This document shows positions 1 to 64,000 of a stretch of DNA of 64,000 nt, one piece after another (within the stretch, counting starts at the first letter, position 1; each line of letters begins with the position of its first letter). The stretch is from IMG/VR virus record IMGVR_UViG_3300033153_004214, positions 1-64,000 of that record. One strand, written 5' to 3'. Source of the stretch: a virus. A program made the position numbers and the translations under genes. The notes under the pieces were generated by a model. That model was not told where the DNA came from. It made no database searches and saw nothing but the letters and a program-made list of their open reading frames with translations.

Positions 1-945
1 TCGCTGTCGGACGCCACGTTCGCCACGCGGGAGGACTACCGCCTCGTGTTCGAGGCCAACTCCGGCGACACGCCCATCGTCCAGAATTCCGGCGCGAGCA
101 ACACATGGGCGCACGCTGCGTATGACACCTACTTCGTCTACAAGGGCCTCCACTTCAAGAACGACCAGAGCAACAAGTATAGCTTCTATGGCTACCGGAC
201 CTCGCGGCTCAACTTCGAGGACTGCATCTTCGAGGACACCTACGGCTCGGCCAACGGCTACAACGCGATCTTCCGGAGCGCCTACGGCGACATGATCGGC
301 TGCCGCTTCGTGAACGGCTACGTGCACACCGGCGGCGGATTGTGTCGCGAATGCACGTTCGAGGACGTGGATGATATTTCTCACTGGGGCAGCGAGACGC
401 GGCTGGAAGACTGCTGGCTCAGGTTCGCCTCCACGGGCCGTATCTATTGTAGTAGCTCCGTCGCCTCGATTAACCTCATCAACTGCACTCTCTACGGCGA
501 CGGCTCATCCACGGCCTTCGACGCGGCGACCTATGGGGGCCGGATTCACGCGCGGAATTGCATCTTCGAGAACTGGGGCAAGGTTTTCGGCCTGAAGGCG
601 GGCGCGGCGGCGGACTCCGATTTCAACTGCTTCCACGATGTGACAACGATAGGGACGTACGACGGGACGGACTACACCAGCCTCGCCAACTGGCAGGCGG
701 CGGATATCCCCGTGGACTTCCTTGGAAACACAGCGAATCCTGATACCAACTCCATCGACGATGATCCGCTCCTCACCGACCCCGCCAGCGGCGACTTCTC
801 GCTCGGCACAGGTTCGCCCTGCATCCACGCAGGAGCGGGGGCAGGAGTTCAAACGGGGATTAACGGTGAGAGGTTTGATCCATTCCACCCCGATCAGGGC
901 GTACGGGCGAGCGGCCTTGGGCCGAATATAGCCGTGGGAACATGA
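1..945 (+). CDS. Right-handed parallel beta-helix repeat protein, C-terminal part (5' end lies outside the window); probable tail fibre or depolymerase
   Basis: Frame 1 is open from nt 1 with no stop before the listed GTG at 46. Repeated beta-helix rung motifs are present (NCTLYG, RNCIFEN, FNCFHD), as is the typical C-terminal DPLLTDPASGDFSLGTGSPCIHAG motif. Stop TGA at 943-945. Confidence 0.6.
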   Translation, partial: SLSDATFATREDYRLVFEANSGDTPIVQNSGASNTWAHAAYDTYFVYKGLHFKNDQSNKYSFYGYRTSRLNFEDCIFEDTYGSANGYNAIFRSAYGDMIGCRFVNGYVHTGGGLCRECTFEDVDDISHWGSETRLEDCWLRFASTGRIYCSSSVASINLINCTLYGDGSSTAFDAATYGGRIHARNCIFENWGKVFGLKAGAAADSDFNCFHDVTTIGTYDGTDYTSLANWQAADIPVDFLGNTANPDTNSIDDDPLLTDPASGDFSLGTGSPCIHAGAGAGVQTGINGERFDPFHPDQGVRASGLGPNIAVGT

Positions 946-1107
946 TGTTTGTTCTACGTCGTCTGACGATGTTACAGAGTTGATTGACTGGACGCAATGG
1001 CGCTGGGAATACGAGATTACTGTTAAGTTGCTTGGTTTCGAAGAGGAGATCGGGTGCTTGACGCCATTCGTTTGGTCAATGGGGGATAGTCAGTACGGAG
1101 GACGAGA

Positions 1108-3570
1108 ATGCAGCCGTCAGAAACGTCCAAAGTCAGAGAAATGGTTTGGCCTTGGGTCAAGACTGGCGATGGTCTTGATGTAGGGTGCGGTCCTGATAAG
1201 GTACATCCGGAGTGTGTCGGTATTGATGTCGGGACTTTCCCGGGCGTCACCACGGGAACGGCAGAGAAGTTGCCGTTCGATGAGGACTCGTTCGACTGGG
1301 TGTATTCGGCACACTGCCTTGAGCACCTTGACCACCCCGATACCGCCATTGCTGAGATGGTCCGAGTCCTCAAGCCAGACGGCACCCTTGTCATGTACAT
1401 GCCGTATCGGGATTGGTACGATAAGCCATTGGGTTTTCCAACTTATCACCAGCATACCTTCCGGCCATCAGACATTTTGGGGATGGTCAAGAAGCATTGG
1501 CCCGACATGTGGATCGTGACCGAGGAGCTACGGGGTGGTCCACGACAAAACGACGAGCAGGAGTACAGCTTCCTCCTGATCCTGAAGCGCAAGGAGCCGA
1601 AGAACCCGAAGAAGTTCTACGTCAGCAACTGGCCCAACATCGGGGACACCGCCTCACTGGATGCACTCCTGCATGCACTGATGGCCAAGTATCCTTCCTG
1701 CGAGATTCATCTGGCATACGATAACGCCAAGCTCTTCGATTTGCCGGGCGTCACGGTGACACCAGACATAGGGGGCGTATGCTGGGATGGTATCCTACAC
1801 ACGTTGGCCATTGGGCAGTATCACAACTACCTACGCCGCGAGAAGCACTTCTACACCTTCCCGATCTGGGTGGCCATCGACAAGGGATGGCTGACTGAGG
1901 ATGACATTCCTGAGGACCCAAGACCGGAGCCGCTGGTCTTCACGGAGGAAGAGAAGACGTGGGCGACGAAGCATCAACCCAAGGGACAGTTCGTCGCTCT
2001 GATTCCGTTCGCCGGTCATTATCCTCGTGACTGGTACCCGGAGCGGTGGCAACGAGTAGTCGAATGGTTGACCTCTCGGAATTTCGAGGTTGTCTCCCTT
2101 GGGGTGAAGTCGATTGGCTTCAAGATGAAGGGCTTCACTGATTTGGCAGGCAAGTCTACCGTTCGGCAGGCTGCTTGTCTGGCATCGAAGGCCGCCTGCG
2201 CCGTTGGTGTTGATACTGGGATGTTCCATCTGCTACCGCAGCTTGGCTTGCCGTGCTTAGTTCTCTCTGGCCCGTCGCGGTTTGATACGACTTTCTCCAA
2301 GCCTGCTCGGCCTCTCTATCGCAATGACGCTGGCTGCCAGCAGTGCTACAACGCGGTCTCGAAGGACTGGTTCTCCGAGGGTGAAGAGTATCCTATCCAT
2401 GCGAACTGCGATTGCAGGAAGACAGCCTGTATGGAGGCTATTTCAGTTGGTCGAGTTATCGACAAGCTGGCGGAGATGTTGGACATCGATACCGGGAACA
2501 AGGGGTTGTTGTCAGTCTGCATGATTGTTCACAATGAGGAGAAGCAACTGGCTGATGCTATTGGGTCAGTCCATGAGTACGCTGACGAGATTATTGTTGC
2601 GGACACGGGTTCGACTGACAAGACGAAGGAGATCGCTGTAAGCTTCGAGAAGGTCAAACTGTTCGACTTCGACGCAGGTACTCCGATCAGGAGCTTCTCC
2701 GAGGCCCGGAATTTCTCTTTCTCGAAGGCCACTAGTAAGTATGTCATGTGGCTTGATGCCAGCAACGTTGTGTCTGACCTGAGCGTTGTGACGAAAGCAC
2801 TGGTTGATGGGAATTATGATCTCATCCGCCTCTTCACCAAGAGTGGCGGTGATACATACCGGCGTGATCGTGTTTGCCTCCGGGTTTTCGCCAAGTTTGT
2901 TGACCGGGTGCATGAGACAATGCAAGGTGACGGCCTACGAGCAACCGAACTCGATTGCGTCATCACGCGAACATGGCAGAAGAAAGTAGGTCGGGAGGAC
3001 TCTCTTGAGAGGAACGTTCGTCTGCTCAAGATGATGCTTGCAGAGAGTCCAACCAGTTCGAGACGATCTCGCTGGCTCTATTATCTGGCGCGAGAACTTC
3101 GAGACATGGGCAAGACCAACGAGGCTCTTGCTTACTATAGGAAGAGGGTCAACGCTGGGGGTTTCTGGGAGGAGCAGGCACAGGCTGCTCTTCAGATTGC
3201 TCACATCGAAAAGAATTCCGGCAATTTCCACCAAGGACTTCTGGCAGCGTATGATGCCTTGAAATACTGCGATGGATGGCGAGATGCCTACTATCTGATA
3301 GCGGACTGTTACTTTGGTCTTAAGGAGTACGAGAAGGCAATCCCATGGTTGATACACACCATGTCGATCCCAAAACCACAGACCATCCTGTGGAAGTGGG
3401 AAGCGGTATATCAGTATCTTCCTCAGTTGTTGATGTCTATGTGCTACGACGCGATGGGGAATCACGCCGAGGCGCTAGGCTGGGCAAAATCTGAGTTGAA
3501 GGATGCGCCGCCAGATCAGCATCCACGTATCGTTGCTCGGATTCAACAGCTTGAACAGAAGGTGAGGTAA
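1108..3570 (+). CDS. Four-domain fusion: class I SAM methyltransferase + GT9 (heptosyltransferase-like) + GT2 + TPR
   Basis: SD ggaggacgag lies upstream of the ATG. Residues ~1-165 carry LDVGCGPDK, FDWVYSAHCLEHL and VLKPDGTLV. Residues ~175-460 carry ALIPFAGHYPRDW and VGVDTGMFHLLPQLGLPCLVLSGPS plus the Cys cluster CQQCY..CDCRKTAC. Residues ~468-620 carry SVCMIVHNEEKQL..EIIVADTGSTDKTKEIA. Residues ~650-820 form TPR-like helices (WLYYLARELRDMGKTNEALAYYRKRV). Confidence 0.75.
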   Translation: MQPSETSKVREMVWPWVKTGDGLDVGCGPDKVHPECVGIDVGTFPGVTTGTAEKLPFDEDSFDWVYSAHCLEHLDHPDTAIAEMVRVLKPDGTLVMYMPYRDWYDKPLGFPTYHQHTFRPSDILGMVKKHWPDMWIVTEELRGGPRQNDEQEYSFLLILKRKEPKNPKKFYVSNWPNIGDTASLDALLHALMAKYPSCEIHLAYDNAKLFDLPGVTVTPDIGGVCWDGILHTLAIGQYHNYLRREKHFYTFPIWVAIDKGWLTEDDIPEDPRPEPLVFTEEEKTWATKHQPKGQFVALIPFAGHYPRDWYPERWQRVVEWLTSRNFEVVSLGVKSIGFKMKGFTDLAGKSTVRQAACLASKAACAVGVDTGMFHLLPQLGLPCLVLSGPSRFDTTFSKPARPLYRNDAGCQQCYNAVSKDWFSEGEEYPIHANCDCRKTACMEAISVGRVIDKLAEMLDIDTGNKGLLSVCMIVHNEEKQLADAIGSVHEYADEIIVADTGSTDKTKEIAVSFEKVKLFDFDAGTPIRSFSEARNFSFSKATSKYVMWLDASNVVSDLSVVTKALVDGNYDLIRLFTKSGGDTYRRDRVCLRVFAKFVDRVHETMQGDGLRATELDCVITRTWQKKVGREDSLERNVRLLKMMLAESPTSSRRSRWLYYLARELRDMGKTNEALAYYRKRVNAGGFWEEQAQAALQIAHIEKNSGNFHQGLLAAYDALKYCDGWRDAYYLIADCYFGLKEYEKAIPWLIHTMSIPKPQTILWKWEAVYQYLPQLLMSMCYDAMGNHAEALGWAKSELKDAPPDQHPRIVARIQQLEQKVR

Positions 3571-3573
3571 ACC

Positions 3574-4560
3574 ATGGCGTTTGATCCATATATCCCTCGT
3601 GAGAAGACGCCCACGTCCTCGGAAGAGATCAGGAACAATTTCCTTGGCCTTGCGATACACCACCGTGGGGTCGCCGCTCCTGCGAATCCTCAGATTGGAT
3701 ATATCTGGCTAGATGTGGCTGAGGATGAGAACTGGAAGCTGCGTCAGTACACGAAGAATCAATCACAACCGGCAGTCTGGGTCACCCTGTTTGAGCACGT
3801 TGAGAGTACGCCGAGTGCTCCGGGTGGTGGCGGCGCTATAGGAGCTACTGGTGACACTGGTGCGACGGGACCCACTGGACCAGCAGGGGGTGGTGGCGGA
3901 GGCGGAACAGGCATTGAAGACACCACGTGGGATCAGGTTTATGAGTTTGATCAGGACCCAGGGCTAGTTCGGTTCAACGAGGTACCTTGTACCCTCACAA
4001 CTCCTGTTGGACAGGGTTGCATCATTTTGGGCATTAAGTTTGTGGCGGCTGGCATCATCGAGGATGGTCCATACATCAGGAGTGACCCGTTGAACATGGT
4101 CGCTTCTACTGGTTTTGATACAAACTCCCAAGGTAATCGAACAGTGGACATCTTTTGGAATGATGAGAATGTTCCTGTGCGGCCCAGCACTGGCATCTGC
4201 CAGATTGAGTGGACTTGGAATGGTATCAAGTTTACAGTCAATCTGACTGTCTCAAAACTGGCAAGTTTTGTAATCACGAGTATCAATCCTTCGAGTGGTG
4301 AAATTGACACGGACCTTCAGGTGTACGGTGGTCCCTTTGATATAGAGGAACCCGGAAGGTACAAGGTGCGTTTCTACGAAACAGGCAGCGAAGAGCCTGC
4401 TGATTCAGTATTTGCGTGGAATGTTGATCCAGAAGGTGCCTTCATTCAGTGTCTGGTTCCGGGATTGCCAGTGGGTGGTGTGTATGATATTGACGTTGTG
4501 GACGACTTGACTGCCGTTGTTTCAAACAAGCTAGTGGGCGCGTTCACCTACGAAGAGTAG
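3574..4560 (+). CDS. Fibre-like protein with a Gly-rich/collagen-like stretch and a C-terminal IPT/TIG-like domain
   Basis: Contains GGGGAIGATGDTGATGPTGPAGGGGGGGTG. The C-terminal ITSINPSSGEIDTDLQVYGGPF...VGAFTYEE resembles an IPT/TIG beta-sandwich. The ATG lies 4 nt after the upstream stop. Confidence 0.5.
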   Translation: MAFDPYIPREKTPTSSEEIRNNFLGLAIHHRGVAAPANPQIGYIWLDVAEDENWKLRQYTKNQSQPAVWVTLFEHVESTPSAPGGGGAIGATGDTGATGPTGPAGGGGGGGTGIEDTTWDQVYEFDQDPGLVRFNEVPCTLTTPVGQGCIILGIKFVAAGIIEDGPYIRSDPLNMVASTGFDTNSQGNRTVDIFWNDENVPVRPSTGICQIEWTWNGIKFTVNLTVSKLASFVITSINPSSGEIDTDLQVYGGPFDIEEPGRYKVRFYETGSEEPADSVFAWNVDPEGAFIQCLVPGLPVGGVYDIDVVDDLTAVVSNKLVGAFTYEE

Positions 4561-4713
4561 GGACTTGGTGATTAAAAAGAGGCTTGCGGACGTATATTCT
4601 TGTAGCAGCACAAGGGGGACGGCATGGTTGGTTGCATGGGGATAGGCCGGTAATGGACCGGCGGCTCCATAGTGGGAGCTTACCCTGCAGCCCCTGTCGA
4701 AGGGAGTAGTAGC

Positions 4714-6225
4714 ATGTGTGCAGTGGCAATTTCGCCGGGGGTCTATTCACGTGAACTCGATTTTTCAGTTTACGCCCCGAGGCTGGCGTCAACGATCTTC
4801 GGGATCGTGACAACGGCTTCTAAGGGTCCGTTAAATGAGTTAACGCTCATCACGGACGAGGCGCAGTTGGTGGATACGTTTGGGCCACCAGCCTCTGAGC
4901 ACTATGGTATGTACGCCGCGATCCAGTACCTGCGGGCTGGCCGCATCTTGCTCGTGGTTCGGGTTGCGACCTACGACCAGACGGCACAGGGTTTCTTGAG
5001 GAACGGTGCCAACACTCAGAACGCGGCTCAGATCGATCCCACAAGCTCCGGCACGTGGGGCAACGATCTCACGGTCGTGGTCAGCAGCACTCTGGGTACC
5101 GGTTACCGGTTGAGCGTTCAGTTCCGTGGTGTTCAGGTCGAGGTCTACGATGGCGTTGTCATCGGGGCTGCGAACGCGAACAGCCAGAACTACATCGAGA
5201 CGCTCATCAATGGGCAGTCGCAGTACATCACCGTGACGGACTTGAACGGTGCTGACACGACGCTCAAGACTGGCACCTTCACCCTCTCGGGTGGCGACGA
5301 CGGCGCCCCTGCCGATGACAGCGATGTTGTCGGGACACAGATTGGGAACACCCGCACGGGTCTTCAGTTGTTTGAGGACCCTGAGTCTGTGGACGTGAAC
5401 CTGATCGCGGTGCCCGGTCGCTGGGAGCGGACGATTGTCACATCGATTATCACGCTCGTTGAGCAGCGGCAGGATTGCCTTGGTATCATCGACCCGCCTT
5501 ACGGCCTGAGTGTTCAGCAGGTCGTGGATTGGCACAACGGCGAGTTGGCTGGTGATCCAGACTATCTCACTGTCGCTCTGAACACGAGCTACGCGGCTCT
5601 GTACTACCCGTGGCTCCAGTTCTACGACGGTTACTCGGATGCGGAGGTTTGGGTTCCGCCGTCAGGTGTCGCGGCGAGAATCATGGCGTACAACGACTCG
5701 GTCGCGGACCCGTGGTGGGCACCCGCTGGTCTCCGCCGTGGTCGTGTGGCCGATGCGCTCGACATTGAGTACTCTCCGACGTTGGGTGAGCGTGACTACA
5801 TGTATGGGCGTGCCGGGCAGAACGTCAACCCGTTCGTCAACTTCACAGTTGACGGCATCACCCTGTGGGGTCAGAAGACGCTTCAGCGCGTCCCGACCTC
5901 GCTGGATAGGGTGAACGTCCGCAGGATGTTGCTGTATGCCCGCAAGGTTGTGGCAACAGCCTGTCGCTACCTCGTCTTTGAGCCGAATGACGAGACGTTG
6001 TGGCGGCAGTTCAGGAACTTGGTGGCCCCAATTCTGGCGTACATTCAGTCGCGGCGGGGAATCTTCGATTTCCGCGTGATCTGTGACACGACCACGAACC
6101 CGCCGTACAAGATTGACCAGTCGGTGATGACGGGCAAGTTGCTCATCAAGCCGACAAAGGCGGCAGAGATAATCGAAGTGGAATTTACCCTGTTGCCTAC
6201 AGGCGCATCGTTTTCTGAGTTCTAG
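4714..6225 (+). CDS. Contractile tail sheath protein
   Basis: Sheath-family motifs are present: N-terminal PGVYSRELD, LIAVPG, YAALYYPWLQ, PPSGVAARIMAYNDSVADPWWAPAG and NVNPFVNF..GITLWGQKTL. The start is moved from the listed GTG 4672 to ATG 4714 (SD agggag at 4701-4706). Confidence 0.9.
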   Translation: MCAVAISPGVYSRELDFSVYAPRLASTIFGIVTTASKGPLNELTLITDEAQLVDTFGPPASEHYGMYAAIQYLRAGRILLVVRVATYDQTAQGFLRNGANTQNAAQIDPTSSGTWGNDLTVVVSSTLGTGYRLSVQFRGVQVEVYDGVVIGAANANSQNYIETLINGQSQYITVTDLNGADTTLKTGTFTLSGGDDGAPADDSDVVGTQIGNTRTGLQLFEDPESVDVNLIAVPGRWERTIVTSIITLVEQRQDCLGIIDPPYGLSVQQVVDWHNGELAGDPDYLTVALNTSYAALYYPWLQFYDGYSDAEVWVPPSGVAARIMAYNDSVADPWWAPAGLRRGRVADALDIEYSPTLGERDYMYGRAGQNVNPFVNFTVDGITLWGQKTLQRVPTSLDRVNVRRMLLYARKVVATACRYLVFEPNDETLWRQFRNLVAPILAYIQSRRGIFDFRVICDTTTNPPYKIDQSVMTGKLLIKPTKAAEIIEVEFTLLPTGASFSEF

Positions 6226-6249
6226 GTATACACCTAGAAAGGGTTCGTA

Positions 6250-7218
6250 ATGAGGTTTCCGACGAAAGACACTGAGAGATGGCAGGAGATTCGGGTGTAT
6301 CTCTTGAGCCATTATACTTATGAGACACTGAAGCAGATGGGGGATCGTTTTGGTGTTTCAAAGGTCAGTGTTGGTAATTGGCTTCGCAAGTTGGGTCTGA
6401 AGAAGCCACATGTCAAGAAGGGAATCTCACCGGAACTTGCTGCTGACATCAAGAGGCTTTGGGATGCCGGGTTAAGCCGGGTCAAAGTGGCTCGAACGCT
6501 CGGCATCCCTGAGTTTCTCGTAAAGAAGTATGTTCGTTGGGTATTGGGGGGTGTTCGGCAGCACGAGTACTTCTTTCATCAACTTACACCAGCGAGTGTT
6601 TACGTACTTGGGTTCTTCTTTGCAGATGGTAACCTCTATCCTCGGGAGGGTCATAAGGATTTGGTTCGTTTCTACCAGATGGATGAAGCATATATACGCG
6701 AGCTTCAGGCCATCGTAGGTGGGGGTTTAGTAACGCAAAGTAGCCAGAGCGGGATATGGGAGCTTCGTATCTGCTCTGATGTGATGTCTGTCCGGTTGCA
6801 AGAGTTGGGTCTTTGCGCGAGGAAGAGCTACACTGATCTGCATGTGCCAGAGGAGATCACTGACGAAGTCTTCCCACACTTCCTTCGGGGCCTTGTGGAC
6901 GGAGATGGTTGCATTCGCTTTACTCACGGGTGCCCTACAGTGGTTCTTGTCGGTGGCAAGACTTTGTTGCGTGGGTGTGCTGATAGAGTACAACGTCTGG
7001 TAGGCCACAGAGGGAAGTTGTCGGTTTGTTGCAAGAAGGGACGGCTGGTATCTACTCCTGCTGGAGTCAGTGAGGCCACGATTGATACTTACTCATTGTA
7101 CTACGGTAGGCGATCTGGTGTTGAATGCGTACTGGATTGGCTGTATTCTGGAACAGGCCCTGCTCTGGTAAGAAAGAGGAAGATTGCCTTGAGGGTAGTT
7201 GGGGGCAGCGAGTTCTAG
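6250..7218 (+). CDS. Free-standing LAGLIDADG homing endonuclease with N-terminal HTH modules
   Basis: Two LAGLIDADG motifs (VYVLGFFFADGNLY and FLRGLVDGDGCI) follow two HTH-like segments (GVSKVSVGNWLRKLG, LSRVKVARTLGIP). The gene sits between the sheath and tube genes. Confidence 0.8.
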   Translation: MRFPTKDTERWQEIRVYLLSHYTYETLKQMGDRFGVSKVSVGNWLRKLGLKKPHVKKGISPELAADIKRLWDAGLSRVKVARTLGIPEFLVKKYVRWVLGGVRQHEYFFHQLTPASVYVLGFFFADGNLYPREGHKDLVRFYQMDEAYIRELQAIVGGGLVTQSSQSGIWELRICSDVMSVRLQELGLCARKSYTDLHVPEEITDEVFPHFLRGLVDGDGCIRFTHGCPTVVLVGGKTLLRGCADRVQRLVGHRGKLSVCCKKGRLVSTPAGVSEATIDTYSLYYGRRSGVECVLDWLYSGTGPALVRKRKIALRVVGGSEF

Positions 7219-7231
7219 TTCATCGAGCTTT

Positions 7232-7257
7232 GGGGTGCCCCATTATTGGGGCACCCC
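7232..7257 (+). other. Perfect 10-bp stem hairpin (GGGGTGCCCC-attatt-GGGGCACCCC) just after the homing endonuclease gene
   Basis: The inverted repeat was read directly from the sequence. No T-tract follows it, so a terminator function is uncertain. Confidence 0.5.
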
Positions 7258-7290
7258 TAACCGATGGGCGCTGAATGGAGGATTCATAAG

Positions 7291-7848
7291 ATGGCTGAGA
7301 GGAACCCGATTGTTGGTGCGCAGCACATTGCGCCCGGTGGTGAGGAAGGCGGCAAGAAGTATGAGCCGCTGCGCAAGAACCACTTCCGTCTGAATATCGC
7401 TGGTCTTCCCGGGTCGGCGGATTCGGACACGATTGGTCTGGCGCTCGTGTCGTTCCCGGTGCCAATAGTGGCCGTGGAACGAACGTCCATCGATTATGGC
7501 AACGAGCAGAGGCACGTTGCTGGTGGCGCAACCGTCGAGCAGGCCAACCTGACTGTCGTGGACTACATCGATCCCGACACGGCAGAGTACCTCTTCGAGT
7601 GGTTCAAGGAAGTCTACGATCCCAGCACGGGCAAGGTGGGTCTTGCTTCCAAGTACAAGAAGAACGGTTCGGTTGTCTTGTACGACCCTGAAGGTACTCA
7701 GGTCAGGGAATGGTCATTGTCGGGTATTTTCCCGACGAACTTCAATCAGGGCGAGTTCTCGATGAGCGCCCGGGGTGAAGTGCAGCAGATTCAGATGCAG
7801 TTGAGTGTTGACCTGATCCAGCTTGGGGGCGCGGGTTCTCAAGGGTAA
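7291..7848 (+). CDS. Tail tube protein (T4 gp19-like)
   Basis: Contains VSFPVPIVAVERTSIDYGNEQRHVAGG...VVLYDPEGTQVREWSLSGIFPTNFNQGEFSMS, which is typical of the myovirus tube family. ATG 7291 follows SD ggagga, and the gene lies downstream of the sheath gene. Confidence 0.8.
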   Translation: MAERNPIVGAQHIAPGGEEGGKKYEPLRKNHFRLNIAGLPGSADSDTIGLALVSFPVPIVAVERTSIDYGNEQRHVAGGATVEQANLTVVDYIDPDTAEYLFEWFKEVYDPSTGKVGLASKYKKNGSVVLYDPEGTQVREWSLSGIFPTNFNQGEFSMSARGEVQQIQMQLSVDLIQLGGAGSQG

Positions 7849-7872
7849 AGGTCATAGACATAGGGGGACGGC

Positions 7873-8682
7873 ATGAGTGACGGACTCAGTATTGAGCAGG
7901 GGATTGCGCACCTGCCATCCGGCGGCAAGTTGTACCTTACGGAAGAGGGTGAACCTATCTTCCCTGAGGGCATCGTTCGCATGAGGCCCATGACGACGCA
8001 AGAGGAACAGCTTCTCGCCTCGGTCAAGACTCGGGCCAGTCGAGATCAGGTGATGTTCTCCTTGGTCGGCAAGTGTATCGTCGATGAAGACGCGGCCAAG
8101 ATGCCCATCGACGACTATCTTGTTGGTGATGTCCTCTACATGCTCATGGTCCTGCGGGCAGTAACGTGGGGGCCGGAGTATATGTTTGAGGTGAAGTGCG
8201 GTGAGTGTGAGAAGAAGTTCATGGTTGAGATCAAGACTCCCGAGGACCTCCGTGTCTTTGCTTTTGGGAGGGACGAGGAAGTCAGTGAGGCCATCAAGGT
8301 TGATCCTCTTCCTATCTCCAAGGCGAAGCTCACCGTTCGTCTTCTCAAGGTCTCTGATGAGAAGGCGATTGCAGAATACGCTCGTAAGAGGGGGAAGGAC
8401 CAGATTCAGGTTGCGCCTTACCGTTTTGGTCGGCACATCCTCACATGGGACGGTAAGGACATGACCCCTGATGAAGCATCGAAGAAGTATCTCAAGCTGC
8501 ACGCGCGGGATGCCGAAGCTCTGCGGAATGCTATTTCTGACGCAGACTGCGGTATTGATTTGGCTCTATCAGAAGAATGCGCCTTTTGTGGATCGGAGAA
8601 CGATGTGGACTTCGAGTTCACATCGGACTTTTTTTCTTCAAAGTCTTCCGCACTACGAAGACGGCGCAGAGCCGCTCGCTGA
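7873..8682 (+). CDS. Tail assembly chaperone-like protein with a zinc ribbon (assignment based on position)
   Basis: It lies between the tube and tape-measure genes. CGECEKKF ... CAFCGSEND form a C4 ribbon. SD is gggggacggc-ATG. The 3' end contains a T7 slippery run. Confidence 0.5.
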   Translation: MSDGLSIEQGIAHLPSGGKLYLTEEGEPIFPEGIVRMRPMTTQEEQLLASVKTRASRDQVMFSLVGKCIVDEDAAKMPIDDYLVGDVLYMLMVLRAVTWGPEYMFEVKCGECEKKFMVEIKTPEDLRVFAFGRDEEVSEAIKVDPLPISKAKLTVRLLKVSDEKAIAEYARKRGKDQIQVAPYRFGRHILTWDGKDMTPDEASKKYLKLHARDAEALRNAISDADCGIDLALSEECAFCGSENDVDFEFTSDFFSSKSSALRRRRRAAR

Positions 8683-8872
8683 TCAGGTGTGGCTGCTTCG
8701 TAAGGCTGGTGTCTCGATAGGGGATTCGATGCGCTTGAGTCCTCGCATTCGACGGCTGCTGGTCGAGGAGGTAGGAAGGCAGTTGAACGACGAAGGTAGA
8801 CGGACTCCTGATGTCTCCGGCCTGTTGAAGCAGCATGGTGCTGTTGGTACAGCAAGGATAACGCAGGGATAA
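8629..8872 (+). other. Candidate programmed frameshift: T7 run (8629-8635) plus a +1-frame extension ending 4 nt before the tape-measure start
   Basis: The zero frame reads GAC TTT TTT TCT (..DFFSS..) and stops at 8682. The +1 frame reads TTT TTT CTT.. (FFLQSLPHYEDGAEPLADQVWLLRKAGVSIGD...ITQG) and stays open to TAA 8870-8872. The arrangement matches the G/GT-type chaperone pair upstream of tape-measure genes. Confidence 0.45.
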
Positions 8873-8875
8873 GCG

Positions 8876-10879
8876 ATGCCAGATAACAGTGAGACCCTGA
8901 CCTTTGTCTTTAAGGCACAGGATGATCTGACGAAGACCCTAGCGAAGCAACAGAAGGGTCTCTCGGCAACGACCTCTGCCTACTTGAAGTTCGGAGAAAG
9001 TCTTCGGACTGTCAAGTATCCTGCTGACCAGTTTCAGGCGATCAGCAAGGTCTTGTCTCTAGTTGAGCGCGGCTCCAAGGTCTGGAACACTTTCTCTACT
9101 GAGTTTCAGAACAGCATGAAGGTGGTCACCGAGGGGCTATCTAACCAACAGCGGGGCATGGCTCTTTACCAGACGCAGATGGACACGCTTGAGCAGTCGA
9201 TTCAAGCGTACCGCACCATCGCAGAGCAGGATGTCGAACGTTCTGCTGAAGCTGCAAACGCGCTCGCTCTGTTGGTCACTGAACGGCAGAAGCTTATCGA
9301 TCAGGGGCCGCAGGACATCGTCTCCGGGGCTGAGAAGGCTGCTGCCGAGTACGCCATGGCGACGAAATCCCTCAAGGGCTTCCAAGATACGCAGAAGCAG
9401 GGCGTTGCGGGCAACACTAAGTTCATACAGACCCTTGACCGGCTTGCGGATGTGTTGGAGAGGATCGAAGGAGCCGGTACAGGCGCTGCTAAGGCTGTCA
9501 CAGCCGCCACAGGGGCCGTTGCGAAGGCTCCGGCGGAGGCAGGGGCCGCTGCGCCAGCAGAACGCGCACGGCAAGCCTATGTGGCTGGTGAGCAGCGCAG
9601 GGCGGAGGGTCGAGCGACGGGCGGAAGGTCTCCTGCTGACCAGTTGGCTGAGGCATTTGCCAAGTTCAAGCCGGTGGAGAAGTATCGTCAGTGGGCTAAA
9701 CTGATGGACGAGCTTGGCCCAAAAGCGGCTGCGGCTTTGATGGGCGGCATTGACGAGATCAAGCCTACGTTGTCGGCTGCTGTCGTGAGCACCATACTTA
9801 AGCCCATCGAGAAGGCAGGTGCTGTCGTCAAGGGCTGGAGCATCAGCATCAAGAAGTCTGTGGATGAATGGAAGGACGCATGGAAGGCCGGTGGCATAAC
9901 AGGCGTTGCTCGCAAGGTTATGACAGACGTGCTTCTCAGTGGGAGCAATGTTTTTGTTAAGACTGCCGTGAAGGGAATAAAAAAGGGTTTGTCTTTCTTG
10001 AAGAAGATCGGCGGGGCAATACTCGAACCCTTTAAGAGTGTTCTTAACATGACTCGAATATTGGAACCTGCGATGAAGATCATGGAACATGCACTTATCC
10101 CGCTTATTGTACCTTTGCAGGATATGTTCCAGCAGATTGCAACTGAGTTCTTTCCAATCATTCAACAATTGGTTCCTCTTGTAATGGAATTGGTGCAGGC
10201 GGCTCTTCCCCTTTTCCTCGATCTGTTCAAGGAGATCGCTCCCATAATCATCAGGATTGCGAAAGCCGTGTTGCCGGTGTTCATCAAGGTTCTGCAAGCA
10301 CTTATGCCGATTATTACTCAGGTAGCGAAAGTTATATTGAAGTTGGCAGAGGTTGTGTTGCCTATCCTGTTGTCCGTGTTGGAGGTATTGGTTCGTGGTA
10401 TCGGTTGGGTCTTCAACGCGATCAGTAGTATTGTGAAAGCCCTGACGTTTGGGTCTGTTGACTTGGGTAAGATTGCTACTGCTAAGGGGCCTGCCACTGA
10501 GCCAGCCGGTGGGGGTGGTGGAGGTGCCGCAGCAGCAGCAAAGGCTAGTGTAGCTTGGGGCGCAACTACACCTCTTGTTATGGATACCGATCTTACCGAT
10601 AAGGCTGTACCAACAGAGGGGGAACCTACCGCTTTTCGGAGCAGCAGAGATGCCAAGGTTGCTGCCGAGGTTGTTGCGAAAACGATCCCTCCTGCTATGC
10701 GGCGGGAGCCTACATCCGTTGACAAGAAGAAGGATTGGAAGGGCCAGCAGGAACTTGTGGTATCAGCAATCAAGGAGTTTCAGCAAATGATGGTTCGGTT
10801 GCTTGCTCAACAGGACAGGCGGTCAGCCGAGGCTCCTGAGATCGTGAATTTTGCGGGCTTTGCTCAGTATACGAGGTAA
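8876..10879 (+). CDS. Tail tape measure protein
   Basis: This 667-aa protein is mostly alpha-helical and low in complexity. It has a long hydrophobic central block (ILEPAMKIMEHALIPLIVPL...VLPILLSVLEVLV) and a Gly/Ala run, and it follows the chaperone pair. Confidence 0.8.
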   Translation: MPDNSETLTFVFKAQDDLTKTLAKQQKGLSATTSAYLKFGESLRTVKYPADQFQAISKVLSLVERGSKVWNTFSTEFQNSMKVVTEGLSNQQRGMALYQTQMDTLEQSIQAYRTIAEQDVERSAEAANALALLVTERQKLIDQGPQDIVSGAEKAAAEYAMATKSLKGFQDTQKQGVAGNTKFIQTLDRLADVLERIEGAGTGAAKAVTAATGAVAKAPAEAGAAAPAERARQAYVAGEQRRAEGRATGGRSPADQLAEAFAKFKPVEKYRQWAKLMDELGPKAAAALMGGIDEIKPTLSAAVVSTILKPIEKAGAVVKGWSISIKKSVDEWKDAWKAGGITGVARKVMTDVLLSGSNVFVKTAVKGIKKGLSFLKKIGGAILEPFKSVLNMTRILEPAMKIMEHALIPLIVPLQDMFQQIATEFFPIIQQLVPLVMELVQAALPLFLDLFKEIAPIIIRIAKAVLPVFIKVLQALMPIITQVAKVILKLAEVVLPILLSVLEVLVRGIGWVFNAISSIVKALTFGSVDLGKIATAKGPATEPAGGGGGGAAAAAKASVAWGATTPLVMDTDLTDKAVPTEGEPTAFRSSRDAKVAAEVVAKTIPPAMRREPTSVDKKKDWKGQQELVVSAIKEFQQMMVRLLAQQDRRSAEAPEIVNFAGFAQYTR

Positions 10880-10882
10880 TAT

Positions 10883-11410
10883 ATGGGCCAGTCAAAGAAT
10901 GCCATAATGCAGATTACTGGAGAAGGCATAAGCCTTCGGTTTCTTTTGCCCGAAGAGTTGAGCCAGCTTTATGCCTATTCCAATGATTACCAGTCCACAC
11001 AGCTTCAGAAGCAGTCAAACATGCTGGCGAATATACGGAATGGTGTTCCACAGTTTATCTGGGACCACGGTGTTGACGATGCTGTAAACATTGTTCTTAA
11101 TCTTAGTGTCGGCGCGAGTGTCGAGATCGAGGACCCTGATGACCTTGTTGAGGTAACTCAGAAATTGGTCCGGTTGGCTTATGCGCGGCCCGGGCAGGGT
11201 AGAGCAGGTATGGAGTTGCCCGGTCTTATTACCATTCAAGTAGGTAAGTGGTTTCAACGTAAGGCTGTTGTATTATCAGTTCGTGTGGACTTCAAGAAGC
11301 CATATGATTTGGATAGTGGTAAGCCATACAATGCAACTGTTAATATGCAGGTTCAGTATTTGTACCGCGATATGCCGAATAACGGCAGTTTTGTGTGGGA
11401 GACAGGATAA
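10883..11410 (+). CDS. Tube-like or baseplate tube-initiator-like protein
   Basis: The N-terminal ISLRFLLPEELSQLYAYSNDYQ resembles the F-x-F-N-P-E motif of contractile-injection tube-fold proteins. It lies between the tape measure and gpX-like genes. Confidence 0.4.
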   Translation: MGQSKNAIMQITGEGISLRFLLPEELSQLYAYSNDYQSTQLQKQSNMLANIRNGVPQFIWDHGVDDAVNIVLNLSVGASVEIEDPDDLVEVTQKLVRLAYARPGQGRAGMELPGLITIQVGKWFQRKAVVLSVRVDFKKPYDLDSGKPYNATVNMQVQYLYRDMPNNGSFVWETG

Positions 11411-11769
11411 TGGCGAATCGTAATAGGGCGGATGCTTACCTGCGTGTGGATCGGGGTGAGCAGGACCGCTACCGGCTCACTCGGGTGCATCTCGACACGA
11501 CGATTAAGCCGGGTACCCAGAGGTACAGTGTGTGGGTCCCTCCTGTTGTGGAGGTTTCGGAGTTTGATGAGCGCCATACTGTTACTTCTAAGGATATTGG
11601 TCATTTGGACCTTATTGCGTACCAGTATTATCAAATTGAAGAGTATTGGTTTGCTATTGCGTATGCCAACCAGATCAGGAACCCGATCACGGATATGTTC
11701 GTAGGCCAGCAGTTGGTCATTCCTTCGTTGCAGGCAGTGACTGATGCGTTAACGGCGGTGAGAACCTAA
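11410..11769 (+). CDS. LysM-like tail protein (P2 gpX-like)
   Basis: Contains HTVTSKDIGHLDLIAYQYYQIEEYWFAIAYANQIRNPITDMFVGQQLVIPS, a LysM-like fold motif. ATG 11410 overlaps the upstream TAA. Confidence 0.6.
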   Translation: MANRNRADAYLRVDRGEQDRYRLTRVHLDTTIKPGTQRYSVWVPPVVEVSEFDERHTVTSKDIGHLDLIAYQYYQIEEYWFAIAYANQIRNPITDMFVGQQLVIPSLQAVTDALTAVRT

Positions 11770-12863
11770 TGCCAGAAGCAGTAGTTTTTGAGTTGAAGGT
11801 CAACGGACAGGATAAGGCCATTGACGGTGGCCGTCTTCGTCGTTTTCAGTACCAGCAGAGCACTGTTGGTTCTGGGTCCTTTACACTTGAGGTTGAGGAC
11901 GCTGATTGGGCTTATTGGGACGCAGTGTACGACCCAGAGACCGAACTTGAGATGCGGTGGGGCTTGAAAGGTTCAGACAGGCCGCAGTGGTCTAAATGGC
12001 ACACGATGCTTGTGCATGATGTGAATAGTCATTTTGTGAAAGGTAATGTAGTGGTCCGTATATCTGGAATGGATAGGTGCTATCTCCTGAATACAAATTG
12101 TTCAAAGAAGATATTCAAGAATAAGCTCGTATCCGAAATTGTGGAGGAATTAGTTGGTTCTTCTGGTTTGGAATTTGATGTGGAGAAGACCAAGGATAAG
12201 TTTTGGCTCACTCAAGGCACTTTGACTGATGCACAGTTCATTCGTTTGGTGTGCGCGGAGTACGCGTACTCTGGTAGTCGGTATGACTACCTTTTCTACA
12301 CGGAGGAGGGCAAGAGAGTCATTTTCCGGCCACCTGATCTTTCGGATATCCAAGGTGAGTATAATTTTCCCGGGATGCTCAATGGAGTATCTGCTAGAGG
12401 TCCTTTGAAATTGCACTATCGACCTCTGATGCTTACAAGTAATCTTGCCTATGGGACTGAGTTCCGCAAGTTTGATAGGATTGAGAAGAAGCCGGAGTTT
12501 TTCTTAGCTACCGAGGATACTGTGGATTACCAACCGTTGGATTCGGGAGGCCCTCCGGTCCCTACAGTTCCAGCGCATATCCAGCCGGTGGTTTGGTCTA
12601 CTGCGGATAAGTCTCTTTGTAAGGCGATATACTCGCAAACGCTCCGAGAGTTATGGGTTTTGGAATTTATTTCAACTTTTGCGCCAAAAATGGTGGTTGG
12701 AAAGATAGTTAAGGTTAATGTGAGTGGTCCCGGACCGGGCGATAAGAATCATGGTATGGCTGGGAAGTATATTCTTGGCGGGGTGACCCATTCTATTGAT
12801 TTCACAGCAGGTAAGGCTCATACACATTTGCTCCTCCAGAGGCGAACAGCAAGGATTGGTTAA
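11769..12863 (+). CDS. Baseplate hub / late control gene D-like tail protein (P2 gpD-like)
   Basis: Its size (364 aa) and position after the gpX-like gene and before the spike gene match the X-D-V order. The start overlaps the upstream stop (taATG). Confidence 0.55.
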   Translation: MPEAVVFELKVNGQDKAIDGGRLRRFQYQQSTVGSGSFTLEVEDADWAYWDAVYDPETELEMRWGLKGSDRPQWSKWHTMLVHDVNSHFVKGNVVVRISGMDRCYLLNTNCSKKIFKNKLVSEIVEELVGSSGLEFDVEKTKDKFWLTQGTLTDAQFIRLVCAEYAYSGSRYDYLFYTEEGKRVIFRPPDLSDIQGEYNFPGMLNGVSARGPLKLHYRPLMLTSNLAYGTEFRKFDRIEKKPEFFLATEDTVDYQPLDSGGPPVPTVPAHIQPVVWSTADKSLCKAIYSQTLRELWVLEFISTFAPKMVVGKIVKVNVSGPGPGDKNHGMAGKYILGGVTHSIDFTAGKAHTHLLLQRRTARIG

Positions 12864-13666
12864 TGTCAGAGCAATCAATGGGAGTCAATTCCTTGTTTCC
12901 GAGCCGCGCTCCTGTACCGATGTTGGATGTGATAGGTCCATATGCAGGGAAGGTTTTGGCGGTGGATGATAGTGAAGATGAGGATGGCCCTCTGGGGCGC
13001 ATCAAGGTGTGGGTGCCCCAGCTTCATGGTGAAGAATATGAGGATAAGGCTGAGGACATCCCTTGGGCACGTCCTCTTGGTTTCGCCAACCCGGGTAAGG
13101 GAGAAGACGGCGTCAAACGAGGAACGTTCTTTGTTCCTCTCAAGCAGATGTGGACCTATGTTTTTTTCGAGGGTGGTTCAATCGATTACCCTGTCTACCT
13201 CGGGGGCTGGTTTGGGAAGCCGGAGGGTACGCCGGAGATTCCTGAGGAATTCTTGGAGAGCGACTATGGTGCTCAGTATCCAGAGATTCCCGGTATGGTC
13301 TTTCCTCCGTTCAGCTTGCAACTGCATGGTCTAGAGACGCCGCAGGCAGCGACTCTGAAGTGGGGTGATGACTTACTCATAGAGATTGACACCACCCCGT
13401 GGAAGAACGATGATCCGACTGTTGCGATTAAGATCGATAATGAGGATTGGAAGTTTTTGCTCAAGTCAAAGGGTGATATCACTATTGAGACGGAGAAGAC
13501 TCTCACCCTGAAAGCGAAGGAACTCATAGCTGAGGTCGAGGAGAAGATCGAAGCTGAGGTGACAGATGGTACCTCAGTCATTAAGACGACAGGCGACAAC
13601 AAGCTCCAGTCTGAGTCGCGCATCGTTGGAGAAGCAGAGCACGCAACTGGTTTTGAGAATCACTAG
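12863..13666 (+). CDS. Baseplate central spike (gpV / gp5 / VgrG-like OB-fold)
   Basis: Contains GKVLAVDDSEDEDGPLGRIKVWVPQLHGEE..IPWARPLGFANPG, which is typical of gpV/gp5 N-terminal domains. The C-terminal part is beta-rich. Confidence 0.65.
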   Translation: MSEQSMGVNSLFPSRAPVPMLDVIGPYAGKVLAVDDSEDEDGPLGRIKVWVPQLHGEEYEDKAEDIPWARPLGFANPGKGEDGVKRGTFFVPLKQMWTYVFFEGGSIDYPVYLGGWFGKPEGTPEIPEEFLESDYGAQYPEIPGMVFPPFSLQLHGLETPQAATLKWGDDLLIEIDTTPWKNDDPTVAIKIDNEDWKFLLKSKGDITIETEKTLTLKAKELIAEVEEKIEAEVTDGTSVIKTTGDNKLQSESRIVGEAEHATGFENH

Positions 13667-13674
13667 GGGGCTAG

Positions 13675-14076
13675 ATGGCTAGTTATCAGTACCGGGGGAC
13701 TTCATTTCCTTGGGACGGCACCCTTGCTCATTTCATTGAGATCAAGGATGACCATGATATTCTTAGAACATCCTTGTTGATGATTTTGATGACTCGCAGA
13801 GGTGAACGTGTTATGCTTAGAGACTTTGGGTCTTTGCTCCATGAAAAACCATTTGAGCCGAACGATGTGACTCTAGCTCAGGACCTTATTTCAGAGCTTA
13901 GAGATGAAGTACAGAAGTGGGATGATCGTATTGGTATCAAGTCCTTAGATATCCAAGCCGTAGACAACATGCTCCAAGCGCGGGTTATCTATTACAATGC
14001 TAAGGACCCGTTGCAGGTCAGGCAGGAACTTGAATCGTATATTGAAATAGGTGCGCAGGACATTACCATAGCGTAG
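13675..14076 (+). CDS. Baseplate wedge protein gpW/gp25-like
   Basis: Contains DHDILRTSLLMILMTRRGERVMLRDFGSLLHEKPFEPND...ELRDEVQKWDDRI, which matches the GPW_gp25 family pattern. Confidence 0.85.
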   Translation: MASYQYRGTSFPWDGTLAHFIEIKDDHDILRTSLLMILMTRRGERVMLRDFGSLLHEKPFEPNDVTLAQDLISELRDEVQKWDDRIGIKSLDIQAVDNMLQARVIYYNAKDPLQVRQELESYIEIGAQDITIA

Positions 14077-14086
14077 GAGGCGTCAC

Positions 14087-16114
14087 ATGGGTGAGATTGC
14101 TGAAGCAACAAATGCTCTTCCGGTGATCGACTACGGCCGGAAAGACTTCCAATCGATCAAGGAGGCTTTACTTGATCTCCTCAAGCAGAGGTTCCCGAAC
14201 ACGTGGCGTGACTTCTATGAGTCGCAGATGGGTATGGCGTGGCTCGAACTCATTGCTTACTCCTTCGACAATCTGAGTTTCTATCTCGACTATCAGGCAA
14301 ATGAGTCCTACCTGCCGACAGCCCAAGACCGTGAGAATGTCGTCAAGCTTTTGAAGCTGGTTGGTTACAACCTGCGTGGTGCGACGGCGGCTTCGGTACA
14401 ATGCCTTCTCACGTTGGGCGCTGCCGAGCTTGATGATGTCATCATTCCTGCGGGCACCGCGCTCAACTCCACCAGTGGTCTGGTCTTTGAGTTCCTGACT
14501 GAGGCTCGGATTGCTGCTGGCTCGTTGACTGGGGAAGCTGTTATCACCGAGGGGGAGACCAAGAATGAGGTCTTCGTGTCTGACGGCACGAAGTACCAGA
14601 GATTCACGCTGAGCAACAAGCCTATCATCAATGACTCCGTGGTTGTAACTGTCAATGGTGTCGAGTGGGAGATTGTGGATTCAGTTGTCTACGGCGACTC
14701 AACCTCTCAGGTGTGCGCAGCCTCCTTTGATGTTGACGTGGATGGTGTCGATGTCGCCATCGTGGAGTTTGGTGACGGTGTTTCCGGTGCGATTCCACCG
14801 AATGGTGCGACTATCAACGTCACGGCTCGTGTCGGCGGTGGTGTCGCGGGTAACGTGGCCTTGAACAATATCAACGAGCAGGTGCAAGGCCAGCTTGACG
14901 GTGTCCTTCCTGTCACCCCAGTGCAGGTTGCCGTGACCAATCCAATCTACCGGGGCACCGGGGGCGAAGAGCGTGAGAGCATTGAACACGCGAAGTACTG
15001 GGGGCCTCAGTGGGTGCGGACTAATGGTCGAGCAGTCACTGAGAATGACTTTGATACACTGGCTTCCCTGTTCAGCGATCCTACTTACGGTGCTGTGGCC
15101 TATGCAAAGGCAAAGCTGCGACAGGAGATTCCTGAGCTTAACACAGTCGATCTCTACGTTTGGTCGAGGAATTCTCAGGGGAATCCTGTTCCTGCGTCAG
15201 CGAGTCTGAAGGCGGCTCTTCAGGCTTACTTTGACAACGATGGTGCCGGTTCCGTTCGTATCATCTGTGTGGATACTGAGGTGCAGGACGGCGTCAACTT
15301 CTATCTTGATATCTCTATTCGTGCAATGCCTGAAGCAAGGACAGTTTCCACGGATATGATAGCTAACATTCGGGAGGCTGTGGAGGCTCTCTTCGGTAGT
15401 TCCTTGGTTCTTCCCGGTGAGGACTTCCGCATCTCACACCTTTACCATGCAATACAGGATGCGGCGGGCGTGGACTACGTCATCATCGAGGAGATTGTTG
15501 CGGGTGTCCAGTGCACCCTGTCTCTTGGCGCAGGTGATGATGCTACGAAGGATTACTCGGGTACGTTGACGAAGCTACCAGTCATCCCGTCTACTGTCAC
15601 GATAACGGCTGGTGACCAATCCGTAGCAGATGACGGGTTGGGTACACTTGTAGGTGACGGTTCGGGTACCATCGACTACGACACGGGTGCTCTTTCTGTG
15701 ACATTCGATCAGAATGTCCCGAGTGGGGCTTCAGTCGTTGCGAGCTACCGACAGCTGCAGCAGTTTCAGCGGGGCGAACAAGAAGCTATAGGAGACGGCA
15801 ATACCGCGAGGTACCGCAGGAACGTGAAGTATCCTCCTGTTGTGCCCGGGTCCTTCGCGCTTGCATCAGGAGATATGGTTGTTGTTGATGACGGAGATGG
15901 CAACCTCATTGGGGATGTATACACTGATGGCAAGAACACCATTGATTATGATACAGGGGCCTACGACGTTCAGTTTGCTTCGCCCCCCGGGAACCAAGTT
16001 GCCATCAGTAGCACCTATCGTCAGTATTTGAAGGTGAATGCTGGTGACATCCCAGTTGAGAAGGACCAGTTGGCTGTCTTGGGGAATCTGACAATCCAAT
16101 CCATGGAGAGCTAA
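14087..16114 (+). CDS. Baseplate J-like protein (gpJ / gp6-like)
   Basis: It follows gpW directly. The N-terminal YGRKDFQSIKEALLDLLKQRFPNTWRDFYESQMGMAWLELIAYSFDNLSFYLDYQANE is typical of the Baseplate_J family. Confidence 0.8.
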   Translation: MGEIAEATNALPVIDYGRKDFQSIKEALLDLLKQRFPNTWRDFYESQMGMAWLELIAYSFDNLSFYLDYQANESYLPTAQDRENVVKLLKLVGYNLRGATAASVQCLLTLGAAELDDVIIPAGTALNSTSGLVFEFLTEARIAAGSLTGEAVITEGETKNEVFVSDGTKYQRFTLSNKPIINDSVVVTVNGVEWEIVDSVVYGDSTSQVCAASFDVDVDGVDVAIVEFGDGVSGAIPPNGATINVTARVGGGVAGNVALNNINEQVQGQLDGVLPVTPVQVAVTNPIYRGTGGEERESIEHAKYWGPQWVRTNGRAVTENDFDTLASLFSDPTYGAVAYAKAKLRQEIPELNTVDLYVWSRNSQGNPVPASASLKAALQAYFDNDGAGSVRIICVDTEVQDGVNFYLDISIRAMPEARTVSTDMIANIREAVEALFGSSLVLPGEDFRISHLYHAIQDAAGVDYVIIEEIVAGVQCTLSLGAGDDATKDYSGTLTKLPVIPSTVTITAGDQSVADDGLGTLVGDGSGTIDYDTGALSVTFDQNVPSGASVVASYRQLQQFQRGEQEAIGDGNTARYRRNVKYPPVVPGSFALASGDMVVVDDGDGNLIGDVYTDGKNTIDYDTGAYDVQFASPPGNQVAISSTYRQYLKVNAGDIPVEKDQLAVLGNLTIQSMES

Positions 16115-18274
16115 ATGGCCATTTTCAGAAATACAGGTGTAGACCCTGCAGATATTCCTGATCAAACCTCTGTCCCCGGTGAGCCGGGGGTGGTGGTGCG
16201 CGTTGGCCCCCCGGGTCCTCAAGGTCCTGAAGGTCCCCAAGGTGAACGGGGTCCGATGGGTGCGGATGGGCCACAAGGTATTCAAGGTCTTCAGGGTGCC
16301 ACCGGTGCTACCGGTGCCACTGGGGCCAAAGGTGATCAGGGTGATGCTGGGCCGGGCCAGCCATGGCAGATACTTGATCCAGCAAGTGCTCTCACCGTTG
16401 AAGAGGCACTTGCTGGTGCTGTAGCTGGAGACATCTTCTACCTCCCTGCTGGGACTTATCAGCTTGGGACCTTTGATTTGTCTGTATCGAATATTCGTGT
16501 GGTGGGAACTCCCGGAGCCATCATAGAGATTCCTACTAATGACTATCTAAGTATCACTGGTCATAATGTGCGTTTTGAGAACTTGACATTCAAGTTCACT
16601 GCTGCCGCAACGCCTTCTTACTCAATCACATTGGGTGGCTACGAGAATGTTCTTGATCGGTGTGTCTTTGAGAAAGGTTCGACTACCTACGCCCCAAAGA
16701 CCTTGTTCCGTTTTGCGGATGCTTCGTGGGGCAATTCTGTTACGAATTGCAACATCTATCAAGTGAACAATCCAACGGTTGTCTGTACTCTGTTTGACTT
16801 TGGTGTTTCTGATAATACATCTGGCCACCAGGTGGCCAACAATCATATCGAAGGGGCAGGTCCTAACTACACTGTTACTTTGACAGTATTTAAGATGACA
16901 CAGAGTGCCGGTACCAGTTATGGTACTATCATTGAGGGTAACCATATTGTTGTTCAAGATGACCGGACTATTGGGTTGGTTCCTTTCACTGGTGTTACTT
17001 TCAACGGCAACACATGGGATGCTTCTAATCTCGGTGTACCAACTATCTTCACGAAGTTTATTGATTTTCCGGATACCGCTGTCAGCAATGTTCGCATTGA
17101 AGGAAATTATGCACAGAACTGTCGTTTCTTCATCACTGGTAGCATGAACGCATGGTCTTCTGTAGTTATTATTGGTAATACTATGGAAGGTTACGACCAA
17201 GGCTCACATTTCTTCTCCGTTACTATGACTGCTGGTTCGGAGAATATTTCGATTGTTGGTAACGTAGCCCATGGTCTGTATGGTGACGGCATTTCTCTTA
17301 ATCTTGGCAGTAGTGCTTACATTTTGGAAAGTTTTGTAATCTCGGGCAACTCAATGGATGCTATTGGGTTGGTCACAACTACTGGTATCAAGTTGTACTA
17401 TACTAGTGCAACCTTGAGGAATGTTTCGATAACGGGTAACACACTATACGGCTTCCCTGTGGGTATAGACGTAGATGATCAGTCAGTTACTATTCATAGA
17501 GTTGGTCTTTCTATCGTAGGTAACTCTTGTTACGACTGTGGTACCCACTGCCTTCGTCTAACAAATTGTTCTTGTGCTACGGTTACCGGTAACATATTTG
17601 AGGGAGATGGAAGCACTTACGGTATGTTACTTGATGGTGTGACGCAGTGTACTTTCATTGGTAATACGATAGACCACTGCGGTTCTACAGGTATTGATGT
17701 TGGTGGTGGGGACGCTGAAGAGTGCGTATTCATTGGTAACGTGGGTGGTCCGAATCAAACTTTTCTGGTTGTCAATTGGGCACCTCTTAAGAATAAGAAT
17801 CTTTGGTGGGATAATGGCACTGAGGGACCTGCCCAACACCATAAACTTAGGACGAGTGGCTTAAGCAGTGATACAAACAGTAATGCTTGGAAGGACGATA
17901 CTGTCCTTCGTTTCTGGGCGTGGGCTGGAGAGTACTGGGAGTTTGAATTCAATGTATTTGCTGTTATGGTTGGTGGTGGCGTTTCAGGACAGCAGTTTTC
18001 CATTAACGGCCCTGCTATCACCAATGTGAAATTTCAAACTCGTGTCGAGGATACGGCTCCTAGAAGCTTGGGTGTGTTCACCGCGTTGCGTGGTGCGACC
18101 TCTGCTTTTAGTACAGATACGACAAATCTCCATGTTAGGATAAAGGGTTACATCCAAGTAAGTACATCTGGGTATGTGTCTTTGAGCTTTCGAACACCGT
18201 CCGCTGGGGTTGGTGAGTATGTAACTGTAAATCCGGGTTCTAATGTGGCTGCGAGGCGCGGTTTTACAGGATAG
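16115..18274 (+). CDS. Tail fibre with collagen-like G-X-Y repeats and a right-handed beta-helix domain
   Basis: Contains [51 protein letters not shown], followed by many beta-helix rungs ([63 protein letters not shown]). Confidence 0.75.
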
Positions 18275-18287
18275 AAAGGAAGTATTC

Positions 18288-18692
18288 ATGTCTGAATCAA
18301 AAATCAAGCAACGAATCATTCAGGTCCGAGAGTTTCCTGTCTTCTCCATGGAAAGTCTCAAGTGGATCATGGGTCTATTGACCTTTTTGGGTGTTGCGTT
18401 TGGGGTGCTATGGACATGGCAAGACAGGCAGGATGACGCTACAATGGCTGTGGGTAGGAAAGTCAATCATAACGCCACCATTCTGGAGGAGCACGTCAAG
18501 CAGTCTGAGAAGACTTTCGATGGTATCCACGAGACGCTCAAGGAGCAGAAACAGGTCACTGACAGAACCAAGGAAGCCTTGATAGGGGTTCAGAAGGAAT
18601 TGGAGTTCATACGGCGAAGCAACGGGCACAGCGGAGGACCCTTGGATTTGCCTCTTGTAGTCATACCGCCGGACGAACCGCTGAGTCAATGA
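18288..18692 (+). CDS. Small membrane-anchored coiled-coil protein
   Basis: ATG 18288 follows SD aaaggaag. It has one TM helix (WIMGLLTFLGVAFGVLWTW) and then a helical segment. Confidence 0.45.
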   Translation: MSESKIKQRIIQVREFPVFSMESLKWIMGLLTFLGVAFGVLWTWQDRQDDATMAVGRKVNHNATILEEHVKQSEKTFDGIHETLKEQKQVTDRTKEALIGVQKELEFIRRSNGHSGGPLDLPLVVIPPDEPLSQ

Positions 18693-18699
18693 TTTTGTC

Positions 18700-18728
18700 T
18701 TGACAGCGGGTATACGGTGCGGTAGTAT
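18700..18728 (+). promoter_or_regulatory. Sigma70-type promoter TTGACA-17-TAGTAT
   Basis: It lies in the 62-nt gap before the gene at 18755. The TTTTGTCTTGACA upstream context is shared with the other promoters in the window. Confidence 0.55.
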
Positions 18729-18754
18729 ACGCCGTATCGAAAGGCGATTAATTC

Positions 18755-19924
18755 ATGCCGGTGGGCGATTACAATCTCTACCAATACCTACCGTCCTATA
18801 TTCGTTTCAGGGACTCTAGGGAGAATGTAGACGCCGATGGTGGCCGTCCTGTTTTGGAGAAGCTTGTAGAGCTTATCGAGACGGAGACGGGGCTTACGTC
18901 GGATTTGATTACTGGCCTCATCACTAATATCGATGTTGATACGTGTCCACTGAGGTACATCGATTACTTGGCATGGCTCCTTGGAGAGCAAATACCCGGG
19001 GGTTGGAGTGATACAGATCGTAGGGAATTTCTTCGAGTCCTAGCTGATCTCCTCAAGCTGAAGGGTACCCATCAAGGTTTCGAGAAACGAGCAGCTTTTG
19101 CTGGGGAGAAGGCCGCTCGTTTGATCGAGTTGTTCAAGCACGAACTCTACGAACAATACATCTATTCACGAACCTCCAGTAGCTATTTTCCATACAAGTC
19201 TGCAAGAGTGGATGTCGCTCGGGTGGTGTGCGATACCTCTTGCGAATCCTTCTGCGAGTACCAGCAGGAACTAGATTATTTGACGCCGAAAGAGGGGCAG
19301 GCTCTGATCGATGAGATTGGAGAGACGTTACCCATCCATGTTCTTGTTCGCAAGTTAGCCATCCCGGTCGATATCTCTGATCAGTTCTCTACGCCTGCTG
19401 ATTCAATAGCTGGTTGCCTCATGTCGTGCCAAGTCTATTGTGAGGCAGGTTGCGAGGAAGAGGCACAGGTCTATGGTGGTTCAGAATGTCAGGCACGTAT
19501 TGGGAACAGTTTCCCTACAACGTTCGATACATTCCTCGTGACTACTGTTTGCGTGAGCTATTGTGAATCCGCGTGTCAGACTTGCTGTGAATGTGGTGAA
19601 GAGGGCACGTGTGAAACTGTTTGTGAGACGACTTGTCAGGCTACTTGCGAGGACCTTTGTCAGGAAGCCTGTATGGTGCAGGGTTGTCAGACGGATTGCC
19701 AATCAGGCTCCTGTCAAGAGGGGTGTCAGACCTCCTGTCAAGATGCTTGTGAGTCTGGGTGCGAGCCTATGCTTGAGGAAGGTTGTACTCAGTGTGAGAC
19801 TGCCTGTCAAGCGGCATGTGAGGCAGTGTGCCAAGTTACTTGTGAAACGGTTTGTCAGGATGCTTGTGAGCTTGAATGCCAGACAGGTTGTACGACTGCA
19901 TGCGAATTGGCGGTACAGACATGA
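18755..19924 (+). CDS. P2 gpI-like baseplate/tail protein with a cysteine-ladder C-terminus (paralogue 1)
   Basis: The N-terminal YQYLPSYIRFRD..LEKLVELIE..IDVDTCPLRYIDYLAWLLGE..W..RREFL..LLKLKGTHQGFE matches the Tail_P2_I family pattern. The last 128 aa contain 30 Cys (hand count), mostly as C-[EQ]-x-x tetrads. Confidence 0.7.
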   Translation: MPVGDYNLYQYLPSYIRFRDSRENVDADGGRPVLEKLVELIETETGLTSDLITGLITNIDVDTCPLRYIDYLAWLLGEQIPGGWSDTDRREFLRVLADLLKLKGTHQGFEKRAAFAGEKAARLIELFKHELYEQYIYSRTSSSYFPYKSARVDVARVVCDTSCESFCEYQQELDYLTPKEGQALIDEIGETLPIHVLVRKLAIPVDISDQFSTPADSIAGCLMSCQVYCEAGCEEEAQVYGGSECQARIGNSFPTTFDTFLVTTVCVSYCESACQTCCECGEEGTCETVCETTCQATCEDLCQEACMVQGCQTDCQSGSCQEGCQTSCQDACESGCEPMLEEGCTQCETACQAACEAVCQVTCETVCQDACELECQTGCTTACELAVQT

Positions 19925-21144
19925 CCGATCTATATAGATATTTGCCAAACTTTCTTCGGGCGAGGGATGCCTTCTATTCCGAAGGTCTTGATGAACCCGG
20001 TGACGACCCCATCTTGAAGCGGCTGGTCGAACTTATTGCGGACCAGTTTGATGAAACACATGAACTCATTCAGGAAATGTTCAAGATCACTGATACTGAT
20101 GAGGTGCCACCTGAGTATTTCAAGCATCTCTCTTACCTTATCGGTACTATGGTCGGTAGCGATGTCAATGAGGACTTTGCTCGTTACCTGATGCGGAATC
20201 TTGTCTACTTCTATAAGATCAAGGGTACTCACGAAAGTTGGCGGGTTAGTTGGACCCTACAGGGCGAGGCACCTCCCATTGTCCATGAGCTTTGGAAGCA
20301 AATACCGCAGGAGATCAAGAACTACAGTCTCGAAGAATCGCAGCAATTCCCTCTGAAATCGGCTCGTGTAGATTTTGGTGTATGCTCAAGTTCCTGCGAG
20401 TCTTTCTGTGAGACAACCTGTGAGTATTCGTGTGAGGTGGGTGATGAGACAGGGGACCTTGTTACCCGGACAGAAGGCAAGCGTCTTATCGGTCTTGTGG
20501 ATGATCAACGACCTATTCATGTGATCCTCCGTAAGGAAGTTTTGGATGTGCCGTTGCAGGACGGCATGGAGTTTCCAGAGGACATGATAGGCAACTTCCC
20601 TGTATCCTATGATGTAGATGTTTGGAAGGGCAGCGAGATTATTGGAGAACCTGAGGACGAATGGTTCTCCGGGCTGGATAGACTTGATGTTAAGGTGACT
20701 TGTGTCAGCGCCTGTGAGAGTGCTTGTCAGGGCTGCTGTGAGATTGATTGTGAGTGCGGTCCCTGCGAGCACACTTGCCAAGTAGGTAGCTGCGAGTTGA
20801 GTTGTACGGAGTCTTGCGAGGCCAATTGTGAATGGTCTTGTGAGAATACATGTCAGTTTGGTTGTACTAGTGCTGGTGCGGAAGGCCCGGGTGCCTGTCT
20901 TACTGATTGCCAGACTGAGTGCCAAGTTGATTGCCAGACTGAGTGCCAAGCTGATTGCCAGACTGAGTGCCAAGTTGATTGCCAGACTGAGTGCCAAGCT
21001 GATTGCCAGACTGAGTGCCAAGCTGAGTGTCAAGCTGAGTGTCAAGCTATCTGCCAGACTGAGTGTCAAACATTAACTTGTCAATTACAGGGTTGTGAAA
21101 TGGGGGGTTGTCAAACCTATTGTATGCATATTTTGCAAGAGTAA
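19921..21144 (+). CDS. P2 gpI-like baseplate/tail protein with a cysteine-ladder C-terminus (paralogue 2)
   Basis: ATG 19921 overlaps the upstream TGA (ATGA). The N-terminal LYRYLPNFLRARD..LKRLVELIAD..FKHLSYLIG..FYKIKGTHESW parallels paralogue 1. The last 151 aa contain 35 Cys (hand count), including 14 uninterrupted tetrads (CLTD CQTE CQVD CQTE CQAD ...). Confidence 0.7.
   Translation: MTDLYRYLPNFLRARDAFYSEGLDEPGDDPILKRLVELIADQFDETHELIQEMFKITDTDEVPPEYFKHLSYLIGTMVGSDVNEDFARYLMRNLVYFYKIKGTHESWRVSWTLQGEAPPIVHELWKQIPQEIKNYSLEESQQFPLKSARVDFGVCSSSCESFCETTCEYSCEVGDETGDLVTRTEGKRLIGLVDDQRPIHVILRKEVLDVPLQDGMEFPEDMIGNFPVSYDVDVWKGSEIIGEPEDEWFSGLDRLDVKVTCVSACESACQGCCEIDCECGPCEHTCQVGSCELSCTESCEANCEWSCENTCQFGCTSAGAEGPGACLTDCQTECQVDCQTECQADCQTECQVDCQTECQADCQTECQAECQAECQAICQTECQTLTCQLQGCEMGGCQTYCMHILQE
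20905..21072 (+). repeat. Coding tandem repeat: 5 x 24 nt (gattgccagactgagtgccaag[t/c]t) followed by four 12-nt degenerate units
   Basis: Units were read at 20905, 20929, 20953, 20977 and 21001; they are identical except for one t/c position. They are followed by gagtgtcaagct x2, atctgccagact and gagtgtcaaaca. Confidence 0.95.
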
Positions 21145-21161
21145 TACCAAAGGGGGGCGGG

Positions 21162-23537
21162 ATGGATCAGTACTTTCAGCTTACCAAGGGTTGTGGTGGT
21201 TATCCGGCTAAAGCTCCAGCAGAGCCAGAGTTTGTCAAGTATGACTTTAGGGGTAGGCATTATGTATGGGACCCCAACTCTATGGTGCTTGCTACGTATG
21301 AGGGTGAAATCCCTGAGATGCATCCTGTGGAGTGGAAGCCAACGTTTCGTCTTGCTAACGCCCCTGCTTGCCCGCACCTCGTTCTTGAGTTGACAGATGC
21401 GTGCAATCTTGCGTGTTCCTACTGTGTACCACCTGATTCACTAATAACTATGTCAGACGGTACGACTCGGCAGATAGGTAGCATACTTGTTGGTGACAAG
21501 GTGCTTGGTTTCAATGAAAGAAGTGCAAAAGGCAAGCATACTCGTTATGAAGAAGCTATTGTGCAGCGAGTTCTTAGGCGGCGCAGTAATTTGGTAAAGA
21601 TTACACTGGATAACGGTAGTACCTTAGTGAGTACACCAGAGCATCCTTGGTTCACAGGTCGATCTTTTGTTCCTCCACGTGTGGGTACCACTGTGTGGCA
21701 AGGGTTGCCAGCGCCAGAAGGTCCGTTATTCACCGAGGATTATTGGTTAGGTTGGTTGCAAGGTTTGGCTGCCGGGGGCGGTACATTTGTTGTTAAGGAA
21801 TACGGTTCTTACAAACGAAAGAATACCGTCCGTAAGCGTAGGTTGCATACTTGGTTTAGGCTTGCGTTGAAAGACGAAGAATTGATTGATCAGTTTTCGC
21901 GGGTAGCTGACCGGTTTGGTTGGACTCTGCATACATGTACACACGAAGGGTTACCGGCACTTCGTGTAGGAAAGGCTTCTGTTGTATTTGGGTTGATGGA
22001 ATCACCTGCTGAAGAATCTGATGAGTATGTTAAAGGATGGTTGGCAGGATTCTTTGATGCAGAAGGTTGCATTTCTGGTGGTTTGTGGTCTATAAGCCAA
22101 AACAAGGGTGAGCACTTGATTCGGTGCGTGGAGTATCTGCATCGGTTGGGTTTCAAAGTTCATGTTGACGATTATCGTAAGTGTCAGCGTGTTCGATTGC
22201 TTGGTAAATCTCAGTCTGCACGGTTTATTGCTATGATGCATCCGCAGTGTTTCAGAAAACGAAATTACTTACTTAATAAGACTGTGTATGGTACTAAGGC
22301 TAAGATAATCGCGGTCGAGGATATAGGTGAAGGTGACGTTGTTAACTTAACGACTTCTTCGAGGACCTATGTATCACAGGGTGCTTTGTGCCATAACTGC
22401 TTTGTTTCTGAGGATAATGCGAGGAGTAGGGCAAAGAAGACCATGACCTTTGAGACTGCTGTTGATGCGATCTCGAAGTTCTCCCTGCGGGTTGCTGCGA
22501 AGCCGACGCCATCACAGCCTGTTTCAATAGGATTCTTTGGTGGTGAACCGTTGGTGGCGGGTGCTCTTTTGCGTAAGATTGTGAAGTATGCGGAGGGGGT
22601 TTTTGGGGCGGGGTCTTGCCGGTTTCACTTGACGACCAACGCTACCCTTATCAACGAGGAATGGGCACAGTATATCAACAAGCACAACTTTTCTCTGATC
22701 GTCAGTATTGATGGACCTCAGCATGCTCATGATGCCACACGTAAGACTCATAGTGGTGACGGTTCTTACAGCAGGGTTATCAAAGCGTTGGAGTTGCTCC
22801 GAACCTATGCACCCCGGGCTATCAAAGCTACCACGTTGCGAGCTACCTTCACTCCGAATAGTAATTGTAGTTTGGTGGATCGGCTCAAGCACTTGAACCA
22901 CCTCTGCGATAGGGGCTTTGGTACTCATGTCTCCGTAGAACCGGCTTTTCTTGGGGAGCGTGTATGTTTTGACAAGTCTAAAGCAGGAGACCTCACGCCT
23001 GACCCTACTGTGCAAGAGCAGTGGTTGCAGGAAGCGCATGAAGCGGCAGACTGGTATATTGAAAGGATTCGAGAAGGCCAGAACCCTCCTCGCTATCATC
23101 ATTTTAGTATACATATTAAACGATTGTTGCAGGGGTATCCGCAGCCTACTGAATGCGGTGCAGGTAAAGGTTATTTTTCAGTTGGGGCAGATGGAACTAT
23201 TTATGCTTGTCATCGTGAAACAGCAACTATGATAGGTCATCTTGATTATGGCATTGATCACGAGTTGGCTGCACCTTGGCAGGATAATAGATATTACGCT
23301 CGTAAGGGTTGTACGGATTGTTGGATGCGGAATGTTTGTGGCGGTGGCTGTCGTGAGGTTGCCATGGTACAGAATGGTGATCTATCAGTTCCAGTTTCTT
23401 CGGAGTGTGCTTTTAAGGAACTCTGGTTCAAGGAGGCAGCACACATCATTGCTGAACTCAAGACGACGGAGTGGGTTCATCGAATGCCTTTCCTCAAGCA
23501 GGTTGTTGGTCTGGTCTCTCGGCGGCGAGTACGTTAG
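21162..23537 (+). CDS. Radical SAM / SPASM-domain enzyme (peptide/protein-modifying maturase type), interrupted by an intein
   Basis: ATG 21162 follows SD aagggggg. The extein reads ..LELTDACNLACSY|C FVSEDN.. (CX3CX2C is restored after splicing). The SPASM motif is C-x13-G-x4-C (ECGAGKGYFSVGADGTIYAC) plus C-x2-C-x5-C-x3-C (CTDCWMRNVCGGGC) plus a distal C (SSECAF). Confidence 0.8.
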   Translation: MDQYFQLTKGCGGYPAKAPAEPEFVKYDFRGRHYVWDPNSMVLATYEGEIPEMHPVEWKPTFRLANAPACPHLVLELTDACNLACSYCVPPDSLITMSDGTTRQIGSILVGDKVLGFNERSAKGKHTRYEEAIVQRVLRRRSNLVKITLDNGSTLVSTPEHPWFTGRSFVPPRVGTTVWQGLPAPEGPLFTEDYWLGWLQGLAAGGGTFVVKEYGSYKRKNTVRKRRLHTWFRLALKDEELIDQFSRVADRFGWTLHTCTHEGLPALRVGKASVVFGLMESPAEESDEYVKGWLAGFFDAEGCISGGLWSISQNKGEHLIRCVEYLHRLGFKVHVDDYRKCQRVRLLGKSQSARFIAMMHPQCFRKRNYLLNKTVYGTKAKIIAVEDIGEGDVVNLTTSSRTYVSQGALCHNCFVSEDNARSRAKKTMTFETAVDAISKFSLRVAAKPTPSQPVSIGFFGGEPLVAGALLRKIVKYAEGVFGAGSCRFHLTTNATLINEEWAQYINKHNFSLIVSIDGPQHAHDATRKTHSGDGSYSRVIKALELLRTYAPRAIKATTLRATFTPNSNCSLVDRLKHLNHLCDRGFGTHVSVEPAFLGERVCFDKSKAGDLTPDPTVQEQWLQEAHEAADWYIERIREGQNPPRYHHFSIHIKRLLQGYPQPTECGAGKGYFSVGADGTIYACHRETATMIGHLDYGIDHELAAPWQDNRYYARKGCTDCWMRNVCGGGCREVAMVQNGDLSVPVSSECAFKELWFKEAAHIIAELKTTEWVHRMPFLKQVVGLVSRRRVR
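21423..22397 (+). mobile_element. Intein (325 aa, with LAGLIDADG endonuclease) inserted in the CX3CX2C motif of the radical SAM gene
   Basis: Block A is CVPPDSLITMSDGT, block B is LVSTPEHPW, the LAGLIDADG motifs are WLGWLQGLAAGGGTF and WLAGFFDAEGCI, and the C-terminus is GALCHN followed by +1 Cys. Confidence 0.85.
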
Positions 23538-23547
23538 GAGTCAGTAA

Positions 23548-24597
23548 GTGCGTCATGCGGTCATCTGTCTTCGTGGACTACTAGGCGACTTCATCAGACT
23601 AGGTGGAGTGCTACGTCCCTTCATCGAGAGAGGTGACGAGGTTCATGTGTTCACAAGGAAGGATTTCACACCTGTTACGATTCTGCAGCACATCAAGGGT
23701 CTTTCAAGCTATCACCTGCTCACAGACATCCCTATTGACATTAATAGCATAGGTCAGTGCGACTTCCCTGTTAATCTACAAAGGGTTCCGTGGCTTTACA
23801 TGTTGGGTTTACTACGGATTGAGCACGCGGTGAATGTTTCTCATTTGATTGGTAACGATGGTGTTAATCATGAGTCGGTGGTCGTTAGTCCGCAGGAGTA
23901 TTTAGCCTCTTCATTGGGCGTACAGTATAATGACATCAACGTGGTTGATTGGGTAGTGTTTCCTGCTGAAGAATTGATGGCTAAGGTATGGTTGCGTCAG
24001 AATGCTCAAGGTGACGGTCCTTTGGTTGTGCTTCAAGTCCATTCTACTTCTGTCCAACGTCGGTTGCCGGTAGATACTGCCACTGCTCTTTACGATGCGT
24101 TGGTGAAGAGGGGTTACCGAGTTGTGGTTGCGTATCTTCCAAAGGACACTGCTGATTACACAGGATTTGTTATTCGACGTGCTAAGACGTTAGGGGGATT
24201 GCCATGGGGAGTGTCGTGCGCAGTGCTCAAGCAGGCGAGCTTGTGTATCTCAGTTGATACCGCAATTCTTCATATGGCAGCAGCCTTTGGTCTTCCTACT
24301 GTTGGTCTTTTTGGGCCGACTAATGGTGATGTCATTATGCGTCATTATCCAACAGCAGTTAATGCTGAACTTCCTGTGTCGATTCCGTGTAGGAATTGCT
24401 ACTATCGTTCGAGTTTTGGTGCTTCTGAGGAGTGCGCCAAGGCTGGATGTACCGTAATGGGTGCTCATACAGTAGAGTCGATCTTGACAGCAGTGGATTC
24501 GTGTTTGGGTGCGCGTTCGGATGTATCTTCTGATGTTGCTGTTTCAGTGGGTAGTTTGAGTGCAGCCAGCAGACAGAAGGTGCTGGGCAATGGTTAA
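23548..24597 (+). CDS. GT9 family (heptosyltransferase-like) glycosyltransferase with a C-terminal Cys4 motif
   Basis: Contains AVICLRGLLGDFIRL, LVVLQVHSTSVQRRLP and SVDTAILHMAAAFGLPTVGLFGPTNG. The Cys motif CRNCYYRSSFGASEECAKAGC (C-x2-C-x11-C-x4-C) lies at 24388-24450. Confidence 0.75.
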   Translation: MRHAVICLRGLLGDFIRLGGVLRPFIERGDEVHVFTRKDFTPVTILQHIKGLSSYHLLTDIPIDINSIGQCDFPVNLQRVPWLYMLGLLRIEHAVNVSHLIGNDGVNHESVVVSPQEYLASSLGVQYNDINVVDWVVFPAEELMAKVWLRQNAQGDGPLVVLQVHSTSVQRRLPVDTATALYDALVKRGYRVVVAYLPKDTADYTGFVIRRAKTLGGLPWGVSCAVLKQASLCISVDTAILHMAAAFGLPTVGLFGPTNGDVIMRHYPTAVNAELPVSIPCRNCYYRSSFGASEECAKAGCTVMGAHTVESILTAVDSCLGARSDVSSDVAVSVGSLSAASRQKVLGNG

Positions 24598-25588
24598 GAA
24601 AGCAGTAGTTCTTCGAGAGGCCGGGGGTCTTGGAGACGTTCTCCAATTGGGGTCCACTTGCGATCTGCTGAAGAATAGTGATTATCATGTATCCTTGTAC
24701 ATAATGAATGATCCTGAACTCATTGCTCTAGCTGCTGGTTTCAAGAATGTTGATGCGCTGCATCCTGTTCATGTCGTGAACCATATGAGAAGACCACGTA
24801 CTGTGAAGAGATACCGTTCATATGAATACTTGAATGACTTTGTAGAAGAAGCTGCGCATGCGGATGTTGTAGTAGATGCGTGGTGCCCTGCAGTACGGCA
24901 TGAAATACAGCATGCTCGTAAAGGTGTCTGTCCAACCCTCTCTAGGGCGCAGCTTTTCGCTGCTGAAGCTGGGTTTGATCCTTCCATGGTCCGACCTGCT
25001 GAGATAGACAAGACTCGCATGATGGCGGGTAACGGAGGTTTTGCTGACACTATACGTGGTATGTATGGTGATGAATGGATTCTGGTTCATTTGAAAGCAA
25101 GGGAACCAGCCCGCGCAGTTCCTGATGAACAAGCAAACGCCTTAATCTACCTGCTTGCTCAGAAGTGGACCGTAGTTGTCTTCGCGTACCCTGAACATCA
25201 ATGGGGTCAGATGCTTCAGCATGATAACGTCCATTGGTTTACTGCCTCGCAAAGTCAGCTAAATCACATCCGCTCTGTTTATGCTGCTTTTGCTCTATGC
25301 GAGCAGGCTATGGCAGCAGTGGTCGTTGACAGTTTTCTGCTCCATGTCTCTCAGTCTGTTGGAACACCGGCAGTGCTGTTGACTGGCCCTACTGATCCGG
25401 TACCCTTGACGGCCCATTACTCAGATGTTCACTGGGTCGAAAGGAGTATGGACAAGGCTCCCTGTGGTTCATGCTACTATCAGGCAAACATGGGTTTTTC
25501 CACAGCTTGTCGAGATAGAGGTTGTTTTCATCTATCAAGATTCAGCATGTCCAAGCTTATAGCCAAGGTTGAGGAGGTCGTAGGATGA
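24590..25588 (+). CDS. GT9 family (heptosyltransferase-like) glycosyltransferase with a C-terminal Cys4 motif (second copy)
   Basis: ATG 24590 overlaps the upstream stop. Contains VVLREAGGLGDVLQ, ILVHLKAREPARAVP and VVDSFLLHVSQSVGTPAVLLTGPTDP. The Cys motif CGSCYYQANMGFSTACRDRGC, with identical spacing, lies at 25463-25525. Confidence 0.7.
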   Translation: MVKKAVVLREAGGLGDVLQLGSTCDLLKNSDYHVSLYIMNDPELIALAAGFKNVDALHPVHVVNHMRRPRTVKRYRSYEYLNDFVEEAAHADVVVDAWCPAVRHEIQHARKGVCPTLSRAQLFAAEAGFDPSMVRPAEIDKTRMMAGNGGFADTIRGMYGDEWILVHLKAREPARAVPDEQANALIYLLAQKWTVVVFAYPEHQWGQMLQHDNVHWFTASQSQLNHIRSVYAAFALCEQAMAAVVVDSFLLHVSQSVGTPAVLLTGPTDPVPLTAHYSDVHWVERSMDKAPCGSCYYQANMGFSTACRDRGCFHLSRFSMSKLIAKVEEVVG

Positions 25589-26874
25589 AAGCGCAGCTTG
25601 CCATCCTCACCTGTAACCGGCCAAGTGTTCTTGAACTGTGTTTGCTGAAGCTGGGCCTTACAGATAAGCATAGGGAAGTCTTGGATGTCGTTATCTACGG
25701 AAACGATGCAGCCCTTTCTGGGGAGGCAGTAGCGAACGCATTCAATGTGCGGTTTGTTGATTTTCATGATGAGTACCCTTGGTCTGAAGACCGAATGGTC
25801 TCAGCCCAGATGAGCCTTGGTCGTGCCCGGCAGGATATCGTTCGGAATTTCTGTATTGATGAGAGATTTGGTCCGAATGATTTTCTGGTTATGCTGGATG
25901 ATGACATCATGGTTACTGCTGATACGATCTTGGAGGCCATAGAAGACTTTAAGCTGTTCTCTAAGTCCACGAAGGTTGCTTGTGTGGCGCTACACCCCTT
26001 CAAGAAACGTCTCAGTCGTTCTAGCATCCAGTTAGGGAAGAAGCTCTTCAATTTCTTCGACTATACAGGTGAGTGTGCCATGATTTGGCAGCGGCGTATG
26101 TTTTCCATAGTCGGCAATCACTTTGGGCTTATCGAAGGAGGCCATGGGGACAAGCAATTCGCAAACGCCCGTGAGCACGGTGCCCTACTCACAAGGTTCC
26201 ACCCACCCTACGAAATGCAGCATGTCGGCTTCACGCCCCTCTGCTCATCTCAGGTCTTTGGGCATCTGGAGCGAAGGCCCGGTTGGACTCGACAACCCTT
26301 GAAAGACTACACCGGGACACGTATATTCTTTGAGGATGAACTGACTATTTGGCGATCTCAGGGATTGGAAGCCCTGAAGACTATACTGAAGGAGGGAACG
26401 ATGATAGGGACAGAGAAGGCCGCGCCGATTGAGGATCGTTTCCCCAAGGCGCGGGGAGAAGTGAACATCCAGAAGGTTCGCAAGTCTGACGGCGAGGTTG
26501 TCGAGGATATCACCACTGACAACCTTGTCGTTGACAAGGCGAAGGAGATCATGGCTCACCTGCTCGCTGGAGACGATTCCGACAACTACAAGGTGAGCAA
26601 GATGACCTTTGGGACCAACGATGATCCGCCCACGCCTGAGGACCTCGTGGTCAAGACTCCGATCACCCCCGTGAAGCCTATTGCTTCTGTGGAGTACCCG
26701 AACGACTCTTCGGTGCGATTCATCGTGACGCTGGATCAGGACGAAGCCAATGGATTCCCGATTGCGGAGGCGGGTCTTCAGGCGCAGAACGGTCTCGTCG
26801 CTCGTGTTTCCTTTGGTCCGCTCACGAAGGATAGCGACTTCATCTTCATCTTCCGCTGGACGATATACTGGTAG
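25585..26874 (+). CDS. GT-A fold (GT2-like) glycosyltransferase fused to a C-terminal beta-rich domain of unknown function
   Basis: The N-terminus has AILTCNRPSVLELCL and the DxD motif FLVMLDDDIMV. The C-terminal ~150 aa (..FPIAEAGLQAQNGLVARVSFGPLTKDSDFIFIFRWTIYW) match no enzyme motif I recognise. Confidence 0.55.
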   Translation: MKAQLAILTCNRPSVLELCLLKLGLTDKHREVLDVVIYGNDAALSGEAVANAFNVRFVDFHDEYPWSEDRMVSAQMSLGRARQDIVRNFCIDERFGPNDFLVMLDDDIMVTADTILEAIEDFKLFSKSTKVACVALHPFKKRLSRSSIQLGKKLFNFFDYTGECAMIWQRRMFSIVGNHFGLIEGGHGDKQFANAREHGALLTRFHPPYEMQHVGFTPLCSSQVFGHLERRPGWTRQPLKDYTGTRIFFEDELTIWRSQGLEALKTILKEGTMIGTEKAAPIEDRFPKARGEVNIQKVRKSDGEVVEDITTDNLVVDKAKEIMAHLLAGDDSDNYKVSKMTFGTNDDPPTPEDLVVKTPITPVKPIASVEYPNDSSVRFIVTLDQDEANGFPIAEAGLQAQNGLVARVSFGPLTKDSDFIFIFRWTIYW

Positions 26875-26891
26875 TGCATAGTAGATATATC

Positions 26892-26920
26892 TTGACATAT
26901 CCGGGCATACCGGGTATCAA
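26892..26920 (+). promoter_or_regulatory. Sigma70-type promoter TTGACA-17-TATCAA
   Basis: The context is cTTGACAtatccgggCATACCGGGTATCAA. The CATAC(C)GGG spacer element recurs in the promoters at 37171 and 61312. Confidence 0.4.
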
Positions 26921-26999
26921 GATATATGGGGTAACACTGGTGCGTATCGCGTATGGGCCTATATGGTCACAGGTCGTTTCGGCGTCCACACAAGAGTAC

Positions 27000-28415
27000 A
27001 TGCTCCTTCGCCGCGTCCTCCTGACGCCCGAGGGTGTGTACTTGTTGCGGCCCGATTGGTCCTTCTTGACCGGTCTGGTGGGCCGCATCAAGGCAGCAGG
27101 TATTCCTGTTGAGGGCGAGCCAGTCTTCCCAGACCTGTCATCAGGCATTTACCCTGACATGCTTGAAGGTGTGACACTGAGAGACTATCAGTTGGGGGGT
27201 CTTGGGTTGTTTGCTGGTGTGGGTCGGGGTACTGCAGCGCACGCGACAGGTGCTGGGAAGTCTGAGTTTCTAGCAGCCGTTATGAAGTTGATAGGACCTC
27301 CATCCTTGTGCGTTGTAGATACCACAGCCTCTGCGGGACAGTTGGCGAAGCGATTACAGTCACGAGGCATTGGCTCAGTTCGGCATGTTCATGGGCCGAA
27401 CAAGCGCCTCACTGAGCATAATGTCATGGTTATCAATACCGCCATCAATATGCTGCGGCGGAACACGAAGAACTTCCAGACCTTTCTGCGGGACCTACGA
27501 CTACTATCTTTTGACGAAGTACATCATCTTGGTAACGCACCAACATGGCAGGAGATAGCTCTTTCGTGTTCAGCGCACTATCGACTAGGTCTTAGCGCCA
27601 CTCCCTACGATGACGAACCATCACAAGCTGATATGCTCTTGGACGGTCTGATCGGTCCTGTGTTCGATCATATCCCCTCCAAGGAGCTACGAGATCGAGG
27701 CTACCTGTCAGAGCCATACGCTTTCATCATTCCGGTTGCCCATGGGCAGAGGGTCCCCCGAGGCATTCAGGATTGGAATGAGATCGAAAAGAGGGCTATA
27801 GTTGAGCATGAGTACCGTAACGCTCTGATCACGACTATATGTGCTCGGATTGTTGCCAGCGAACCTACAGCCAAGATATTGGTCTTGGTGCGGCGAATAC
27901 AGCACGGTGAAACACTACTTGATGCGCTGGATGACTGTGGCATCTCCTGTGTCTTTTCATCAGGCGGTAAGCAGGCGAGGTTCCCGGGGCGTGTACTTCA
28001 TCGCATTCCCTATGAGAGCATCTGTGAGAGGTTCGAGGACGGCGACTGGAACGTTTTGATCGGGAGCCGGGTCTATGACGAGTCTCAAGACATTCCGGGC
28101 ATTACAGACCTCGTATTGGGGTCTGCGGGTAAGAAGACACGAAGGTTGTTGCAGCGGCTCGGGCGTGGGGAACGGGTGGCCCCCGGGAAGGACCATGTTC
28201 GAGTTTGGGACTTCTATGATTCACAGCATTGGGCGACACGGAATCAGTCGGTCAAGAGGCGGGACGCGCTGAGAGAGGAGGAGATTCATATCATTTCGAG
28301 TCCCATGTTGATCGAACGTGTACTCACTGGGCAGTGTTCGCCTGCCAGTATCATTGCAGCAATTAGGGGGACGGGAAATGAAGATACGAACGGTCACAGT
28401 GGGGGCGTCTCATAA
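27000..28415 (+). CDS. SF2 DEAD/DEAH-box DNA helicase
   Basis: Contains LRDYQ, Walker A HATGAGKSEF, Walker B LLSFDEVHHLG, LGLSATPYD and motif VI QRLGRGER. The start is uncertain (ATG 27000, GTG 26940 or GTG 26874); a promoter-like site lies inside the longest version. Confidence 0.75.
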   Translation: MLLRRVLLTPEGVYLLRPDWSFLTGLVGRIKAAGIPVEGEPVFPDLSSGIYPDMLEGVTLRDYQLGGLGLFAGVGRGTAAHATGAGKSEFLAAVMKLIGPPSLCVVDTTASAGQLAKRLQSRGIGSVRHVHGPNKRLTEHNVMVINTAINMLRRNTKNFQTFLRDLRLLSFDEVHHLGNAPTWQEIALSCSAHYRLGLSATPYDDEPSQADMLLDGLIGPVFDHIPSKELRDRGYLSEPYAFIIPVAHGQRVPRGIQDWNEIEKRAIVEHEYRNALITTICARIVASEPTAKILVLVRRIQHGETLLDALDDCGISCVFSSGGKQARFPGRVLHRIPYESICERFEDGDWNVLIGSRVYDESQDIPGITDLVLGSAGKKTRRLLQRLGRGERVAPGKDHVRVWDFYDSQHWATRNQSVKRRDALREEEIHIISSPMLIERVLTGQCSPASIIAAIRGTGNEDTNGHSGGVS

Positions 28416-28635
28416 GCTGTCCATACCGGGGCAGTACGAGACGATCAACCCGAGCGTGAGTATCACTGCAGATGTTGGGGAGAATGAAGACCTCAGCACC
28501 GTGGTGGATGAACTCAAGATTCAGGTTGAAGCGGAGTTCTGGAGGCTGGCCTACACTGACTATGCCACCGCACTTCAGCGAGCCGCAGCAGGCACTCAGA
28601 ACTGGCTGGCTGCGAAGTTTCCTCGGCAACCGTAA
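28378..28635 (+). CDS. Small hypothetical protein (85 aa)
   Basis: ATG 28378 follows SD gggggacggga. Its stop overlaps the start of the DnaB-like gene. Confidence 0.4.
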   Translation: MKIRTVTVGASHKLSIPGQYETINPSVSITADVGENEDLSTVVDELKIQVEAEFWRLAYTDYATALQRAAAGTQNWLAAKFPRQP

Positions 28636-31382
28636 TGGAAGGATATCTTCACATGGGTGAGGTTCAGGATAATGCTGTCTATCCGTATGGTTTCGACTTC
28701 CAACACGCCCTGATGGCTATGGCTGTGCAGGACCCGGGGTTCCTCGCAAGCTATGAAGATATCATTGAACCAAGGTACTTTGAGTCTCCAGTCTTACAGA
28801 CGGTCAGTAAGATCATTCTTGGTTACTACAAGTCTTACGCAGAGCCGCCTGCACAGCAGACTTTGAATCAGTTGGTGTACGAACATGTCTCCGGCCTGCC
28901 CGCTAATATGCAGATGCAGATAGATCAGTTCTATCAGTTCGCGGCGAGTCTCTACACAACGGAGATTAGAAACAGTCAGTTTATCAAGGATCGGGCTGTT
29001 AAGTTTGCGCAGCGGCAGGCGTTCAAGCATGCTCTCATTCATGGTATAACCATTCTCAAACGGGATGGTGACATCGAGGACGCTCAAGACCTTGTTGATC
29101 GTGCGATGACCATTGGTATTCGTCGGGATATGGGTGACGATCTTTACGAGGTGATCGAGAGCCTTCCTCACAAGTGGGCGGAGATGGTCGGTGGTGCTGG
29201 GAAAATTCCAACGTGCTTTCCTATCCTGAACGAAGCCACCTATGGTGGGGTGCGTAAGGGTGAACTCTTCATCATTCAAGGCATTCCAAAGTTTGGGAAG
29301 TGTTTAGGTCCTGATGCTCGTGTATGGTCGCCCTACGGTGGTTATACTAGAATGGTTGATTTCCCCTCCCAAGGTTGGTCAGTTGGAGAAGTGGCTAACG
29401 GTACTGATGTGATTCCAATTTTGGCAAAGGCCGCTAACGGCAGAAAGAAAGTGTATGATGTCTATTTGCGTTCAGGCCGGGTGATACGACAAATAACAGG
29501 GAACCATCCTGTGCGTACTTGTGATGGATACACTCCAGTGAGTAAATTATCAAAGGGAGACGCGGTAGCTGCTCCTAATAGATTACCGCTTGAGGTTTCG
29601 CAGGCATGGGAGTACCCGGAGCTTGCTTATGCTTTGGGTGTTTTCTTGGGTGACGGTTGTTTGATGGCAGATAGCTCGATCATAAGTGCTGAAGAGGGTG
29701 TGGATGATGTACCTAATGCAGTGCTGTCAGTTTTGCCTGAAGAGTGGAGCATCGAGGTTAACAGGACAGGTAGCCATGTTCGCTTTGTGAACAAGCTAAG
29801 AAATGGTAAAAGGCCCTGTAGTAGACGTAATTTGCTTACTGAATGGTTGAGATCGTTAGGTGTGTTTGGGATGTCTGCTGCCGCTAAGCGGGTTCCAAAG
29901 ATAGTATGGCAGGGTGGTTGTGATGTTGTTCGCGGGGTGTTGGCTGGGTTGTGGGATACTGATGGTTGGGTGCAGTCAAAGGGAACTGGTTGCGCGGAGT
30001 ACTGTACTGTTTCTGATTACCTAGCGCACGATGTTCTTACGATGTTACACGTTCTTGGTATTTATGCTGTTGTGCGTAGGAATTATGCTGATAACGCTTG
30101 GTTAGTTCGTGTTACTGGGAGAGATAGCCTTAGACAGTTTGGAAAACAAATACGTTTGAGGTACAAGAAGAAGGCGGATAGGTTGCAAGCTATTCTAGCA
30201 AAACCGATTAAGCGATCTACCGAGCGTGGTTCGTACTGGCAACGGTTGCCAGTGCAGTATCGTCGATTTTTGGGGAGTCAGCAGCGGAGTAAATCGTGCC
30301 GGGTATCTAAGGATATGTTCAAGCAGCAGGTAGCTGATTCTTCACAACATAGCTTTGCCTTGTCGGTGTTTTGGGATGAAGTTGTCGATATTAAGCCTGT
30401 TGGTAGGATGCAGACGTATGATCTACAGGCTTCTAAAGAGTCACAATCTTTTGTAACTGAGGGTGTTGTGGTGCATAATTCAACCACTCTAATCAGTTTG
30501 GGTGGTTATGCTATTCGCTGTGGGTACAAAGTCCTTCATGTTACTATCGGTGACCTGAAGCAGTTTGACGTTGAGTTGAAGTACGCTACTTACCTCGCGC
30601 AGCAGAATATCAAGGAAATGATGTACGGTGGTGATGCGTATGCGTTTGCTCGGTTGAAGGATGCTCATATCAAACCGAACCAGCTTCGTATCAAGTACTT
30701 TAGTCCGTACTCGCTCAGCGTCCCCCAGCTTCGATCTTACATTTCTTGGTTGCGGACGAACTCGGGCTTCTTCCCTGATCTGTTGATACTGGACTATCCT
30801 GACAAGATGTACCGGAAGCACGAGGACTCTTACTCGGAGATGGGCAAAATCTACATGGAGATCAAGACCCTTCTCGATGACTTTGATATCGCTTGCTGGG
30901 CGGCGAGCCAGAGTAACAGGGGTGCAGCGGATGCAAAGGTGAATCGAGCCGCCAACGTTGCTGAGTCATGGGACAAGATCGCCAATGCTGACGGAATCAT
31001 TCCGTGTTCTCAAACTGACGAGGAACGAGCACAAGGCAAGGCTCGTCTCTATATTGAGATGGTTCGCTTTGGTATAGACCATTGGACACAGCCTGTTCAT
31101 ATCAATTACGGGATGAGTACAGTCTCCTCCGTGGGCAACATAGATGCCTATACCAATCTACCTGAGCAGTTAAAGGCAAAGGCGGCGGAGTTTTGTAACC
31201 ACTATTCGACGCAGCGAGTGGAGGTGGCAGCGCAACAACACCAGCAGATGCAGGCAGCGCAGGCGAGCCTTCCTGAGGGAACCTATGTTCGGGAGGATGG
31301 TTATTACGGTATGAACCGTTGGGATGGCCAGCGGTACACGAAGTATGTATGGGACGGTCAACAGTGGCACGCTACGAACTAA
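28635..31382 (+). CDS. DnaB/gp41-like replicative helicase, interrupted by an intein in the P-loop
   Basis: The extein Walker A reads IIQGIPKFGK|STTLISLG and Walker B reads LLILDYPD. There is a RecA-like C-terminal domain. ATG 28653 is an alternative start. Confidence 0.8.
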   Translation: MEGYLHMGEVQDNAVYPYGFDFQHALMAMAVQDPGFLASYEDIIEPRYFESPVLQTVSKIILGYYKSYAEPPAQQTLNQLVYEHVSGLPANMQMQIDQFYQFAASLYTTEIRNSQFIKDRAVKFAQRQAFKHALIHGITILKRDGDIEDAQDLVDRAMTIGIRRDMGDDLYEVIESLPHKWAEMVGGAGKIPTCFPILNEATYGGVRKGELFIIQGIPKFGKCLGPDARVWSPYGGYTRMVDFPSQGWSVGEVANGTDVIPILAKAANGRKKVYDVYLRSGRVIRQITGNHPVRTCDGYTPVSKLSKGDAVAAPNRLPLEVSQAWEYPELAYALGVFLGDGCLMADSSIISAEEGVDDVPNAVLSVLPEEWSIEVNRTGSHVRFVNKLRNGKRPCSRRNLLTEWLRSLGVFGMSAAAKRVPKIVWQGGCDVVRGVLAGLWDTDGWVQSKGTGCAEYCTVSDYLAHDVLTMLHVLGIYAVVRRNYADNAWLVRVTGRDSLRQFGKQIRLRYKKKADRLQAILAKPIKRSTERGSYWQRLPVQYRRFLGSQQRSKSCRVSKDMFKQQVADSSQHSFALSVFWDEVVDIKPVGRMQTYDLQASKESQSFVTEGVVVHNSTTLISLGGYAIRCGYKVLHVTIGDLKQFDVELKYATYLAQQNIKEMMYGGDAYAFARLKDAHIKPNQLRIKYFSPYSLSVPQLRSYISWLRTNSGFFPDLLILDYPDKMYRKHEDSYSEMGKIYMEIKTLLDDFDIACWAASQSNRGAADAKVNRAANVAESWDKIANADGIIPCSQTDEERAQGKARLYIEMVRFGIDHWTQPVHINYGMSTVSSVGNIDAYTNLPEQLKAKAAEFCNHYSTQRVEVAAQQHQQMQAAQASLPEGTYVREDGYYGMNRWDGQRYTKYVWDGQQWHATN
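29301..30479 (+). mobile_element. Intein (393 aa, with LAGLIDADG endonuclease) between the K and S of the DnaB-like Walker A motif
   Basis: Starts CLGPDARVWS, has block B ITGNHPV and LAGLIDADG motifs LAYALGVFLGDGCL and VLAGLWDTDGWV, and ends GVVVHN followed by +1 Ser. Confidence 0.85.
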
Positions 31383-32392
31383 GTGATGATCTCAAGGACG
31401 AACTCTTCCAGTTGATTGATGAAGAGTTGGTCTCGCGGCAGGGGCATCCGAAGTCGATAGCTTCTGCTGGGCGTGAGCACGTCTACGACTGTCCTGTTTG
31501 TGGCCATGCGGGTAAACTGACTGTCAACCCTGAGAAGGGAGTCTTCAACTGTTGGTCGTGCGGCGGTGAGAACGGAAACACCCGGGGTGGATTGGTGTGG
31601 CTGGCAAAGCTCATTGATATTGATCCTGACGAACTCATGGGCCAGCTTCTCTCTGATGACGAGATTATGGCACGTCTTCGTGCGCCAACTGTTCAGTCTC
31701 TTGTTGAATCTCCTGTATCCTTGGATCAGATTCTTGTCAGTGATGAGACTATGATTCCGGCACCTCCTAAGTCGGTGGCTCTTGATGTAACTTCTTACGG
31801 GTACCTTCGAAGTCGAAATATCAGTGATGCTGAGATTGTGCATTACAGACTTTTCATGGCGGAGGTGAACGGTGCAAAGCGGATTATGTTTCCCGACTTC
31901 AATGCCCAAGGACAACTTCGATACTGGCAGGGTCGGCTTTATCTTCCACAGCACATGAATCGGAGGGACAAGTATGCGGCTCCAGATCGGGAGTTGGTGC
32001 CCCGAAACTCAAAGATGTTTAATTGGCATAGAGCGATAGCGCACAACTATCCCTATCTCATTCTATGTGAAGGGCCATTGGACGCGATAGCTGCAGGACC
32101 CATGGGGGTAGCTCAGTGGGGTAAGGACTGGACACAAGAGCAGCTTGCTTTGTTGGTTCGAGCTAAGCGAATGGTCTTAGTGGCCTATGACGGTGACGCA
32201 TGGCAGCAGACCCAGAAGATGGCTGCGATTCTTCAGAGCTTCAGGATTGATGCAAGGCCCGTGCCTCTTCCTGTGGGTGAGGACCCACTATCTTACGGAA
32301 GAGTGCGTTTCTACGAGGTGCTAAAAAGTGTCTTAGGGGGCACCCAGAATGACTTGACATTGCTGGAGCGGGCTGTACTATCTATCGAGTAG
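31349..32392 (+). CDS. DNA primase (zinc ribbon + TOPRIM)
   Basis: Contains the zinc ribbon CPVCGHAGKLTVNPEKGVFNCWSCG and the TOPRIM motifs LILCEGPLDAIAAG and VAYDGD. The start ATG 31349 overlaps the helicase 3' end (TTG 31319 is an alternative). Confidence 0.75.
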   Translation: MGRSTVARYELSDDLKDELFQLIDEELVSRQGHPKSIASAGREHVYDCPVCGHAGKLTVNPEKGVFNCWSCGGENGNTRGGLVWLAKLIDIDPDELMGQLLSDDEIMARLRAPTVQSLVESPVSLDQILVSDETMIPAPPKSVALDVTSYGYLRSRNISDAEIVHYRLFMAEVNGAKRIMFPDFNAQGQLRYWQGRLYLPQHMNRRDKYAAPDRELVPRNSKMFNWHRAIAHNYPYLILCEGPLDAIAAGPMGVAQWGKDWTQEQLALLVRAKRMVLVAYDGDAWQQTQKMAAILQSFRIDARPVPLPVGEDPLSYGRVRFYEVLKSVLGGTQNDLTLLERAVLSIE

Positions 32393-32412
32393 ACCGCATA
32401 GTTAAGGAGCTA

Positions 32413-32733
32413 ATGCAGATGGGAACTGGTACGTCGTTTGGGGCGTTCATACGAAGACGGCGAGAGAAACGTGGTTGGACGCAAGCTGAACTTCATCGTC
32501 GCATTTGTGGCAAGACCTCGAAGAGCAATCAGATTAGGACGAGTGAAATTGAGCGTGGGGTTCGACTACCCATGGCTCGGTTCCTCCCGGTTTTTGCCAA
32601 GGTGCTCAAGGTCGATCTCGGTGCGCTTCGCAAGCTCTATCTGTCTGATTGGTTTGACCGAATAGAGAAGCGGGTGGACGCAGACATCGAGCGGGCGCAG
32701 AAGAAGTCTAAGAAATCTCGTAAGCCTAAGTAG
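32413..32733 (+). CDS. XRE-family HTH transcriptional regulator with a Lys-rich tail
   Basis: Contains FGAFIRRRREKRGWTQAELHRRI and the C-terminal KKSKKSRKPK. SD aaggag precedes the start. Confidence 0.7.
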   Translation: MQMGTGTSFGAFIRRRREKRGWTQAELHRRICGKTSKSNQIRTSEIERGVRLPMARFLPVFAKVLKVDLGALRKLYLSDWFDRIEKRVDADIERAQKKSKKSRKPK

Positions 32734-32784
32734 TATTCCGGCCACAAACCTGCCATAGAGTGCTTTAATCCTCTCTTAATTTTT

Positions 32785-32799
32785 TTGCAAAAACTGCAA
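32785..32799. promoter_or_regulatory. Palindromic operator candidate TTGCA-aaaac-TGCAA
   Basis: Perfect 5+5 inverted repeat, 9 nt upstream of the -35 element at 32809. Confidence 0.5.
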
Positions 32800-32808
32800 G
32801 TTTTGTCC

Positions 32809-32837
32809 TTGACTATGCTCATACGAGGATATAAGAT
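32809..32837 (+). promoter_or_regulatory. Sigma70-type promoter TTGACT-17-TAAGAT
   Basis: It lies in the 136-nt gap between 32733 and 32870, in a TTTTGTCCTTGACT context. Confidence 0.6.
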
Positions 32838-32869
32838 ACGCGGGTTGGAAATGAGAGAGGAGTCGTGAA

Positions 32870-33337
32870 ATGTTGAATGTCAGCGATGAAGGCATCCGCG
32901 TCCAGTTCTCCGGCCAGAAGCCCAATGGCAACATCCCGCAGGGTGCTCTTTCTGACCTCTTCGAGTTGCGCCGGGTCAAGGCCATCGTCGGGGAGCGCGA
33001 AGCTGACCTGTGTAAGGCTCTCCGTTCGTACTTCGCTCGGGTGGTCATCACGCAGAAGGGCAAGAAGGTCGTACAGTTCGCGGCTCCTGAGGGTACCATC
33101 GAGGATGGCGCGTTCAACGTGAAGTTGGCGCTCAATGCCTCCCGCAGCTACGACTACAAGGGGAGGCTTCTCGACGCGCTCACAGAGATCGAACTCTTGA
33201 AGTCCGGTGTCCGCAGGACCAAGAAGAACAAGGCTGAAGCTCGGGTGAAGGCTGAAGCGCGGCTCAATGCCGAGAACGCTGCGATCACGCCGACCGAGAA
33301 TGCTCCTAAAGTGCTTGTCACCCACAAGGAGAACTAG
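32870..33337 (+). CDS. Hypothetical protein (155 aa)
   Basis: SD gagagaggag precedes ATG 32870. No motif was recognised. The C-terminus is Lys/Ala-rich and helical. Confidence 0.5.
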   Translation: MLNVSDEGIRVQFSGQKPNGNIPQGALSDLFELRRVKAIVGEREADLCKALRSYFARVVITQKGKKVVQFAAPEGTIEDGAFNVKLALNASRSYDYKGRLLDALTEIELLKSGVRRTKKNKAEARVKAEARLNAENAAITPTENAPKVLVTHKEN

Positions 33338-33468
33338 GGTTCTCCGTGGGCCAGCCGCCCCTGAAGGGGCACAATAGAAGGAGGTGTCGTATGTCTCAGT
33401 TTCCCACCACATGCATATTTGACACCTCCAAGATATTAGGCTACCTTCATATAAGAATGGAGGTGGTT

Positions 33469-33987
33469 ATGTTTGAAATCTGGAAACCTGTGGTGGGGTT
33501 TGAGTCGTGGTATGTTGTTTCGTCCATGGGCCGTGTGAAGCGGATAGCCCCGGGAAAGGGAACTTACCCCGGTCGGATATTGAAGCTCTGCAAAACGAAT
33601 GCTGGTTATCTCAACGTTAGGTTGTGCGCTGGTAGAGGACGGGGTACTACTCAAGATGTTCATCGTTTGGTGTGCGCGGCTTTCATAGGGGCGTGTCCTG
33701 CAGGTGCAGAGGTTAATCATAAGGATGGGATTAAGACGAACAACCAGATTAGCAACCTTGAATATGTTACACGTTCTGTCAATCTGAAACACGCCTGCAG
33801 TATTGGCTTGTCAAATTACCGTGGCGAACGTAACGGCAATGCACGTCTGACAGAGCGTATTGTTAGACTTATCAGGCATGATCTTGCCAAAGGACACTTG
33901 CAGCGGCAGATAGCTGTCAGATATGGCATAGATCAATCTACCGTATCCCAGATTAAAACCCAGAAGAGGTGGTCACATGTCTCTTGA
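33469..33987 (+). CDS. HNH homing endonuclease (NUMOD4-like N-terminus, C-terminal HTH)
   Basis: Contains WKPVVGFESWYVVSSMGRVKRI, VHRLVCAAFIG..EVNHKDGIKTNNQISNLEYVT and the C-terminal IAVRYGIDQSTVSQIK. SD ggaggtgg precedes ATG 33469. Confidence 0.8.
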   Translation: MFEIWKPVVGFESWYVVSSMGRVKRIAPGKGTYPGRILKLCKTNAGYLNVRLCAGRGRGTTQDVHRLVCAAFIGACPAGAEVNHKDGIKTNNQISNLEYVTRSVNLKHACSIGLSNYRGERNGNARLTERIVRLIRHDLAKGHLQRQIAVRYGIDQSTVSQIKTQKRWSHVS

Positions 33988-34017
33988 CGGTGCTGGCCAC
34001 AGAGAAAGGAGTTCGTT

Positions 34018-35082
34018 GTGAGTAGTGAGATCATGGGTCAGAGGTTCATCAGCCGCGTTCGCCCCGCATGGCACGACCTTGGGACGCTCTTCCCCGAGGG
34101 CGAGAAGCTCACTGCTTCGGAAGCCGCCAAGCGTGTGGCCGGTGACATCCAGATCGTGAAGGCCCCGTTGTCGTACTCGTTCAACGGGGAGGTCAAGCCG
34201 GTGGACAAGCAGGTCGCCATCGTCAGGCTCCCCACGCCCGAGCAGAAGGAGCCGATGGTCTTCGGCGTCGTCAACGACAAGTGGAAGGCCGAGACGTACC
34301 CCGAGTTGGCCAAGGCCCTCGACAAGCTGAGCGAGACCTACCGCGTCGAGACGGCGGGTCTCCTCAAGGACGGTCGTCTCTGCTTTATCGGGTTCAAGGG
34401 TCCCGAGTGGGACGTGAACGGAGACCCCATGGAGAGTTGGTTCACCGCGAACCTCTCCCTGAACCCGGGTCAGGGCCACCGTGTCCTGCATAGCCCTGTC
34501 CGCGTCGTCTGCTTCAACACGAACAACGCCGCTCTCCAGCAGTCCTCCCTGAGCCTCTCGATCCCGCACGCCGCCGACGCCAAGCAGCAGATCGGCATCG
34601 CGGGCAATCTTGTGGCGCGGTTCGCTGAGGCTCAGGAGAAGACCAAGGAGTTGTGCGAGGCGTTCGCCAACAAGACCTGCACCATCGAGGAGGCCAAGAC
34701 CATCTTCGAGGTCGCGTACCCCGAGCCGACGCTGCCCAGAAAGCTGCAGGTCATTCACAACATGACCGGTGGCTCCGAAGGTTCCGAGATGTTCAAGAAG
34801 TCGCTCGATCCCAACGCTCTCGACTCGATCATCAAGGCCGAGGAAGCTCACCAGAGGGCGACGGAGCGGGCAGTGATCCTGCGGGACACGGCGCTCAATA
34901 GGTACCACGCCTTCGACCCGGCGCGGTTGCGCGGCACGGTCTGGGCGGCGTACAACGCGGTCACCGAGGTGGCCGACTGGCGCGAGGGGCGGGATTCGGC
35001 GGTCTCGTCGATGTTCGGCAGCAGGGCCAAGGAGAAGAACAGGGCGTTCACGCAGGCCATGACGCTCGTGGGCGCGAACTAG
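34018..35082 (+). CDS. DUF932-like phage/plasmid protein
   Basis: Contains RPAWHDLG, GVVNDKW, GLLKDGRLCFI and VRVVCFNTNN, which resembles the DUF932 family as I remember it. The region is high in GC. Confidence 0.45.
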   Translation: MSSEIMGQRFISRVRPAWHDLGTLFPEGEKLTASEAAKRVAGDIQIVKAPLSYSFNGEVKPVDKQVAIVRLPTPEQKEPMVFGVVNDKWKAETYPELAKALDKLSETYRVETAGLLKDGRLCFIGFKGPEWDVNGDPMESWFTANLSLNPGQGHRVLHSPVRVVCFNTNNAALQQSSLSLSIPHAADAKQQIGIAGNLVARFAEAQEKTKELCEAFANKTCTIEEAKTIFEVAYPEPTLPRKLQVIHNMTGGSEGSEMFKKSLDPNALDSIIKAEEAHQRATERAVILRDTALNRYHAFDPARLRGTVWAAYNAVTEVADWREGRDSAVSSMFGSRAKEKNRAFTQAMTLVGAN

Positions 35083-35095
35083 GAGGGGGAAGGCC

Positions 35096-35127
35096 GGGAG
35101 GGGGATCGAGGGGTCCCCCTCCCATTT
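35096..35127 (+). terminator. Hairpin GGGAGGGGGA-loop-TCCCCCTCCC followed by ATTT
   Basis: A 10-bp perfect stem was read directly from the sequence. The short T run after it makes terminator strength uncertain. Confidence 0.4.
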
Positions 35128-35137
35128 GGAGGACCGT

Positions 35138-35572
35138 ATGCACTGGACGAAGACAAGATTGAAGGACGAGGTTGAGCGACTCCGGGCGCTCGTTAGTGAG
35201 CGGCTGCGGTGTGCGCTTGATGATGAAAACGAAGAGGAGGTGAACAACACTCTGACGGAACTGGTTGCACTTTCCACAGAGCTTCATGCCGGGCAGGCTA
35301 ACTGGAAGATGCTCCTGTCGAGCCCTGATGACGGTGCGCTCCTGAATGCGGAGCGTGAGAGAGTGCTGATAGACGGCCCCGCAGAAGTCCAAGCCGCTAC
35401 GGGGAAGTATGCGGCGGCGAAGGCTCAGTTGCAACGTGCATCGGGCGGGGCCGCTGTCGGGTCAGCGATTGCCCGGGACGTATTCAATTCGGCCAAGGCG
35501 GAGCTTGATGAAGCCCTCACGAAGTACATGAGGCCCATCACCGAACTTCGACGACTGGCCATGGAAGAATAG
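35138..35572 (+). CDS. Hypothetical coiled-coil protein
   Basis: SD ggagga precedes ATG 35138. The sequence is helical and rich in heptad-like repeats. Confidence 0.45.
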   Translation: MHWTKTRLKDEVERLRALVSERLRCALDDENEEEVNNTLTELVALSTELHAGQANWKMLLSSPDDGALLNAERERVLIDGPAEVQAATGKYAAAKAQLQRASGGAAVGSAIARDVFNSAKAELDEALTKYMRPITELRRLAMEE

Positions 35573-35597
35573 TCGTTCCCTGTGAAAGGGGGAAGTC

Positions 35598-36242
35598 GTG
35601 GACATCGCATCGTTGGTGAAGTGTCTTACCACATGCGGGGACGCGGGGTACTGCGAAGCCGTGCGGATCGGGATGAACCGTCTCATCCGCAGTGGCATCA
35701 GGGGCATCGCTGGCCTCATGGAGGTTGATGACTTGGAAGCGGTCAGGGCGAATCTGCCTGAGGGTGTCATGCTCTTGTCGGAGGAGGATGCCTTCGCGCA
35801 TCTCGAAGAGCTTCTCGGGGCAGGCGAAGTCCGCGCCCTTAGGCGCGTGCTCGGGGAGCGGCAGGAAGTCCACGATGCGGTCAGGGCCGTGCGCAAGAAG
35901 CAGGCCGCTCGTTACGTCTGTTCCCGTTGCACCGGTCTCATCGAGAAGATGCCCGATGACGGCATGCTCATCTGCGCGGCTTGCCGCGCCGAGCTTCGTG
36001 ACGAGGCCCAGAGCCAGAAGCGTGATCGCTTCGAGGGGGCGTACAGCGACCCGGACAACCTCTCGGACGAAGCCTTGGCTCCTGAGGTTGCTGGCGTTGA
36101 TCTCGCAGATGAGGACACCGAGTCCGAATCGGTTGAGCAGATCGTCGAGAAGACGGATGAGGCTCCTGACGGCCCGCCACCTCCGCCGGAGCCTTCGGAG
36201 GAAGACGCTTCGGTGCCGCCCGCCGACCGCAAGGTGGACTAG
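35598..36242 (+). CDS. Hypothetical zinc-ribbon protein with a strongly acidic, Pro-rich tail
   Basis: Contains CSRCTGLIEKMPDDGMLICAAC and the C-terminal DPDNLSDEALAPEVAGVDLADEDTESESVEQIVEKTDEAPDGPPPPPEPSEEDAS. GTG start follows SD gggggaag. Confidence 0.5.
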   Translation: MDIASLVKCLTTCGDAGYCEAVRIGMNRLIRSGIRGIAGLMEVDDLEAVRANLPEGVMLLSEEDAFAHLEELLGAGEVRALRRVLGERQEVHDAVRAVRKKQAARYVCSRCTGLIEKMPDDGMLICAACRAELRDEAQSQKRDRFEGAYSDPDNLSDEALAPEVAGVDLADEDTESESVEQIVEKTDEAPDGPPPPPEPSEEDASVPPADRKVD

Positions 36243-36300
36243 CCCGGCTGAACGGAGGAGGTGTCCCATCAGTAAGAGCACTGCCAAGGAAGTTGGGCTT

Positions 36301-36522
36301 ATGCTCAGGTCCCAGCGGAAGGCACGGTCCATGTCACAGACCGATCTTTCGCAGATCACTGGAGTGCCTGTCTCTCAGATCAGTCGGTTTGAGCACGGGC
36401 TGCTGGCGTTCAAGACGGAGATGCTTGCGAAGTTTGGCAAGGTCTTTGGACTTCCTCCGTTCTTCTTCTTGATGTCCGAGAGGGAGTGGACCCAGTATCA
36501 GGCGGGACAGGGAAAGTTGTAG
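36301..36522 (+). CDS. Small XRE-family HTH regulator
   Basis: Contains RKARSMSQTDLSQITGVPVSQISRFEHG. The N-terminus may extend to an ATC at 36268, 6 nt after a strong GGAGGAGG. Only the last ~74 codons of the listed 276-aa ORF look real. Confidence 0.6.
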   Translation: MLRSQRKARSMSQTDLSQITGVPVSQISRFEHGLLAFKTEMLAKFGKVFGLPPFFFLMSEREWTQYQAGQGKL

Positions 36523-36528
36523 AGATGA

Positions 36529-36564
36529 GGGGCGGTGGCTTCGGTCACCGCCCCTGTTTCTTTT
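36529..36564 (+). terminator. Rho-independent terminator
   Basis: Hairpin GGGGCGGTG-gcttcggt-CACCGCCCC followed by tgtttctttt, 7 nt after the stop codon. Confidence 0.75.
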
Positions 36565-36683
36565 GGTGGGGTGCCACGGGTGCGGGTCCGATTCGCTTCG
36601 TGAAGGACATTGGTCTCTACGCTTTCAGCAGGGGGCGTGCGACGTGATGGTGTTTCGGATTAAGAAACGAAAGGCGTGGGCGC

Positions 36684-37130
36684 ATGTCTGACACTCCTGC
36701 GGTTGAATTGCCGTCCATTTCAAAGGCCATCGCTAGTGGCTACGGGTGGCAACCGGTGGTAGGCTATGAGGGTATATACGAGGTTAGTTGGTGCGGTTGT
36801 GTGCGGAGGATTGCAGGTGGTAGGGGTACTCGGGTCGATGTTCATCAAGGTAGATGTATCAGGTCTTTCCCCGGTGCTGGTAAGTCGAAGCTCTATCGTC
36901 GGGTTCAGTTGTCCCACAAGGGTGTCAGAAAGACCATTCCTGTTCATATCATGGTTGCTGAAGCATGGCTTGGGCCTCGGCCTGAGGATGAGTTTGGGAG
37001 GTATGAGGTTCACCATCGGGACAATGACATCTCGAACAACTGTGTGTTTAACTTGGAGTACATCTCGAAGGAAGAGAATATGAAAGAGGCATGGCACAGA
37101 TACATCACAAAGGGTGATCCGAGTGGGTAA
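36684..37130 (+). CDS. HNH homing endonuclease (second copy, NUMOD4-like N-terminus)
   Basis: Contains WQPVVGYEGIYEVSWCGCVRRI, VHIMVAEAWLG and YEVHHRDNDISNNCVFNLEYIS. Confidence 0.8.
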   Translation: MSDTPAVELPSISKAIASGYGWQPVVGYEGIYEVSWCGCVRRIAGGRGTRVDVHQGRCIRSFPGAGKSKLYRRVQLSHKGVRKTIPVHIMVAEAWLGPRPEDEFGRYEVHHRDNDISNNCVFNLEYISKEENMKEAWHRYITKGDPSG

Positions 37131-37147
37131 ACGGCACTTGAGAAAAT

Positions 37148-37162
37148 TTGCATTTTTTGCAA
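37148..37162. promoter_or_regulatory. Palindromic operator candidate TTGCA-ttttt-TGCAA
   Basis: Perfect inverted repeat, 8 nt upstream of the -35 element at 37171. Confidence 0.5.
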
Positions 37163-37170
37163 ATTTGTTC

Positions 37171-37198
37171 TTGACTCATACGGGCCATGCGGTATGCT
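37171..37198 (+). promoter_or_regulatory. Sigma70-type promoter TTGACT-16-TATGCT
   Basis: It lies in the 102-nt gap before the gene at 37233, in a TTTGTTCTTGACTCATACGGG context. Confidence 0.6.
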
Positions 37199-37232
37199 AT
37201 CTGTAATGGCAGTCGTATGAGAGGAGACGGCA

Positions 37233-38687
37233 ATGGGTTGGTTCGAGGTCTCGAAGTCAGGTCTCAAGCAGTTGATGGATGGAAAGGACAAGAGCTACGT
37301 ATTGCGCGAGCTTATCCAGAACGCATGGGATGAACCGGGTGTCACCACGGTGCATGTAGAGATCGAGCCGATTCCGGGTAGGCCCGCTGCCACCGTCAGG
37401 GTCGAGGATGACGCCCCTGAAGGTTTCCATGACATTTCGCATGCTTATACGATGTATGGCAATACTCGGAAACGGAAGGACCCCTCGAAGCGGGGTCGTT
37501 TCAATCTGGGTGAGAAGCAGGTCCTCGCACTGGCCCGGGCGGCAACCATTCAGACTACGACTGGTACCATCTTTTTCAAAGAGAATGGTGATCGTAGTCG
37601 TGGTCGGCAGAAGACCGAGAGTGGTTCCATCTTCACTGCCGACATTCCGATGATCCGGGCTGAGATTGACGATGCCATTAAGGCAGCGAAGGCGTTCATC
37701 CCTCCTGAGGGTATGGCCACCACGGTCAACGGTTTTTTGCTCACGAAGCCCAAGCTGGTGGCGTCAGTCTCGGCGATCCTCCTTACTGAGTTCGAGAACT
37801 CAGATGGCCAGTATCGCTCGACTCGTCGCAAGACCATGGTAGATGTCTACCAGCCCCGCGAGGGTGAGAAGCCCATGATCTTCGAGATGGGCATTCCGAT
37901 CATCGAGCTTGAGGGTGGCGACTGCTACCACTACGATATCCAGCAGCGCGTGCCGATGACCACCGACCGGGACAACGTTCGCCCGAGCTTCCTGCAGGAT
38001 GTCAGGGCCGAGGTCCTCAACAAGGTCGCGGATAAGCTTTCCGACGAGCAGGCCCGGGAGCGGTGGGTGACTGAGGGCATCGAGGACGACCGCATCCAGC
38101 CTAAGGCTGTCAAGTCGGTCGTGACCAAGCGGTTTGGCTCGAAGGTCGTCACGATGGACCCCAGTGACCCCAACGCCAATGATGAGGCCATCTCCAAGGG
38201 GTTCACGGTTGTGCCCGGCGGTGCGCTTTCCAAGAGCGCGTGGGGCAATGTCAAGGAAGCCTCGGCCATCCCGTCATCGTCCAGTCTGTTCGGCAAGGTC
38301 TCGGTTGGCGCTACCCCGATCCCTGAAAGCAAGTGGACCCCCGAGATGCGCCGGGTTGTCAAGCTGACTCGGCGCGTGGCGAAGGTGTTGGAAGAAGATC
38401 AGCCCTTCATCGAGATCGTCAGGTCGAAGGCTGACGGTATGGCTTATTGGAGTGGTTGCACGATCACCTTCAACCTGACTCGGCTCGGTCGCAGGTGGTT
38501 CAGGGTCGAGAACACTGAGGATCAGATTCGCATCATCGTTCACGAGTTGGCGCACCGCTATGGCCACCACGTCGAGTATTCGTACCATCAGGCGCTCTGT
38601 CGGTTCGCGTCCAAGTTGGCTCTCGCAAGCCCGGGTGCTGTGACCCGTGGCATTACCAGTCACATGAAGCAGAAGGCGATGGTGTAA
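37233..38687 (+). CDS. GHKL (Bergerat-fold) ATPase-like protein with a C-terminal HExxH motif
   Basis: Has an N-box LRELIQNAWDE, a G1-like VRVEDDAPEGF, a G2-like RGRFNLGEKQV, and the C-terminal IIVHELAHRYGHH. Confidence 0.55.
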   Translation: MGWFEVSKSGLKQLMDGKDKSYVLRELIQNAWDEPGVTTVHVEIEPIPGRPAATVRVEDDAPEGFHDISHAYTMYGNTRKRKDPSKRGRFNLGEKQVLALARAATIQTTTGTIFFKENGDRSRGRQKTESGSIFTADIPMIRAEIDDAIKAAKAFIPPEGMATTVNGFLLTKPKLVASVSAILLTEFENSDGQYRSTRRKTMVDVYQPREGEKPMIFEMGIPIIELEGGDCYHYDIQQRVPMTTDRDNVRPSFLQDVRAEVLNKVADKLSDEQARERWVTEGIEDDRIQPKAVKSVVTKRFGSKVVTMDPSDPNANDEAISKGFTVVPGGALSKSAWGNVKEASAIPSSSSLFGKVSVGATPIPESKWTPEMRRVVKLTRRVAKVLEEDQPFIEIVRSKADGMAYWSGCTITFNLTRLGRRWFRVENTEDQIRIIVHELAHRYGHHVEYSYHQALCRFASKLALASPGAVTRGITSHMKQKAMV

Positions 38688-38917
38688 TGATGCTGGAGAA
38701 GGATGCCACTTCGGGCACGAAGCTTCACGCCCTGCTCATGTCCTGTCTGCTTGAGCGTCCCTTCGAGGAGACCTTGGGCAACATGGCAGGACAGTCCGGG
38801 GAGTGGTGGGACAAGAAGGCTGATGAGATGATTGGTATGCTGGGAGAAGCGGTCGTCGAAGGTATCTCTCGGCAGGATAGCATCGTTTCCCCTGAGAGGA
38901 GAAGGTTCAATGACTGA
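38687..38917 (+). CDS. Small hypothetical protein (76 aa)
   Basis: The ATG overlaps the upstream TAA. This is consistent with + strand operon packing. Confidence 0.35.
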   Translation: MMLEKDATSGTKLHALLMSCLLERPFEETLGNMAGQSGEWWDKKADEMIGMLGEAVVEGISRQDSIVSPERRRFND

Positions 38918-39146
38918 TTGGGAACCCCGGGATTCAGACATTGAGTGGGTGTGCAATCTCATCCGCATTCTCAAGGACGGGGGCGTGTGGGTTGCGCCTA
39001 TCATGGGTTTCTTCAATGTGGACAAGCAGGCTAAGACATTGACCATGACGCTCAAAACTCCTTCGCATGACGCGGAGATGTTCGAGCGTACCGTCAAGTC
39101 TTTCAAGGCGATTGGGTACGAAGTTATTGATAAGACGGGGGAGTAG
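38910..39146 (+). CDS. Small hypothetical protein (78 aa)
   Basis: SD aggaga precedes ATG 38910 (MTDWEPRDSDIEW...). Confidence 0.4.
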   Translation: MTDWEPRDSDIEWVCNLIRILKDGGVWVAPIMGFFNVDKQAKTLTMTLKTPSHDAEMFERTVKSFKAIGYEVIDKTGE

Positions 39147-39148
39147 TC

Positions 39149-39751
39149 ATGTCGAAGACCGCATACGTTTCCAAGAGGTTTCGCAAGGCCACGTTGGCAA
39201 TCATCGCGGACGCCAATGCCATCCTCACGGAGTACAAGGCGTTGGGCTATGACCTGACCCTTCGGCAATTGTACTACAAGTGCATCGCCCGGGACCTCTT
39301 TCCTGAGGAGTGGATCGATGAGAAGTACAACATCAAGCACGGCCTCGCGCCTGACACGAAGAACACCATCAAGAACTACAAGCGTTTCGGGAAGACCGTC
39401 AGCGAGGGTCGGATGGCTGGGCTGCTCGACTGGAGTCAACTCGTGGACCGGACGCGGCGGCTTTCCGGGCTTCGCCAGTACAGCAACCCTGAGAGCGCAG
39501 TGAACTTGCTGTCGCAGATATACCACATCGACATGTGGGCCAACCAGCCTTGTTACGTGGAAGCGTGAGTTGAGAAGGATGCGATGGTCGATATCCTGCG
39601 GCAGGAAGCGCATTCTCACGAGGCTGGAGTTCACATCATCCACCTCAGTGACCATGACCCTTCAGGGATTGACATGGTCGAGTTCTACTGTGATCCTCTT
39701 ACAAGCGACGAAGGCGATGGCGATGATAATCCGTGGATCAAGGAGGAGTAG
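39149..39751 (+). pseudogene. Spo11/Topo VI subunit A-like (5Y-CAP + Toprim) gene interrupted by an in-frame TGA at 39566-39568
   Basis: It has a 5Y-CAP-like LTLRQLYYKCIA. After the TGA the same frame continues VEKDAMVDIL...VHIIHLSDHDPSGIDM (Toprim E and DxD motifs) to TAG 39749-39751. The Toprim domain looks short or truncated. Confidence 0.5.
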
Positions 39752-39752
39752 T

Positions 39753-40238
39753 ATGGGGGACAAGAATCCTCACATCGAAGTTTCGGTCCCGGGGCAGCGT
39801 AAGGATTTCGAGAAGTGGATAGCTGAGCGGGGCGGTGTGCAGGTCTGGTCGAACGCTGGCCTGAGTAATCCGGGGGCATGCCTTGTGTTCACTCCGGCGA
39901 CCACTGCGGACGGAAAGCAGTATCCGAAGCCTCACTGGTCAGTGATACGAGGTCCTGTGGTCGAGGACATTGATTCCTTCCGGTTTGTTGTCAAGAATGT
40001 TGAGGTGGATCGTTTCAAGGTGAAGACGGCCCGGGGTCCTCAGGAGCTTCAGGTCAAGCTCACCAAAGAGTCCACCGACAGGGTGCGCAACCGTTGTAAA
40101 GCGGCCAAGGACAGATTGCAAAGGTCTGTCTACTACGAGTTCGATTATACGAGTCGGGAATGCATGATTTCCGTCCCGATCTTTGAGGGGGAGGATGAGG
40201 ACGGCATTGTGAAAGGGGTCGCACCTTGCACCACATGA
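39753..40238 (+). CDS. Hypothetical protein (161 aa)
   Basis: SD aaggaggag precedes ATG 39753 (MGDKNPHIEV...). The N-terminal 61 codons of the listed ORF 39570 are not supported. Confidence 0.5.
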   Translation: MGDKNPHIEVSVPGQRKDFEKWIAERGGVQVWSNAGLSNPGACLVFTPATTADGKQYPKPHWSVIRGPVVEDIDSFRFVVKNVEVDRFKVKTARGPQELQVKLTKESTDRVRNRCKAAKDRLQRSVYYEFDYTSRECMISVPIFEGEDEDGIVKGVAPCTT

Positions 40239-40636
40239 ACGACCGTTACCGAAGAGCATTGCTTCCCGAAGATGGCATGCCTGCCACGTCCCGACGAAAC
40301 GCAGAGTCGTTGGTCAAGATGCTCAACAAGCCTAATCATCTTGATCTGATCTTCAATGAGGAGCAAGAGCCTGAGGTCGTAGCCATGTGGACTTGGCCGG
40401 GCCGTGATCCCTTCGTGATGACCTTCAAGGGATTTGATTGGCAGGTTCACGGCTCCAAGAAAATGGCGCTCGATGCTTTCTTGTTTTTGATTGGTGCGGA
40501 CGACAGGAGGATCACGGATAGGATCATCCACCATCGTCCTGCTAACGAGGAGACTTTGTCCGTCATTAGGACAGGGAACTCATGGTTTACTGCGAGGGCA
40601 CTTGCTTCTGTGTATGAGCGTCTGCCAGAGGTCTGA
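40235..40636 (+). CDS. Hypothetical protein (133 aa)
   Basis: ATGA overlap with the upstream stop. No motif was recognised. Confidence 0.45.
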   Translation: MNDRYRRALLPEDGMPATSRRNAESLVKMLNKPNHLDLIFNEEQEPEVVAMWTWPGRDPFVMTFKGFDWQVHGSKKMALDAFLFLIGADDRRITDRIIHHRPANEETLSVIRTGNSWFTARALASVYERLPEV

Positions 40637-40653
40637 TTTATACTGGAAAAGTG

Positions 40654-40668
40654 TTGCAATTTTTGCAA
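40654..40668. promoter_or_regulatory. Palindromic operator candidate TTGCA-atttt-TGCAA
   Basis: Perfect inverted repeat and the third copy of the motif. Here it lies 45 nt upstream of the -35 element. Confidence 0.45.
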
Positions 40669-40671
40669 CGA

Positions 40672-40708
40672 AAATTTGGCCCAAATTTGCCTCGATTCGA
40701 GGCATTTT
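40672..40708 (+). other. Second palindrome AAATTTGG-c-CCAAATTT plus a small hairpin GCCTCG-att-CGAGGC followed by ATTTT
   Basis: Read directly from the sequence. It lies between the operator copy and the promoter at 40714, and could be a weak terminator or a regulator site. Confidence 0.35.
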
Positions 40709-40713
40709 GGTCC

Positions 40714-40742
40714 TTGACACAAAAATTTTTTCCGGCTAGAGT
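40714..40742 (+). promoter_or_regulatory. Sigma70-type promoter TTGACA-17-TAGAGT
   Basis: It lies in the 126-nt gap before the gene at 40763, in a TTTTGGTCCTTGACA context. Confidence 0.6.
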
Positions 40743-40762
40743 AGAACACTAGCGGGGGACAA

Positions 40763-41767
40763 ATGCCGAGACTTTCAGCCTCAATCGTGCGGAGATTCTC
40801 TTCGATGGTCGAGCTAGTCCATGTCGATCATGTTCAGCTTAACCTAGCCATGGTCATTAACCGTGAGCTACTACTAGGCGAACTTCCTGAGATTGCCAAA
40901 CGTCTTGGTCGGTATCATGTATCTGTTATTCCAGAGAAACGAAGACTGGTCTTACTTCGGTATAAGGAGCGCATGTCTGTCGCATTGGGTGAGTGCTGCC
41001 TGCCGGGTACGTTCGTTGGGTCGCTTGTGCTTCCAAAGGCTAATCGACCAACGTTTCTTGAACGGATGCAACAATACCGTGACTACTTTCGTAAGGCTGT
41101 TACCAAGCTGAAAAAGTCATGGGCCGAGTTGACTGCGGAAGCTAAGCATGTCGCAAATGATCTTCTTCATATCCAGTATGCGAAGACCAAACCAGTCCAC
41201 AGACATCCTGACCTTAATCGAATAGCGCATAGGTTCTTGGGTCAGTTTGCAGAGCGTGTCGCAGAAGGTCCTGCGGTCGTCTTGCCTACGTGGACATTCT
41301 TTCAGGTACCCATGGCTTCTTCTAATAATCATCAGTTGGTTGGCTATCAGTCTCTTGACATCCGATTACGTCAGCATCTTTGCGAATCTCATGCTTCAGC
41401 AATTGACTACGTCAAGCAACAACTATCTTACGCTGTTGGTCTCGACCTAACAGCGTATGCTGCTCCTAAGGACTTTAGGAATAGGTACGTCACCGCTTTT
41501 ACCGGCTTCCAGATCGATCTTTGGTGGCAGTGGTTCGAGGTGTTCTGTGATGAGTACATGATGGATGTCCTTTCTTCTCTTGGTGGGAACTGGGAGGAAT
41601 TGCGAAAGCACGCTCGCAGCAAAAAACAACTTGTGCCCGGTGGGCGTTTGGCTATACTGAAGGACATTACACAGAGACTTCGGGGTTCCTGTGTGGAGGC
41701 GTTGCAAAAGCTGGCATCGCATCCAGCGGTTGGCTCACCTCCGATCACTAGCGGTGGGGTGAAGTAG
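40763..41767 (+). CDS. Hypothetical protein (334 aa)
   Basis: SD gggggac precedes ATG 40763. It is the first gene after the promoter. No motif was recognised. Confidence 0.5.
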   Translation: MPRLSASIVRRFSSMVELVHVDHVQLNLAMVINRELLLGELPEIAKRLGRYHVSVIPEKRRLVLLRYKERMSVALGECCLPGTFVGSLVLPKANRPTFLERMQQYRDYFRKAVTKLKKSWAELTAEAKHVANDLLHIQYAKTKPVHRHPDLNRIAHRFLGQFAERVAEGPAVVLPTWTFFQVPMASSNNHQLVGYQSLDIRLRQHLCESHASAIDYVKQQLSYAVGLDLTAYAAPKDFRNRYVTAFTGFQIDLWWQWFEVFCDEYMMDVLSSLGGNWEELRKHARSKKQLVPGGRLAILKDITQRLRGSCVEALQKLASHPAVGSPPITSGGVK

Positions 41768-44527
41768 ATGCCTTATTGTATGGATTATGGGTGCCCCCTA
41801 TCGGGGAAGCCCGGGATCAAGTCGCCGGGCCTCGATCCTGCAGGCTCGGCCAATCCTCTTATTTATCTCGTAGCATCAGCACCCGGCTTCCAAGAAGACC
41901 AAATGGGTGTACCCTTCTGCGGTGAGTCCGGGCAACAAACCATAGCGGCATTCAAGCAGCGGATTGCTGTAGAACATCTTCGGGTGAACTATGTTGTGCG
42001 CTGTGCTCCTTACAAGGAGAAGAGCCAGCGCATCGAGAAGCCATCCAAGAAAGCGATCTTCGCCTGCTGCCCGAGCCTGCTTGCTGACATTGAAGCAACC
42101 AAACCAAAGATCGTTATAGCCATAGGTGATGTTGCCAAGGCGGCACTATTCCATTCGACCGTGGCCCTGTCACTCATGCGAGGGTCACCAAGGGAACTAC
42201 AAGCCGGGAGCTACACAGTTCCTGCGATGGCGATCTATGACTATGCGTACCTTCGGCAGCGGGACTGGCCCCGAGATGTAGTGCTTCAGTGGGTTGGTGA
42301 TATCACCCGGGCTGTCAACATCGCTACTGGTTCGGAACAGATGCAGGTGCATGAGAAGGATTATCGAATACTTTCCAGTCTCGCGGAGATCAGGGACTAC
42401 ATGGCCTTCCTGCAGGACGGTGTTGACCGGGGCATGTTCCCGTATATCGTGACAGACATCGAGTCGAGTGGCCTGAATCCGTGGGACCCGAAGACTGAGC
42501 TACTCCTGCTCGGCATCACGCATGCGCCGCATCAATCAGTTATCGTTCCGGTCGATCACTTTGAGTCTCCGTTGCGAGGACAACGGAAGGAAATTGGTGA
42601 TCTACTACGACCTCTGGGTGCAATGCCCCTTGCCAACCAGAATATGAAGTTCGACTATCAGTGGTACCGCCATGAGCTTGACATCATGATGATCAACATT
42701 GTCTTCGACACATACTTCGCCCACCATGCCCTGTTCCAGAGCACCCGCGCTAATGACATTGAGTCTATCGGTGCCATGTACTTGAATGAGCCTGCGTGGG
42801 AATATCGAGTCAAGGAGTCTGTTGAACGTATCCGGTCGCAGATCAAGATGGCAGTTTCAGCATGGAAGAAACGATACAAGGCTGAGTACAAAAAGGGTCA
42901 AGTCGATCCTGAGACCCAGAGAGCATTAGACCTTTGGACAGCGTGGCAGGTCGCTTCTAAACAAGGCAAGGGCTACGGGGTTGTTCCAATAGGTGACCTA
43001 GCCCACTATTGTTGCATCGACTGTGATGTGACCTACCGGGCGGTTCCTGTTCTCCAGAAGATGCTTCAGGAAGCAAATCTCCTTGATATGTTCCAGCGTA
43101 TGTTCATGACGAATATGGTTCCTTGGTGTGATATCCAGTATGAGGGTATCGCTATCGATGGTAACGCGGTGGCGGCGCACAACGAAGCGTTCCCTCAGAA
43201 GCTTGAGGGGATTAAGCATGACTTTAATAAGCTGACCTTTGTTCAAGCGACGGCTGAGTTGATCGGCAAGCCCGATGTCAACATGAACTCACCTAAGCAG
43301 GTGTCCACTCTGATGTATGATGTGATGAAGTGTGCGCCACCAAAGGACAAGAGAAAGAATGCGAGGACGACAGACAATGAGCATCTCAAGATGTTGGAGG
43401 GTGCTGCGAAGCGAAAGGATACCAAGCAATCGAGAGAAGTTGCGAAGGTCCTTTCAACGATCATGGACTTCAGGACCCAGAGCAAGGTTTTCTCCAGCTA
43501 CGTTATGGGCATGGTGAAGTTTGCTGTTGATGGTCGTATCAACCCGAACTGGAATATTGCTGGAACAGACACAGGGAGGGCCTCAGCAAAAGAACCACCG
43601 ATCCACTCACAACCTAAAGACCTTCGGGACATCGTTACCTCCCGGTACGCTGATATTGGCGGCGTCATTTTTTACATGGACCAGTCGCAGGTTGAGGTCA
43701 GGGTCTTTGCGTCAGTGGCCAACGACCCTTTCTTGATCGAGACATACAATACCCCGGGTGCGGATGTCCACCGCATGTTGGCATCTATGCTCTTCTCGAA
43801 ACCGCCAGAGCAGGTAACCGACGTGGAACGTCAGATTGCGAAGACCTGTGTGTTTGCTTCGCTGTATGGGGGCGGTCCTTCAAGGATCGCTGGGCAGACA
43901 GGTATGGCTCTAGACGAAGCCAAGGTTGTTCACGCTCGGTTCACATCGATTATTACTCTGAATCAGTTCAAGGACAGGCTTTGGAGTGAACTACTCCGGT
44001 GCGGCTACGTTACGACCGCGTTTGGTCGTATTCGTATCATTCCGATCCCTGCGAGTGAACAGAAGCAGTATCACGCTCGGAATCAATCGATTAATACACC
44101 GATCCAGTCAGCAGCGAGTGACATTACATTGGAATCGATCACTCGTTTGTGGTATCGGATGAAGTATGCTGGCATGCAGTCGAAGATTATCATTTGGCAT
44201 CACGACGCTATCGTTTGGGATGTCTACCCCGGTGAGCTTCCCACCATTCTTGAAATGGCTCAGGTAGCGATGGTCACCGAGCCAATGCAGATGTACGACT
44301 GGCTCCGGGTTCCTCTTAAGATCGAAGGTGGTTTCGGTGTCAACTGGCGTGACGATCTTGAGGTTACAGAGCGTAACGGTACTCAGGTCAGTGTTGATGG
44401 CAAGCGGAAGAACTATGAGAAGCTTGTCGCCTCTCCGTTTGCTCGGTTGAATCCTTCAGTGATCACTGAGGAGTATGAGAAGAATGGTACTCCTATGGTC
44501 AAGGCTGTTTTCAATCTAGCTTCCTAG
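41768..44527 (+). CDS. Family A DNA polymerase with 3'-5' exonuclease domain and an N-terminal family-4 UDG-like domain
   Basis: The UDG-like motif is LVASAPGFQEDQMGVPFCGESGQ. The exonuclease motif is IVTDIESSGL. The polymerase motifs are MDQSQVEVRVFA, RQIAKTCVFASLYGG and IIWHHDAIVWDV. Confidence 0.85.
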   Translation: MPYCMDYGCPLSGKPGIKSPGLDPAGSANPLIYLVASAPGFQEDQMGVPFCGESGQQTIAAFKQRIAVEHLRVNYVVRCAPYKEKSQRIEKPSKKAIFACCPSLLADIEATKPKIVIAIGDVAKAALFHSTVALSLMRGSPRELQAGSYTVPAMAIYDYAYLRQRDWPRDVVLQWVGDITRAVNIATGSEQMQVHEKDYRILSSLAEIRDYMAFLQDGVDRGMFPYIVTDIESSGLNPWDPKTELLLLGITHAPHQSVIVPVDHFESPLRGQRKEIGDLLRPLGAMPLANQNMKFDYQWYRHELDIMMINIVFDTYFAHHALFQSTRANDIESIGAMYLNEPAWEYRVKESVERIRSQIKMAVSAWKKRYKAEYKKGQVDPETQRALDLWTAWQVASKQGKGYGVVPIGDLAHYCCIDCDVTYRAVPVLQKMLQEANLLDMFQRMFMTNMVPWCDIQYEGIAIDGNAVAAHNEAFPQKLEGIKHDFNKLTFVQATAELIGKPDVNMNSPKQVSTLMYDVMKCAPPKDKRKNARTTDNEHLKMLEGAAKRKDTKQSREVAKVLSTIMDFRTQSKVFSSYVMGMVKFAVDGRINPNWNIAGTDTGRASAKEPPIHSQPKDLRDIVTSRYADIGGVIFYMDQSQVEVRVFASVANDPFLIETYNTPGADVHRMLASMLFSKPPEQVTDVERQIAKTCVFASLYGGGPSRIAGQTGMALDEAKVVHARFTSIITLNQFKDRLWSELLRCGYVTTAFGRIRIIPIPASEQKQYHARNQSINTPIQSAASDITLESITRLWYRMKYAGMQSKIIIWHHDAIVWDVYPGELPTILEMAQVAMVTEPMQMYDWLRVPLKIEGGFGVNWRDDLEVTERNGTQVSVDGKRKNYEKLVASPFARLNPSVITEEYEKNGTPMVKAVFNLAS

Positions 44528-44542
44528 CGAAAGGGGGACGGT

Positions 44543-45301
44543 ATGTCAGGGAAGAAGGCCAAGAAGAAAGCGAAGAAGAAGACAGCAAAGAAGGATGCGG
44601 CACCGCCTGCGCCTCCACCACCACCGCCGCCGGTTCCGATGCCTCCGGGCATGGCACCACCAGCGGCAGCAACTCCGGTGGTTCCTCAGGCCCCGGCAGC
44701 ACCCGCCGCATCAGCGGCCCCGGTAGCACCTGAAGTTCCGACGGCACCACCTGCGCCTGTTGCACCACAGGCTCCGGCTCAGGTTTCGCAAACGTCTGTT
44801 CAGGTCGCGCAAGGTCCAAAGGTTCCGTCGCTGACGATGTTCAGGAACTATATTTACAGGCTTACGGGAGCAGACGAGTCTCCTTGCCACGTTTTCACTA
44901 GGTCACAGGGCGAAGAGATCATCCAGACAGTCGCTTACATTGAGGCTGCTTCAGCGGAGGAACTGGTTACCCAGTACCCTCGGCTCATGGCGCTTCTCGG
45001 CTTCTGGAAGAACCATGCCAAGGCGCAGGAGCGTAATACTGAGAAGACTCTCAGGATCACTGAGGCCAAGGCTGATGGTGAAGTCCGCGCTGAGTTGGCC
45101 GCAGAAGGTGGCAAGACTACCGAAGCCATGGTCACTGCGCGTAAGCTTCAACGTGACGATGTGCAGGAGGCTCGAAACGTGCGTGACGAAGCTACCACCA
45201 TGGTCTACCAGTTCGAGGCCCTGATGAAGGCCCTGAACACAGACATGCTGGTGCAGGCGAGCCTCTGGACGAGACCGGATAAGGCCCCGCAGACTTACTG
45301 A
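44543..45301 (+). CDS. Lys-rich / Pro-Ala-rich protein with a helical C-terminal domain; possible UvsY-like recombination mediator
   Basis: Begins MSGKKAKKKAKKKTAKK, followed by PAPPPPPPPVP...APVAPQAP. The C-terminal ~150 aa are helical. The position upstream of the gp32-like and RecA-like genes suggests a mediator role, but the similarity call is from memory only. Confidence 0.3.
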   Translation: MSGKKAKKKAKKKTAKKDAAPPAPPPPPPPVPMPPGMAPPAAATPVVPQAPAAPAASAAPVAPEVPTAPPAPVAPQAPAQVSQTSVQVAQGPKVPSLTMFRNYIYRLTGADESPCHVFTRSQGEEIIQTVAYIEAASAEELVTQYPRLMALLGFWKNHAKAQERNTEKTLRITEAKADGEVRAELAAEGGKTTEAMVTARKLQRDDVQEARNVRDEATTMVYQFEALMKALNTDMLVQASLWTRPDKAPQTY

Positions 45302-45357
45302 GCATAGTGCTCGTGATCTGACTGGGCGGGTAGCGACGTAAGAGAAGGAGAGATTCG

Positions 45358-47397
45358 ATGAATGGTCAGATGCCCGGGATGTCTCCGGGGCCGGACGTAC
45401 CGGTCCCGGGAGTCCCAGCAGGCCACCCAATGCCTGCAAGCGCACCCGTTGGCGTTCCTCCGGCAGGCGCGGTGGTGCCTCCGATGACGGCACCACCCAC
45501 GACGCCACCGGGCGTACCACCTGCTGCTGCTTACGGTGCGCCTGTTCTGCCTGATGCTTCTGCAGCACCTGCAGCGCCAGCAGTGCCTGCAGCGCCAGCG
45601 ATCCCTATGATGCCAGTGCCCGGCCCGACGATGGGGGCAACTGCGCCTGCTGCGCCCGGTGAGACACAGCAGTCCAAGACCACGGTTCAGTGGTCGGGTG
45701 CTGGTATCAACATGGATGACCTCGCGGCGATGGCGGATGCGGTGACGCAGGGGGTTGGCGAATTCCAGATGAAGGGATTCGAGTCGGACTTCCTGAAGAT
45801 CGTTAAGGGCGATCACATCATTCGCATCTGCCCACCGTACAATGGGCGCGATTGGTCGAAGTTTGGCGCTACTCACTATAACATCGGTGGGCAGCACAAG
45901 GGCTTCTCGCCGTGCTACGAGAAGACCTACGTTGACGCGGGTTTCAAGTGTCCGATCTGCACCGTCGTCAACTGGCTGATGAACTACACCACCGACGTGA
46001 AGGACATGCAGGCGGCGAGCCATCGCTACGTCAACGCTATCGCATACGAAGCATTCGATCAGGCCACTGCTTCGTATATCCCCAAGCGTATCAAACCGTT
46101 CATCGTGCGGCTGGCGATCAAGTCGGCGTTCTCGCAGTTGATCCAGTTCATGATGCTGCAGAGGGCGTCGGGGGTGGACATTACTGATCCGCGCACCGGC
46201 TGGTTCCTGAACCTCAATAGGCCCGAGAGCTTTCAGGGGAAATCAACGTATACGCTGTCTCCCCTGATGCAAGGCCCGGCATTTGGGAACGCGCAAGCAC
46301 CTGATGAGGCGAGCATCCAGCAGGCGATGAGTCAGTTGAACGACATCGACAGGATCGTCTGCGCGGTGCCCACGGTCGAGAAGCTCCAGAAGCAGTTGGA
46401 ACTTGCTCAATCTAGCCTCAAGACGTACATGGCCATGATGGGAACGCCTGAGAACTACGCTCCCTCGCTGGAGCTTGTGGTTCCTCCCATTGTCCATCAG
46501 GTCCATGGTGGTGCTGGTGCGGCGGTCACGGTCCCCGCTGGCGTTCCTGCAGCGGCTCCTGTGACGCCGCCTCCTCAGGCGAACGCGATGGCCCCGGTGA
46601 CGGCACCTCCCACGGCTGCGCCTGTTGGGACTGCCCCGGTGCTTCCTCCGCCTGCTCCAGTTGCACCGACACCTCCGGTAGCACCGCCTGTGGCTGCGTC
46701 TGTTGCCCCGCCTGCGGTGGCAGCAGCTTACCCGGCCCCGGTAGCCGCGCCAGCCCTTCCTGCGGCTCCTGCGGCTCCTACGGGACCGGCTACGCCGCCT
46801 GTACCTCAGGCAGCGACTGTTGCTCTCCCGGGCGCTGATGCGGTGGCCCCACCTCCGCCTCCTCCGGCTCCGGGCGCTGATGCGGTGGCCCCACCTCCGG
46901 CAGCAGGTGCGCCTCCAGTAGCTCCTGCTGCAGCGACAGTCTTCCCCGGTGGCGCGAGTATCGCTCCTCCGGGTGCGGTGGTTCCGGCTGGGAGTGCCCC
47001 CGGCCCAAAAGCACCTGAGTCCTCAGAGTCTGCCCCGGCGGCTCCCGCAGCGTCGGCTGAGGGCAGGGTAGTGTGCAGACTGTGTGGTAAGGACTACAAG
47101 AACGAACGGGGACTCAAGACGCATCACAACAAGATGCACGAGGGTGTTGCCTTTGAGGGTCCAGCGGCTCCGGCTGTTCCGCAGGCTCCTGAAGTACCCG
47201 TTGTTTCTGCAGACCCTGCTCCGGCACCGGCTCCGAGTCCAATGCCAGGTGGCGGAGAGCAGCCGTATCCAATGCCTGCCCAGTCTGTCGATAGTCTCGA
47301 CGGCATGCCCTGTCGGGGGAACTACAATTCGGCAAGTTACGGATGCACGGCTTGTTCGGTCAGGGCTGCTTGTCAGCAACTTCAGAGGGGTGGCTGA
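45358..47397 (+). CDS. gp32-like ssDNA-binding protein with long Pro/Ala-rich extensions and a C-terminal C2H2 zinc finger
   Basis: The core FLKIVKGDHIIRICPPYNG..HYNIGGQHKGFSPCYEKTYVDAGFKCPICT resembles the T4 gp32 OB fold and zinc site. The C2H2 finger CRLCGKDYKNERGLKTHHNKMH lies at 47074-47139. Confidence 0.55.
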   Translation: MNGQMPGMSPGPDVPVPGVPAGHPMPASAPVGVPPAGAVVPPMTAPPTTPPGVPPAAAYGAPVLPDASAAPAAPAVPAAPAIPMMPVPGPTMGATAPAAPGETQQSKTTVQWSGAGINMDDLAAMADAVTQGVGEFQMKGFESDFLKIVKGDHIIRICPPYNGRDWSKFGATHYNIGGQHKGFSPCYEKTYVDAGFKCPICTVVNWLMNYTTDVKDMQAASHRYVNAIAYEAFDQATASYIPKRIKPFIVRLAIKSAFSQLIQFMMLQRASGVDITDPRTGWFLNLNRPESFQGKSTYTLSPLMQGPAFGNAQAPDEASIQQAMSQLNDIDRIVCAVPTVEKLQKQLELAQSSLKTYMAMMGTPENYAPSLELVVPPIVHQVHGGAGAAVTVPAGVPAAAPVTPPPQANAMAPVTAPPTAAPVGTAPVLPPPAPVAPTPPVAPPVAASVAPPAVAAAYPAPVAAPALPAAPAAPTGPATPPVPQAATVALPGADAVAPPPPPPAPGADAVAPPPAAGAPPVAPAAATVFPGGASIAPPGAVVPAGSAPGPKAPESSESAPAAPAASAEGRVVCRLCGKDYKNERGLKTHHNKMHEGVAFEGPAAPAVPQAPEVPVVSADPAPAPAPSPMPGGGEQPYPMPAQSVDSLDGMPCRGNYNSASYGCTACSVRAACQQLQRGG

Positions 47398-47399
47398 TC

Positions 47400-48656
47400 A
47401 TGGCGAAGAAGAAAGCCAAGAAGAAAGCCAAGACAGCCTCCAAGCAGGATGAGCCGAAGGTGGACTCCCCAGCCAGTGAACCGGCTGGGGAGTCTGCCGC
47501 CGCTCCCAAGAAGTCAGCGAAGAAGGCCAAGAAGAAAAAGGTCAAGGTTGCAAAGAAGAAGAAGAAGAAAAAGAAGGGGAAGAGCCGCGAGAACCTTCCG
47601 ATGTCCAAGGTCCAGATGGGGGAGGAGGCCAAGGCTGTCACCAAGACTGAGATTGCAGCATTAGCCCAGAGTATTGGTGCAGTCTGTGATCCTGCGAAGC
47701 TTCTTGCCCCTGTGAAGTTTGTTCTTCCGACAGGGTGCTCGGCTCTCGATGCTGCTCTTGGTGGTGGTTGGTACAGCGGTCGCATGCACGAGATCATTGG
47801 GGAGTACTCGACGGGTAAGAGTACTCTCGTGGAACATGGTCTTGCAAGTTGTCAGGCTCTTGGTGGCATTGCGATGTTCATTAGTTCCGAAGCCACCATT
47901 GACCTCGACCGCATGCAACGTCTGGGCTGCGATGTCAACAGCATCATCTGGGAAGAGACGCAGTCGCTTGAGGTGGGCTTCGAGAAGTTGGAGCGGTTCC
48001 TTCGTGAAGCTCCTGCCAATCGTCTTCTTCTCATTGGGTGGGACACGATAGCGGCGTGCGCGTCGGATGACACCCGGCCCGGTTCTGCTTCTCGTGTCGT
48101 TCGGGAAGCGTGCAGGTGGCTTCCCAATCTGCTTGCGGCACGCAGCGCCATTCTGCTCTTTGCGAACCAGACCGCAGTGACTTTCGACATGTTCTCAACG
48201 GAGCCTGCCAATCCGCATGGTGCTGGCATACGTTTTCATTGCACGGCTCGCATCATGCTTCGGGGTAAGAAGAGGGTTGACGAGAACTGCCTTCCTTTGC
48301 CTGAGGGCGGCAAGGTTTCACCGAGCGGGACGTTGCCGAAGGCTGACGTGATCAAGAACAAGAAGTTCCCGCCGTTCAGACGTTGTTACCTGCCGATCAA
48401 CTTTGCCAACGGCATCGACGATGACATGTCGCTCTGGTACTGGTTTGAGAAGTCACCTGTGATCAAGAAGGCAGGTGGCTGGAACTACATCTGCTACGAC
48501 TACAAAGAACAGTCGCCAACCCAGTACAGCAATGCTTTCCAAGTCAGCAACTGGAGGCAATTGCTGCAGGAAACCAAGGGGCTACGAGCGTGGTTGAAGA
48601 GCGAAGCTATACAGATGGCACGGCTGGGGTTCGATCCAACAAAGTTGCGGTCGTAG
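47400..48656 (+). CDS. RecA/UvsX-like recombinase with a Lys-rich N-terminal extension
   Basis: Begins MAKKKAKKKAK...KKAKKKKVKVAKKKKKKKKGK. The core has LPTGCSALDAALGGGWYSGRMHEIIGEYSTGKSTL (Walker A). Confidence 0.8.
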   Translation: MAKKKAKKKAKTASKQDEPKVDSPASEPAGESAAAPKKSAKKAKKKKVKVAKKKKKKKKGKSRENLPMSKVQMGEEAKAVTKTEIAALAQSIGAVCDPAKLLAPVKFVLPTGCSALDAALGGGWYSGRMHEIIGEYSTGKSTLVEHGLASCQALGGIAMFISSEATIDLDRMQRLGCDVNSIIWEETQSLEVGFEKLERFLREAPANRLLLIGWDTIAACASDDTRPGSASRVVREACRWLPNLLAARSAILLFANQTAVTFDMFSTEPANPHGAGIRFHCTARIMLRGKKRVDENCLPLPEGGKVSPSGTLPKADVIKNKKFPPFRRCYLPINFANGIDDDMSLWYWFEKSPVIKKAGGWNYICYDYKEQSPTQYSNAFQVSNWRQLLQETKGLRAWLKSEAIQMARLGFDPTKLRS

Positions 48657-49564
48657 ATGGATCGTACATGCTGCACAGAGCACTCCGTATGCGTGAGGCC
48701 ATGTCCTTCACTGAGGACGGCCAGCTTACGGGTGGTCTGTTCCTATGCCTACGCTCTCTGGTTTCGGTGGCGAAGCACGTCCACCCGGTTCGAGTATTCT
48801 GGGTCTTTGACAAGGGTCGGCATCCTCTTCGGATGCAGATGCACCCTGAGTACAAGGAGCGAACCTACGACATGGATGAAAAGCGGGAGGAGGAAGAGCA
48901 CTACCGAGAGGTCTTTGGCGGGCAGCGAGACCTCTTGGTAGACTTCCTCACCCAGTTCGGCGTTCATGTTATCGTTGGGCCTCATGAAGCTGATGATACG
49001 ATCTGGCACATCCGTGAGATGGCCGCTGCCTGCGGTATGGATGTCGTTATCTGTTCGGATGATCATGACTTTGTTCAGATGGTCAATTCTACGACGACGA
49101 TTTACTCTCCTCATCATGTAAGGGAGTACACACTCGAAGACATCAAAGACCTCTCGATGTGGTCGCCGCATGAGCTAGTGTTCGCCAAAGGTATCCTTGG
49201 TGACAAGAGTGACAACATCCCGTCTGCTTGCAAAGGTCTTGGTAAGGTTGGTCTCAGGAAGCTGTTCGACAAGATGGGACCAATGACGATTGCCGAAGCT
49301 GTGACTCAGTCTGAAGGAATGGGCAAGAAGTATCTGAAGCTCAAAGACCCTACAACACAGGGTGAGATCATCAGGAACATTCAACTCACGATGTTGGGTT
49401 TCATTCGGTTTACCCCAGAGGAGCAGGCGTGGTTGGAGTCTATCTGGAATACAAGGCGTGGTTTCGACATGTACCGGGCGCTGGCTGCAATTCAGCAGTA
49501 CGGCTTCAAGTCATTTGCGGAATCAGTTGGTAGTTGGTGCCGCTACTTTGAGGGGATTTACTGA
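48590..49564 (+). CDS. 5'-3' exonuclease / flap endonuclease (PIN + H3TH)
   Basis: Contains VAVVDGSYMLHRAL, FDKGRHPLRMQMHPEYKE, GPHEADDTIWHI, SDDHDFVQMV and GILGDKSDNIPSACKGLGKVG. Confidence 0.8.
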   Translation: MVEERSYTDGTAGVRSNKVAVVDGSYMLHRALRMREAMSFTEDGQLTGGLFLCLRSLVSVAKHVHPVRVFWVFDKGRHPLRMQMHPEYKERTYDMDEKREEEEHYREVFGGQRDLLVDFLTQFGVHVIVGPHEADDTIWHIREMAAACGMDVVICSDDHDFVQMVNSTTTIYSPHHVREYTLEDIKDLSMWSPHELVFAKGILGDKSDNIPSACKGLGKVGLRKLFDKMGPMTIAEAVTQSEGMGKKYLKLKDPTTQGEIIRNIQLTMLGFIRFTPEEQAWLESIWNTRRGFDMYRALAAIQQYGFKSFAESVGSWCRYFEGIY

Positions 49565-50628
49565 TGAAAGAGGTCATCTTCTCCGATCTGCATATTCCAC
49601 CGACAGTGTCTAAGGATGACACGATCATGGAGTCGGCTCAATGGGTCTACAACCTTGTAGTGGAGACAGGTGCCAAGGTGGTTGTCTATCTTGGCGATCT
49701 CTATCACAACCCATCGAAGTCGCTCCTCCCTGCGAATTTGCGGGCACGCTATGTTCTTGATCTCTTCAAGGCGCTGGCTGGGTACGGGGTGACTGTGATA
49801 TGGATGCTAGGCAATCATGACCTCTTCTCTGATGAGTACAATGCACTGCAGCTTTTTGATGCACCAGTTCCCAATTTCCATATCGTTACTCAGAACACAG
49901 ACTTTCTGATTGATGGCGTGACTCATGTTTGTTTGCCTTATACCATTGAGTACGATAAGAAGCGAGATGGTCTTGATACTCGCTACCTGACGAAGATGCG
50001 GACGAAGGCACCGGGGTTTGCTGCTGTCTTTGCGCATCTTCCTATTGAAGGTATCACGCTTGGCGGCTCCCGAGATCACGGGGTGGTACCCCGTGATCTT
50101 GCTATTTTCGACATCATTTTCGAGGGGCACTACCACCAGCCCACCATGTTTGAGCACGAGGGGCTGGGGTTGCGATCACCCTTCTGGCTCGCCGGGACAC
50201 TTTGTCCTCAGGATTTCAAAGATAAGGGCTTCTGGCATGGAGCACTCGTGTGGGATACCGACTCAAACGAGGTCACCCCGGTGCCAAACCCCCACAGGCA
50301 TGTCTACCTTATTGGTTCATCAGAAGAAGTCAGTGCCGAAGCCAACGCCCCCGGGATCGGATGGACAGAGGACCTCGTCAAGCGGTCGCACATTCGATTC
50401 ACTGAGGAGGTCGGGGAAGTCGAGGTCAACGAGTGGCACGACCGTTACGCTAACGTCGAGGTGCGTCCTCGCAAGGAGGCCCGGCAGGCATCGGATCGAG
50501 CACCGTTTGCTCTCGAAGGCGACCCCCGACAAGACCTCGTGCGATGGATAGATGAAGCCGGGTTGGGTGCGGAGAAGGAGATGTTGTTGGCTCGTGGTGG
50601 CCCGCTGTTGGAGGGACGCAAGGTATGA
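49564..50628 (+). CDS. Mre11/SbcD-like (gp47-like) metallophosphoesterase nuclease
   Basis: Contains IFSDLHIPP, VVYLGDLYHN, MLGNHD, VFAHLPIEG and FEGHYHQP. Confidence 0.8.
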   Translation: MKEVIFSDLHIPPTVSKDDTIMESAQWVYNLVVETGAKVVVYLGDLYHNPSKSLLPANLRARYVLDLFKALAGYGVTVIWMLGNHDLFSDEYNALQLFDAPVPNFHIVTQNTDFLIDGVTHVCLPYTIEYDKKRDGLDTRYLTKMRTKAPGFAAVFAHLPIEGITLGGSRDHGVVPRDLAIFDIIFEGHYHQPTMFEHEGLGLRSPFWLAGTLCPQDFKDKGFWHGALVWDTDSNEVTPVPNPHRHVYLIGSSEEVSAEANAPGIGWTEDLVKRSHIRFTEEVGEVEVNEWHDRYANVEVRPRKEARQASDRAPFALEGDPRQDLVRWIDEAGLGAEKEMLLARGGPLLEGRKV

Positions 50629-52808
50629 TTCTTAGAATTGAAGCAGAGAACTTTAGGTCGTTCGACAAGCTGGCCTATACGGTCAACAACGTCGGTCTTG
50701 CGTCCATTGAAGGCTACTGGAATCAGGACCCGATGAGGTCTAACGGATGTGGCAAGTGCCTACCAGCAGACACCAAATTGAAGCATGCAATCACTGGTGA
50801 ATATGATACCATTGAACATTGGTATACCCGTGTAGCCGCCGGTGAGACTCTGTTTATTTGGGGTCTAAATGCTGATTGGACATTGTCTCCTACGAAGGTC
50901 ACTTCTGTATTTTCCACTGGTTCAAAAGAGCTAGTTGAGATTGAGTTTACTGATGGGCGTAGTTTGCGGGTAAGTACAACGCATCCTATAATGTCAGAGT
51001 TCGGGTGCAAGAAGGCAAAGGACTTCAAGATTGGAGATATGTGTGCGGGGCCACGCCACCTTTATGTAGATGCTGTTTCGGTGGCTGGATCAGATTTAGT
51101 ATGGCGCCCTATCAGTAGAATTACTCCCATAACGGGTAGGCATTCTACGTTTGATATCTCTGTGGATAACGAAACACATTTGTACGCTTTGGACAGTGTG
51201 ATAACCCATAACTCGTCCTTCTTGACGGAGCTACTGACATGGGCGATCTTCGGTGAAACGACCGAGGGGCAGACCGCATCGGACAAGGTCCGTGACGTGG
51301 TCAAGACCGGAACGAAGTCTTGCAAGGTCACGGTCACGTTGCCATTCATTAAGTGGACCCGAAGCCAGCGGGCAGGAAACAAATCCAACAAGATCGAGAT
51401 TGAGGGGCACGAGTACCACAAGTTGGCGGATGCCGAGGCCCACCTTCTACAACTATTCCCACCGAAGAAGGTCTTTTCCTCGACACTCGTACTTGGGCAG
51501 GGGATCGGCAACAGGCTGACCGGTTGGAAGCCAGCCGAGCGCACCAAGACCCTGTCAGACCTTTTTGGTCTGGGTATCTTCGAGCAGGCCCGTGAGGGCG
51601 TTAGGAAGCTCATACGCGGCTGGGAGTCCTCGAAGGTGGGTGCCAATGCCAAGTTGCAGACTATCTCGCAGCAGAAGGCTCAAGTAGCTGCTCAGGCTGG
51701 GGCGACTCTGGCTCCTGAAGAGTTGACGGCGCTTCAGAATGAGTATGCTCGACTTCGAGATGAGAAGGTGGTTCTTGTTGATGCTCGGCAAACAGCCGAT
51801 GCCTTGTTCACTGTGGCGAACAATACATGGTCAATGGCGATAGCGAATCGCAGCACTGCTATGTCTCGGGCTACTGCATTACAGAATAGTGTAGACGGTA
51901 TTGATAGTATGGAGGTTTGTGATCGATGCCAACGTAAGATGACGAAGGCTGCGAAAGATGCGCTTACGCAGAGCATGAAGGAGGAGTTGGCGACAATACA
52001 GAACTCGTATCCCAACTTGAAGTCGGCAGTGGAGGCCGCAGAGCGGGAGAAGCAGAGTGTGTCCTCTCAGCGAGAAGAGATTCTTGGTAAGATCGAACAG
52101 AAGGATCACAGGCTTAACGAAATCAATGGTCGGATCGCACTCCACAACCAAGCCGCCCAGACGCTTAACATGTTTGATGAACAGGAGGCGGCGGCTCGGC
52201 AGGAGTTGGCGACTGCTGACGCTGAGATTGGTTACTATCAGAAGCTTGATGAAGCCTTTGGTCCCAACGGCATTCCTCTCCGTAAGATGGAGAGCGTGAT
52301 CTCAGTCTTCAACATTGCGCTTGCCCGCATCTGTGAGGGCGTTTGGGAGTCGGAAATCTTCGTTCAGTTGACCACGGAACGAACACTCAAGAGTGGCGGC
52401 AAGAAGAATGAGATCGACATCATCGTTGAAGGTGCGAACGGCCCAACCTACTCTGCCTGTTCCCCGGGTGAACGACGCCGTCTCGACCTGACTCTTCAAC
52501 TTGCCTTGCGCGAGGTCCTCTTGTCTTCATGGAAGACCATGATGCCATTACTGGTCTGCGATGATGTGGTGGACGTTCTGGATGCTCGGGCCAAGGTTCA
52601 GTTGTATGAGAACTATCTGGTACCCCTGTCAGAGAACAATGTCATTTTCGTGGTCAGTCCCGAGTCTACCTTGTCTCGTGATGTCCCACGAGTGTATATT
52701 CATAGAGATGGAGCCGGGTCGAAGGTGATGCTCAATGAGGCAACAAACATCTTGCAGGTGACCGGGCTGGATGTCATGCAGTTGGAGGGTGCGGCTGGTG
52801 CCCAGTAA
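50625..52808 (+). CDS. Rad50/SbcC-like (gp46-like) ATPase, interrupted by a mini-intein in the P-loop
   Basis: The extein Walker A reads RSNGCGK|SSFLTELL. It has a long coiled coil with a CDRC zinc hook-like motif, the signature CSPGERRRLDL and the Walker B LLVCDDV. Confidence 0.8.
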   Translation: MILRIEAENFRSFDKLAYTVNNVGLASIEGYWNQDPMRSNGCGKCLPADTKLKHAITGEYDTIEHWYTRVAAGETLFIWGLNADWTLSPTKVTSVFSTGSKELVEIEFTDGRSLRVSTTHPIMSEFGCKKAKDFKIGDMCAGPRHLYVDAVSVAGSDLVWRPISRITPITGRHSTFDISVDNETHLYALDSVITHNSSFLTELLTWAIFGETTEGQTASDKVRDVVKTGTKSCKVTVTLPFIKWTRSQRAGNKSNKIEIEGHEYHKLADAEAHLLQLFPPKKVFSSTLVLGQGIGNRLTGWKPAERTKTLSDLFGLGIFEQAREGVRKLIRGWESSKVGANAKLQTISQQKAQVAAQAGATLAPEELTALQNEYARLRDEKVVLVDARQTADALFTVANNTWSMAIANRSTAMSRATALQNSVDGIDSMEVCDRCQRKMTKAAKDALTQSMKEELATIQNSYPNLKSAVEAAEREKQSVSSQREEILGKIEQKDHRLNEINGRIALHNQAAQTLNMFDEQEAAARQELATADAEIGYYQKLDEAFGPNGIPLRKMESVISVFNIALARICEGVWESEIFVQLTTERTLKSGGKKNEIDIIVEGANGPTYSACSPGERRRLDLTLQLALREVLLSSWKTMMPLLVCDDVVDVLDARAKVQLYENYLVPLSENNVIFVVSPESTLSRDVPRVYIHRDGAGSKVMLNEATNILQVTGLDVMQLEGAAGAQ
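50757..51212 (+). mobile_element. Mini-intein (152 aa, no endonuclease domain) between the K and S of the Rad50-like Walker A motif
   Basis: Starts CLPADTKLKHA, has block B LRVSTTHPIM, and ends HLYALDSVITHN followed by +1 Ser. Confidence 0.8.
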
Positions 52809-52830
52809 CACGCTTGAGCAAGCATTCGAG

Positions 52831-53460
52831 ATGTACAAAGCTTCCTGCGAGAAGAATGTACCTCTACGTGGGGAGCAGGCGGATGTCTTCGTGGAGCTTA
52901 TCTATCGCTTCGTGGTCTCTTGCGTGAAGGGGCGAGCCTTCTCTGCCTGCACCTTTGATGACTTCCTTAATGAATGTCTCTTGAAGGTCTGGGATTTGGC
53001 GACTCGAATGATTCTACCGCACGACCGAGTCGTGCGTTTCGTTGAGGGGATTAAGACAGTTATTAAAAATAGATGTACCGATCTTCTGCGCACCTCTGCC
53101 TCTTATGATAACTTACTTCAGAGGTACACATGGATCGCTGGCTTTGGAACTCTCCCTTCAATGACTCCTGAATCCATTTGCTGCACCCAGGAGATCGTTG
53201 ACGTTCATCTCGACCTCATCGTGAAGGGTATGATGGATCGGAGCAGGTTTCCAGTTATCACTGAGTCACTCTGTAGGGCAGTTGCTAAGAAGATGTATGA
53301 TAAGTGCCCCGACTCGGAGTTACGTCCTGTGATAAAGGGAGCGAACCTGTTCCGGTTTGATTTCATGATTGGCTATATGCCGATGCTGTACCGGTGGACA
53401 TTTTATGAGTTGCGGGATGAGGTATTGGCTATGCTCGATAAGGTACGACCGAAGGAGTAG
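52831..53460 (+). CDS. Sigma-70 family region-2-like protein (candidate phage late sigma factor)
   Basis: GEQADVFVELIYRFVVSCV...FDDFLNECLLKVWDL...FVEGIKTVIKNRCTDLLR follows the sigma region 2.1-2.4 pattern. No clear region 4 was seen. Confidence 0.45.
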   Translation: MYKASCEKNVPLRGEQADVFVELIYRFVVSCVKGRAFSACTFDDFLNECLLKVWDLATRMILPHDRVVRFVEGIKTVIKNRCTDLLRTSASYDNLLQRYTWIAGFGTLPSMTPESICCTQEIVDVHLDLIVKGMMDRSRFPVITESLCRAVAKKMYDKCPDSELRPVIKGANLFRFDFMIGYMPMLYRWTFYELRDEVLAMLDKVRPKE

Positions 53461-53462
53461 GT

Positions 53463-53852
53463 ATGCCAACATATGAGTTGTGGCACAGGGGACGAAAGGA
53501 AGTGGTGTCCGTCCTTCGTGCTTCCGTTTTGTATACCTCTAAGTACGAGTTGCTCCCAGAGATACTGGATATCTTTGGGGAAGAAAGCTTTCTCAAGTTC
53601 TTGGAAATCTTTGCCGGGCGTGTGTTTCGGGTCCCGACGAAGAAGGAGTTTGCCAATGTAGTCAGAGATGTTGGTATCTGGATGGCCATGTCACACCCTA
53701 ACCCGGAGGTGCGGGCCGCTAAGGAGATGGAGTTTGTGGCGCGGTTGGGTTACACACGAACCCGGATTCGTCAGATACACAAAGCCATGAACGATGTGAT
53801 GGCTGGTATGGATATCGAATTACGGCAGAAGGATGAAGAAGATGCCGAGTAA
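53463..53852 (+). CDS. Small DNA-binding/regulatory protein with a Mor-like motif
   Basis: ILDIFGEESFLKFLEIFAGRVFRVPTKKEF resembles the Mor-family G..a..l...faG..iyiP pattern. Confidence 0.35.
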   Translation: MPTYELWHRGRKEVVSVLRASVLYTSKYELLPEILDIFGEESFLKFLEIFAGRVFRVPTKKEFANVVRDVGIWMAMSHPNPEVRAAKEMEFVARLGYTRTRIRQIHKAMNDVMAGMDIELRQKDEEDAE

Positions 53853-54801
53853 GAAGACCACTAAGAAGAAGGTCAAGCGGAAGTCGAAGAAGACTCCCAA
53901 GAAGGCCAAAAAGCCCGGCAAGAAGACTGCCAAGAAAAAGGCGAAGAAGAAGAAAGCCTCGAAGGCTATCGGTAAGAAGAACAAGAAGGGTGATGTTGCA
54001 GCCACTATTGGCCTGATGGAGCTTATCAAGGGCAAGAAGGATGGGGTAAGTAATGCCTTTGGTGTTCATGGCTGCAAGACTATTCAGTGTAAGTTGTGCC
54101 ATCGTTTCCTCAAAGATGCGGAGGCTATGGCGCTTCATGTTGCTGACTATCATGGTACCAGTATTGAAGAGTACATGAAGCTCTATCCAGTAGACCCTGT
54201 CAATATCAGCCAGAATACTGCAACACTCGCTGAGATGGTTGATGCCCTCATTTTTAAGGCTACTACTGGGGAGTGGCCTCCTTGGTTCACTCAGTCCACA
54301 ATGATCAAACTGCCTGATGACCCTGAAGAAGCTGGCTCTCCTATACAGGATGCCATCACTTTGATGCAGCAGGCAAGACTTCTGCACCTCACCCAGTTCG
54401 CTTCAGTAAGTGAGCGGAACATCCTGACACTAGAGGCGGCATCTGCTAAGGACCCATCGTTGACCACCATGCTGCTTACCAACGTAGTCTACCCTGAATT
54501 GGCAAGCTTAGCTAAGCAGTTGAATGAGAAGGTCAATGCAAAGGCGGCTGCTCAGCGGGCCGGTGTCAAGATAGAGCCAACGTTCTTCTTCTTCTCCCAA
54601 CGTGGTCAGGAGACCGCTGAAGCAACACTGACTATTGATGGCAAAGTCATGGGGGACAAGAAGGCTCGTGCCAATTTGCAGCGTGGGGCTTCAAAAGTAG
54701 CAGGACTTTTGACTGGGCACCTTGATACCCCGTTTCCGCCGACGCAGATGGAGAACATGGCAAAGCTGAAGGAGGCTACCGAAGATGCCGGTGGCGACTG
54801 A
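53833..54801 (+). CDS. Lys-rich protein with a C2H2-type zinc finger; possible small terminase (by position)
   Basis: Contains KKTTKKKVKRKSKKTPKKAKKPGKKTAKKKAKKKKASK and the finger CKLCHRFLKDAEAMALHVADYH (54088-54153). It lies immediately upstream of, and overlaps, the large terminase gene. Confidence 0.4.
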   Translation: MKKMPSKKTTKKKVKRKSKKTPKKAKKPGKKTAKKKAKKKKASKAIGKKNKKGDVAATIGLMELIKGKKDGVSNAFGVHGCKTIQCKLCHRFLKDAEAMALHVADYHGTSIEEYMKLYPVDPVNISQNTATLAEMVDALIFKATTGEWPPWFTQSTMIKLPDDPEEAGSPIQDAITLMQQARLLHLTQFASVSERNILTLEAASAKDPSLTTMLLTNVVYPELASLAKQLNEKVNAKAAAQRAGVKIEPTFFFFSQRGQETAEATLTIDGKVMGDKKARANLQRGASKVAGLLTGHLDTPFPPTQMENMAKLKEATEDAGGD

Positions 54802-57769
54802 ACATCCTTTCAGATTCCCTGTGCAGCCTGAGCATGCTGCGTTTGTGAAGATGTGCCTACAGGCACGCCTCGAAGGCGACACGGAGTTCTTCAACGGGCT
54901 TCCTGACACGCCAAGAACCAAAGTAGTGCTTAGCACGATCAAAATGCTAGAGGACTATGATAAGCGTTTCCAAGGTGTCTTCGAGAAGATCATCATGGAA
55001 ATTATTGATCACGGTTTCAGTGAGACGATGCAAGAGATTGTGATGGTGGACTACTCTGAGGTTCCAGTGCCTGCGTCAGTTTTCTTTAGTGATGACAAGT
55101 ACATGGCTCGCTATGGTTCGGGCCTCTACCCTGCGAATAGACAGGACATGTGCTGGATACTTGACCCGGCGAATGAAATCATTGAAGCCATTCTGACAGG
55201 TTCGATCCGTTGGGGCAAGGCGCAACCGCTCGATGCTGGGATATTGACGCCACATGGGTGGAAGAGTATGGGTGATATGAAGGTGGGTGCTGAGATCACA
55301 GGGGTTGATGGAAAAACTCATCATGTAACTGGCGTGTTTCCTCAGGGGTTGCGTGAGGTTTACAAGGTCACATTTTCTGATGGTTCGTTCACCCATTGCT
55401 GTGCTGACCACCTTTGGGATGTTCGTACTCCGGCAGAATGTAGCAAGAACGCACCTTACCGAACGGTGTCCTTGAAAGACTTGATGCAGTGTTACAAAAA
55501 CAAGCGAGGGCAGCGGCAGGCATTTATTCCCATGGTGCAGCCTGTGGTATTTCAAGAAACTGATCTTCCAATAGACCCCTACCTTCTTGGTGTTTTGCTA
55601 GGTGATGGAGATATCTCTGGCTCAAACTCAGTATCTTTCTCAACTGTTGACCAAGAGATACTGGATAAAGTCAGCAATTCGCTGCCTGCTGGGCTAAGGG
55701 TTAGGCACCGTGCTAATTACGATTATAGTATTACCTGCGGCCAACGAGGTGGCTGCAATTCAATTTTGGGTGCTTTGCGTCTTTTGGGTTGTTACGGCAA
55801 GAAAGCCCATGAGAAGTATGTCCCTGAGATGTACAAGTTTGCTGGCGTTCAAGCACGGCTTTCTATGCTGTGGGGCCTGATGGATACCAATGGTTCAGTA
55901 GAACGCAAGAATAACAAGGTTGAGTTCTCGTCAGCTTCCGAGCAGCTTCGTGACGACGTTGTTTTCCTTGTCCAATCTTTAGGTGGCGTAGCTCGTTGTT
56001 CAGATGGTCCTACGAAAGGCCGACGCAGGTATCGAGCAAGGTTGGCTATGCCTGCTTGTTATGCTCCATTTTCACTAGCACGTAAGCTGCGCAACTATCG
56101 TCCACGAGTACGGTATCAACCAAGCCGTGCTATCGAATCTATTGAGGCAATAGGTAAACAGCAGGTGCAGTGCATCAGCACCGATGCACCTGCATCTCTT
56201 TATGTTACTGATGATTTCATTGTTACTCATAATACAACGATGGCGGTCTGTATGTTCGTTTACCGCCTCTATGTTCTGTCGCTATTACGATCACCCCAGT
56301 CTTACTTTGGCCTGATGGAAGGTTCTGAAATTCGGTACGGTATCTTTAACCTGTTCAAGTACAAGACGAAGGGTATGTACAGTCGTGTCCGAGAAATGGT
56401 GGATCACTCCCCTTACTTCAAGGAGAGGTTTGCACGGCAGAAGGCTAATGTATCTGATCAGTTGAGGTTCCCTCGGAACATCGAGGTCCTTTCGGGATCA
56501 ACGGAACTTCATGCGCTGGGTGAAACGTTGATTGGCGCGATCCTTGACGAGATGAACTTCATGCGCCGAGCCGACCGTAGGGGCCGGGAATCAGCTTTGG
56601 AAGAGCTTGGTCAGGCCCAGAAGCTCTACACAGCTATTCGTGAACGTGCTCGGCTGCAGTTCCTCGCCTCCCCGGGCGGCATTACCCCGTGGATGCTAAT
56701 GCTACTGTCACAGCGACGTGCCCAGACTGACTTCCTTGAAGTACACATCAAGGAGCACGGATTAGACCCGGGAACCTGTGTGGTAAGCCGGGCGATCTGG
56801 GATGTCCAACCGGAGGGTACATATTCTGGCAAGACCTTCTTTGTCGTAATCGGAGACGAGGTTACTTCTTCTCGGATAGTAGAAGCAGGGATGAAGCCTC
56901 CTCACGATGGAAATTTGCTGGAAGTCCCTGAGGAGCATCGTACCGAGTTCGAGTTGAACCTAGATGAAGCCATCCGAAACGTTGGCGGTCGAGCCACCGT
57001 TGCTGCGTCCTCGCTTTTCCGGCGTAGGGAGGTCCTGAAGACTGCCGTGAAGTCCGGTAAGAAGTTTGGTCTTGCTCACCCATTTAGGACTTTTGCTGTC
57101 ACAATAAGTGACAAGTCTCCTATCACGCTTCAGGATATCGTCAAGGATGATGTCTTGTTCTCTGTGCATGAGGGGCATCGCCGGGCACGCATAAACCCAA
57201 CAACACCTCGGGTCATGCATATCGACTTGGCCTCCACGGACTGTTCGGCAGGGATCGCCTGCGTTCACTACCAACCTGAGGGTATCTACAACAGGGTGAT
57301 GGTCGATTTCGTGCTCCAGATCAATCCGCCTCCTAAGGGTCATGGAGAGATTGATTTCGAGAAGATCGTTGATTTTGTACTGTGGTTGCGGAACAATGGT
57401 TTCACTTTCAAGCAGGTATCCTTCGATCAGTACCAGAGCCGTCACTCACAAACGGCTTTGCGAAAGCGAGGCATCGAGTCCAAATATCTCAGCGTGGACA
57501 TCACTGATGAGCCGTATATTCACTTGAGGGGGGTCTACGAATCGGGTCTGATGTCTATATACGAACATCAGGTCCTGACGAAGGAGTTAAGTGAGTTGGA
57601 GCACGATATCACCATACGGAAGGTCTTGAAGCCTTCTAACGGCTCTAAGGACGTGGCTGACGCTCTGTGCGGCGCTGTCTATGGTCTTATGCCTAAGAAG
57701 CCCAGTTTCACCCAACCAACAAAGGTTCAGGTCGAGAGTGGTCCTACCAATGTGGTGCCTATAGTATAG
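54785..57769 (+). CDS. terL: Terminase large subunit (T4 gp17-like), interrupted by an intein in Walker A
   Basis: The extein Walker A reads LTGSIRWGK|TTMAVCMFVY, Walker B is AILDEMNF, and there is a C-terminal nuclease domain. Confidence 0.85.
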   Translation: MPVATEHPFRFPVQPEHAAFVKMCLQARLEGDTEFFNGLPDTPRTKVVLSTIKMLEDYDKRFQGVFEKIIMEIIDHGFSETMQEIVMVDYSEVPVPASVFFSDDKYMARYGSGLYPANRQDMCWILDPANEIIEAILTGSIRWGKAQPLDAGILTPHGWKSMGDMKVGAEITGVDGKTHHVTGVFPQGLREVYKVTFSDGSFTHCCADHLWDVRTPAECSKNAPYRTVSLKDLMQCYKNKRGQRQAFIPMVQPVVFQETDLPIDPYLLGVLLGDGDISGSNSVSFSTVDQEILDKVSNSLPAGLRVRHRANYDYSITCGQRGGCNSILGALRLLGCYGKKAHEKYVPEMYKFAGVQARLSMLWGLMDTNGSVERKNNKVEFSSASEQLRDDVVFLVQSLGGVARCSDGPTKGRRRYRARLAMPACYAPFSLARKLRNYRPRVRYQPSRAIESIEAIGKQQVQCISTDAPASLYVTDDFIVTHNTTMAVCMFVYRLYVLSLLRSPQSYFGLMEGSEIRYGIFNLFKYKTKGMYSRVREMVDHSPYFKERFARQKANVSDQLRFPRNIEVLSGSTELHALGETLIGAILDEMNFMRRADRRGRESALEELGQAQKLYTAIRERARLQFLASPGGITPWMLMLLSQRRAQTDFLEVHIKEHGLDPGTCVVSRAIWDVQPEGTYSGKTFFVVIGDEVTSSRIVEAGMKPPHDGNLLEVPEEHRTEFELNLDEAIRNVGGRATVAASSLFRRREVLKTAVKSGKKFGLAHPFRTFAVTISDKSPITLQDIVKDDVLFSVHEGHRRARINPTTPRVMHIDLASTDCSAGIACVHYQPEGIYNRVMVDFVLQINPPPKGHGEIDFEKIVDFVLWLRNNGFTFKQVSFDQYQSRHSQTALRKRGIESKYLSVDITDEPYIHLRGVYESGLMSIYEHQVLTKELSELEHDITIRKVLKPSNGSKDVADALCGAVYGLMPKKPSFTQPTKVQVESGPTNVVPIV
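55220..56233 (+). mobile_element. Intein (338 aa, with LAGLIDADG endonuclease), with class-3-like features, between the K and T of the terminase Walker A motif
   Basis: Starts with Ala (AQPLDAGILTPHGW). Block B is CADHLW, the LAGLIDADG motifs are LLGVLLGDGDI and LWGLMDTNGSV, block F is VQCIS, and it ends FIVTHN followed by +1 Thr. Confidence 0.75.
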
Positions 57770-57778
57770 GAGAGTCCA

Positions 57779-59596
57779 ATGCCCGAAGATCGAAGAGAGC
57801 CACTGTCCGAGGACCAGATTGGTCTCGGTGGCCGCATCTTCAATGCTGTGAGGCGAGTGATCTATGGCAGACCAAAGATTCAGCGCATCACTCCTGCGGG
57901 CCGGAAAGACAAGCAGCCAAAGGTGTTTGCTGGAGGTGGTCTCACTACTGATGACTTTGAGACGATGTATGGTTTTTATTCAGATCGGATGCGGATCGGT
58001 CGAAAGCGCACTGAGATATACGAAGAAGTAGATAGCATGGACGGTGATGATCTTCCCGCCGCCACTTTGGACACTTATGCTGAGGATGCTTCTCAGACTG
58101 ACGTGGCGACAGGCCGCAAGGTCTGGGCGGAGAATTGCAGTGACAATGTTCGCAAGATCATTGACAGTCTCTTTGAGCGGGTGAGGCTGGAGGAACGTAC
58201 TGAGGCTATCATCCGGGCCATGGCTAAGTACGGTGACCTTCCTGTTGAGCTATGGTGGGAGCCGGGTGAGGGCATTACTTACTGGCGCATGTACCATCCC
58301 AAGTTCTTCAAGCGGTTTGAGGAAAAGGGCACTGGGGAGTTGCTTGGCTTCTATCTTGGCCCTGACATGGAGAACGCTCAAGGTATCAATGTTCAGCCTC
58401 ATGAGCTTATCCACTTTAGGACAATGGGGTCATTGAGCCAGATGTATGGTACCAGCCTTCTTGTCAGCGCGAGACGACCCTTCCGCCGCCTTCGCATGTC
58501 AGAAGACTCCGCGATCATCTACAGGTTGCAGCGCCATCCTGACAGGGATATCTTTACCATTGACGTGACCGGCATGTCTGACGAGGAGGCCGGGGAGTAC
58601 ATGCGTCGGTTTGCGGAGGGGATCAAGAAGAACAAGTTTGTTGACGAGCGCACGGGGAACCTTCGCACCGATTTCAATCCGTGGACAGGTACTGATGATA
58701 TCTTCTGGCCGCATGTTCAAGGGCGTGAGAGTAAAGTTGAGCGACTTAATGGCTCGAACAATGCCAATGATGTCGCGGACCTTGAGTGGTACCTCGCTCG
58801 GTACCATGCCGCTGTTCGCATCCCGCCGGGCGTTTTTGGTTACAACGTTCAGGGTTCCGTCCCCTACGACTCCAAGTTGAACCTCAGTGCGCAGGATGCT
58901 CGTTACGCCAAGATTCCGGCGAAGCTTCAGCACTACTTTCTGCTTGGAGTTAGCCGCCTCATCATGCTTGATATGGCCTTCCAAGGACTCGATCCGTTCG
59001 AGGAGAAGAATGAGTTCACTCTCTGCATGACACCTGTGAGCTACCTCGAAGAGGTGCATCGTCAGCAGTTGGTTGAGATTCGTATTGACATTATAGATCG
59101 ATTGCTGGCTCTGGGTGATCAGGTCAGCTTTGACAAGATCGTCTGGCATAAGTATGTGCTCAAGGAATACGGCAAGCTCAGTGACAAGATGCTTGAGAAA
59201 CTCCTCCCTGCTGAGGATGTCACAACAGAAGCTGGTGGTGCAGGTGGCGTGACTGTGCCTCCTGAGGGTGCGACACCTCCGCCTCCCCCACCGGAACCTG
59301 AAGGACTTGAACCTGAGGGGGCTGAAGAAGCTGGGGAGATGCCTGAGCCGCCGCCGCTTGAACAACTCATACCTGATCATGTTGCGAAGAATGTGGACAC
59401 TCTGCTAGAGCAGGCTGCGGATGCTCTTATACACCAACAGATTATTACGAGCAGCCTTGAGTCTACCCATGCTCGTGGCCTTTTGTTCAAGGAAGGTCGT
59501 ATGCCCGGGGAAGTTACCGTGAAGAGGCGAAACATCAAGGAGCAGTTGACAGAAGACGTGACCTACACTGACTCAAAGGACAAAGATGAACAGTAA
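57779..59596 (+). CDS. Portal protein
   Basis: It follows the terminase gene. EEVDSMDGDDLPAATLDTYAEDASQTD resembles the conserved aLD.YAedA portal motif. It is 605 aa with an acidic, Pro-rich C-terminal region. Confidence 0.65.
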   Translation: MPEDRREPLSEDQIGLGGRIFNAVRRVIYGRPKIQRITPAGRKDKQPKVFAGGGLTTDDFETMYGFYSDRMRIGRKRTEIYEEVDSMDGDDLPAATLDTYAEDASQTDVATGRKVWAENCSDNVRKIIDSLFERVRLEERTEAIIRAMAKYGDLPVELWWEPGEGITYWRMYHPKFFKRFEEKGTGELLGFYLGPDMENAQGINVQPHELIHFRTMGSLSQMYGTSLLVSARRPFRRLRMSEDSAIIYRLQRHPDRDIFTIDVTGMSDEEAGEYMRRFAEGIKKNKFVDERTGNLRTDFNPWTGTDDIFWPHVQGRESKVERLNGSNNANDVADLEWYLARYHAAVRIPPGVFGYNVQGSVPYDSKLNLSAQDARYAKIPAKLQHYFLLGVSRLIMLDMAFQGLDPFEEKNEFTLCMTPVSYLEEVHRQQLVEIRIDIIDRLLALGDQVSFDKIVWHKYVLKEYGKLSDKMLEKLLPAEDVTTEAGGAGGVTVPPEGATPPPPPPEPEGLEPEGAEEAGEMPEPPPLEQLIPDHVAKNVDTLLEQAADALIHQQIITSSLESTHARGLLFKEGRMPGEVTVKRRNIKEQLTEDVTYTDSKDKDEQ

Positions 59597-59888
59597 GGAA
59601 CTACGTCGGGCGTGGTCTAAGCGCGTTAGTATTAGTCGGGGTGATGCTCCGCGCCTCATCAAGGAGTTGTTCTCCTTGATCTTTGAGAAGGTCTACACGG
59701 GTGAAGAGGTACGGATAGGTGGTTTTGGGAAGTTTGCGCTGGAGGAACGAAAGACATATAGTAACTTACTAAAGCGGGTGGTCCTTACAAAACGAGTGAT
59801 TTTTGTACCGTCACCCCTAACGGAACGAAATGATACGAACGCCATCGAGAACGCGCTGGCGTTCGCCAAAGAGCAAGGGAAGGTGTAG
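59586..59888 (+). CDS. HU/IHF-family DNA-binding protein
   Basis: Contains LIKELFSLIFEKVYTGEEVRIGGFGKFALEERK, which includes the GFGxF arm motif. Confidence 0.7.
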   Translation: MNSKELRRAWSKRVSISRGDAPRLIKELFSLIFEKVYTGEEVRIGGFGKFALEERKTYSNLLKRVVLTKRVIFVPSPLTERNDTNAIENALAFAKEQGKV

Positions 59889-59889
59889 A

Positions 59890-60024
59890 ATGGCAGAGAA
59901 GGAGAAGGACAAGAAGGTCATGGTAGAGGTCCCTGCGGGTGGTTCAGTCGAGGTCACCGTCAAGGCTAAGAGTGACAAGCAGAAGAAGGAGGAGTCTGGC
60001 GGCAGGCGTCGGCTCCTTGGTTAG
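59890..60024 (+). CDS. Small Lys/Glu-rich protein (44 aa)
   Basis: ATG 59890 lies 2 nt after the upstream stop (MAEKEKDKKVMVEVPAGGSVEVTVKAKSDKQKKEE..). Confidence 0.3.
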   Translation: MAEKEKDKKVMVEVPAGGSVEVTVKAKSDKQKKEESGGRRRLLG

Positions 60025-60047
60025 GCCCTAGTCGAAGGAGGTGTGTC

Positions 60048-60554
60048 GTGAAGAGGCTCAAACGACTTGGACTGTTGTTTACGTTTGCGTTTGTCACACT
60101 CCTTGCCCTCCCGCTCGTCGTGTTTGCAGCAGAGGCTGCAGTGGCGGTGGAGGTTCCGTTCGTCTGGTGGAAGTTCCTCACCGCAGTCTTCACGTACTTG
60201 GTCCTGCCCGTCCTTGGCACCGTACTCACGATCTTGGCCACGGCGGCAGCGCACAAGTTGTTGAAGAAGTTTGGCCTCGAAGCAAACAAAGCCACTGACG
60301 ATCTAATTTCGGCGGCTGCAGTAAAGGCCACCGCGTTTGCAGAGGAGTGGGCTGCGAAGCAATTGAAGGCGGGCAACAAACCGCAGTCTGCTGCGAAGCT
60401 GACGCAGGCCGTCACCAAGGCGAGAGAGTTTCTTGAAGGCACCGGCCTCGATAAGATCGCTGAAGCAAAGCTGGTCAGTTACCTTGAGGCCCAACTCAAT
60501 ATCACGAGGCCCATGACCGTGACGGCCCTTGCGGACTCGGACCCTTCTCAATAG
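60048..60554 (+). CDS. Membrane protein, holin-like (LL-H-type architecture)
   Basis: GTG start follows SD aaggagg. It has two N-terminal TM helices (LGLLFTFAFVTLLALPLVVFA; FLTAVFTYLVLPVLGTVLTILATA) and a helical C-terminal domain ending ..VSYLEAQL. Confidence 0.45.
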   Translation: MKRLKRLGLLFTFAFVTLLALPLVVFAAEAAVAVEVPFVWWKFLTAVFTYLVLPVLGTVLTILATAAAHKLLKKFGLEANKATDDLISAAAVKATAFAEEWAAKQLKAGNKPQSAAKLTQAVTKAREFLEGTGLDKIAEAKLVSYLEAQLNITRPMTVTALADSDPSQ

Positions 60555-60643
60555 AGCCGGTCGATCTCCGGCGGGAGGTCCTGCGTTGGATCAAGCAGGG
60601 CCTCCCTCTGCTGTTCAGTGAGGCCGACCGGCTAGATCAGGAG

Positions 60644-60859
60644 TTGGTTAAGCATGCGCAGTATGTCTCGATTGCCGTGCTTCCTGATCTTTTCGCGTGG
60701 GTGTTGGACGGCGCGGACCTGAACAAGAAGCGCACCTTCGTTTTCGTTTGGCGCTTCATGCTGGTCCTGAAGGCGTATTTTCGGAAGAAGCGTAGGTGGA
60801 AACTGACTGAACTCAAGGCCCTGATGGATGAGACGATGCGGGTGTTCAAGGGGGGATGA
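60644..60859 (+). CDS. Hypothetical small protein (weak call)
   Basis: It has a TTG start with no proper SD spacing, one hydrophobic segment, and fills the gap between the holin-like and lipoprotein genes. Confidence 0.25.
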   Translation: MVKHAQYVSIAVLPDLFAWVLDGADLNKKRTFVFVWRFMLVLKAYFRKKRRWKLTELKALMDETMRVFKGG

Positions 60860-60860
60860 C

Positions 60861-61181
60861 ATGCGCGGCATCATTTTGGGCACCATGGTCTTGATTCTGC
60901 TGGGGTGCCCCAAGGATGACGTAGAAGCTACTTACGAGTTCCCTGACGTGTTCACCGGTTTCGTCATCGCCAAGGACAGGGTGAGTGTTCCTGTTGGTTT
61001 TGAGTTGTGGGACACGAAACGTATTACAGGAGATGTGCTCATAGCAGAAGACCTTGTATCGTTTGGTCTGTGCTGGAGGGCCACCAGCCTCTATGAGATC
61101 AAGTTTGGTGCCTTCTACGGATACGACTTTGCTCAGTCTAGGTGGGTGCCGGGAGCGCAGGTGCTTTTCTTGAAATTCTAG
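60861..61181 (+). CDS. Lipoprotein (possible o-spanin or exclusion protein)
   Basis: MRGIILGTMVLILLGC carries the lipobox LLGC. SD aagggggga precedes ATG 60861. Confidence 0.6.
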   Translation: MRGIILGTMVLILLGCPKDDVEATYEFPDVFTGFVIAKDRVSVPVGFELWDTKRITGDVLIAEDLVSFGLCWRATSLYEIKFGAFYGYDFAQSRWVPGAQVLFLKF

Positions 61182-61311
61182 GAAAGAATACCATGGGTTG
61201 GCGTGAACGTATTCGGGCAGAAAAGCGCAAGGACCCAGATCGCCCCCATTGTGCCTTGATGCGCCATCCTCGAAAGCGGAAGCTTCTTCAAGAGAAATTA
61301 CAAATTCTAGC

Positions 61312-61340
61312 TTGACGCATACGGGACTATCGAATAGAGT
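61312..61340 (+). promoter_or_regulatory. Sigma70-type promoter TTGACG-17-TAGAGT
   Basis: It lies in the 178-nt gap before the gene at 61360. The cTTGACgCATACGGG context is nearly identical to the promoter at 37171. Confidence 0.55.
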
Positions 61341-61359
61341 GCATGCGTGAGGGGACGGC

Positions 61360-62022
61360 ATGGCTAAGAAGAAGCGGAAGTCGAACAAGTCATCGGCCAA
61401 GGGCGGCGGTTTCGAGCGGCTGATGTGTCGGGCGTGGTCCAAGTGGTGGACTAACGAGCGGCGCGATGACATCTTCTGGCGTACCTCAGGTTCAGGTTCC
61501 CGGGCAACCACTCGTGGGAAGAAGGGGATCGAGGACAAGTGGAATCATGGGGACATGAAACCTGACGATCCTGAGGGTTTCATGCTCTGTACCCACTGGT
61601 GCTTTGAGTTCAAGAACTACAAGAAGTACGACATCAAGGGGGTTCTTCATCGGGTCAATGAGCACCACGACTGGTTAAAGTGGTGGGCCAAGATCGTCGA
61701 TGAAGCTGCTGCCATTAACAGAGCACCTATTCTTGTGACTAAGCAGAACGCTGGGGTTCCGATCATCTGGTTCCACGAGCGGACGTGGTTCCAGCTTCAG
61801 CAGATCGTAGACCTTCCGTCCGAGGTGCCCATGATTCGTCTGTGCATCACTGAGCGGGATGTCAAGATCAAGTTGAAGCGAAAGAAGAGCAAGAAGAAAC
61901 CGAAGCCTAAGCCCAAGACGATCCACCTGAAGAACCACGAGGTCTTTGGTGTTCCGTTGGATGCGTGGTTCAACTACACTGATCCTGAGGCATGGGACGA
62001 TCTTTTCGAGGAACATCCGTAG
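61360..62022 (+). CDS. PD-(D/E)XK nuclease, Holliday junction resolvase-like, with Lys-rich ends
   Basis: Contains KGGGFERLMCRAW, WRTSGSGS, GDMKPDD and CFEFKNYKK (D...ExK). The N-terminus is MAKKKRKSNK, and the C-terminal region contains KLKRKKSKKKPKPKPK. Confidence 0.5.
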   Translation: MAKKKRKSNKSSAKGGGFERLMCRAWSKWWTNERRDDIFWRTSGSGSRATTRGKKGIEDKWNHGDMKPDDPEGFMLCTHWCFEFKNYKKYDIKGVLHRVNEHHDWLKWWAKIVDEAAAINRAPILVTKQNAGVPIIWFHERTWFQLQQIVDLPSEVPMIRLCITERDVKIKLKRKKSKKKPKPKPKTIHLKNHEVFGVPLDAWFNYTDPEAWDDLFEEHP

Positions 62023-63146
62023 TGAAACGGTACATTGTGATGTTCGCTGATGCTGATTATCTCATTGGTGTAGTGGGTGTTCTTGAGAGTATCCGCTACC
62101 ACCTTGGTGAACGTCCACAGTGTACTGTGCAGGTGTGGTATCAGGAACGGTCTGCGAAGAAGGACCCGGGCAAACAGGAGCCTAAGAAGCTTCCCAATCC
62201 TTCACTTTTCTACTCGAAGGTTACTCGGTTTGGTGATGTTAAGGAGATCATTGAAGAAGCATACCCGTTTGCTCATGTGATTCCCATAGCTTTGGTATCT
62301 CACAACAGTTTGCCGGAGCATGTGTTCTATTTGAAGTCAGCCGTGCTCCGAGAAACTGTAAACACCGTGGGGAAACCGGCATCGATCCTGTACATGGACA
62401 CTGACTGCATGGTCAATGGTCCTCTGGATCAAATGTGGGAATTGATCGAGAGTGGTTTCTTTGTGTTTGCCCCTGATCCGCAGACAGCCCGGGTTATCAA
62501 TCTGCAGAAGGACTGGGAGAAGTTCGCGCGGGAGCCGGTGCTCCCAAGAATGTATGGGTGCGCTGGGCTTCTTGGTTTCACCACGGCTTACTCGAACTTG
62601 ATTCACAAGTGGGAGGCCGTGACTGCCGAGATATCTCAGATGCTCATAGACAACGAGTATGCCGAATCAGTTCGAGGTCCTTTTGGTGCAACTGATCAAG
62701 ATGCGATCAATCTGGTGACCACAGTTGCCTCAGGTCCCCGGAGCTATCGTGTTGTTGCGCCTCGGGACTTGGTGGATTTCCAGCGGAACTTCTATGAGAA
62801 GGGTGAGCCGGGAACAATGGTCAAAGGAGGACCCGTTCGGTTCGAGCGGCGTGCTCCTTGGGGCAACAGAACGACTCGTCCTGCTGTTGTTCACTGCTTC
62901 GACAAGTGGTGGAAGCTCCGCTGCGTTACACCTGTCAGGACTCTTGGCTACTACTATCTGAACAGTAGTCCACTCGTGTCTTCTTTTGAGTATCTTGGCG
63001 ATCCGTTGTCGTTGGGGGACGGCAGTGCAAGGGCTGGCCCAAGAGGAGATACTAATGGAAGGCCGAAAGTTCTACGAGAAAGTTCACAAGTGTCCGGCGC
63101 TGGAATGGCTGGGGGTGATAAGGGGGAAGCACCCGGGGCAGGATGA
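62022..63146 (+). CDS. GT8-like glycosyltransferase
   Basis: Contains YIVMFADADYLIGVVGVLESI and the DxD motif ILYMDTDCMVNGPLDQMWEL. GTG 62022 overlaps the upstream TAG. The low-complexity 3' end overlaps the next gene by 92 nt. Confidence 0.5.
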   Translation: MKRYIVMFADADYLIGVVGVLESIRYHLGERPQCTVQVWYQERSAKKDPGKQEPKKLPNPSLFYSKVTRFGDVKEIIEEAYPFAHVIPIALVSHNSLPEHVFYLKSAVLRETVNTVGKPASILYMDTDCMVNGPLDQMWELIESGFFVFAPDPQTARVINLQKDWEKFAREPVLPRMYGCAGLLGFTTAYSNLIHKWEAVTAEISQMLIDNEYAESVRGPFGATDQDAINLVTTVASGPRSYRVVAPRDLVDFQRNFYEKGEPGTMVKGGPVRFERRAPWGNRTTRPAVVHCFDKWWKLRCVTPVRTLGYYYLNSSPLVSSFEYLGDPLSLGDGSARAGPRGDTNGRPKVLRESSQVSGAGMAGGDKGEAPGAG

Positions 63147-63411
63147 GGTTCTTGTTGTTCACGTGGATTCTGGTATCAAGCATGCGTTGACGATAGCGAC
63201 TGTGCTTGAGACTCCATGGCATGAACTAGAAGCCGTGATGACGGGCAAGCGGACGCCAAAGGTGATGATTCACCTGACAAGGATCGTGGGGTACTACAGC
63301 CGGGTGCAGAACTGGAACCGGTCGAAGCTGGCCGAGTTGGCAGCTAGGCAGAGAGCGGCCAAGCATTATGCGCCGCCCGGGGGTGAGAGGGATGGACGCA
63401 GTAGCACGTGA
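63055..63411 (+). CDS. Small protein with an NrdD-type glycyl-radical C-terminal motif
   Basis: SD aagaggag precedes ATG 63055. HLTRIVGYYSRVQNWNRSKLAELAARQ matches my recollection of the NrdD motif TR[IV]xGY..WNxGKxxExxxR. Confidence 0.45.
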   Translation: MEGRKFYEKVHKCPALEWLGVIRGKHPGQDEVLVVHVDSGIKHALTIATVLETPWHELEAVMTGKRTPKVMIHLTRIVGYYSRVQNWNRSKLAELAARQRAAKHYAPPGGERDGRSST

Positions 63412-63790
63412 CAAGTTGGTATCTCTTGTGTTTGCAATTTCGGAGAAGGTTCCGGTGCTTAAAGTACGGGAGAAGGAAGTACTGGGGCTTTGTAGGCGGT
63501 TTGGCAAAGTTCTCTACCGGGCCGGGATTACAAAAATACCGGTTTCGTCGAAGCGGGATGTTCATGTTTCAAGACGTGGTATTTTCTACCATATACTACC
63601 ACCGGAATGTTCAGAGCGTGAGCTTTCCACTCATGAGTATGCCAAAGTAATCGAGGGGTTAGTGCCTTGCTTGGAAGCGGTAGATAGTAAATTGATTGAT
63701 ACCCAGTCCAAACTCGATACGTGCTGGGAATCGTTGAACGAGTTCTTCAGAAGAATGGAGCAGTTGAATGGACAGCGTGCCAATCAGTGA
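63392..63790 (+). CDS. Hypothetical protein (132 aa)
   Basis: SD gagaggg precedes ATG 63392. No motif was recognised. Confidence 0.4.
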   Translation: MDAVARDKLVSLVFAISEKVPVLKVREKEVLGLCRRFGKVLYRAGITKIPVSSKRDVHVSRRGIFYHILPPECSERELSTHEYAKVIEGLVPCLEAVDSKLIDTQSKLDTCWESLNEFFRRMEQLNGQRANQ

Positions 63791-64000
63791 GGTCGTCAAG
63801 AGGATGACTAAGGTCCACCCGAAGGCCAAGGAGCTTGCTGCCGCTCTTGGCCCGATTGCCAAGGCATGTGAGCAGCTTCGGGAAGTTGAGGACCTTCCGA
63901 GTCTCTTTTCCGTGATCGAAGGTTTCGACCTGCTCGAAAAGCTTTCCAACGCGGTGGAAGTCACAGGTGCGCTCTATGAAGAGGTGGCTCCGAAGAAGCC
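63768..64000 (+). CDS. Hypothetical protein, 5' part (runs off the window)
   Basis: ATG 63768 opens a frame (MDSVPISEVVKRMTKVHPKAKELAAALGPIAKACEQLREVEDL...) that has no stop before nt 64000. Confidence 0.4.
   Translation, partial: MDSVPISEVVKRMTKVHPKAKELAAALGPIAKACEQLREVEDLPSLFSVIEGFDLLEKLSNAVEVTGALYEEVAPKK

Follow-up and report, generated by a model that had tools for sequence, protein, structure and literature searches.

Freyrasin, a ranthipeptide with six Cys-Asp C-beta thioethers, is made by PapB, and the N-terminal domain of the ranthisynthase CteB is a peptide-recognition element. In the PapB substrate each copy of a repeated motif supplies one cysteine donor and one acidic acceptor, QhpD acts on a protein subunit, not a RiPP, by forming Cys-Glu (C-gamma) and Cys-Asp (C-beta) thioethers, and in NxxcA Cys23 is linked to Asn20 (PMC8326336). 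A further type of system pairs Cxxx repeats with a SPASM maturase; curated models of it, defined in silico, already exist (TIGR04114, TIGR04115, TIGR04117 and PF27846), and a sequence-only reading of the DNA studied here was mistaken in treating this pairing as unknown. Literature searches returned no paper on the chemistry of CXXX-repeat/radical SAM (rSAM) systems or on a virion context for them, and no report of a radical SAM enzyme or a thioether in a virion protein; they agree with the earlier remark that such a phage tail protein is not known to have been described.

The window, a stretch of 64,000 nucleotides from IMG/VR record IMGVR_UViG_3300033153_004214, is part of an uncultured myovirus and contains, as the ORF coordinates directly confirm, six tightly packed plus-strand genes starting at 18755 (Table 1). 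The reading that we consider rather probable is that a ranthipeptide-type rSAM enzyme modifies the cysteine ladders of two gpI-like proteins, most likely by thioethers, with the glycosyltransferases probably acting too. The TTGACA-17-TAGTAT promoter proposed ahead of the first gene is present; with 10 of 12 it ranks first among the 21 promoter-like sites in 14000–30000, a number not above the shuffle expectation (15.4 ± 4.2), so that the candidate is not significant on its own. The likely start of gpI2 is ATG 19921, giving an ATGA overlap with the gpI1 stop, that of the rSAM gene is ATG 21162, preceded by the ribosome-binding site AAAGGGGGG, and that of GT9b is probably ATG 24590.

Table 1. 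Features of the six-gene module and its upstream region in the window.
Feature	Position (nt)	Strand	Details
Sigma-70-like promoter candidate, TTGACA-17-TAGTAT	18700..18728	+	sequence; 62-nt gap before gpI1
gpI1, gpI-like baseplate protein 1	18755..19924	+	389 aa, 39 Cys
gpI1 main C-[EQ]-x-x ladder	19550..19903	+	aa 266-383; Cys positions
gpI2, gpI-like baseplate protein 2	19876..21144	+	422 aa from 19876; 41 Cys
gpI2 main ladder	20701..21123	+	aa 276-416; Cys positions
Tandem array in gpI2 ladder	20903..21069	+	seven 24-nt units, two tetrads each, CQTECQ[AV]D; TRF
rSAM, radical SAM/SPASM maturase gene, intein-interrupted	21108..23537	+	Pfam Radical_SAM match
N-extein	up to 21422	+	spliced protein 466 aa
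Intein with LAGLIDADG homing endonuclease	21423..22397	+	325 aa; inserted before third Cys of CX3CX2C
C-extein	22398..23537	+	spliced protein 466 aa
GT9a, GT9-family glycosyltransferase	23548..24597	+	349 aa; PF01075
GT9b, GT9-family glycosyltransferase	24560..25588	+	342 aa from GTG 24560; PF01075
ORF6, whole ORF	25585..26874	+	GT-A-fold N-domain and phrog_5417 C-terminal domain
ORF6 N-terminal GT-A-fold glycosyltransferase domain	25585..26439	+	aa 1-285, LDDD motif; AF2/Foldseek
ORF6 C-terminal domain, phrog_5417	26452..26874	+	about 140 aa; E = 4e-20

The N-domains of gpI1 and gpI2 are paralogous (phmmer, E = 2e-21), which bears out the relationship suggested previously. Their gpI-like character was likewise recognised correctly: PF09684 matches gpI1 at 21.1 bits (cut-off 20.6), and TIGR02242 matches gpI1 (E = 2.5e-8) and, weakly, gpI2, both below the TIGR02242 cut-off. 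In gpI1 the N-domain (aa 1–158) is accompanied by mini-ladders at aa 159–167 and 221–233, and gpI2 has one at aa 170–186; each protein domain comprises about 27–30 repeats per ladder. Earlier hand counts of 30 cysteines in the last 128 residues of gpI1 and 35 in the last 151 of gpI2 proved exact (totals 39 and 41). Within the last 160 residues, 22 and 26 CxxxC pairs occur in gpI1 and gpI2, respectively, against maxima of 14 and 17 in 20000 shuffles of the same residues. The AF2 model of gpI1 has a helical ladder at low confidence (pLDDT 55–78), and its top 12 Foldseek matches are all contractile-baseplate chains with non-significant E-values.

The conserved family tetrad is C-[EQ]-[TS]-x, and the conserved partner of cysteine is the E/Q right after it. 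This residue directly follows cysteine in 85%, 86% and 82% of cases in gpI2, gpI1 and 20 homologues, respectively, as the description of C-[EQ]-x-x tetrads had implied, and T/S occupies the third position in about half of the tetrads. Across 15 homologues with 28–46% identity, the Cys columns and several E/Q columns of the gpI1 ladder are invariant. The claim that almost every cysteine is preceded by Asp or Glu did not survive: the proportion is 47% in gpI2, 0% in gpI1 and about 4% in the 20 homologues, and D/E regularly precedes cysteine solely within the gpI2 tandem array (TRF: period 24, 7.0 copies, 89% matches). The donor/acceptor logic built upon it is therefore no family feature; E/Q follows the cysteine instead.

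The intein that interrupts the rSAM gene begins with Cys1 (CVPPDSL), contains a TPEH block and ends with HN followed by Cys; it matches LAGLIDADG_3 at 29.8 bits, and Hint and Intein_splicing weakly. The spliced extein sequence CNLACSYC/FVSED aligns without gaps to three intein-free homologues. All SPASM cysteines were located by regular expression (C-x12-G-x4-C, C-x2-C-x5-C-x3-C and a distal C), so that the motif is complete as reported, with a first spacing of x12, not x13. The segment before CX3CX2C, put earlier at about 80 residues, measures 80 aa when starting at the ATG. It shares a beta-hairpin with the SCIFF-maturase N-domain (hhalign probability 84%, E = 8e-6, 26 columns); nothing but this hairpin was detectable of a recognition element, and no PqqD or SPASM Pfam match was found.

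The family relations of the enzyme were obtained directly by searching the spliced protein against NCBIfam models with curated cut-offs. QhpD is the best match (197.6 bits, 3.1e-58; cut-off 453), followed by PapB (194 bits, 3.7e-57, over the whole 330-position model; cut-off 340), the SCIFF maturase (168.9 bits, 2e-49, below cut-off), the nif11 maturase (167.9 bits) and CcpM (160 bits), and these best matches span almost the full length. The nearest solved structure is CteB (5WGG, 2e-34), aligned over residues 90–436 through the SPASM region. A position in a clade with an unrelated substrate, among sulfatase or cofactor enzymes, which would have spoken against the sequence-only reading, was not found, and the enzyme belongs to the peptide/protein-modifying SPASM groups, not to the sugar-modifying rSAM families. 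As it reaches no curated NCBIfam cut-off of any characterised family, the chemistry is not transferable with confidence. The ladder might be modified by another radical SAM reaction, such as sactionine formation (S to C-alpha), formylglycine or a dehydro residue as with anSME, a C-C cyclophane or epimerisation; the failure to reach any curated cut-off would allow this, as would significant but partial matches to anSME (120 bits), the sactisynthase RumMC (122 bits) and cyclophane-forming models (70–98 bits), and C-alpha links were at first wrongly assumed for SCIFF peptides (PMC8326336). We nevertheless consider it unlikely, since the full-length, top-scoring matches are all to formers of S to C-beta/C-gamma thioethers (QhpD, PapB, SCIFF maturase, CteB), the anSME and RumMC matches are limited to the N-terminal core (with anSME, 2e-16, the N-terminal half alone aligns well), and the ladder has neither a C/S-x-P/A-x-R sulfatase motif nor aromatic residues for cyclophanes.

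That ladder and enzyme lie adjacent and co-vary was observed directly across many phage lineages. In a forward test, 80 IMG/VR loci encoding relatives of the enzyme were searched for at least five consecutive Cxxx tetrads within 10 kb; a ladder ORF was found in 45, always on the strand of the enzyme and at a median gap of about 1 kb. With several loci nearly duplicating one another, neither this association count nor those that follow are phylogenetically independent. The same syntenic module recurs in L001, L002, L003 and L288. Among the best 80 cellular loci, mostly SCIFF-type genes of Clostridia and Veillonella, which served as the negative control, a single locus had a ladder, namely the tail-protein region of a planctomycete MAG. 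The reverse test started from a DNA pattern of six C-[EQ]-x-x tetrads, independent of the enzyme, and gave 17 loci with an in-frame ladder, 12 of them with enough flank; an rSAM gene is adjacent in 10 of these 12, so ladders do not occur mostly without such a neighbour. A ladder without an rSAM gene in the sequence examined is seen in L124 and in L102, a giant-virus MAG locus. The ladder type matches the enzyme clade in 46/48 pairs: C-[EQ]-x-x ladders accompany window-like enzymes in 20/21 cases, and C-[ST]-G-x ladders accompany TIGR04115-like enzymes in 26/27. One window-like enzyme (L011) is paired with a C-T-x-G ladder, and the acceptor therefore cannot be E/Q in every case.

Taken together, these comparative tests support an enzyme-substrate link between the rSAM protein and the ladder, and the core of the sequence-only reading, in which this enzyme targets the Cys ladder of a baseplate protein and glycosylation may come second, comes through both the clade and the neighbourhood comparison; its chemistry we infer. 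The converse, that the ladder stays unmodified and is a structural domain stabilised by metal ions or post-lysis disulfides, appears improbable. Metals could sit on period-4 cysteine stripes along the axis of a fibre, as they do on the histidines of T4 gp37, and the rSAM enzyme and glycosyltransferases might then serve another purpose, possibly the making or attachment of an unusual sugar on ORF6-C-domain or other virion proteins, or alteration of the host surface. Within this clade the ORF6-C domain and GT9 match the ladder in constancy, and L012 has rSAM, GT9, GT-A and ORF6-C genes with no ladder within 10 kb upstream. However, neither a glycosyltransferase nor an ORF6-C gene lies near many of the ladder-rSAM pairs, among them L004, L042, L044 and those of the TIGR04115 type, and the co-variation, the reverse test and the placement of the enzyme outside the sugar-modifying families all argue for a modified ladder.

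Ladders are fused to gpI-like proteins, to a tail fibre (phrog_2631, 1e-31), to a Hoc-like head decoration protein (9e-90) and to a J-like tail protein, and a further ladder protein is encoded directly after the tape-measure gene; in every fusion type listed, the rSAM gene adjoins the ladder gene. In L003 the gpI-like gene stands directly after gpJ, and no second gpI gene is present. These fusions, together with the gpI-like N-domains in baseplate gene order and the lack of a protease or exporter gene in the six-gene module (ORF list and Pfam search), make it highly implausible that the Cys-rich proteins are non-virion precursors cut into small modified peptides (RiPPs or toxins), even though some viral ladder ORFs are as short as 113–122 aa and small peptides are the known targets of related enzymes (PMC8326336).

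The two GT9 assignments made earlier are upheld, as GT9a and GT9b score 43.5 and 25.1 bits against PF01075 (cut-off 22). GT9a also gives weak matches to heptosyltransferase models, and in the PDB to LPS heptosyltransferases alone. ORF6 has no Pfam match; the model of its N-domain (pLDDT 80–89) resembles the GT-A structures GnT-I (1fo8, E = 3.6e-8, probability 1.0), POMGnT1 and GlfT2, and the predicted GT-A glycosyltransferase is thus substantiated. ORF6-C-type domains, of which fifteen homologues occur across L001–L016, stand alone in related phages as small proteins, often encoded in tandem, and their profile matches a repeated domain of the PDB 9h4p 'Baseplate hub' chain (E = 0.0024). A second multi-domain gene, MTase-GT9-GT2-TPR, lies at 1108–3570, before the sheath gene and far from the ladder. 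That the glycosyltransferases are unrelated to the ladder, as a general virion-glycosylation or host-modification set placed by chance at the end of the tail module, is a possibility to be taken seriously, if a somewhat doubtful one. It would fit the presence of this other gene, the want of glycosyltransferase genes beside most ladder-rSAM pairs outside this clade, and the lack of similarity between the GT9 proteins and the protein heptosyltransferase TibC in PDB searches. Against it stand the GT9 gene directly 3' of the rSAM gene in 10 related loci of the clade, the planctomycete MAG included (GT9b homologues follow in L001, L002, L003, L008, L010, L012, L015, L208 and L288), the fusion of an rSAM enzyme to a GT2-like domain next to a ladder protein in the unrelated siphovirus-type module L005, and the T/S residues in the tetrads.

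For modification of the ladder by the rSAM enzyme, the following course is proposed. Only with the intein spliced out, and the third cluster cysteine restored by this, would the enzyme become active; as a member of the QhpD/PapB/SCIFF (ranthipeptide-type) group, it would then modify the gpI1 and gpI2 ladders in the cytoplasm of the host, while the baseplate is being assembled or earlier. Judged from sequence, thioether staples are the most likely modification, formed repeatedly by joining a cysteine sulfur to a side-chain carbon of a neighbouring acceptor, for which the best candidate is the conserved E/Q three residues before the next cysteine. The residue after cysteine is E/Q in one ladder class and mainly S/T in the other, and all of them bear an acid, amide or hydroxyl group of the kind found beside known ranthipeptide acceptor carbons. 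In this way small covalent rings would be strung along the ladder; insensitive to redox conditions and able to arise in the cytoplasm, they would stand in for disulfides. The GT9 pair and the GT-A enzyme, whose genes come next throughout this clade, probably attach sugars to these same proteins or to partner virion proteins. The recurrence of ladder and enzyme in many unrelated phages suggests that virion proteins may be covalently modified by a chemistry known until now from small bacterial peptides.

Compared with known systems, the CXXX-repeat systems (TIGR04114 repeat, TIGR04115 maturase, TIGR04117 target, TIGR04119 and PF27846) share Cys-x-x-x runs adjoining an rSAM/SPASM maturase; PF27846 matches proteins 98% and 84% identical to gpI1, and viral loci such as L062 and L046 hold members that reach or approach the TIGR04115 and TIGR04114 cut-offs, the L062 enzyme exceeding that of the TIGR04115 'CXXX-repeat target' model (474 bits versus 350). 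The tetrads of the window are C-[EQ]-x-x, whereas theirs are C-[ST]-G-x, its enzyme reaches 75.9 bits with TIGR04115, where the cut-off is 350, and is closer to QhpD and PapB, and its target is a domain of a 389–422 aa baseplate protein. PapB and freyrasin have in common with the window the repeated-motif substrate and the second-best match, but there a short peptide with six repeats takes the place of a ladder-bearing protein domain, the candidate acceptor of the window is E/Q at another spacing, and the score lies below cut-off. QhpD with QhpC (quinohemoprotein amine dehydrogenase) is the best match and has a protein substrate, again below cut-off; the window has no amine dehydrogenase genes, and its presumed substrate is a virion protein carrying tens of repeats. 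NxxcB/NxxcA is likened by spacing alone: the acceptor Asn20 precedes the donor Cys23 by three residues, as in the [EQ]-x-x-C of the ladder, but NxxcA is a small streptococcal peptide with just one link. CteB and the SCIFF maturases share both aligned auxiliary-cluster motifs and the N-terminal beta-hairpin, whereas of the recognition element the window enzyme either lacks the helical part or has it in unrecognisable form, and cellular SCIFF-type loci are without ladders in 79/80 cases. At the level of the virion, the HK97 capsid is held by an isopeptide chainmail whose links are autocatalytic, and mycobacteriophage virions are glycosylated; in these, as is proposed for the gpI-like ladders, virion proteins are strengthened or altered at their surface by covalent post-translational chemistry.

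The long ORFs of the window all lie on the plus strand and encode the parts of a myovirus, together with helicases, a DNA polymerase, terminase and portal genes, and the ladder and radical SAM genes stand at the end of its tail module (see the table). The sheath protein has its nearest cultured relatives in Bacillus phage SP-15 and Listeria phage LIS04, at only 36–38% identity. The two gpI-like genes occupy a baseplate-module position after the genes for the gpV-like, gpW and gpJ proteins, with the tailspike gene and one small ORF in between. These interrupt the J-then-I order of P2 in the window; in the related viral locus L003 the order is unbroken, and the gpI-like gene lies immediately 3' of gpJ. 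The set of ladder, radical SAM and glycosyltransferase genes proposed in the sequence-only reading proved to be real, as judged from the ORFs, profile matches, motifs and cysteine counts.

Coordinates of the features discussed, in the window and in the loci used for comparison
Sequence	Feature	Position	Strand	Remark
Window	Multi-domain MTase-GT9-GT2-TPR protein, 820 aa	1108-3570	+	Upstream of sheath gene, in structural region
Window	Tail sheath	4672-6225	+	
Window	Tape measure	8876-10879	+	
Window	gpV-like, gpW and gpJ baseplate proteins	12863-16114	+	
Window	Tailspike	16115-18274	+	Collagen-like N-terminus and beta-helix
Window	149-aa ORF	18243-18692	+	Between tailspike and gpI-like genes
Window	Promoter-like site	18700-18728		Six genes downstream
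Window	gpI1	18755-19924	+	gpI-like protein with C-terminal ladder
Window	gpI2	19876-21144	+	gpI-like protein with C-terminal ladder
Window	Radical SAM/SPASM gene	21108-23537	+	Interrupted by intein
Window	ORF6-C domain	26452-26874	+	C-terminal 140 aa of ORF6
Window	DnaB-like helicase, 915 aa	28635-31382	+	Apparent LAGLIDADG intein
Window	Large terminase, 994 aa	54785-57769	+	Apparent LAGLIDADG intein
L002	Stand-alone ORF6-C protein	15293-15844		
L008, L013, L014, L015	Stand-alone ORF6-C proteins			
L005	Radical SAM/SPASM protein with GT2-like domain, 605 aa	5581-7398		Also in L006 and L007
L012	Radical SAM gene	9905-12343		One intein, at ACHRE site
L012	Second radical SAM-like ORF	3811-4650		
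L013	gpI-like protein with short ladder	117-1574		
L016	Radical SAM gene	9950-14410		Two inteins
L066	Radical SAM gene	4825-7209		One intein
L290 (phage Phass-1)	Unannotated 78-aa ORF	9459-9692		Just after radical SAM gene

gpI-like N-terminal domains are shared by gpI1 and gpI2, two paralogues (E = 2e-21) of 389 and 422 aa. Pfam family PF09684 matches gpI1 at 21.1 bits, just above its cut-off of 20.6, and gpI2 has no Pfam match; against TIGR02242 the two proteins score 34 and 18.4 bits, respectively, below the cut-off of 51.85. Structure searches with the AF2 model of gpI1 (pLDDT 56) gave baseplate chains as all of the top 12 Foldseek matches in the PDB, with those of phi812, a Streptomyces CIS, A-1(L) and pyocin R2 among them, at non-significant E values of 0.06–2.8. 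In the AF2 models of gpI1 and ORF6 (mean pLDDT 56–57), only three features can be relied on: the N-domain of gpI, the domain with the GT-A fold, and the tendency of the ladder to be helical.

The cysteines, 39 in gpI1 and 41 in gpI2, are nearly all spaced by four residues, and recounting confirmed the earlier hand counts for the C-termini exactly (30 within 128 aa for gpI1, 35 within 151 aa for gpI2). In both proteins the period-4 pattern exceeded that of all 20000 same-residue shuffles, and conserved mini-ladders are found mid-sequence in both. The proposal that an Asp or Glu regularly precedes the cysteine, and could serve as the acceptor of a cross-link, has to be abandoned as a feature of the family, this arrangement being found for 47% of the cysteines in gpI2, 0% in gpI1 and about 4% in the homologues; its frequency in gpI2 is due to a recent tandem array (24 nt x 7). 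What is conserved is a C-[EQ]-[TS]-x tetrad, in which E/Q follows the cysteine in 82–86% of cases and T/S takes the third position in about half, and the alternation of D/E and Cys should give way to a C-[EQ] rule. The ladder is helical in the AF2 monomer model, a weak one in this part (pLDDT 55–78), and the conservation of the gpI paralogues as a pair hints at a possible association of the two ladders. In the gpI-like protein of L013 the ladder is short and gives way to a collagen-like G-x-y run, an architecture which suggests that gpI proteins can exchange their C-terminal module.

After splicing, the enzyme (466 aa, counted from the ATG at 21162) carries the cluster motif CNLACSYC (CX3CX2C) and belongs to the radical SAM proteins (PF04055, 52.7 bits against a cut-off of 29.5). 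The complete SPASM cysteine set described earlier was recovered by regular expression, with all seven cysteines in C-x12-G-x4-C, C-x2-C-x5-C-x3-C and a distal C; these motifs align with the SPASM region of CteB, and the SPASM model PF13186 gave no match to the enzyme at E ≤ 10. CteB (5WGG) is also the nearest solved structure (2e-34, enzyme residues 90–436). Of the NCBIfam models aligned over nearly the full length, those of QhpD (TIGR03906; 3e-58, 197.6 bits against a cut-off of 453), PapB (NF047865; 4e-57, 194 against 340) and the SCIFF maturase (TIGR03974; 2e-49, 168.9 against 425) are the best matches, yet the score falls short of the equivalog cut-off in all three; the nif11 maturase (3e-49) and CcpM (9e-47) models follow, likewise below their curated cut-offs. 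An assignment to the anaerobic sulfatase maturases was considered and rejected, since the corresponding model (TIGR03942) reached only 120 of the required 349 bits and aligned with residues 96–242 only, anSME in the PDB matched just the N-terminal half (2e-16), and the ladder lacks a C/S-x-P/A-x-R motif. The enzyme does not fall with the sulfatase maturases, a placement that would have spoken against the earlier proposal, and its profile scores place it as a putative distinct clade inside the thioether-forming SPASM group, outside every characterised family. An N-terminal extension of 80 aa precedes the cluster motif, in the same place as the recognition element of CteB; in hhalign comparisons with the N-domains of SCIFF maturases, it is the beta-hairpin only that aligns (26 columns, F..G..fv.D.NS, probability 84%, E = 8e-6).

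The intein of 325 aa, which contains a LAGLIDADG endonuclease, is inserted exactly before the third cysteine of CX3CX2C, and since it interrupts the cluster motif, the enzyme would be inactive before splicing. It has the features of a class 1 intein, namely a CVPPDSL start, TPEH, an LCHN/C end and the LAGLIDADG blocks LGWLQGLAAGGG and LAGFFDAEG, and it matches LAGLIDADG_3 at 29.8 bits. The radical SAM extein aligns without gaps with intein-free homologues. Homologous viral radical SAM genes in L012, L016 and L066 carry inteins at other sites, which points to repeated invasion of this gene family. Counting the radical SAM gene, the 64 kb of the window appear to hold three intein-bearing genes, the other two being a DnaB-like helicase (matches to Intein_splicing and LAGLIDADG_3) and the large terminase (match to LAGLIDADG_3).

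Association between ladders and enzymes was followed across genomes from both sides. In the window, the gpI2 stop codon lies 18 nt upstream of the radical SAM start codon, a ladder-enzyme adjacency that recurs elsewhere: the loci L001, L002, L003 and L288 share, in order, two gpI-ladder genes, a radical SAM gene, GT9, GT-A and/or ORF6-C domain, and a helicase, a 590-aa membrane-anchored ladder protein adjoins the enzyme gene in L004, and so does a 512-aa ladder protein encoded directly after the tape-measure gene in L005–L007. Among 80 IMG/VR loci encoding relatives of the enzyme, 45 have within 10 kb a ladder ORF (at least five consecutive Cxxx tetrads), always on the strand of the enzyme and, in the median case, some 1 kb away from it. 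Only one of the 80 best cellular loci, mostly from Clostridia and Veillonella and with at most 32% identity, has a ladder. This sole case is the top match, a planctomycete MAG in which a 1391-aa J-like tail protein accompanies radical SAM and GT9 genes.

The reverse search, blind to the enzyme, scanned DNA for (TGY SAR N6)x6, a pattern in which six C-[EQ]-x-x tetrads are encoded. Of the 80 matches listed (L088–L167), 63 fell in another reading frame of 12-nt periodic repeats and were filtered out by frame; these off-frame matches, several of which lie in giant-virus MAGs, belong to other proteins with 4-aa repeats. Of the 17 in-frame ladder loci among the matches listed, 12 have sufficient flanking sequence, and a radical SAM gene is adjacent in 10 of these, so that the ladders occur mostly with such a neighbour, as the earlier proposal required. 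Furthermore, ladder and enzyme types go together, C-[EQ]-x-x ladders with window-like enzymes in 20 of 21 pairs and C-[ST]-G-x ladders with TIGR04115-like enzymes in 26 of 27, counts that, like the others in this comparison, cover related loci as well and cannot be taken as independent events. One exception is L011, with a window-like enzyme and a C-T-x-G ladder. L124 and one giant-virus MAG locus have a ladder and no radical SAM gene in the available sequence, and L012 has the enzyme and glycosyltransferase genes with no ladder within 10 kb upstream. The L012 locus (IMGVR_UViG_3300031772_000003) encodes, besides the intein-bearing enzyme, GT9, GT-A, two ORF6-C domains and, in the surroundings, other glycosyltransferase-like genes and a second radical SAM-like ORF. 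In L128 (IMGVR_UViG_3300008152_000003), three radical SAM/SPASM genes lie within 10 kb of a single 407-aa CQ[TV][GS] ladder protein.

Proteins of at least five kinds, unrelated to one another, carry a fused ladder, namely gpI-like proteins, tail fibres (1e-31), Hoc-like head decorations (9e-90), J-like proteins and a post-tape-measure protein. A profile of the gpI-plus-ladder architecture found 1202 cluster representatives in metagenomes at E ≤ 0.001, 119 of them at E ≤ 1e-30; the locus search with a narrower gpI alignment returned two loci only.

Both GT9 proteins belong to their family, exceeding the PF01075 cut-off of 22 bits with 43.5 and 25.1, respectively. A TibC-like protein heptosyltransferase role was considered for them and dropped, the PDB sequence search having given weak matches to LPS heptosyltransferases and none to TibC. 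ORF6 has no Pfam match; the model of its N-domain (pLDDT 80–89) gave 146 Foldseek matches in the PDB at E ≤ 0.001, with GnT-I as the best (3.6e-8), and its LDDD motif is invariant in 6 homologues, in agreement with a GT-A fold with a DxD motif. A GT9 gene is found downstream of the radical SAM gene in 10 loci of the clade. In L005–L007, with a siphovirus-type tail module, the radical SAM/SPASM protein encoded directly after the 512-aa ladder protein itself ends in a GT2-like domain with DSD and ED motifs (Glyco_tranf_2_3, a weak Pfam match at E = 2e-4). The GT9 neighbourhood, this fusion and the T/S at the third tetrad position link glycosylation to the ladder system, with T/S as a candidate acceptor. 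One more glycosylation gene of the window, that of the MTase-GT9-GT2-TPR protein, stands in the structural region ahead of the sheath gene. The C-terminal part of ORF6 is a separate domain (phrog_5417, motif EANGFPIxEAGL). In related phages it forms small proteins of its own, some 150 aa long, whose genes follow those of the radical SAM enzyme and the glycosyltransferases, often as tandem pairs. A profile of the domain gave a weak match to a repeated domain of the 'Baseplate hub' chain in PDB 9h4p (E = 0.0024), and ORF6-C is probably a virion-associated domain.

Taken together, the genomic association supports the interpretation that the enzyme modifies the ladder of a baseplate protein. That the enzyme acts on the ladder at all appears likely from gene neighbourhoods, and the full statement, in which this action includes thioether links, is favoured with distinctly less assurance. 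As regards the chemistry, related enzymes couple the cysteine sulfur with side-chain carbons: in a protein subunit, QhpD connects Cys with the C-gamma of Glu and the C-beta of Asp, freyrasin has six Cys-Asp C-beta links, CteB joins Cys to Thr C-gamma, and NxxcB joins Cys23 to Asn20 (PMC8326336). In both ladder classes, the candidate acceptor would be the residue after the cysteine (E/Q or S/T), which bears an acid, amide or hydroxyl group as is found next to the known acceptor carbons; the [EQ]-x-x-C spacing of the ladder is identical to that of N-x-x-C in NxxcA. One donor and one acceptor per tetrad could give a continuous chain of small rings, and in a helical ladder, as in the weak AF2 model, the side chains at i and i+3 would lie on one face. 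Unlike disulfides, thioethers could form in the reducing cytoplasm and would survive any environment, which could plausibly explain why phages carry the enzyme.

A broader reading is more tentative, and we put it slightly below an even chance: many tailed phages may extend exposed proteins of the virion, such as baseplate gpI, tail fibres, J-like tail proteins and Hoc-like head decorations, by Cxxx ladders, in which a dedicated radical SAM/SPASM enzyme would make tens of thioether rings, with glycosylation following in some lineages. If true, RiPP-type radical chemistry would be seen for the first time on virus structural proteins, and a disulfide substitute fit for the cytoplasm would yield rigid rods resisting proteases and reducing conditions. 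Should the ladders be cross-linked, radical SAM peptide chemistry would extend beyond small secreted peptides and one dehydrogenase subunit to virus particles, and the large unstudied family of gpI-plus-ladder proteins would be explained. Cross-linked ladders would also provide a rationale for phage radical SAM genes, often annotated as antibiotic or metabolic (e.g. a cyanophage maturase listed as an 'antibiotic synthesis gene', PMC12801897), and a genetically encoded route to long covalently stapled protein rods.

The gpI-plus-ladder architecture is absent from the phages in GenBank, where neither the region (megablast) nor gpI1 (tblastn) had a match; tblastn of the enzyme gave distant matches only (≤31% identity). 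Of the cultured matches, Ralstonia phage RP12 and Phass-1 were inspected and lack a comparable ladder, and no cultured model system was found. In Phass-1 (OQ749652.1), a 78-aa ORF that bears no annotation ends in a short Cys-rich tail, CNTCNVGCDIQCRTCITCNSC, and this ORF and the radical SAM gene before it may be a mini-version of the ladder system in a described gut phage. In the literature, we found no paper characterising Cxxx-repeat systems or noting phage virion proteins as their targets, and none on radical SAM enzymes acting on phage structural proteins. Cxxx repeats as radical SAM targets are already curated in TIGR04114, TIGR04115, TIGR04117, TIGR04119 and Pfam PF27846. Precomputed PF27846 matches include P0001 and P0002 (98% and 84% identical to gpI1) as well as P0011, P0013 and P0018, and the ladder of L046 passes the TIGR04114 cut-off; TIGR04114 and TIGR04117 gave no match to gpI2 at E ≤ 1. 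The enzyme on the viral contig L062 scores 474 bits against the TIGR04115 model for 'CXXX-repeat target family' maturases, above the cut-off of 350, whereas that of the window, at 75.9 bits, remains below it. Judged from these comparisons, what is new in the window is the apparent application of ranthipeptide-like SPASM chemistry and Cxxx targets to virion structural proteins, in company with glycosyltransferases.

Follow-up and report, generated by a model that had tools for sequence, protein, structure and literature searches.

Within a viral DNA segment of 64,000 nucleotides (positions 1 to 64,000 of an IMG/VR virus record, analysed as a whole and termed here 'the window'), two adjacent genes, p1 and p2, encode proteins that each end in a long ladder of cysteines spaced four residues apart, and are followed directly by the gene for a radical SAM/SPASM peptide maturase. 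By analogy with characterized enzymes of that type, it appears somewhat probable that p1 and p2 are baseplate-wedge paralogues whose ladders the adjoining maturase laces into a rod by means of Cys-Glx thioethers.

Two cysteine-ladder proteins in a baseplate module

The p1 gene (18755..19924, + strand) is a reading frame of 389 residues containing 39 cysteines, in which a gpI/Tri2-like baseplate wedge N-terminal domain is followed by two mini-ladders and then by a C-terminal CXXX ladder. The first mini-ladder (19229..19258, +; residues 159-168, CDTSCESFCE) corresponds to conserved columns in the homologue alignment, the second (19415..19459, +) spans residues 221-235 (CLMSCQVYCEAGCEE), and the main ladder domain (19538..19921, +) comprises residues 262-389, that is, 128 residues of which 30 are cysteine. 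The p2 gene (19921..21144, +) encodes 407 residues from its probable start, with a mini-ladder at 20383..20436 (+; CSSSCESFCETTCEYSCE) and a main ladder domain of 152 residues and 35 cysteines at 20686..21141 (+). The longest p2 reading frame extends from 19876 to 21144 (422 residues, 41 cysteines); the most likely start is the ATG at 19921, which is favoured because it overlaps the p1 stop codon (ATGA) and because homologues begin with MTDLYRYLP, and the orthologues of p2 in two syntenic phage loci (L001 and L002) start at the equivalent methionine. The same overlap implies that translation of the two genes may be coupled.

A sequence-only reading of this DNA had described the two proteins as paralogues that share a gpI-like N-terminus, small CxxxC clusters and a linker, and subsequent comparisons bear out the paralogy, the clusters and the linker. 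The proteins are 36% identical (E=2e-67), and both the clusters and the linker (LPIHVLVRK / RPIHVILRK) are conserved across homologues, which for p1 were collected as P0001-P0017. Support for the gpI-like N-terminus is weak but convergent: the Pfam model Tail_P2_I (PF09684) barely passes its cutoff on p1 (21.1 versus 20.6 bits), and a Pfam scan of p2 gave no match; TIGR02242 matches p1 at E=2.5e-8 (34 bits) and p2 at E=1.8e-3 (18 bits), both below its cutoff of 51.85 bits; a family profile searched against the PDB gave the pyocin R2 Tri2 protein PA0619 as its best match (E=0.0019); and the top Foldseek matches were all contractile-baseplate wedge proteins, though with E values of at least 0.06.

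The ladder genes sit in a baseplate module, downstream of gpV and gpJ homologues (a Phage_base_V gene at 12863-13666, identified by Pfam, and a gene for a Baseplate J / T4 gp6-like wedge protein at 14087..16114, +, identified by Pfam Baseplate_J), and of a gene for a fibre or spike protein with collagen repeats and a right-handed beta-helix (16115..18274, +). The tblastn matches that accompany the Baseplate J assignment are annotated as baseplate wedge or baseplate J, and a GPW_gp25 gene is present in L001 and L002. Homology and gene order thus suggest that p1 and p2 are part of the virion. The probable homology to P2 gpI, Mu gp48 and pyocin R2 Tri2 covers an N-terminal domain of about 130 residues; the solved relatives matched, PA0619 (177 residues) and A-1(L) gp32 (191 residues), are too short for a comparable C-terminal ladder, and proteins of this kind are not known to have cysteine ladders. 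The window, in contrast, encodes two paralogues, each with a ladder of 130-150 residues.

The period-4 ladder, its cysteine content of about 23% and the Glu or Gln that follows each cysteine had likewise been noted from the sequence, and all three stand up to statistical examination. Successive cysteines are exactly four residues apart in 26 of 38 gaps in p1 and in 29 of 40 in p2; inside the ladder domains there are 21 and 25 such gaps, versus means of 3.1 and 3.6 and maxima of 11 and 13 in 20,000 shuffles of those domains. Cysteine accounts for 23.4% of the p1 domain and 23.0% of the p2 domain, and is directly followed by Glu or Gln 24 and 28 times, respectively (shuffle means 8.0 and 9.4). 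A further claim, that Asp or Glu often precedes the cysteine, is correct for p2, where this is so at 16 of 41 cysteines, whereas p1 has only 3 such cases among 39. The 14 uninterrupted tetrads that had been counted in p2 are indeed present (Cys 341-397), though that perfect run is partly a 24-bp DNA tandem repeat (20903..21069, +; 7 copies with 89% matches, coding for (CQTECQ[AV]D)n), so that those tetrads are not independent; the repeat is a recent slippage expansion of the p2 ladder. In p1, all 22 of 22 tetrads are distinct at the DNA level. Homologues as distant as about 28% identity retain the ladder in their protein sequence, and its cysteine columns are invariant. The p1 and p2 ladders follow the consensus Cys-[Glu/Gln]-[Thr/Ser/Val/Ala]-[small], and each makes up the C-terminal third of its protein.

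The p1 ladder is modelled by AF2 as a series of helices (residues 259-279, 286-317, 320-341 and 345-388; block pLDDT about 51-78), as is that of p2 (residues 265-279, 281-317 and 323-385; block pLDDT about 55-71 over residues 291-380), with modest mean pLDDT values of 56 and 50, in models that ignore any modification. Given the predicted alpha-helix and the period of four, the cysteines would run along one helical face. A comparison of the ladder with solved structures found none that resembles it.

The downstream maturase and its association with ladders

The maturase gene (21162..23537, +; 466 residues once an intein is removed) is co-directional with p1 and p2 and separated from p2 by a gap of 17 nt. 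A G-rich ribosome-binding site lies just ahead of its start codon (ATG, 21162), and the longest reading frame begins at a TTG at 21108. The sequence-only reading contained no mention of this gene, directly downstream of the ladders. A class-1 intein of 325 residues with a LAGLIDADG homing endonuclease (21423..22397, +) interrupts the enzyme between the Tyr and the third Cys of its CX3CX2C radical SAM motif; the element starts with CVPPD, contains TPEH (block B TxxH), ends with CHN followed by Cys+1, and carries two LAGLIDADG motifs (LGWLQGLAAGGG and KGWLAGFFDAEG), with a Pfam match to LAGLIDADG_3 at 7.4e-7 and weak matches to Hint and Intein_splicing. In-silico removal of the intein restores the CX3CX2C motif as CNLACSYC (joined between Y and the final C), and a regular-expression search of the spliced reading frame located a full seven-cysteine SPASM motif (CX9-20GX4C ... 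CX2CX5CX3C ... C) at residues 358-442, which includes CTDCWMRNVCGGGC. The maturase orthologues in L001 and L002 lack the intein, and intein-free orthologues are 465-466 residues in length.

The Pfam Radical_SAM model matches the window maturase at 52.9 bits (cutoff 29.5), and its best NCBIfam matches are to QhpD (2.7e-58), PapB (3.2e-57) and the SCIFF maturase (1.5e-49). The closest solved structure, that of the SCIFF maturase CteB (5WGG), matches over both the radical SAM and SPASM domains (E=1.8e-34), whereas the PDB match to anSME (1.6e-16) is confined to the N-terminal half; the NCBIfam match to anSME stands at 9.4e-35. The nearest characterized relatives of the enzyme (CteB/SCIFF, PapB and QhpD) all form cysteine thioethers. 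Its scores nevertheless fall under every named equivalog cutoff, that is, 198 versus 453 bits for QhpD (TIGR03906), 194 versus 340 for PapB (NF047865), 169 versus 425 for the SCIFF maturase (TIGR03974) and 76.1 versus 350 for TIGR04115, the family linked to CXXX-repeat targets. It is a member of none of them, and its chemistry could therefore differ from theirs.

Genes for glycosyltransferases follow. The first, GT9 (heptosyltransferase-like) glycosyltransferase 1 (23548..24597, +), is syntenic with the maturase in L001-L003 and is a possible accessory modifier; downstream of it lie a second, GT9-like glycosyltransferase (24560..25588, +) and a gene for a 429-residue protein without a Pfam match (25585..26874, +), whose position is occupied by a 431-residue protein in L002 and by a 471-residue GT2-like protein in L003 that matches Glycos_transf_2 (E=1e-5). 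The window further encodes an 820-residue methyltransferase-GT9-GT2-TPR protein.

The association of ladder and maturase extends well beyond the window. The order of ladder protein, ladder paralogue, maturase and GT9 is kept in L001 and L002 (about 45% identity) and in the more distant L003. Of 38 genuine ladder loci, 29 include a maturase in the sequence that was fetched, most often next to the ladder gene, and the remaining 9 end 0-2.4 kb downstream of that gene; wherever the flanks can be seen, ladder and maturase occur together. L053, at first an apparent negative, proved to have a maturase once a longer part of its contig was available (L140). In contrast, a maturase accompanies only 1 of 104 hits to the same DNA pattern that represent off-frame tandem repeats or lack a reading frame (Fisher p=4e-11), and that single positive (L055) is itself a real ladder. 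With aperiodic E/Q patterns, to which DNA tandem repeats are unable to conform, 13 of 13 new viral loci and 3 of 5 genome loci proved to encode ladder proteins in frame.

The ladder-bearing proteins are of several kinds, from those of the myovirus baseplate and the siphovirus distal tail to fibre-like and small ones. They include siphovirus-like proteins encoded directly after the tape measure (L004/5, L084), a protein with Ig domains and a TM segment (L006), tail proteins of about 1000 residues (L100, L114), proteins with N-terminal ladders (L019, L059, L090, L132) and small proteins (L015, L096, L138). In each of these independent architectures the ladder gene adjoins a radical SAM gene or lies a few kb from it at most, and the ladder loci have nothing in common but the ladder and the maturase. 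The top NCBIfam match was PapB, QhpD or the SCIFF maturase in 12 of the 14 ladder-linked maturases tested, PapB being the top match for most; the two exceptions were the L096 enzyme, a true TIGR04115 member (485.8 bits, cutoff 350), and one L055 reading frame without a match at the 1e-18 cut.

Relation to known repeat and cross-linking systems

Family databases already contain this type of repeat as an in-silico entry, predicted to be acted on by radical SAM enzymes; it belongs to a CXXX-repeat system (TIGR04115/TIGR04117/PF27846) that, as here, places period-4 cysteines beside a radical SAM/SPASM maturase. A precomputed PF27846 domain ('tSAM_targ_Cxxx_rpt') is listed for P0001 and P0002 (98% and 84% identical to p1), and a weak or faint one for distant members; TIGR04117 matches weakly, the ladders of p1 and P0013 scoring 9.7 and 20.7 bits, respectively, against a cutoff of 50. 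The TIGR04117 model ('Cys-Xaa-Xaa-Xaa repeat radical SAM target protein') describes a small protein of 98 positions, whereas the repeat is here a domain of phage tail and baseplate proteins of 35-150 kDa, with a strongly conserved Glu or Gln after the cysteine. The possibility of a match to a characterized cysteine-rich repeat family, which the sequence-only reading had raised, is thus realized as regards cataloguing but not as regards experiment: searches of the literature and of solved structures for the CXXX-repeat target family returned no paper and no structure, and nothing was found on its placement in virion proteins.

Three characterized systems offer mechanistic parallels. The core of SCIFF (CQTSCQSACKTSC) is itself a mini-ladder, with 4-5 units of the same tetrads (C-[Q/K]-[T/S]-[S/A]), and its cross-link has been mapped, depending on the study, as Cys32-Thr37 (i+5) or Cys32-Thr34 (i+2) (PMC8326336). 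SCIFF is, however, a cellular peptide of about 45 residues with a proposed quorum-sensing role, rather than part of a virion; its leader is bound by an RRE domain, and one cross-link has been demonstrated so far despite its six cysteines, as compared to the roughly 30 per protein proposed here. Freyrasin (PapA/PapB) similarly displays tandem motifs (six CXXXD) with one acceptor per cysteine; PapB binds the cysteine at auxiliary cluster 1 and accepts acceptors from i+1 to i+7, C-terminal to that cysteine, which were reported to need to be acidic (PMC12373016). The acceptor in PapA, a short secreted peptide unlike the phage ladder proteins, is an Asp at i+4, whereas the corresponding residue here is the Glu or Gln directly after the cysteine (i+1, which is equivalent to i+5), and ladders with Gln alone at this position occur. 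The substrate of QhpD, QhpC, is a protein subunit and not an antibiotic peptide; in the cytoplasm, QhpD joins several of its cysteines to Asp or Glu by thioethers, which act as structural staples in place of disulfides (PMC7876137). QhpD therefore seems the best functional analogy for the stapling of a structural protein, although the links in QhpC number three and are unevenly spaced, unlike a periodic ladder, and its system (operon qhpABCDEFG) includes cleavage of the leader by QhpE.

The proposed cross-linking and its alternatives

Across 805 tetrads from 42 proteins, Glu or Gln occupies the position directly after the cysteine in 88% of cases, with Gln as common as Glu (the L055 ladder is all-Gln), and Thr or Ser is found at +2 in about 42-45%. 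Where the spacing slips to five residues, the Glu or Gln stays with the preceding cysteine (84%) and not at -3 of the following one (5%), and the final cysteine of a run is still followed by it in 69 of 83 cases. Because this residue tracks each cysteine, donors and acceptors would be present at a ratio of roughly 1:1, like the six CXXXD motifs of PapA. These observations, together with the co-occurrence described above, lead us to infer that the adjoining maturase very probably acts on the ladder and, by analogy with the relatives of this enzyme, that the chemistry is thioether formation.

In the proposed pathway, the maturase would become active once its intein splices out and restores the CX3CX2C motif. 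A ladder cysteine thiolate would then be bound on an auxiliary [4Fe-4S] cluster, the 5'-deoxyadenosyl radical would remove a hydrogen from the side chain of an acceptor residue close by, and a sulfur-to-carbon thioether would form between the two. The likeliest acceptor would be the Glu or Gln after a cysteine, either the one directly behind the donor cysteine (+1) or its counterpart in the following tetrad (i+5, the spacing reported for SCIFF Cys32-Thr37), whereas Thr or Ser at +2 is a less probable choice. With some 30 such reactions in each protein, a thiol-rich and probably helical segment would become a covalently laced rod, resistant to redox conditions and proteases, at the periphery of the baseplate, where fibre docking or host contact might be guessed as its role.

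That the ladder is a substrate of the maturase but undergoes a reaction other than Cys-to-Glx thioether formation is unlikely, although the window enzyme lies under all equivalog cutoffs. Such a reaction could be formylglycine formation, as anSME belongs to the same clade; the anSME motif C/S-x-P/A-x-R is nonetheless absent, and the similarity does not reach the C-terminal half. It could instead be another modification of cysteine or of a side chain, or a thioether to Thr or Ser at +2, the position at which Hudson et al. placed the SCIFF link; these residues are far less conserved here than Glu or Gln at +1. A two-step modification, in which the linked glycosyltransferases glycosylate ladder Cys, Ser or Thr, would fit the GT9 and GT2 genes after the maturase in the window and L001-L003, the weak GT2-like C-terminal domain of the L004 maturase, and the 820-residue protein of the window. 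A Pfam scan, however, found no glycosyltransferase flanking the ladder-maturase pairs in L015, L055, L059, L069 and L096, which indicates that these enzymes are not obligatory partners.

It is considerably less probable that the ladder stays unmodified and chelates Fe, Zn or Fe-S, or forms disulfides, while the maturase acts on some other target. So dense and regular an array of cysteines might, once outside the cell, bind soft metals or become disulfide-bonded, residual free cysteines could still bind metal, and some phage fibres (T4 gp37 and gp12, and the apex of P2 gpV) bind iron through HxH repeats. The resemblance of those fibres to the ladders does not go beyond having a repeat that presents ligands periodically: the p1 ladder contains no His and that of p2 two isolated ones, neither includes an HxH repeat, the AF2 models are helical and give no evidence of trimeric beta-structure, and a dedicated modifying enzyme is present. 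The Cys-Glx dipeptide, moreover, is no known metal-site signature, no metalloprotein family or solved structure was matched, and a different substrate for the enzyme would make it difficult to account for the co-occurrence of ladder and maturase. The sequence-only reading had proposed a cysteine-based rod, either metal-binding or cross-linked; the cross-linked form is probably right in spirit, whereas chelation by analogy with HxH fibres is unsupported, since the ladders have essentially no His and the near-invariant Glu or Gln would be left unexplained. Finally, the ladder might be no real protein feature but a tandem DNA repeat read out of frame or as low-complexity sequence, or the decaying end of a gene. 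This notion draws on the 24-bp repeat in p2 and on the generic DNA-pattern hits in IMG/VR, most of which were artefacts of 12-bp repeats read off-frame. It is effectively refuted by the conservation among homologues, the distinct p1 tetrads and the retrieval by aperiodic patterns, and the ladder shares its reading frame with a recognizable baseplate domain.

Lacing of the ladders by Cys-Glx thioethers is consequently the reading that we favour, although the co-occurrence of glycosyltransferases in the lineage of the window, along with the weak fusion in L004, suggests that the pathway may exceed cross-linking. If it is correct, many phages would seem to staple tail components chemically, much as bacteria do with peptide natural products.

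Ladder proteins in a myovirus baseplate region

Two co-directional open reading frames, p1 (18755-19924; 389 aa) and p2 (longest ORF 19876-21144; 422 aa), encode true paralogues (36% identity, E=2e-67) and are the only ORFs in the window that carry the ladder motif, a run of four-residue Cys-Glu/Gln-x-x units (tetrads). The first protein contains 39 Cys residues, with successive Cys-to-Cys gaps of 4 in 26 of 38 cases and Glu or Gln after Cys in 30 of 39; the corresponding values for the second are 41 Cys, 29 of 40 and 32 of 41. Within the C-terminal ladder domains (128 aa and 23.4% Cys in p1; 152 aa and 23.0% Cys in p2), gaps of 4 number 21 and 25, against means of 3.1 and 3.6 and maxima of 11 and 13 in 20,000 composition-preserving shuffles of those domains, and the Cys-[E/Q] dipeptide occurs 24 and 28 times where the shuffles average 8.0 and 9.4. 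The gap counts, the shuffles and the identity between the two proteins thus confirm the paralogues and the four-residue Cys periodicity described in the sequence-only reading.

The translation start of p2 is probably the ATG at 19921, which forms an ATGA overlap with the p1 stop codon (19921-19924) and corresponds to the position at which orthologues begin (MTDLYRYLP); the longest-ORF starts at 19876 (p2) and at TTG 21108 (the maturase gene that follows) are probably not real starts. In p1, all 22 of 22 tetrads differ from each other at the DNA level, which indicates that periodicity is kept at the level of the protein. The perfect run of 14 tetrads in p2 maps to a 24-bp tandem repeat in the DNA (20903-21069, 7 copies) encoding (CQTECQ[AV]D)n, and is therefore a recent slippage expansion; replication slippage seems to be the route by which ladder length evolves.

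The N-terminal domain was assigned from several weak matches. Pfam Tail_P2_I barely passes its cutoff for p1 (21.1 bits, cutoff 20.6), TIGR02242 matches both proteins below its cutoff, the best PDB sequence for a profile of 15 homologues is pyocin R2 Tri2 (PA0619; E=0.0019), and the top Foldseek matches to the AF2 model, confined to the N-terminal domain, are all contractile-baseplate wedge components, none of them significant (E of at least 0.06). Upstream of p1 lie genes for a Phage_base_V protein (12863-13666), a Baseplate_J/gp6-like protein (14087-16114) and a collagen and beta-helix fibre (16115-18274), and the phage, a myovirus, also encodes a T4-like portal, a sheath, PolA and a RecA/UvsX-like protein. 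Because the weak profile matches converge and the setting is that of a myovirus baseplate, the label of gpI-like baseplate paralogues is a reasonable one. Between the fibre gene and p1 is a 149-aa ORF (18243-18692) with a hydrophobic segment, a coiled-coil-like tail and no family match.

The conserved genes of the window are only about 25-30% identical to those of any isolated phage, about 30% being the maximum. Among GenBank phages, no DNA or protein match, near-identical or distant, was found to the region or to p2 (the BLAST low-complexity filter probably hides the ladders); a search of IMG/VR with p1 and p2 confirmed no relatives; and PHROGs lacks a family for p1, for p2 and for most ladder proteins. 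Elsewhere in the window, GC skew is positive throughout 1-64000 and nearly all long ORFs lie on the + strand, which argues that the whole stretch is transcribed in one direction, and a family A DNA polymerase (41768-44527) is fused to an N-terminal domain of the uracil-DNA-glycosylase superfamily.

A radical SAM/SPASM maturase interrupted by an intein

The gene that follows p2 (longest ORF 21108-23537) encodes a radical SAM enzyme split by a class 1 intein of 325 aa (21423-22397) with a LAGLIDADG endonuclease; its probable start is the ATG at 21162, which is preceded by a G-rich ribosome-binding site and lies 17 nt past the p2 stop (21142-21164). The insertion point of the intein lies in the cluster-binding CX3CX2C motif, between Tyr and its final Cys, and the maturase can be active only once spliced. 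The spliced enzyme is 466 aa in length, carries CX3CX2C and a canonical seven-Cys SPASM motif, and corresponds to orthologues of 465-466 aa in related phages (loci L001 and L002) that are free of the intein.

The best NCBIfam matches of the maturase are QhpD (2.7e-58), PapB (3.2e-57) and the SCIFF maturase (1.5e-49), followed by the nif11-peptide maturase and CcpM, all scoring under their equivalog cutoffs. Among solved structures the best match is CteB (5WGG; E=1.8e-34), a thioether-forming enzyme that aligns over both domains; anSME aligns with the N-terminal half only. The enzyme is not a member of TIGR04115, the CXXX-repeat maturase family (76 vs 350 bits); the maturase of another viral ladder locus (L096) does belong to it, at 485.8 bits, and PapB is the best-scoring family for 8 of 10 further viral ladder-linked maturases.

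Inteins and homing endonucleases are unusually abundant in this genome. A DnaB-like helicase (28635-31382) contains an intein with LAGLIDADG, Intein_splicing matches a protein of 727 aa (50625-52808), and LAGLIDADG_3 matches proteins of 994 aa (54785-57769) and 322 aa (6250-7218). Similar elements occur in the related phage of locus L002, in which an HNH/NUMOD4 homing endonuclease gene (11149-11679) lies between the two ladder paralogues and a 1075-aa gene at the baseplate J-like position (1146-4373) has an Intein_splicing match.

Downstream of the maturase are two GT9-like glycosyltransferase genes and a gene for a 429-aa protein with no Pfam match, and an 820-aa SAM methyltransferase-GT9-GT2-TPR protein is encoded at 1108-3570, shortly before the tail sheath gene. 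Taken together, the 820-aa protein and the two GT9 genes suggest a glycosylation activity of the phage, with virion proteins as a possible target. The possibility that a glycosyltransferase is an obligatory third partner of the ladder was rejected, as none was present among the flanking genes scanned at five independent loci; the linkage belongs to the lineage of this phage and is not universal.

Ladder and maturase across unrelated loci

The genomic contexts retrieved with homologues of p1 fall into several architectures. Loci L001 and L002 (about 45% identity) share the order of ladder protein, ladder paralogue, radical SAM gene and GT9, and a third locus (L003) encodes ladder proteins of 681 and 694 aa followed by a radical SAM gene, GT9 and a GT2-like gene. 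Two siphovirus-like loci (L004 and L005) place a tape measure and a 512-aa ladder protein before the radical SAM enzyme, and in L006 the ladder protein, 590 aa long, has an Ig-like domain and a transmembrane segment, and the start of its gene is overlapped by a 343-aa radical SAM/SPASM gene. The 605-aa maturase of L004 (5581-7398) ends in a domain that resembles GT2 weakly (E about 2e-4, under the Pfam cutoff) and is a possible radical SAM-glycosyltransferase fusion. The maturases of L004, L006, L015 and L084 have no N-terminal extension.

A generic DNA scan of IMG/VR for six C-[E/Q]-x-x units, (TGYSARN6)x5 + TGYSAR, returned at least 120 stretches, mostly off-frame readings of perfect 12-bp repeats, which served as an internal negative control. 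When these loci were searched with an HMM trained on six maturases linked to ladders, a radical SAM/SPASM ORF was found in 11 of 16 loci with diverse ladders, mostly directly adjacent, versus 1 of 104 other loci (Fisher p=4e-11), and that single positive (L055) is itself a genuine ladder, composed entirely of Gln tetrads. Two aperiodic E/Q patterns, unmatched by tandem repeats, were then used instead on viral sequences, and yielded 13 new loci, all 13 with an in-frame ladder protein and 9 with a radical SAM gene containing CX3CX2C.

An aperiodic pattern applied to 185,579 species genomes identified three genuine ladder loci. One, in an Oscillospiraceae MAG, has the maturase adjacent. Another lies in a prophage tail and lysis module of Ezakiella peruensis M6.X2 (L135, NZ_LT962469.1), where a small ladder protein is accompanied by a tail-collar fibre gene, the maturase and an amidase endolysin; the element is also present in IMG/VR (L138, 2791354893_000001). 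The third, in a Ca. Acidiferrales MAG (L133, JBEKAE010000027.1, 498-4088), encodes 1196 aa with 192 Cys, of which the C-terminal ~800 aa are nearly pure C-[E/Q]-x-x, and a viral relative (L136, 2-2626) has 189 Cys and an adjoining radical SAM gene.

Overall, a maturase is present in 29 of 38 genuine ladder loci, including one (L053) that was negative at first and turned positive once a further stretch of that contig (L140) was included. In the remaining nine the sequence ends 0-2.4 kb downstream of the ladder gene, and two of them code for a protein identical to that of a positive locus; no maturase-free locus with ample flanks on both sides was found among those examined. The ladder and the maturase, and nothing else, are common to these otherwise unrelated tail modules, and the ladder is very probably the substrate of the radical SAM/SPASM enzyme. 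Some ladder loci have three radical SAM-like ORFs, in tandem in L147 (1000-3485) and around two HNH endonuclease genes beside the all-Gln ladder in L055 (3-9403).

Candidate chemistry and its significance

A consensus drawn from about 800-1000 tetrads reads C-[E 45% / Q 40%]-[T, S, V, A]-[G, S, A, T]. Where the spacing slips to 5, Glu or Gln occupies position +1 of the preceding Cys in 84% of cases and -3 of the following Cys in 5%; where a Cys is missing (spacing 8), it is retained in the orphan tetrad in 93%; and even the terminal Cys of a run precedes Glu or Gln in 69 of 83 cases. Since Glx tracks the preceding Cys, the conserved unit is a Cys-Glx dipeptide, with approximately one Glx per Cys. 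An NxxC-like topology, linking Glx at i to Cys at i+3, is disfavoured by this behaviour, and also by the known properties of PapB, which installs six thioethers in CXXXD motifs and requires an acceptor C-terminal to the Cys (PMC12373016). That enzyme tolerates acceptors from i+1 to i+7, so far acidic ones only, and its substrate Cys binds auxiliary cluster 1 (PMC12373016). A requirement for one acidic residue per tetrad was rejected for the ladders, as Asp and Glu are rare at +2 and +3 and all-Gln ladders exist; the interchange of Gln and Glu, together with one all-Gln ladder, implies that side-chain length (Glx rather than Asx) is needed and a carboxylate is not.

Other characterised systems offer related precedents. 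QhpD introduces three Cys-Asp/Glu thioethers into the QhpC subunit in the cytoplasm (PMC7876137), and in SCIFF, of which the canonical core (CQTSCQSACKTSC) is a miniature of the same ladder, a single thioether was mapped between Cys32 and Thr37, a residue five positions further along that directly follows the next Cys, and was placed in a later study on the gamma-carbon of Thr34 instead (PMC8326336). By analogy, these precedents support a Cys-to-Glx thioether at i+1 or i+5, or one to Thr at i+2, and speak against a ring of the NxxC-like type (Glx-x-x-Cys); thioether formation is, on balance, the favoured chemistry. Canonical SCIFF peptides beside maturases were observed in two GenBank gut 'Bacteriophage sp.' contigs (L127, MT836452.1, 565-729; L128, MT835472.1, 5411-5623), which could represent either pieces of bacterial DNA or SCIFF systems carried by phages.

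The proposal of a metal-binding or cross-linked rod divides: a cross-linked rod is plausible, and a metal basis of the HxH type is unsupported. The ladder lacks a solved structural counterpart, in that no PDB sequence matched it; as a repeat it belongs to a class already in the databases. The precomputed Pfam label on p1 homologues is PF27846 'tSAM_targ_Cxxx_rpt', and TIGR04117, 'Cys-Xaa-Xaa-Xaa repeat radical SAM target protein', matches the ladder weakly, under its cutoff. AF2 models both ladders as long helices with modest confidence (mean pLDDT 56 for p1 and 50 for p2; about 51-78 in the p1 ladder block and about 55-71 at p2 residues 291-380), in models that leave out the modification and are weak evidence. 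A helical ladder of period 4 would line up its Cys residues on one helical face, and service as a stabilised structural rod is a tentative and somewhat doubtful suggestion.

It is fairly likely that a radical SAM/SPASM substrate domain has been grafted onto baseplate and tail proteins and turned into a thioether-laced rod. The broader proposal, that tailed phages of many lineages encode the radical SAM/SPASM enzymes with which they lace tail and baseplate proteins with long Cys-to-Glx thioether runs, giving covalently laced helical rods of tens to about 190 Cys, is close to evenly balanced, tending slightly towards doubt. The repeat system is present in databases but uncharacterised, and as far as we have found there is no report of such a repeat in virion proteins; full-text literature searches turned up no publication that deals with CXXX-repeat targets or describes phage structural proteins being modified by radical SAM enzymes.

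Known products of radical SAM thioether chemistry are small secreted peptides, namely sactipeptides and ranthipeptides, and a single enzyme subunit, QhpC. The idea is directly testable, as substrate and enzyme genes are adjacent, and the Ezakiella peruensis prophage, in a cultured human-gut anaerobe, is a possible experimental system. An enzyme that handles about 30 sites per large protein, apparently accepting Gln besides Glu, would be a useful tool, and a new route to such rods would matter to phage structural biology, to host-range and stability engineering, and to biocatalytic stapling of peptides or proteins. If true, the idea would assign to the orphan CXXX-repeat radical SAM system its first function and product class, thereby explaining that database family, and would define a new route to redox-independent, highly cross-linked protein rods. 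The same logic, at work in the tail and baseplate proteins of virions, would bring RiPP-type chemistry into virus assembly, as the first radical cross-linking of that type in a virus particle and a new covalent fibre architecture.

Follow-up and report, generated by a model that had tools for sequence, protein, structure and literature searches.

A decayed gene of the Mini-A family and an intact gene for an ATPase-protease lie close together in an uncultured phage of ~145 kb, and they are probably two unrelated accessory genes, neighbours rather than subunits of one enzyme. The original prediction had proposed a split, reduced type IIB topoisomerase-like module. We rejected such a module: gene 1 encodes a sacsin/Hsp90-type ATPase with a zincin protease domain, its pairing with Mini-A is not conserved, and Mini-A lacks the segment that binds Top6B.

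The window (the whole stretch of viral DNA analysed, 64,000 nt of IMG/VR record IMGVR_UViG_3300033153_004214) covers part of the replication region of this phage. The locus is best explained as one early/replication-module transcription unit; between 37,233 and 40,636 it holds six genes, all on the plus strand, with products of 484, 76, 78, 139+55, 161 and 136 aa. The unit and its surroundings comprise:

36,528–36,555, plus strand: terminator-like hairpin (12-bp stem, 9 G-C pairs, T-rich tail)
36,684–37,130, plus strand: HNH homing-type endonuclease, 148 aa (NUMOD4 + HNH_3)
37,171–37,198, plus strand: sigma-70-like promoter candidate (TTGACT, 16 nt, TATGCT; 9/12 match)
37,233–38,687, plus strand: gene 1 ("gpA"), intact, 484 aa; GHKL ATPase, Hsp90-middle-like region, helical linker, C-terminal minimal zincin metallopeptidase
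38,687–38,917, plus strand: small lineage-specific gene, 76 aa; homologues only in the relatives L004/L005, L009 and L010
38,910–39,146, plus strand: small lineage-specific gene, 78 aa, from the ATG at 38,910 (mechanical ORF start 38,832)
39,149–39,751, plus strand: gene 4, Mini-A (Topo VI-A-like) pseudogene; 200 codons remain of 350, TGA-interrupted, TAG end at 39,749–39,751
39,753–40,238, plus strand: lineage-specific gene, 161 aa
40,226–40,636, plus strand: lineage-specific gene, 136 aa
40,688–40,742, plus strand: terminator-like hairpin (40,688–40,704), then a promoter-like 10/12 site (40,714–40,742)

The first hairpin probably ends the transcript of an upstream HTH gene and marks the upstream boundary of the unit; the hairpin/promoter-like pair at 40,688–40,742 is the probable downstream boundary. 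The six genes stand as originally predicted. The promoter site placed before them at 37,171 is present, but sites of its 9/12 grade are no commoner in the region than in shuffled sequence (3 observed versus 3.4 expected), which leaves it plausible but unsupported. The HNH gene matches Pfam HNH_3 (E = 3.7e-8) and PHROG 59 (E = 1.4e-26); family searches gave no match for the 76-aa gene.

Gene 1 has stayed intact under selection and encodes a sacsin/Hsp90-type GHKL ATPase fused to a minimal zinc metallopeptidase, as its fold, invariant residues, selection and family show. Its diagnostic elements are:

37,308–37,334, plus strand: GHKL N-box ELIQNAWDE, residues 26–34 (E26, N30 and D33 invariant in the family)
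37,407–37,517, plus strand: ATP-lid motifs, G1-like DDAPEGF (59–65) and G2-like RGRFNLGEK (87–95)
38,295–38,684, plus strand: C-terminal zincin-like metallopeptidase domain, residues 355–484 (AF2 pLDDT 92.7)
38,541–38,570, plus strand: HELAHRYGHH, i.e. HExxHxxxxH, residues 437–446

More than 1300 homologues of 430–640 aa and uniform architecture occur in phages and prophages, and the closest relatives of gene 1 are found in Planctomycetota MAGs. In an alignment of 29 members the lid residues D59, D60, G64, F65, R87, G88, R89 and G93 are invariant; the N-box lines up with sacsin ELIQNAEDA and the G2-like motif pairs with sacsin KVGRFGIGF. Pfam matches among these 29 members include HATPase_c (9), HATPase_c_3 (6) and SACS (5). 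The window protein alone falls under the curated cut-offs of every GHKL and sacsin model, including the NCBIfam sacsin N-terminal ATP-binding-like domain (E = 2e-4), so the GHKL assignment derives from the family-level matches together with the predicted structure. The AF2 model (pLDDT 88) finds its best Foldseek matches in Hsp90/TRAP1 (E = 3e-11), followed by GyrB and MORC; Topo VI-B is absent from the top 50. Profile comparison with PDB sequences returned sacsin and metalloproteases only, and no Topo VI-B. The Bergerat fold predicted for gene 1 is borne out, and it is of the sacsin/Hsp90 type. A dN/dS of 0.12 indicates purifying selection. Pfam searches of the window protein and of family members detected no DNA-binding domain.

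The sacsin repeat region and the Hsp90 family, with their GHKL N-domain plus middle domain, come nearest to gene 1 both in sequence, across the N-terminal 110 residues (ELIQNAxD and the RGRFxxG lid), and in structure, across the first ~350. Like them, gene 1 is predicted to use ATP-driven lid closure and N-terminal dimerisation. Identity to Hsp90 is only about 10–12%, however, and the Hsp90 C-terminal dimerisation domain is missing, as are the other domains of sacsin; gene 1 is instead zincin-fused and phage-encoded. Phage rIIA and Tiamat TmtA, GHKL conflict proteins, likewise combine an N-terminal GHKL domain with a variable C-terminal effector region. Their matches to gene 1 are weak (rIIA by structure, TmtA by profile), with no significant sequence relation outside the GHKL core, and sizes and C-terminal domains differ.

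In the protease domain, H437, E438, H441 and H446 are shared by all sequences compared (29/29 and 19/19). Foldseek matches it to jannalysin and selecase with probability 1.0 and a marginal E-value (0.02), and also to HtpX, Wss1 and SPRTN; its profile matches the active-site helices of PDB zincins. With the minimal zincins (jannalysin/selecase/proabylysin, Wss1/SprT/SPRTN and the HtpX catalytic domain) it has in common an alpha/beta domain of ~110 residues, a helix bearing HExxH and, as third ligand, a further His, a likeness that is itself marginal (E = 0.02, TM about 0.5–0.58). It differs in its HExxHxxxxH spacing and in being attached to a GHKL ATPase, neither stand-alone nor membrane-bound.

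By its sequence, gene 4 is a member of Mini-A, a published phage family of 5Y-CAP + Toprim proteins in the Topo VI-A/Spo11 lineage; both this ancestry and the family had been named in the original prediction. Its members are Topo VI-A-like proteins that viruses encode as stand-alone units (Takahashi et al. 2019, NAR Genom Bioinform, PMC7671362), and their kinship with Topo VI-A/Spo11 is distant. Gene 4 matches PHROG 6247 "DNA topoisomerase" at E = 2e-39, covering part of the 303-position profile, and tblastn retrieved 75 phage records, among them Pseudomonas phage NP1 (E = 5e-23), a Mini-A representative (PMC7671362). Two homologous, phage-encoded orthologues of 350 aa each, P0121 and P0242, are intact and show the full set of family signatures: RxxYY (R39/Y42/Y43), the Toprim Glu (E142), DxDxxG (D198-x-D200-P-S-G), SWELDAL and a short N-terminus. 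Both exceed the usual length of the family (350 versus about 300 aa) and end in an acidic tail. R39, Y42 and Y43 are invariant in the Mini-A alignment, and dN/dS between intact copies is 0.22. With the catalytic Tyr at residue 43, Mini-A sequences lack the N-terminal, Top6B-binding segment of 5Y-CAP, in agreement with the published description (PMC7671362).

The window copy departs from its orthologues in being a pseudogene that has lost the Toprim core and WELDAL box. Its sister contig L171 (144,964 bp), whose flanks are 99.6% (~9.6 kb) and 98.8% (~10 kb) identical to the window, keeps an intact 350-aa Mini-A; compared with it, the window gene shows three lesions, which lie among the retained motifs as follows:

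39,263–39,277, plus strand: RQLYY, residues 39–43, the conserved 5Y-CAP Arg and catalytic-Tyr dipeptide, retained
39,566–39,568, plus strand: nonsense TGA; G→A at 39,568 turned the Trp codon TGG into a stop; intact relatives have W
39,595–39,605, plus strand: junction of a 90-bp in-frame deletion, one copy left of the 11-bp direct repeat CCTGCGGCAGG
39,650–39,667, plus strand: DHDPSG with the metal-binding DxD of the Toprim domain, retained; 3' of the stop and flanked by both deletions
39,667–39,677, plus strand: junction of a 360-bp in-frame deletion, one copy left of the 11-bp direct repeat GATTGACATGG

VEKDA follows the in-frame TGA and precedes DHDPSG. All motifs quoted in the original prediction (ELIQNAWDE, the G-box-like motifs, HELAH..HH, RQLYY, the TGA, VEKDA and DHDPSG) are where it had placed them, and they exceed chance, given the invariant residues of the gene 1 alignment and the PHROG 6247 match.

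The 90-bp deletion (after 39,594) removes 30 residues, including the conserved RGY segment, from the interval between the Toprim Glu and DxD; the 360-bp deletion (after 39,666) removes 120, including the SWELDAL signature. Together they eliminate the Toprim domain core and the WELDAL box, and with them the invariant or nearly invariant positions G166, Y167, S169, W263, E264 and D266. In DNA alignment to L009 each deletion is flanked by the 11-bp direct repeats, and replication slippage or microhomology-mediated recombination may have produced them. The alignments identify gene 4 as a recently inactivated Mini-A gene, confirming the suspected decay. It would yield at most a 139-aa winged-helix fragment incapable of DNA cleavage, and Mini-A would be dispensable for this phage.

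It is very unlikely that Mini-A is still alive here, either through read-through or recoding of the TGA into a working 200-residue product or because the lesions arose artificially in sequencing or assembling the metagenomic contig. Formally, read-through could give a 200-aa product, since neither deletion shifts the frame and one transition created the stop, and all three lesions rest on one assembled contig. However, TGA ends 17 of the 51 ORFs of the window and is an ordinary stop codon here; reading it as Trp, as had been suggested, would still leave 150 residues missing, conserved positions among them. Repeats of 11 bp are too short to collapse in standard assembly, and a gene that has taken three independent hits typically is a pseudogene.

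The two genes rarely travel together. The syntenic relative L010 has Mini-A (79% identity) and in syntenic comparison gave no match to gene 1 or the HNH gene, the two of which form the block missing there; Mini-A is nevertheless under purifying selection in L010 despite the absence of gene 1. Gene 1 is present at 2 of 80 Mini-A loci and absent from the other 78; conversely, Mini-A occurs at 7 of 160 gene-1 loci (6/80 viral, 1/80 bacterial) and is missing from 153. Gene 1 is missing from all 75 GenBank phage records that carry Mini-A, and in the sole GenBank record that has gene 1, no Mini-A lies within 20 kb. Any one gene recurs near gene 1 in about 7 to 9 of 56 lineages at most; gene 1 has no conserved neighbouring gene. 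Where the two co-occur, they usually lie within about 1.4 kb of each other, an arrangement that arose in about four separate synteny groups and in both orders; they are never directly adjacent. This proximity exceeds random placement in a 20-kb window and speaks against full independence of the two genes; it may reflect a variable accessory slot of the replication module that both can occupy.

These data bear on the resemblance to Topo VI/VIII (Top6A + Top6B), in which a 5Y-CAP/Toprim protein and a GHKL ATPase likewise share an operon. Here the ATPase is instead of the sacsin/Hsp90 type, with no H2TH domain detected and a protease domain at its end; the A-like protein lacks the B-binding N-terminus, and two other genes separate them. 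Gene 1 could still be conceived as a non-canonical "Mini-B", a divergent GHKL ATPase forming with Mini-A a reduced type IIB topoisomerase or ATP-controlled DNA-breaking machine that is decaying in this phage. No Mini-B has been found so far, and it may be non-canonical (PMC7671362); the Bergerat fold of gene 1 looks competent and leads into a stretch alignable with the middle domain of Hsp90, and the gene lies in one operon with Mini-A in this phage species and near it in several other lineages. We regard this reading as highly improbable and already disfavoured: the partner is absent from nearly all loci of either gene, L010 maintains Mini-A alone, gene order varies, Topo VI-B is missing from the sequence and structure matches, and no topoisomerase B subunit has a protease domain. 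The other option raised originally, that these parts make up a new nuclease/ATPase system, is likewise unsupported, since the genes co-occur in a small minority of genomes, never adjacent or coupled.

Spo11 forms covalent 5'-phosphotyrosyl DNA adducts. If Mini-A did the same, gene 1 might be a Wss1/SPRTN-like protease gated by a GHKL clamp that clears Mini-A or host topoisomerase adducts. The zincin domain resembles Wss1 (5xbn, TM 0.57–0.58) and SPRTN (6mdw) and has a weak SprT-like Pfam match, DNA-clamping MORC-type GHKL proteins are among the structural matches, and gene 1 recurs near Mini-A and lies in replication modules. This role is nonetheless very unlikely: co-occurrence is low, the zincin domain is most like minigluzincins and HtpX, proteases with no link to DNA, gene 1 has no detected DNA-binding domain, and the similarity is wholly generic to small zincins.

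On the preferred reading of two unrelated neighbours, gene 1 would act alone, as an ATP-gated protease. ATP binding would shut the lid and the N-terminal domains would dimerise around a bound client, as in Hsp90, sacsin and MORC; lid closure may then present or unmask the C-terminal protease, so that the client is cut. With the Mini-A family already published, the novelty of the locus is gene 1, an undescribed ATPase-protease fusion, whose target might most likely be a host protein attacked early in infection, in take-over or counter-defence.

The predicted operon lies in the replication module of a phage whose genome was recovered as a metagenomic contig of 145,011 bp, and the + strand carries every gene of the window. 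The surrounding genes encode a DnaB-like helicase, a Toprim primase, two HNH endonucleases, a DUF932 protein, a family-A DNA polymerase, and RecA. The gene set has recognizable boundaries on both sides:

Features of the gene set and its boundaries
36528–36555, + strand: strong terminator-like hairpin, upstream boundary of the gene set
36684–37130, + strand: HNH endonuclease gene
37233–38687, + strand: gene 1, 484 aa
38687–38917, + strand: small gene, 76 aa
38910–39146, + strand: small gene, 78 aa
39149–39568, + strand: gene 4 up to its in-frame TGA, with the remainder at 39569–39751
39753–40238, + strand: gene downstream of gene 4, 161 aa
40226–40636, + strand: last gene of the set, 136 aa
40688–40742, + strand: terminator-like/promoter-like pair, downstream boundary of the gene set

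The original prediction placed these genes, from gene 1 onward, behind a promoter at 37171. A promoter-like site matching at 9 of 12 positions is present there, but such sites are no more frequent than expected from shuffling. The quoted motifs (ELIQNAWDE, the G-box-like motifs, and HELAH..HH in gene 1; RQLYY, VEKDA, and DHDPSG in gene 4) are all where they were said to be. A megablast of 36600–41800 against GenBank phages found no near-identical cultured phage.

The genome around the unit shows several peculiarities. The DnaB-like replicative helicase gene (28635–31382, 915 aa) is split by an intein that carries a LAGLIDADG homing endonuclease, and intein-splicing or LAGLIDADG domains also occur in two other large genes (50625–52808 and 54785–57769); together with at least two HNH genes, these insertions indicate a phage genome heavily colonized by selfish elements. 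HNH/NUMOD4 genes are found at 33346–33987 and 36684–37130 in the window (38% identity to one another), at 4241–4837 and 7535–7981 in the sister contig L171, and at 4379–5008 in the related locus L004. Their number, length (148, 198, 209, 213 aa), and position vary across near-identical genomes, which suggests active homing or turnover. The family-A DNA polymerase (41768–44527, 919 aa) carries an N-terminal uracil-DNA-glycosylase-superfamily domain (Pfam UDG, E = 6e-14) ahead of its 3'-5' exonuclease and polymerase domains, a fusion kept in L171 and in the syntenic relative L010.

Pfam gave nothing significant for the window proteins of gene 1 and gene 4. The read-through translation of gene 4, however, matches PHROG 6247 'DNA topoisomerase' (E = 2e-39) over part of this 303-position profile, and by tblastn 75 GenBank phage records contain relatives, whose full-length genes encode about 293–298 aa. 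Pseudomonas phage NP1, matched by tblastn at 31.7% identity (E = 5e-23), is a named 'Mini-A' representative in Takahashi et al. (PMC7671362). Members of the Mini-A family are defined there as viral proteins that have a short 5Y-CAP bearing RxxY/F-Y, a Toprim domain with the E and DxDxxG motifs, and an xWELDAL box at the C-terminus (PMC7671362). The NP1 and PHROG matches and the RQLYY motif thus bear out the proposed Topo VI-A/Spo11-like nature of gene 4 and assign it to Mini-A. RQLYY occupies residues 39–43, with only 38 residues ahead of it, and R39, Y42, and Y43 are invariant in the family alignment; gene 4 accordingly has the conserved Arg and Y/F-Y dipeptide of a 5Y-CAP that lacks the N-terminal Top6B-binding segment. 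Intact 350-aa orthologues in a metagenome protein collection, P0121 (85% identity) and P0122 (69%), display all Mini-A features. Because the Mini-A profile has no match at E ≤ 1 among PDB sequences, what connects Mini-A to Topo VI-A is motifs, PHROG, and membership in the published family. No functional work on Mini-A after 2019 was found in the searchable literature.

Judged from its sequence, gene 4 is a pseudogene of a bona fide Mini-A member and not a functional member, in agreement with the earlier suspicion of decay. DNA alignment of the window with L009, the locus encoding P0121, revealed seven substitutions and two gaps in an otherwise exact match. A G-to-A change at 39568 converts TGG (Trp) to TGA. 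A 90-bp deletion after 39594, flanked by two copies of CCTGCGGCAGG, eliminates 30 residues, the conserved RGY among them, from the stretch that separates the Toprim Glu from the DxD; the VEKDA and DHDPSG residues are kept, with the Glu beyond the TGA. A 360-bp deletion after 39666, flanked by two copies of GATTGACATGG, eliminates 120 C-terminal residues and with them the xWELDAL (T2BI) box, seen as SWELDAL in P0121, P0122, and a further intact orthologue, P0242. The Toprim motifs are intact in P0121 and P0242. A tblastn search of 38600–41000 with full-length homologues detected nothing beyond 39149–39751 in any frame, indicating that the missing C-terminus was deleted and not frameshifted. The idea that TGA might be read as Trp, by code 4 or recoding, was rejected: TGA closes 17 of the 51 ORFs of the window and is an ordinary stop. 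The largest product of the window allele would be a 139-aa winged-helix fragment.

The intact Mini-A of L009 contains perfect 11-bp direct repeats at 2180–2190/2270–2280 and 2342–2352/2702–2712, which L010 does not preserve at the protein level. Their spacings, 90 and 360 bp, are both multiples of three, and each pair mediated one deletion in the window strain. In Roseobacter phage RDJL Phi 1 (L003, 5001–5905), the match to the Mini-A homologue is split into two pieces that lie in different frames, and the annotation gives a 208-aa 'DNA topoisomerase' and an opposite-strand ORF; its sister RDJL Phi 2 gives a one-piece match. For this cultured phage, the pattern suggests a frameshift, or else another independent disruption of Mini-A or a sequencing error.

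In the sister contig L171 (144,964 bp), gene order is unchanged and Mini-A is intact. Identity to the window is 99.6% across the 9.6 kb that precede the first deletion and 98.8% across the 10 kb that follow the second; the window Mini-A is therefore a very recent, triple-hit loss-of-function allele. Intact copies are under purifying selection (dN/dS 0.22 between L171 and L010). We infer that loss of Mini-A was tolerated by, or selected for in, the window phage.

Gene 1 is predicted, from its conserved motifs and its structural model, to be a sacsin/Hsp90-type GHKL ATPase fused to a zincin protease. More than 1300 homologues were found, and the 120 best listed are 430–640 aa long. In a 29-member family alignment, the N box (E26, N30, D33), a G1-like DDxxxGF (D59, D60, G64, F65), and a G2-like RGRxxxG (R87, G88, R89, G93) are invariant. 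Among these 29 members, nine match HATPase_c, six HATPase_c_3, and five Sacsin (SACS; best E = 2.9e-6). Sacsin, aligned as 5v45, is also the sole GHKL match of the family profile in PDB sequences, and the gene-1 N box and lid resemble the sacsin ELxQNAxD and K/RxGRFGxG motifs. NCBIfam NF047352, the sacsin N-terminal ATP-binding-like domain, gives E = 2e-4 for gene 1 and down to 5e-9 for relatives, all under its 50-bit curated cut-off. The AF2 model is confident (pLDDT 88). Among PDB entries, Foldseek places it closest to full-length Hsp90, TRAP1, and HtpG (E = 3e-11) and next to GyrB and MORC2/4; alignment with the TRAP1 N-terminal-plus-middle fragment (4ivg, 5hph), which bears on a possible Hsp90-type middle domain behind the GHKL domain, spans ~460–480 columns at TM ~0.39–0.40. 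In BFVD, the model matches uncharacterized phage proteins and further GHKL proteins of phages, among them rIIA and the phage topoisomerase II subunit. The invariant motifs, family matches, and Foldseek results thus uphold the GHKL/Bergerat fold claimed for gene 1, and hence the ATPase domain expected of a type IIB B subunit. Gene 1 is under purifying selection, with a dN/dS of 0.12 against a 93%-identical relative.

The C-terminal domain likewise has the predicted hallmarks of a zincin: an HExxH helix, a third zinc ligand, and an alpha/beta fold. H437, E438, H441, and H446 of HExxHxxxxH are invariant, and the family profile also matches the active-site helices of PDB zincins. Modelled alone, the C-terminal 130 residues reach a pLDDT of 92.7. 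Foldseek matches include jannalysin and selecase (E = 0.02, probability 1.0), the HtpX catalytic domain, Wss1, and SPRTN, and nearly all are zinc metallopeptidases (TM 0.47–0.58). No description of a sacsin- or GHKL-zincin fusion in phages was found in the searchable literature; in gene 1, two known folds are joined into a new architecture.

Does this pair of genes form a type IIB topoisomerase? The likeness to Topo VI/VIII lies in the combination of a GHKL domain (gene 1) with a 5Y-CAP/Toprim protein (gene 4). Gene 1, however, is not of the Top6B type, which has an H2TH domain, a transducer with a switch lysine, and a C-terminal stalk that touches the A subunit; where Top6B ends in this stalk, gene 1 ends in the putative zincin domain. 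Top6B is absent from the PDB sequence matches of the gene-1 profile at E ≤ 10, and Topo VI-B from its 50 best structural matches, which include Hsp90, TRAP1, HtpG, GyrB, and MORC instead. Mini-A, with its Tyr at position 43, has no counterpart of the N-terminal 5Y-CAP segment through which Top6B is bound, as also stated for the family (PMC7671362), and the Toprim and T2BI box expected intact in a type IIB A subunit both fail in the window copy. Furthermore, Topo VI/VIII A and B genes are invariably tandem or fused, whereas two genes separate them in the window and the A-like gene stands alone in L010. On all these counts, a split or reduced type IIB module is not supported. Weak PADLOC matches to JetD (Toprim) and TmtA (GHKL region) were all that defence-system models returned, and a known defence system was rejected.

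Gene distribution leads to the same result. L010 carries, in order, DUF932, an HTH gene, homologues of the 76-aa and 78-aa genes, a Mini-A at 79% identity, further genes, and the UDG-PolA gene; it lacks both gene 1 and the adjacent HNH gene, which therefore constitute an indel block in the window lineage. Among 50,697 GenBank phage records, 75 contain Mini-A and one contains gene 1, and none of the 75 has both; the sole gene-1 record, an uncultured 485-kb phage, has no Mini-A within 20 kb. Gene 1 lies within 10 kb of Mini-A at 2 of the 80 IMG/VR Mini-A loci that most resemble the one in the window (tblastn and family HMM agree). Conversely, Mini-A lies within 10 kb at 6 of 80 IMG/VR gene-1 loci and at one of 80 in bacterial genomes. 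The bacterial loci, presumably prophages, come for the most part from MAGs assigned to Planctomycetota, Verrucomicrobiota, Acidobacteriota, and other groups. The pairing is thus rare in other genomes, and gene 1 and Mini-A are not a conserved pair.

Clustering of gene-1 neighbours over 84 loci in 56 lineages identified no conserved partner: DUF932 occurs in about 9 lineages, an SNF2 helicase in 7, Mini-A in about 4 to 5, and a serine recombinase in 3. Frequent 'neighbours' that proved to be antisense ORFs within gene 1 itself were discarded as artefacts. An HNH endonuclease companion was rejected because the gene lies beside gene 1 in the window lineage only, and a conserved adaptor between gene 1 and Mini-A because no homologues of the 76- and 78-aa genes were found outside their own lineage. 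The serine recombinase adjoins the gene-1 homologue at 18 to 19 loci confined to its 3 lineages, ~0.3–1.1 kb upstream (L052, L053, L059–L062, L070–L077, L016, L066), placing gene 1 at the edge of an integration module in those elements.

Where gene 1 and Mini-A do co-occur, they are usually no more than about 1.4 kb apart, in either order, and one to three small genes separate them. L022, L024, L028, and L093 share homologous intervening genes, and these loci were merged into one synteny group; after such merging, about four independent juxtapositions are left. In a clade with Mini-A just upstream of the gene-1 homologue, another ~480-aa gene follows (L022 9325–10782, L024 7241–8680, L028 11762–13207) that does not cluster with gene 1. 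In our reading, the two genes lie close together because both occupy a variable accessory slot within the replication module. A facultative functional link has a low probability. It is very improbable that in a subset of phages gene 1 serves as the Mini-A partner, either as an ATP-gating, non-canonical 'Mini-B' or as a protease of covalent DNA adducts of Mini-A or host topoisomerase, even though such a partnership would explain the ~1.4-kb proximity in about four separate synteny groups. Co-residence of a known family in a decayed state with an unrelated, uncharacterized ATPase-protease largely explains the finding.

By analogy of fold and motifs, gene 1 may act as an ATP-gated protease. ATP would trigger lid closure and N-terminal dimerization, as in Hsp90, sacsin, or MORC, to capture a client, which the zincin domain would then cut. 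The position of gene 1 in an early/replication module and its lack of partners favour a host protein as the client.

The Mini-A paper raised the existence of a 'Mini-B' ATPase as an open question (PMC7671362), to which gene 1 had seemed a candidate answer. On the present evidence, gene 1 is not a general Mini-A partner, and the inviting but mistaken label 'phage type IIB topoisomerase' need not be applied. The lasting value lies in the natural Mini-A knock-out pair and in the GHKL-zincin family. By differing in a triple-hit knock-out, the near-identical genomes provide a natural experiment, which points to Mini-A being dispensable or sometimes selected against, and the window and sister phages would serve as an isogenic pair for Mini-A if the host is culturable. 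Gene 1 defines a large, uniform, selectively maintained family of putative GHKL ATPase-zinc proteases, with hosts among Planctomycetota, Verrucomicrobiota, Acidobacteriota, Proteobacteria, Actinobacteria, and others. With GHKL in the place of AAA+, this family would parallel AAA+ proteases like FtsH, and it is a candidate phage take-over or counter-defence factor.
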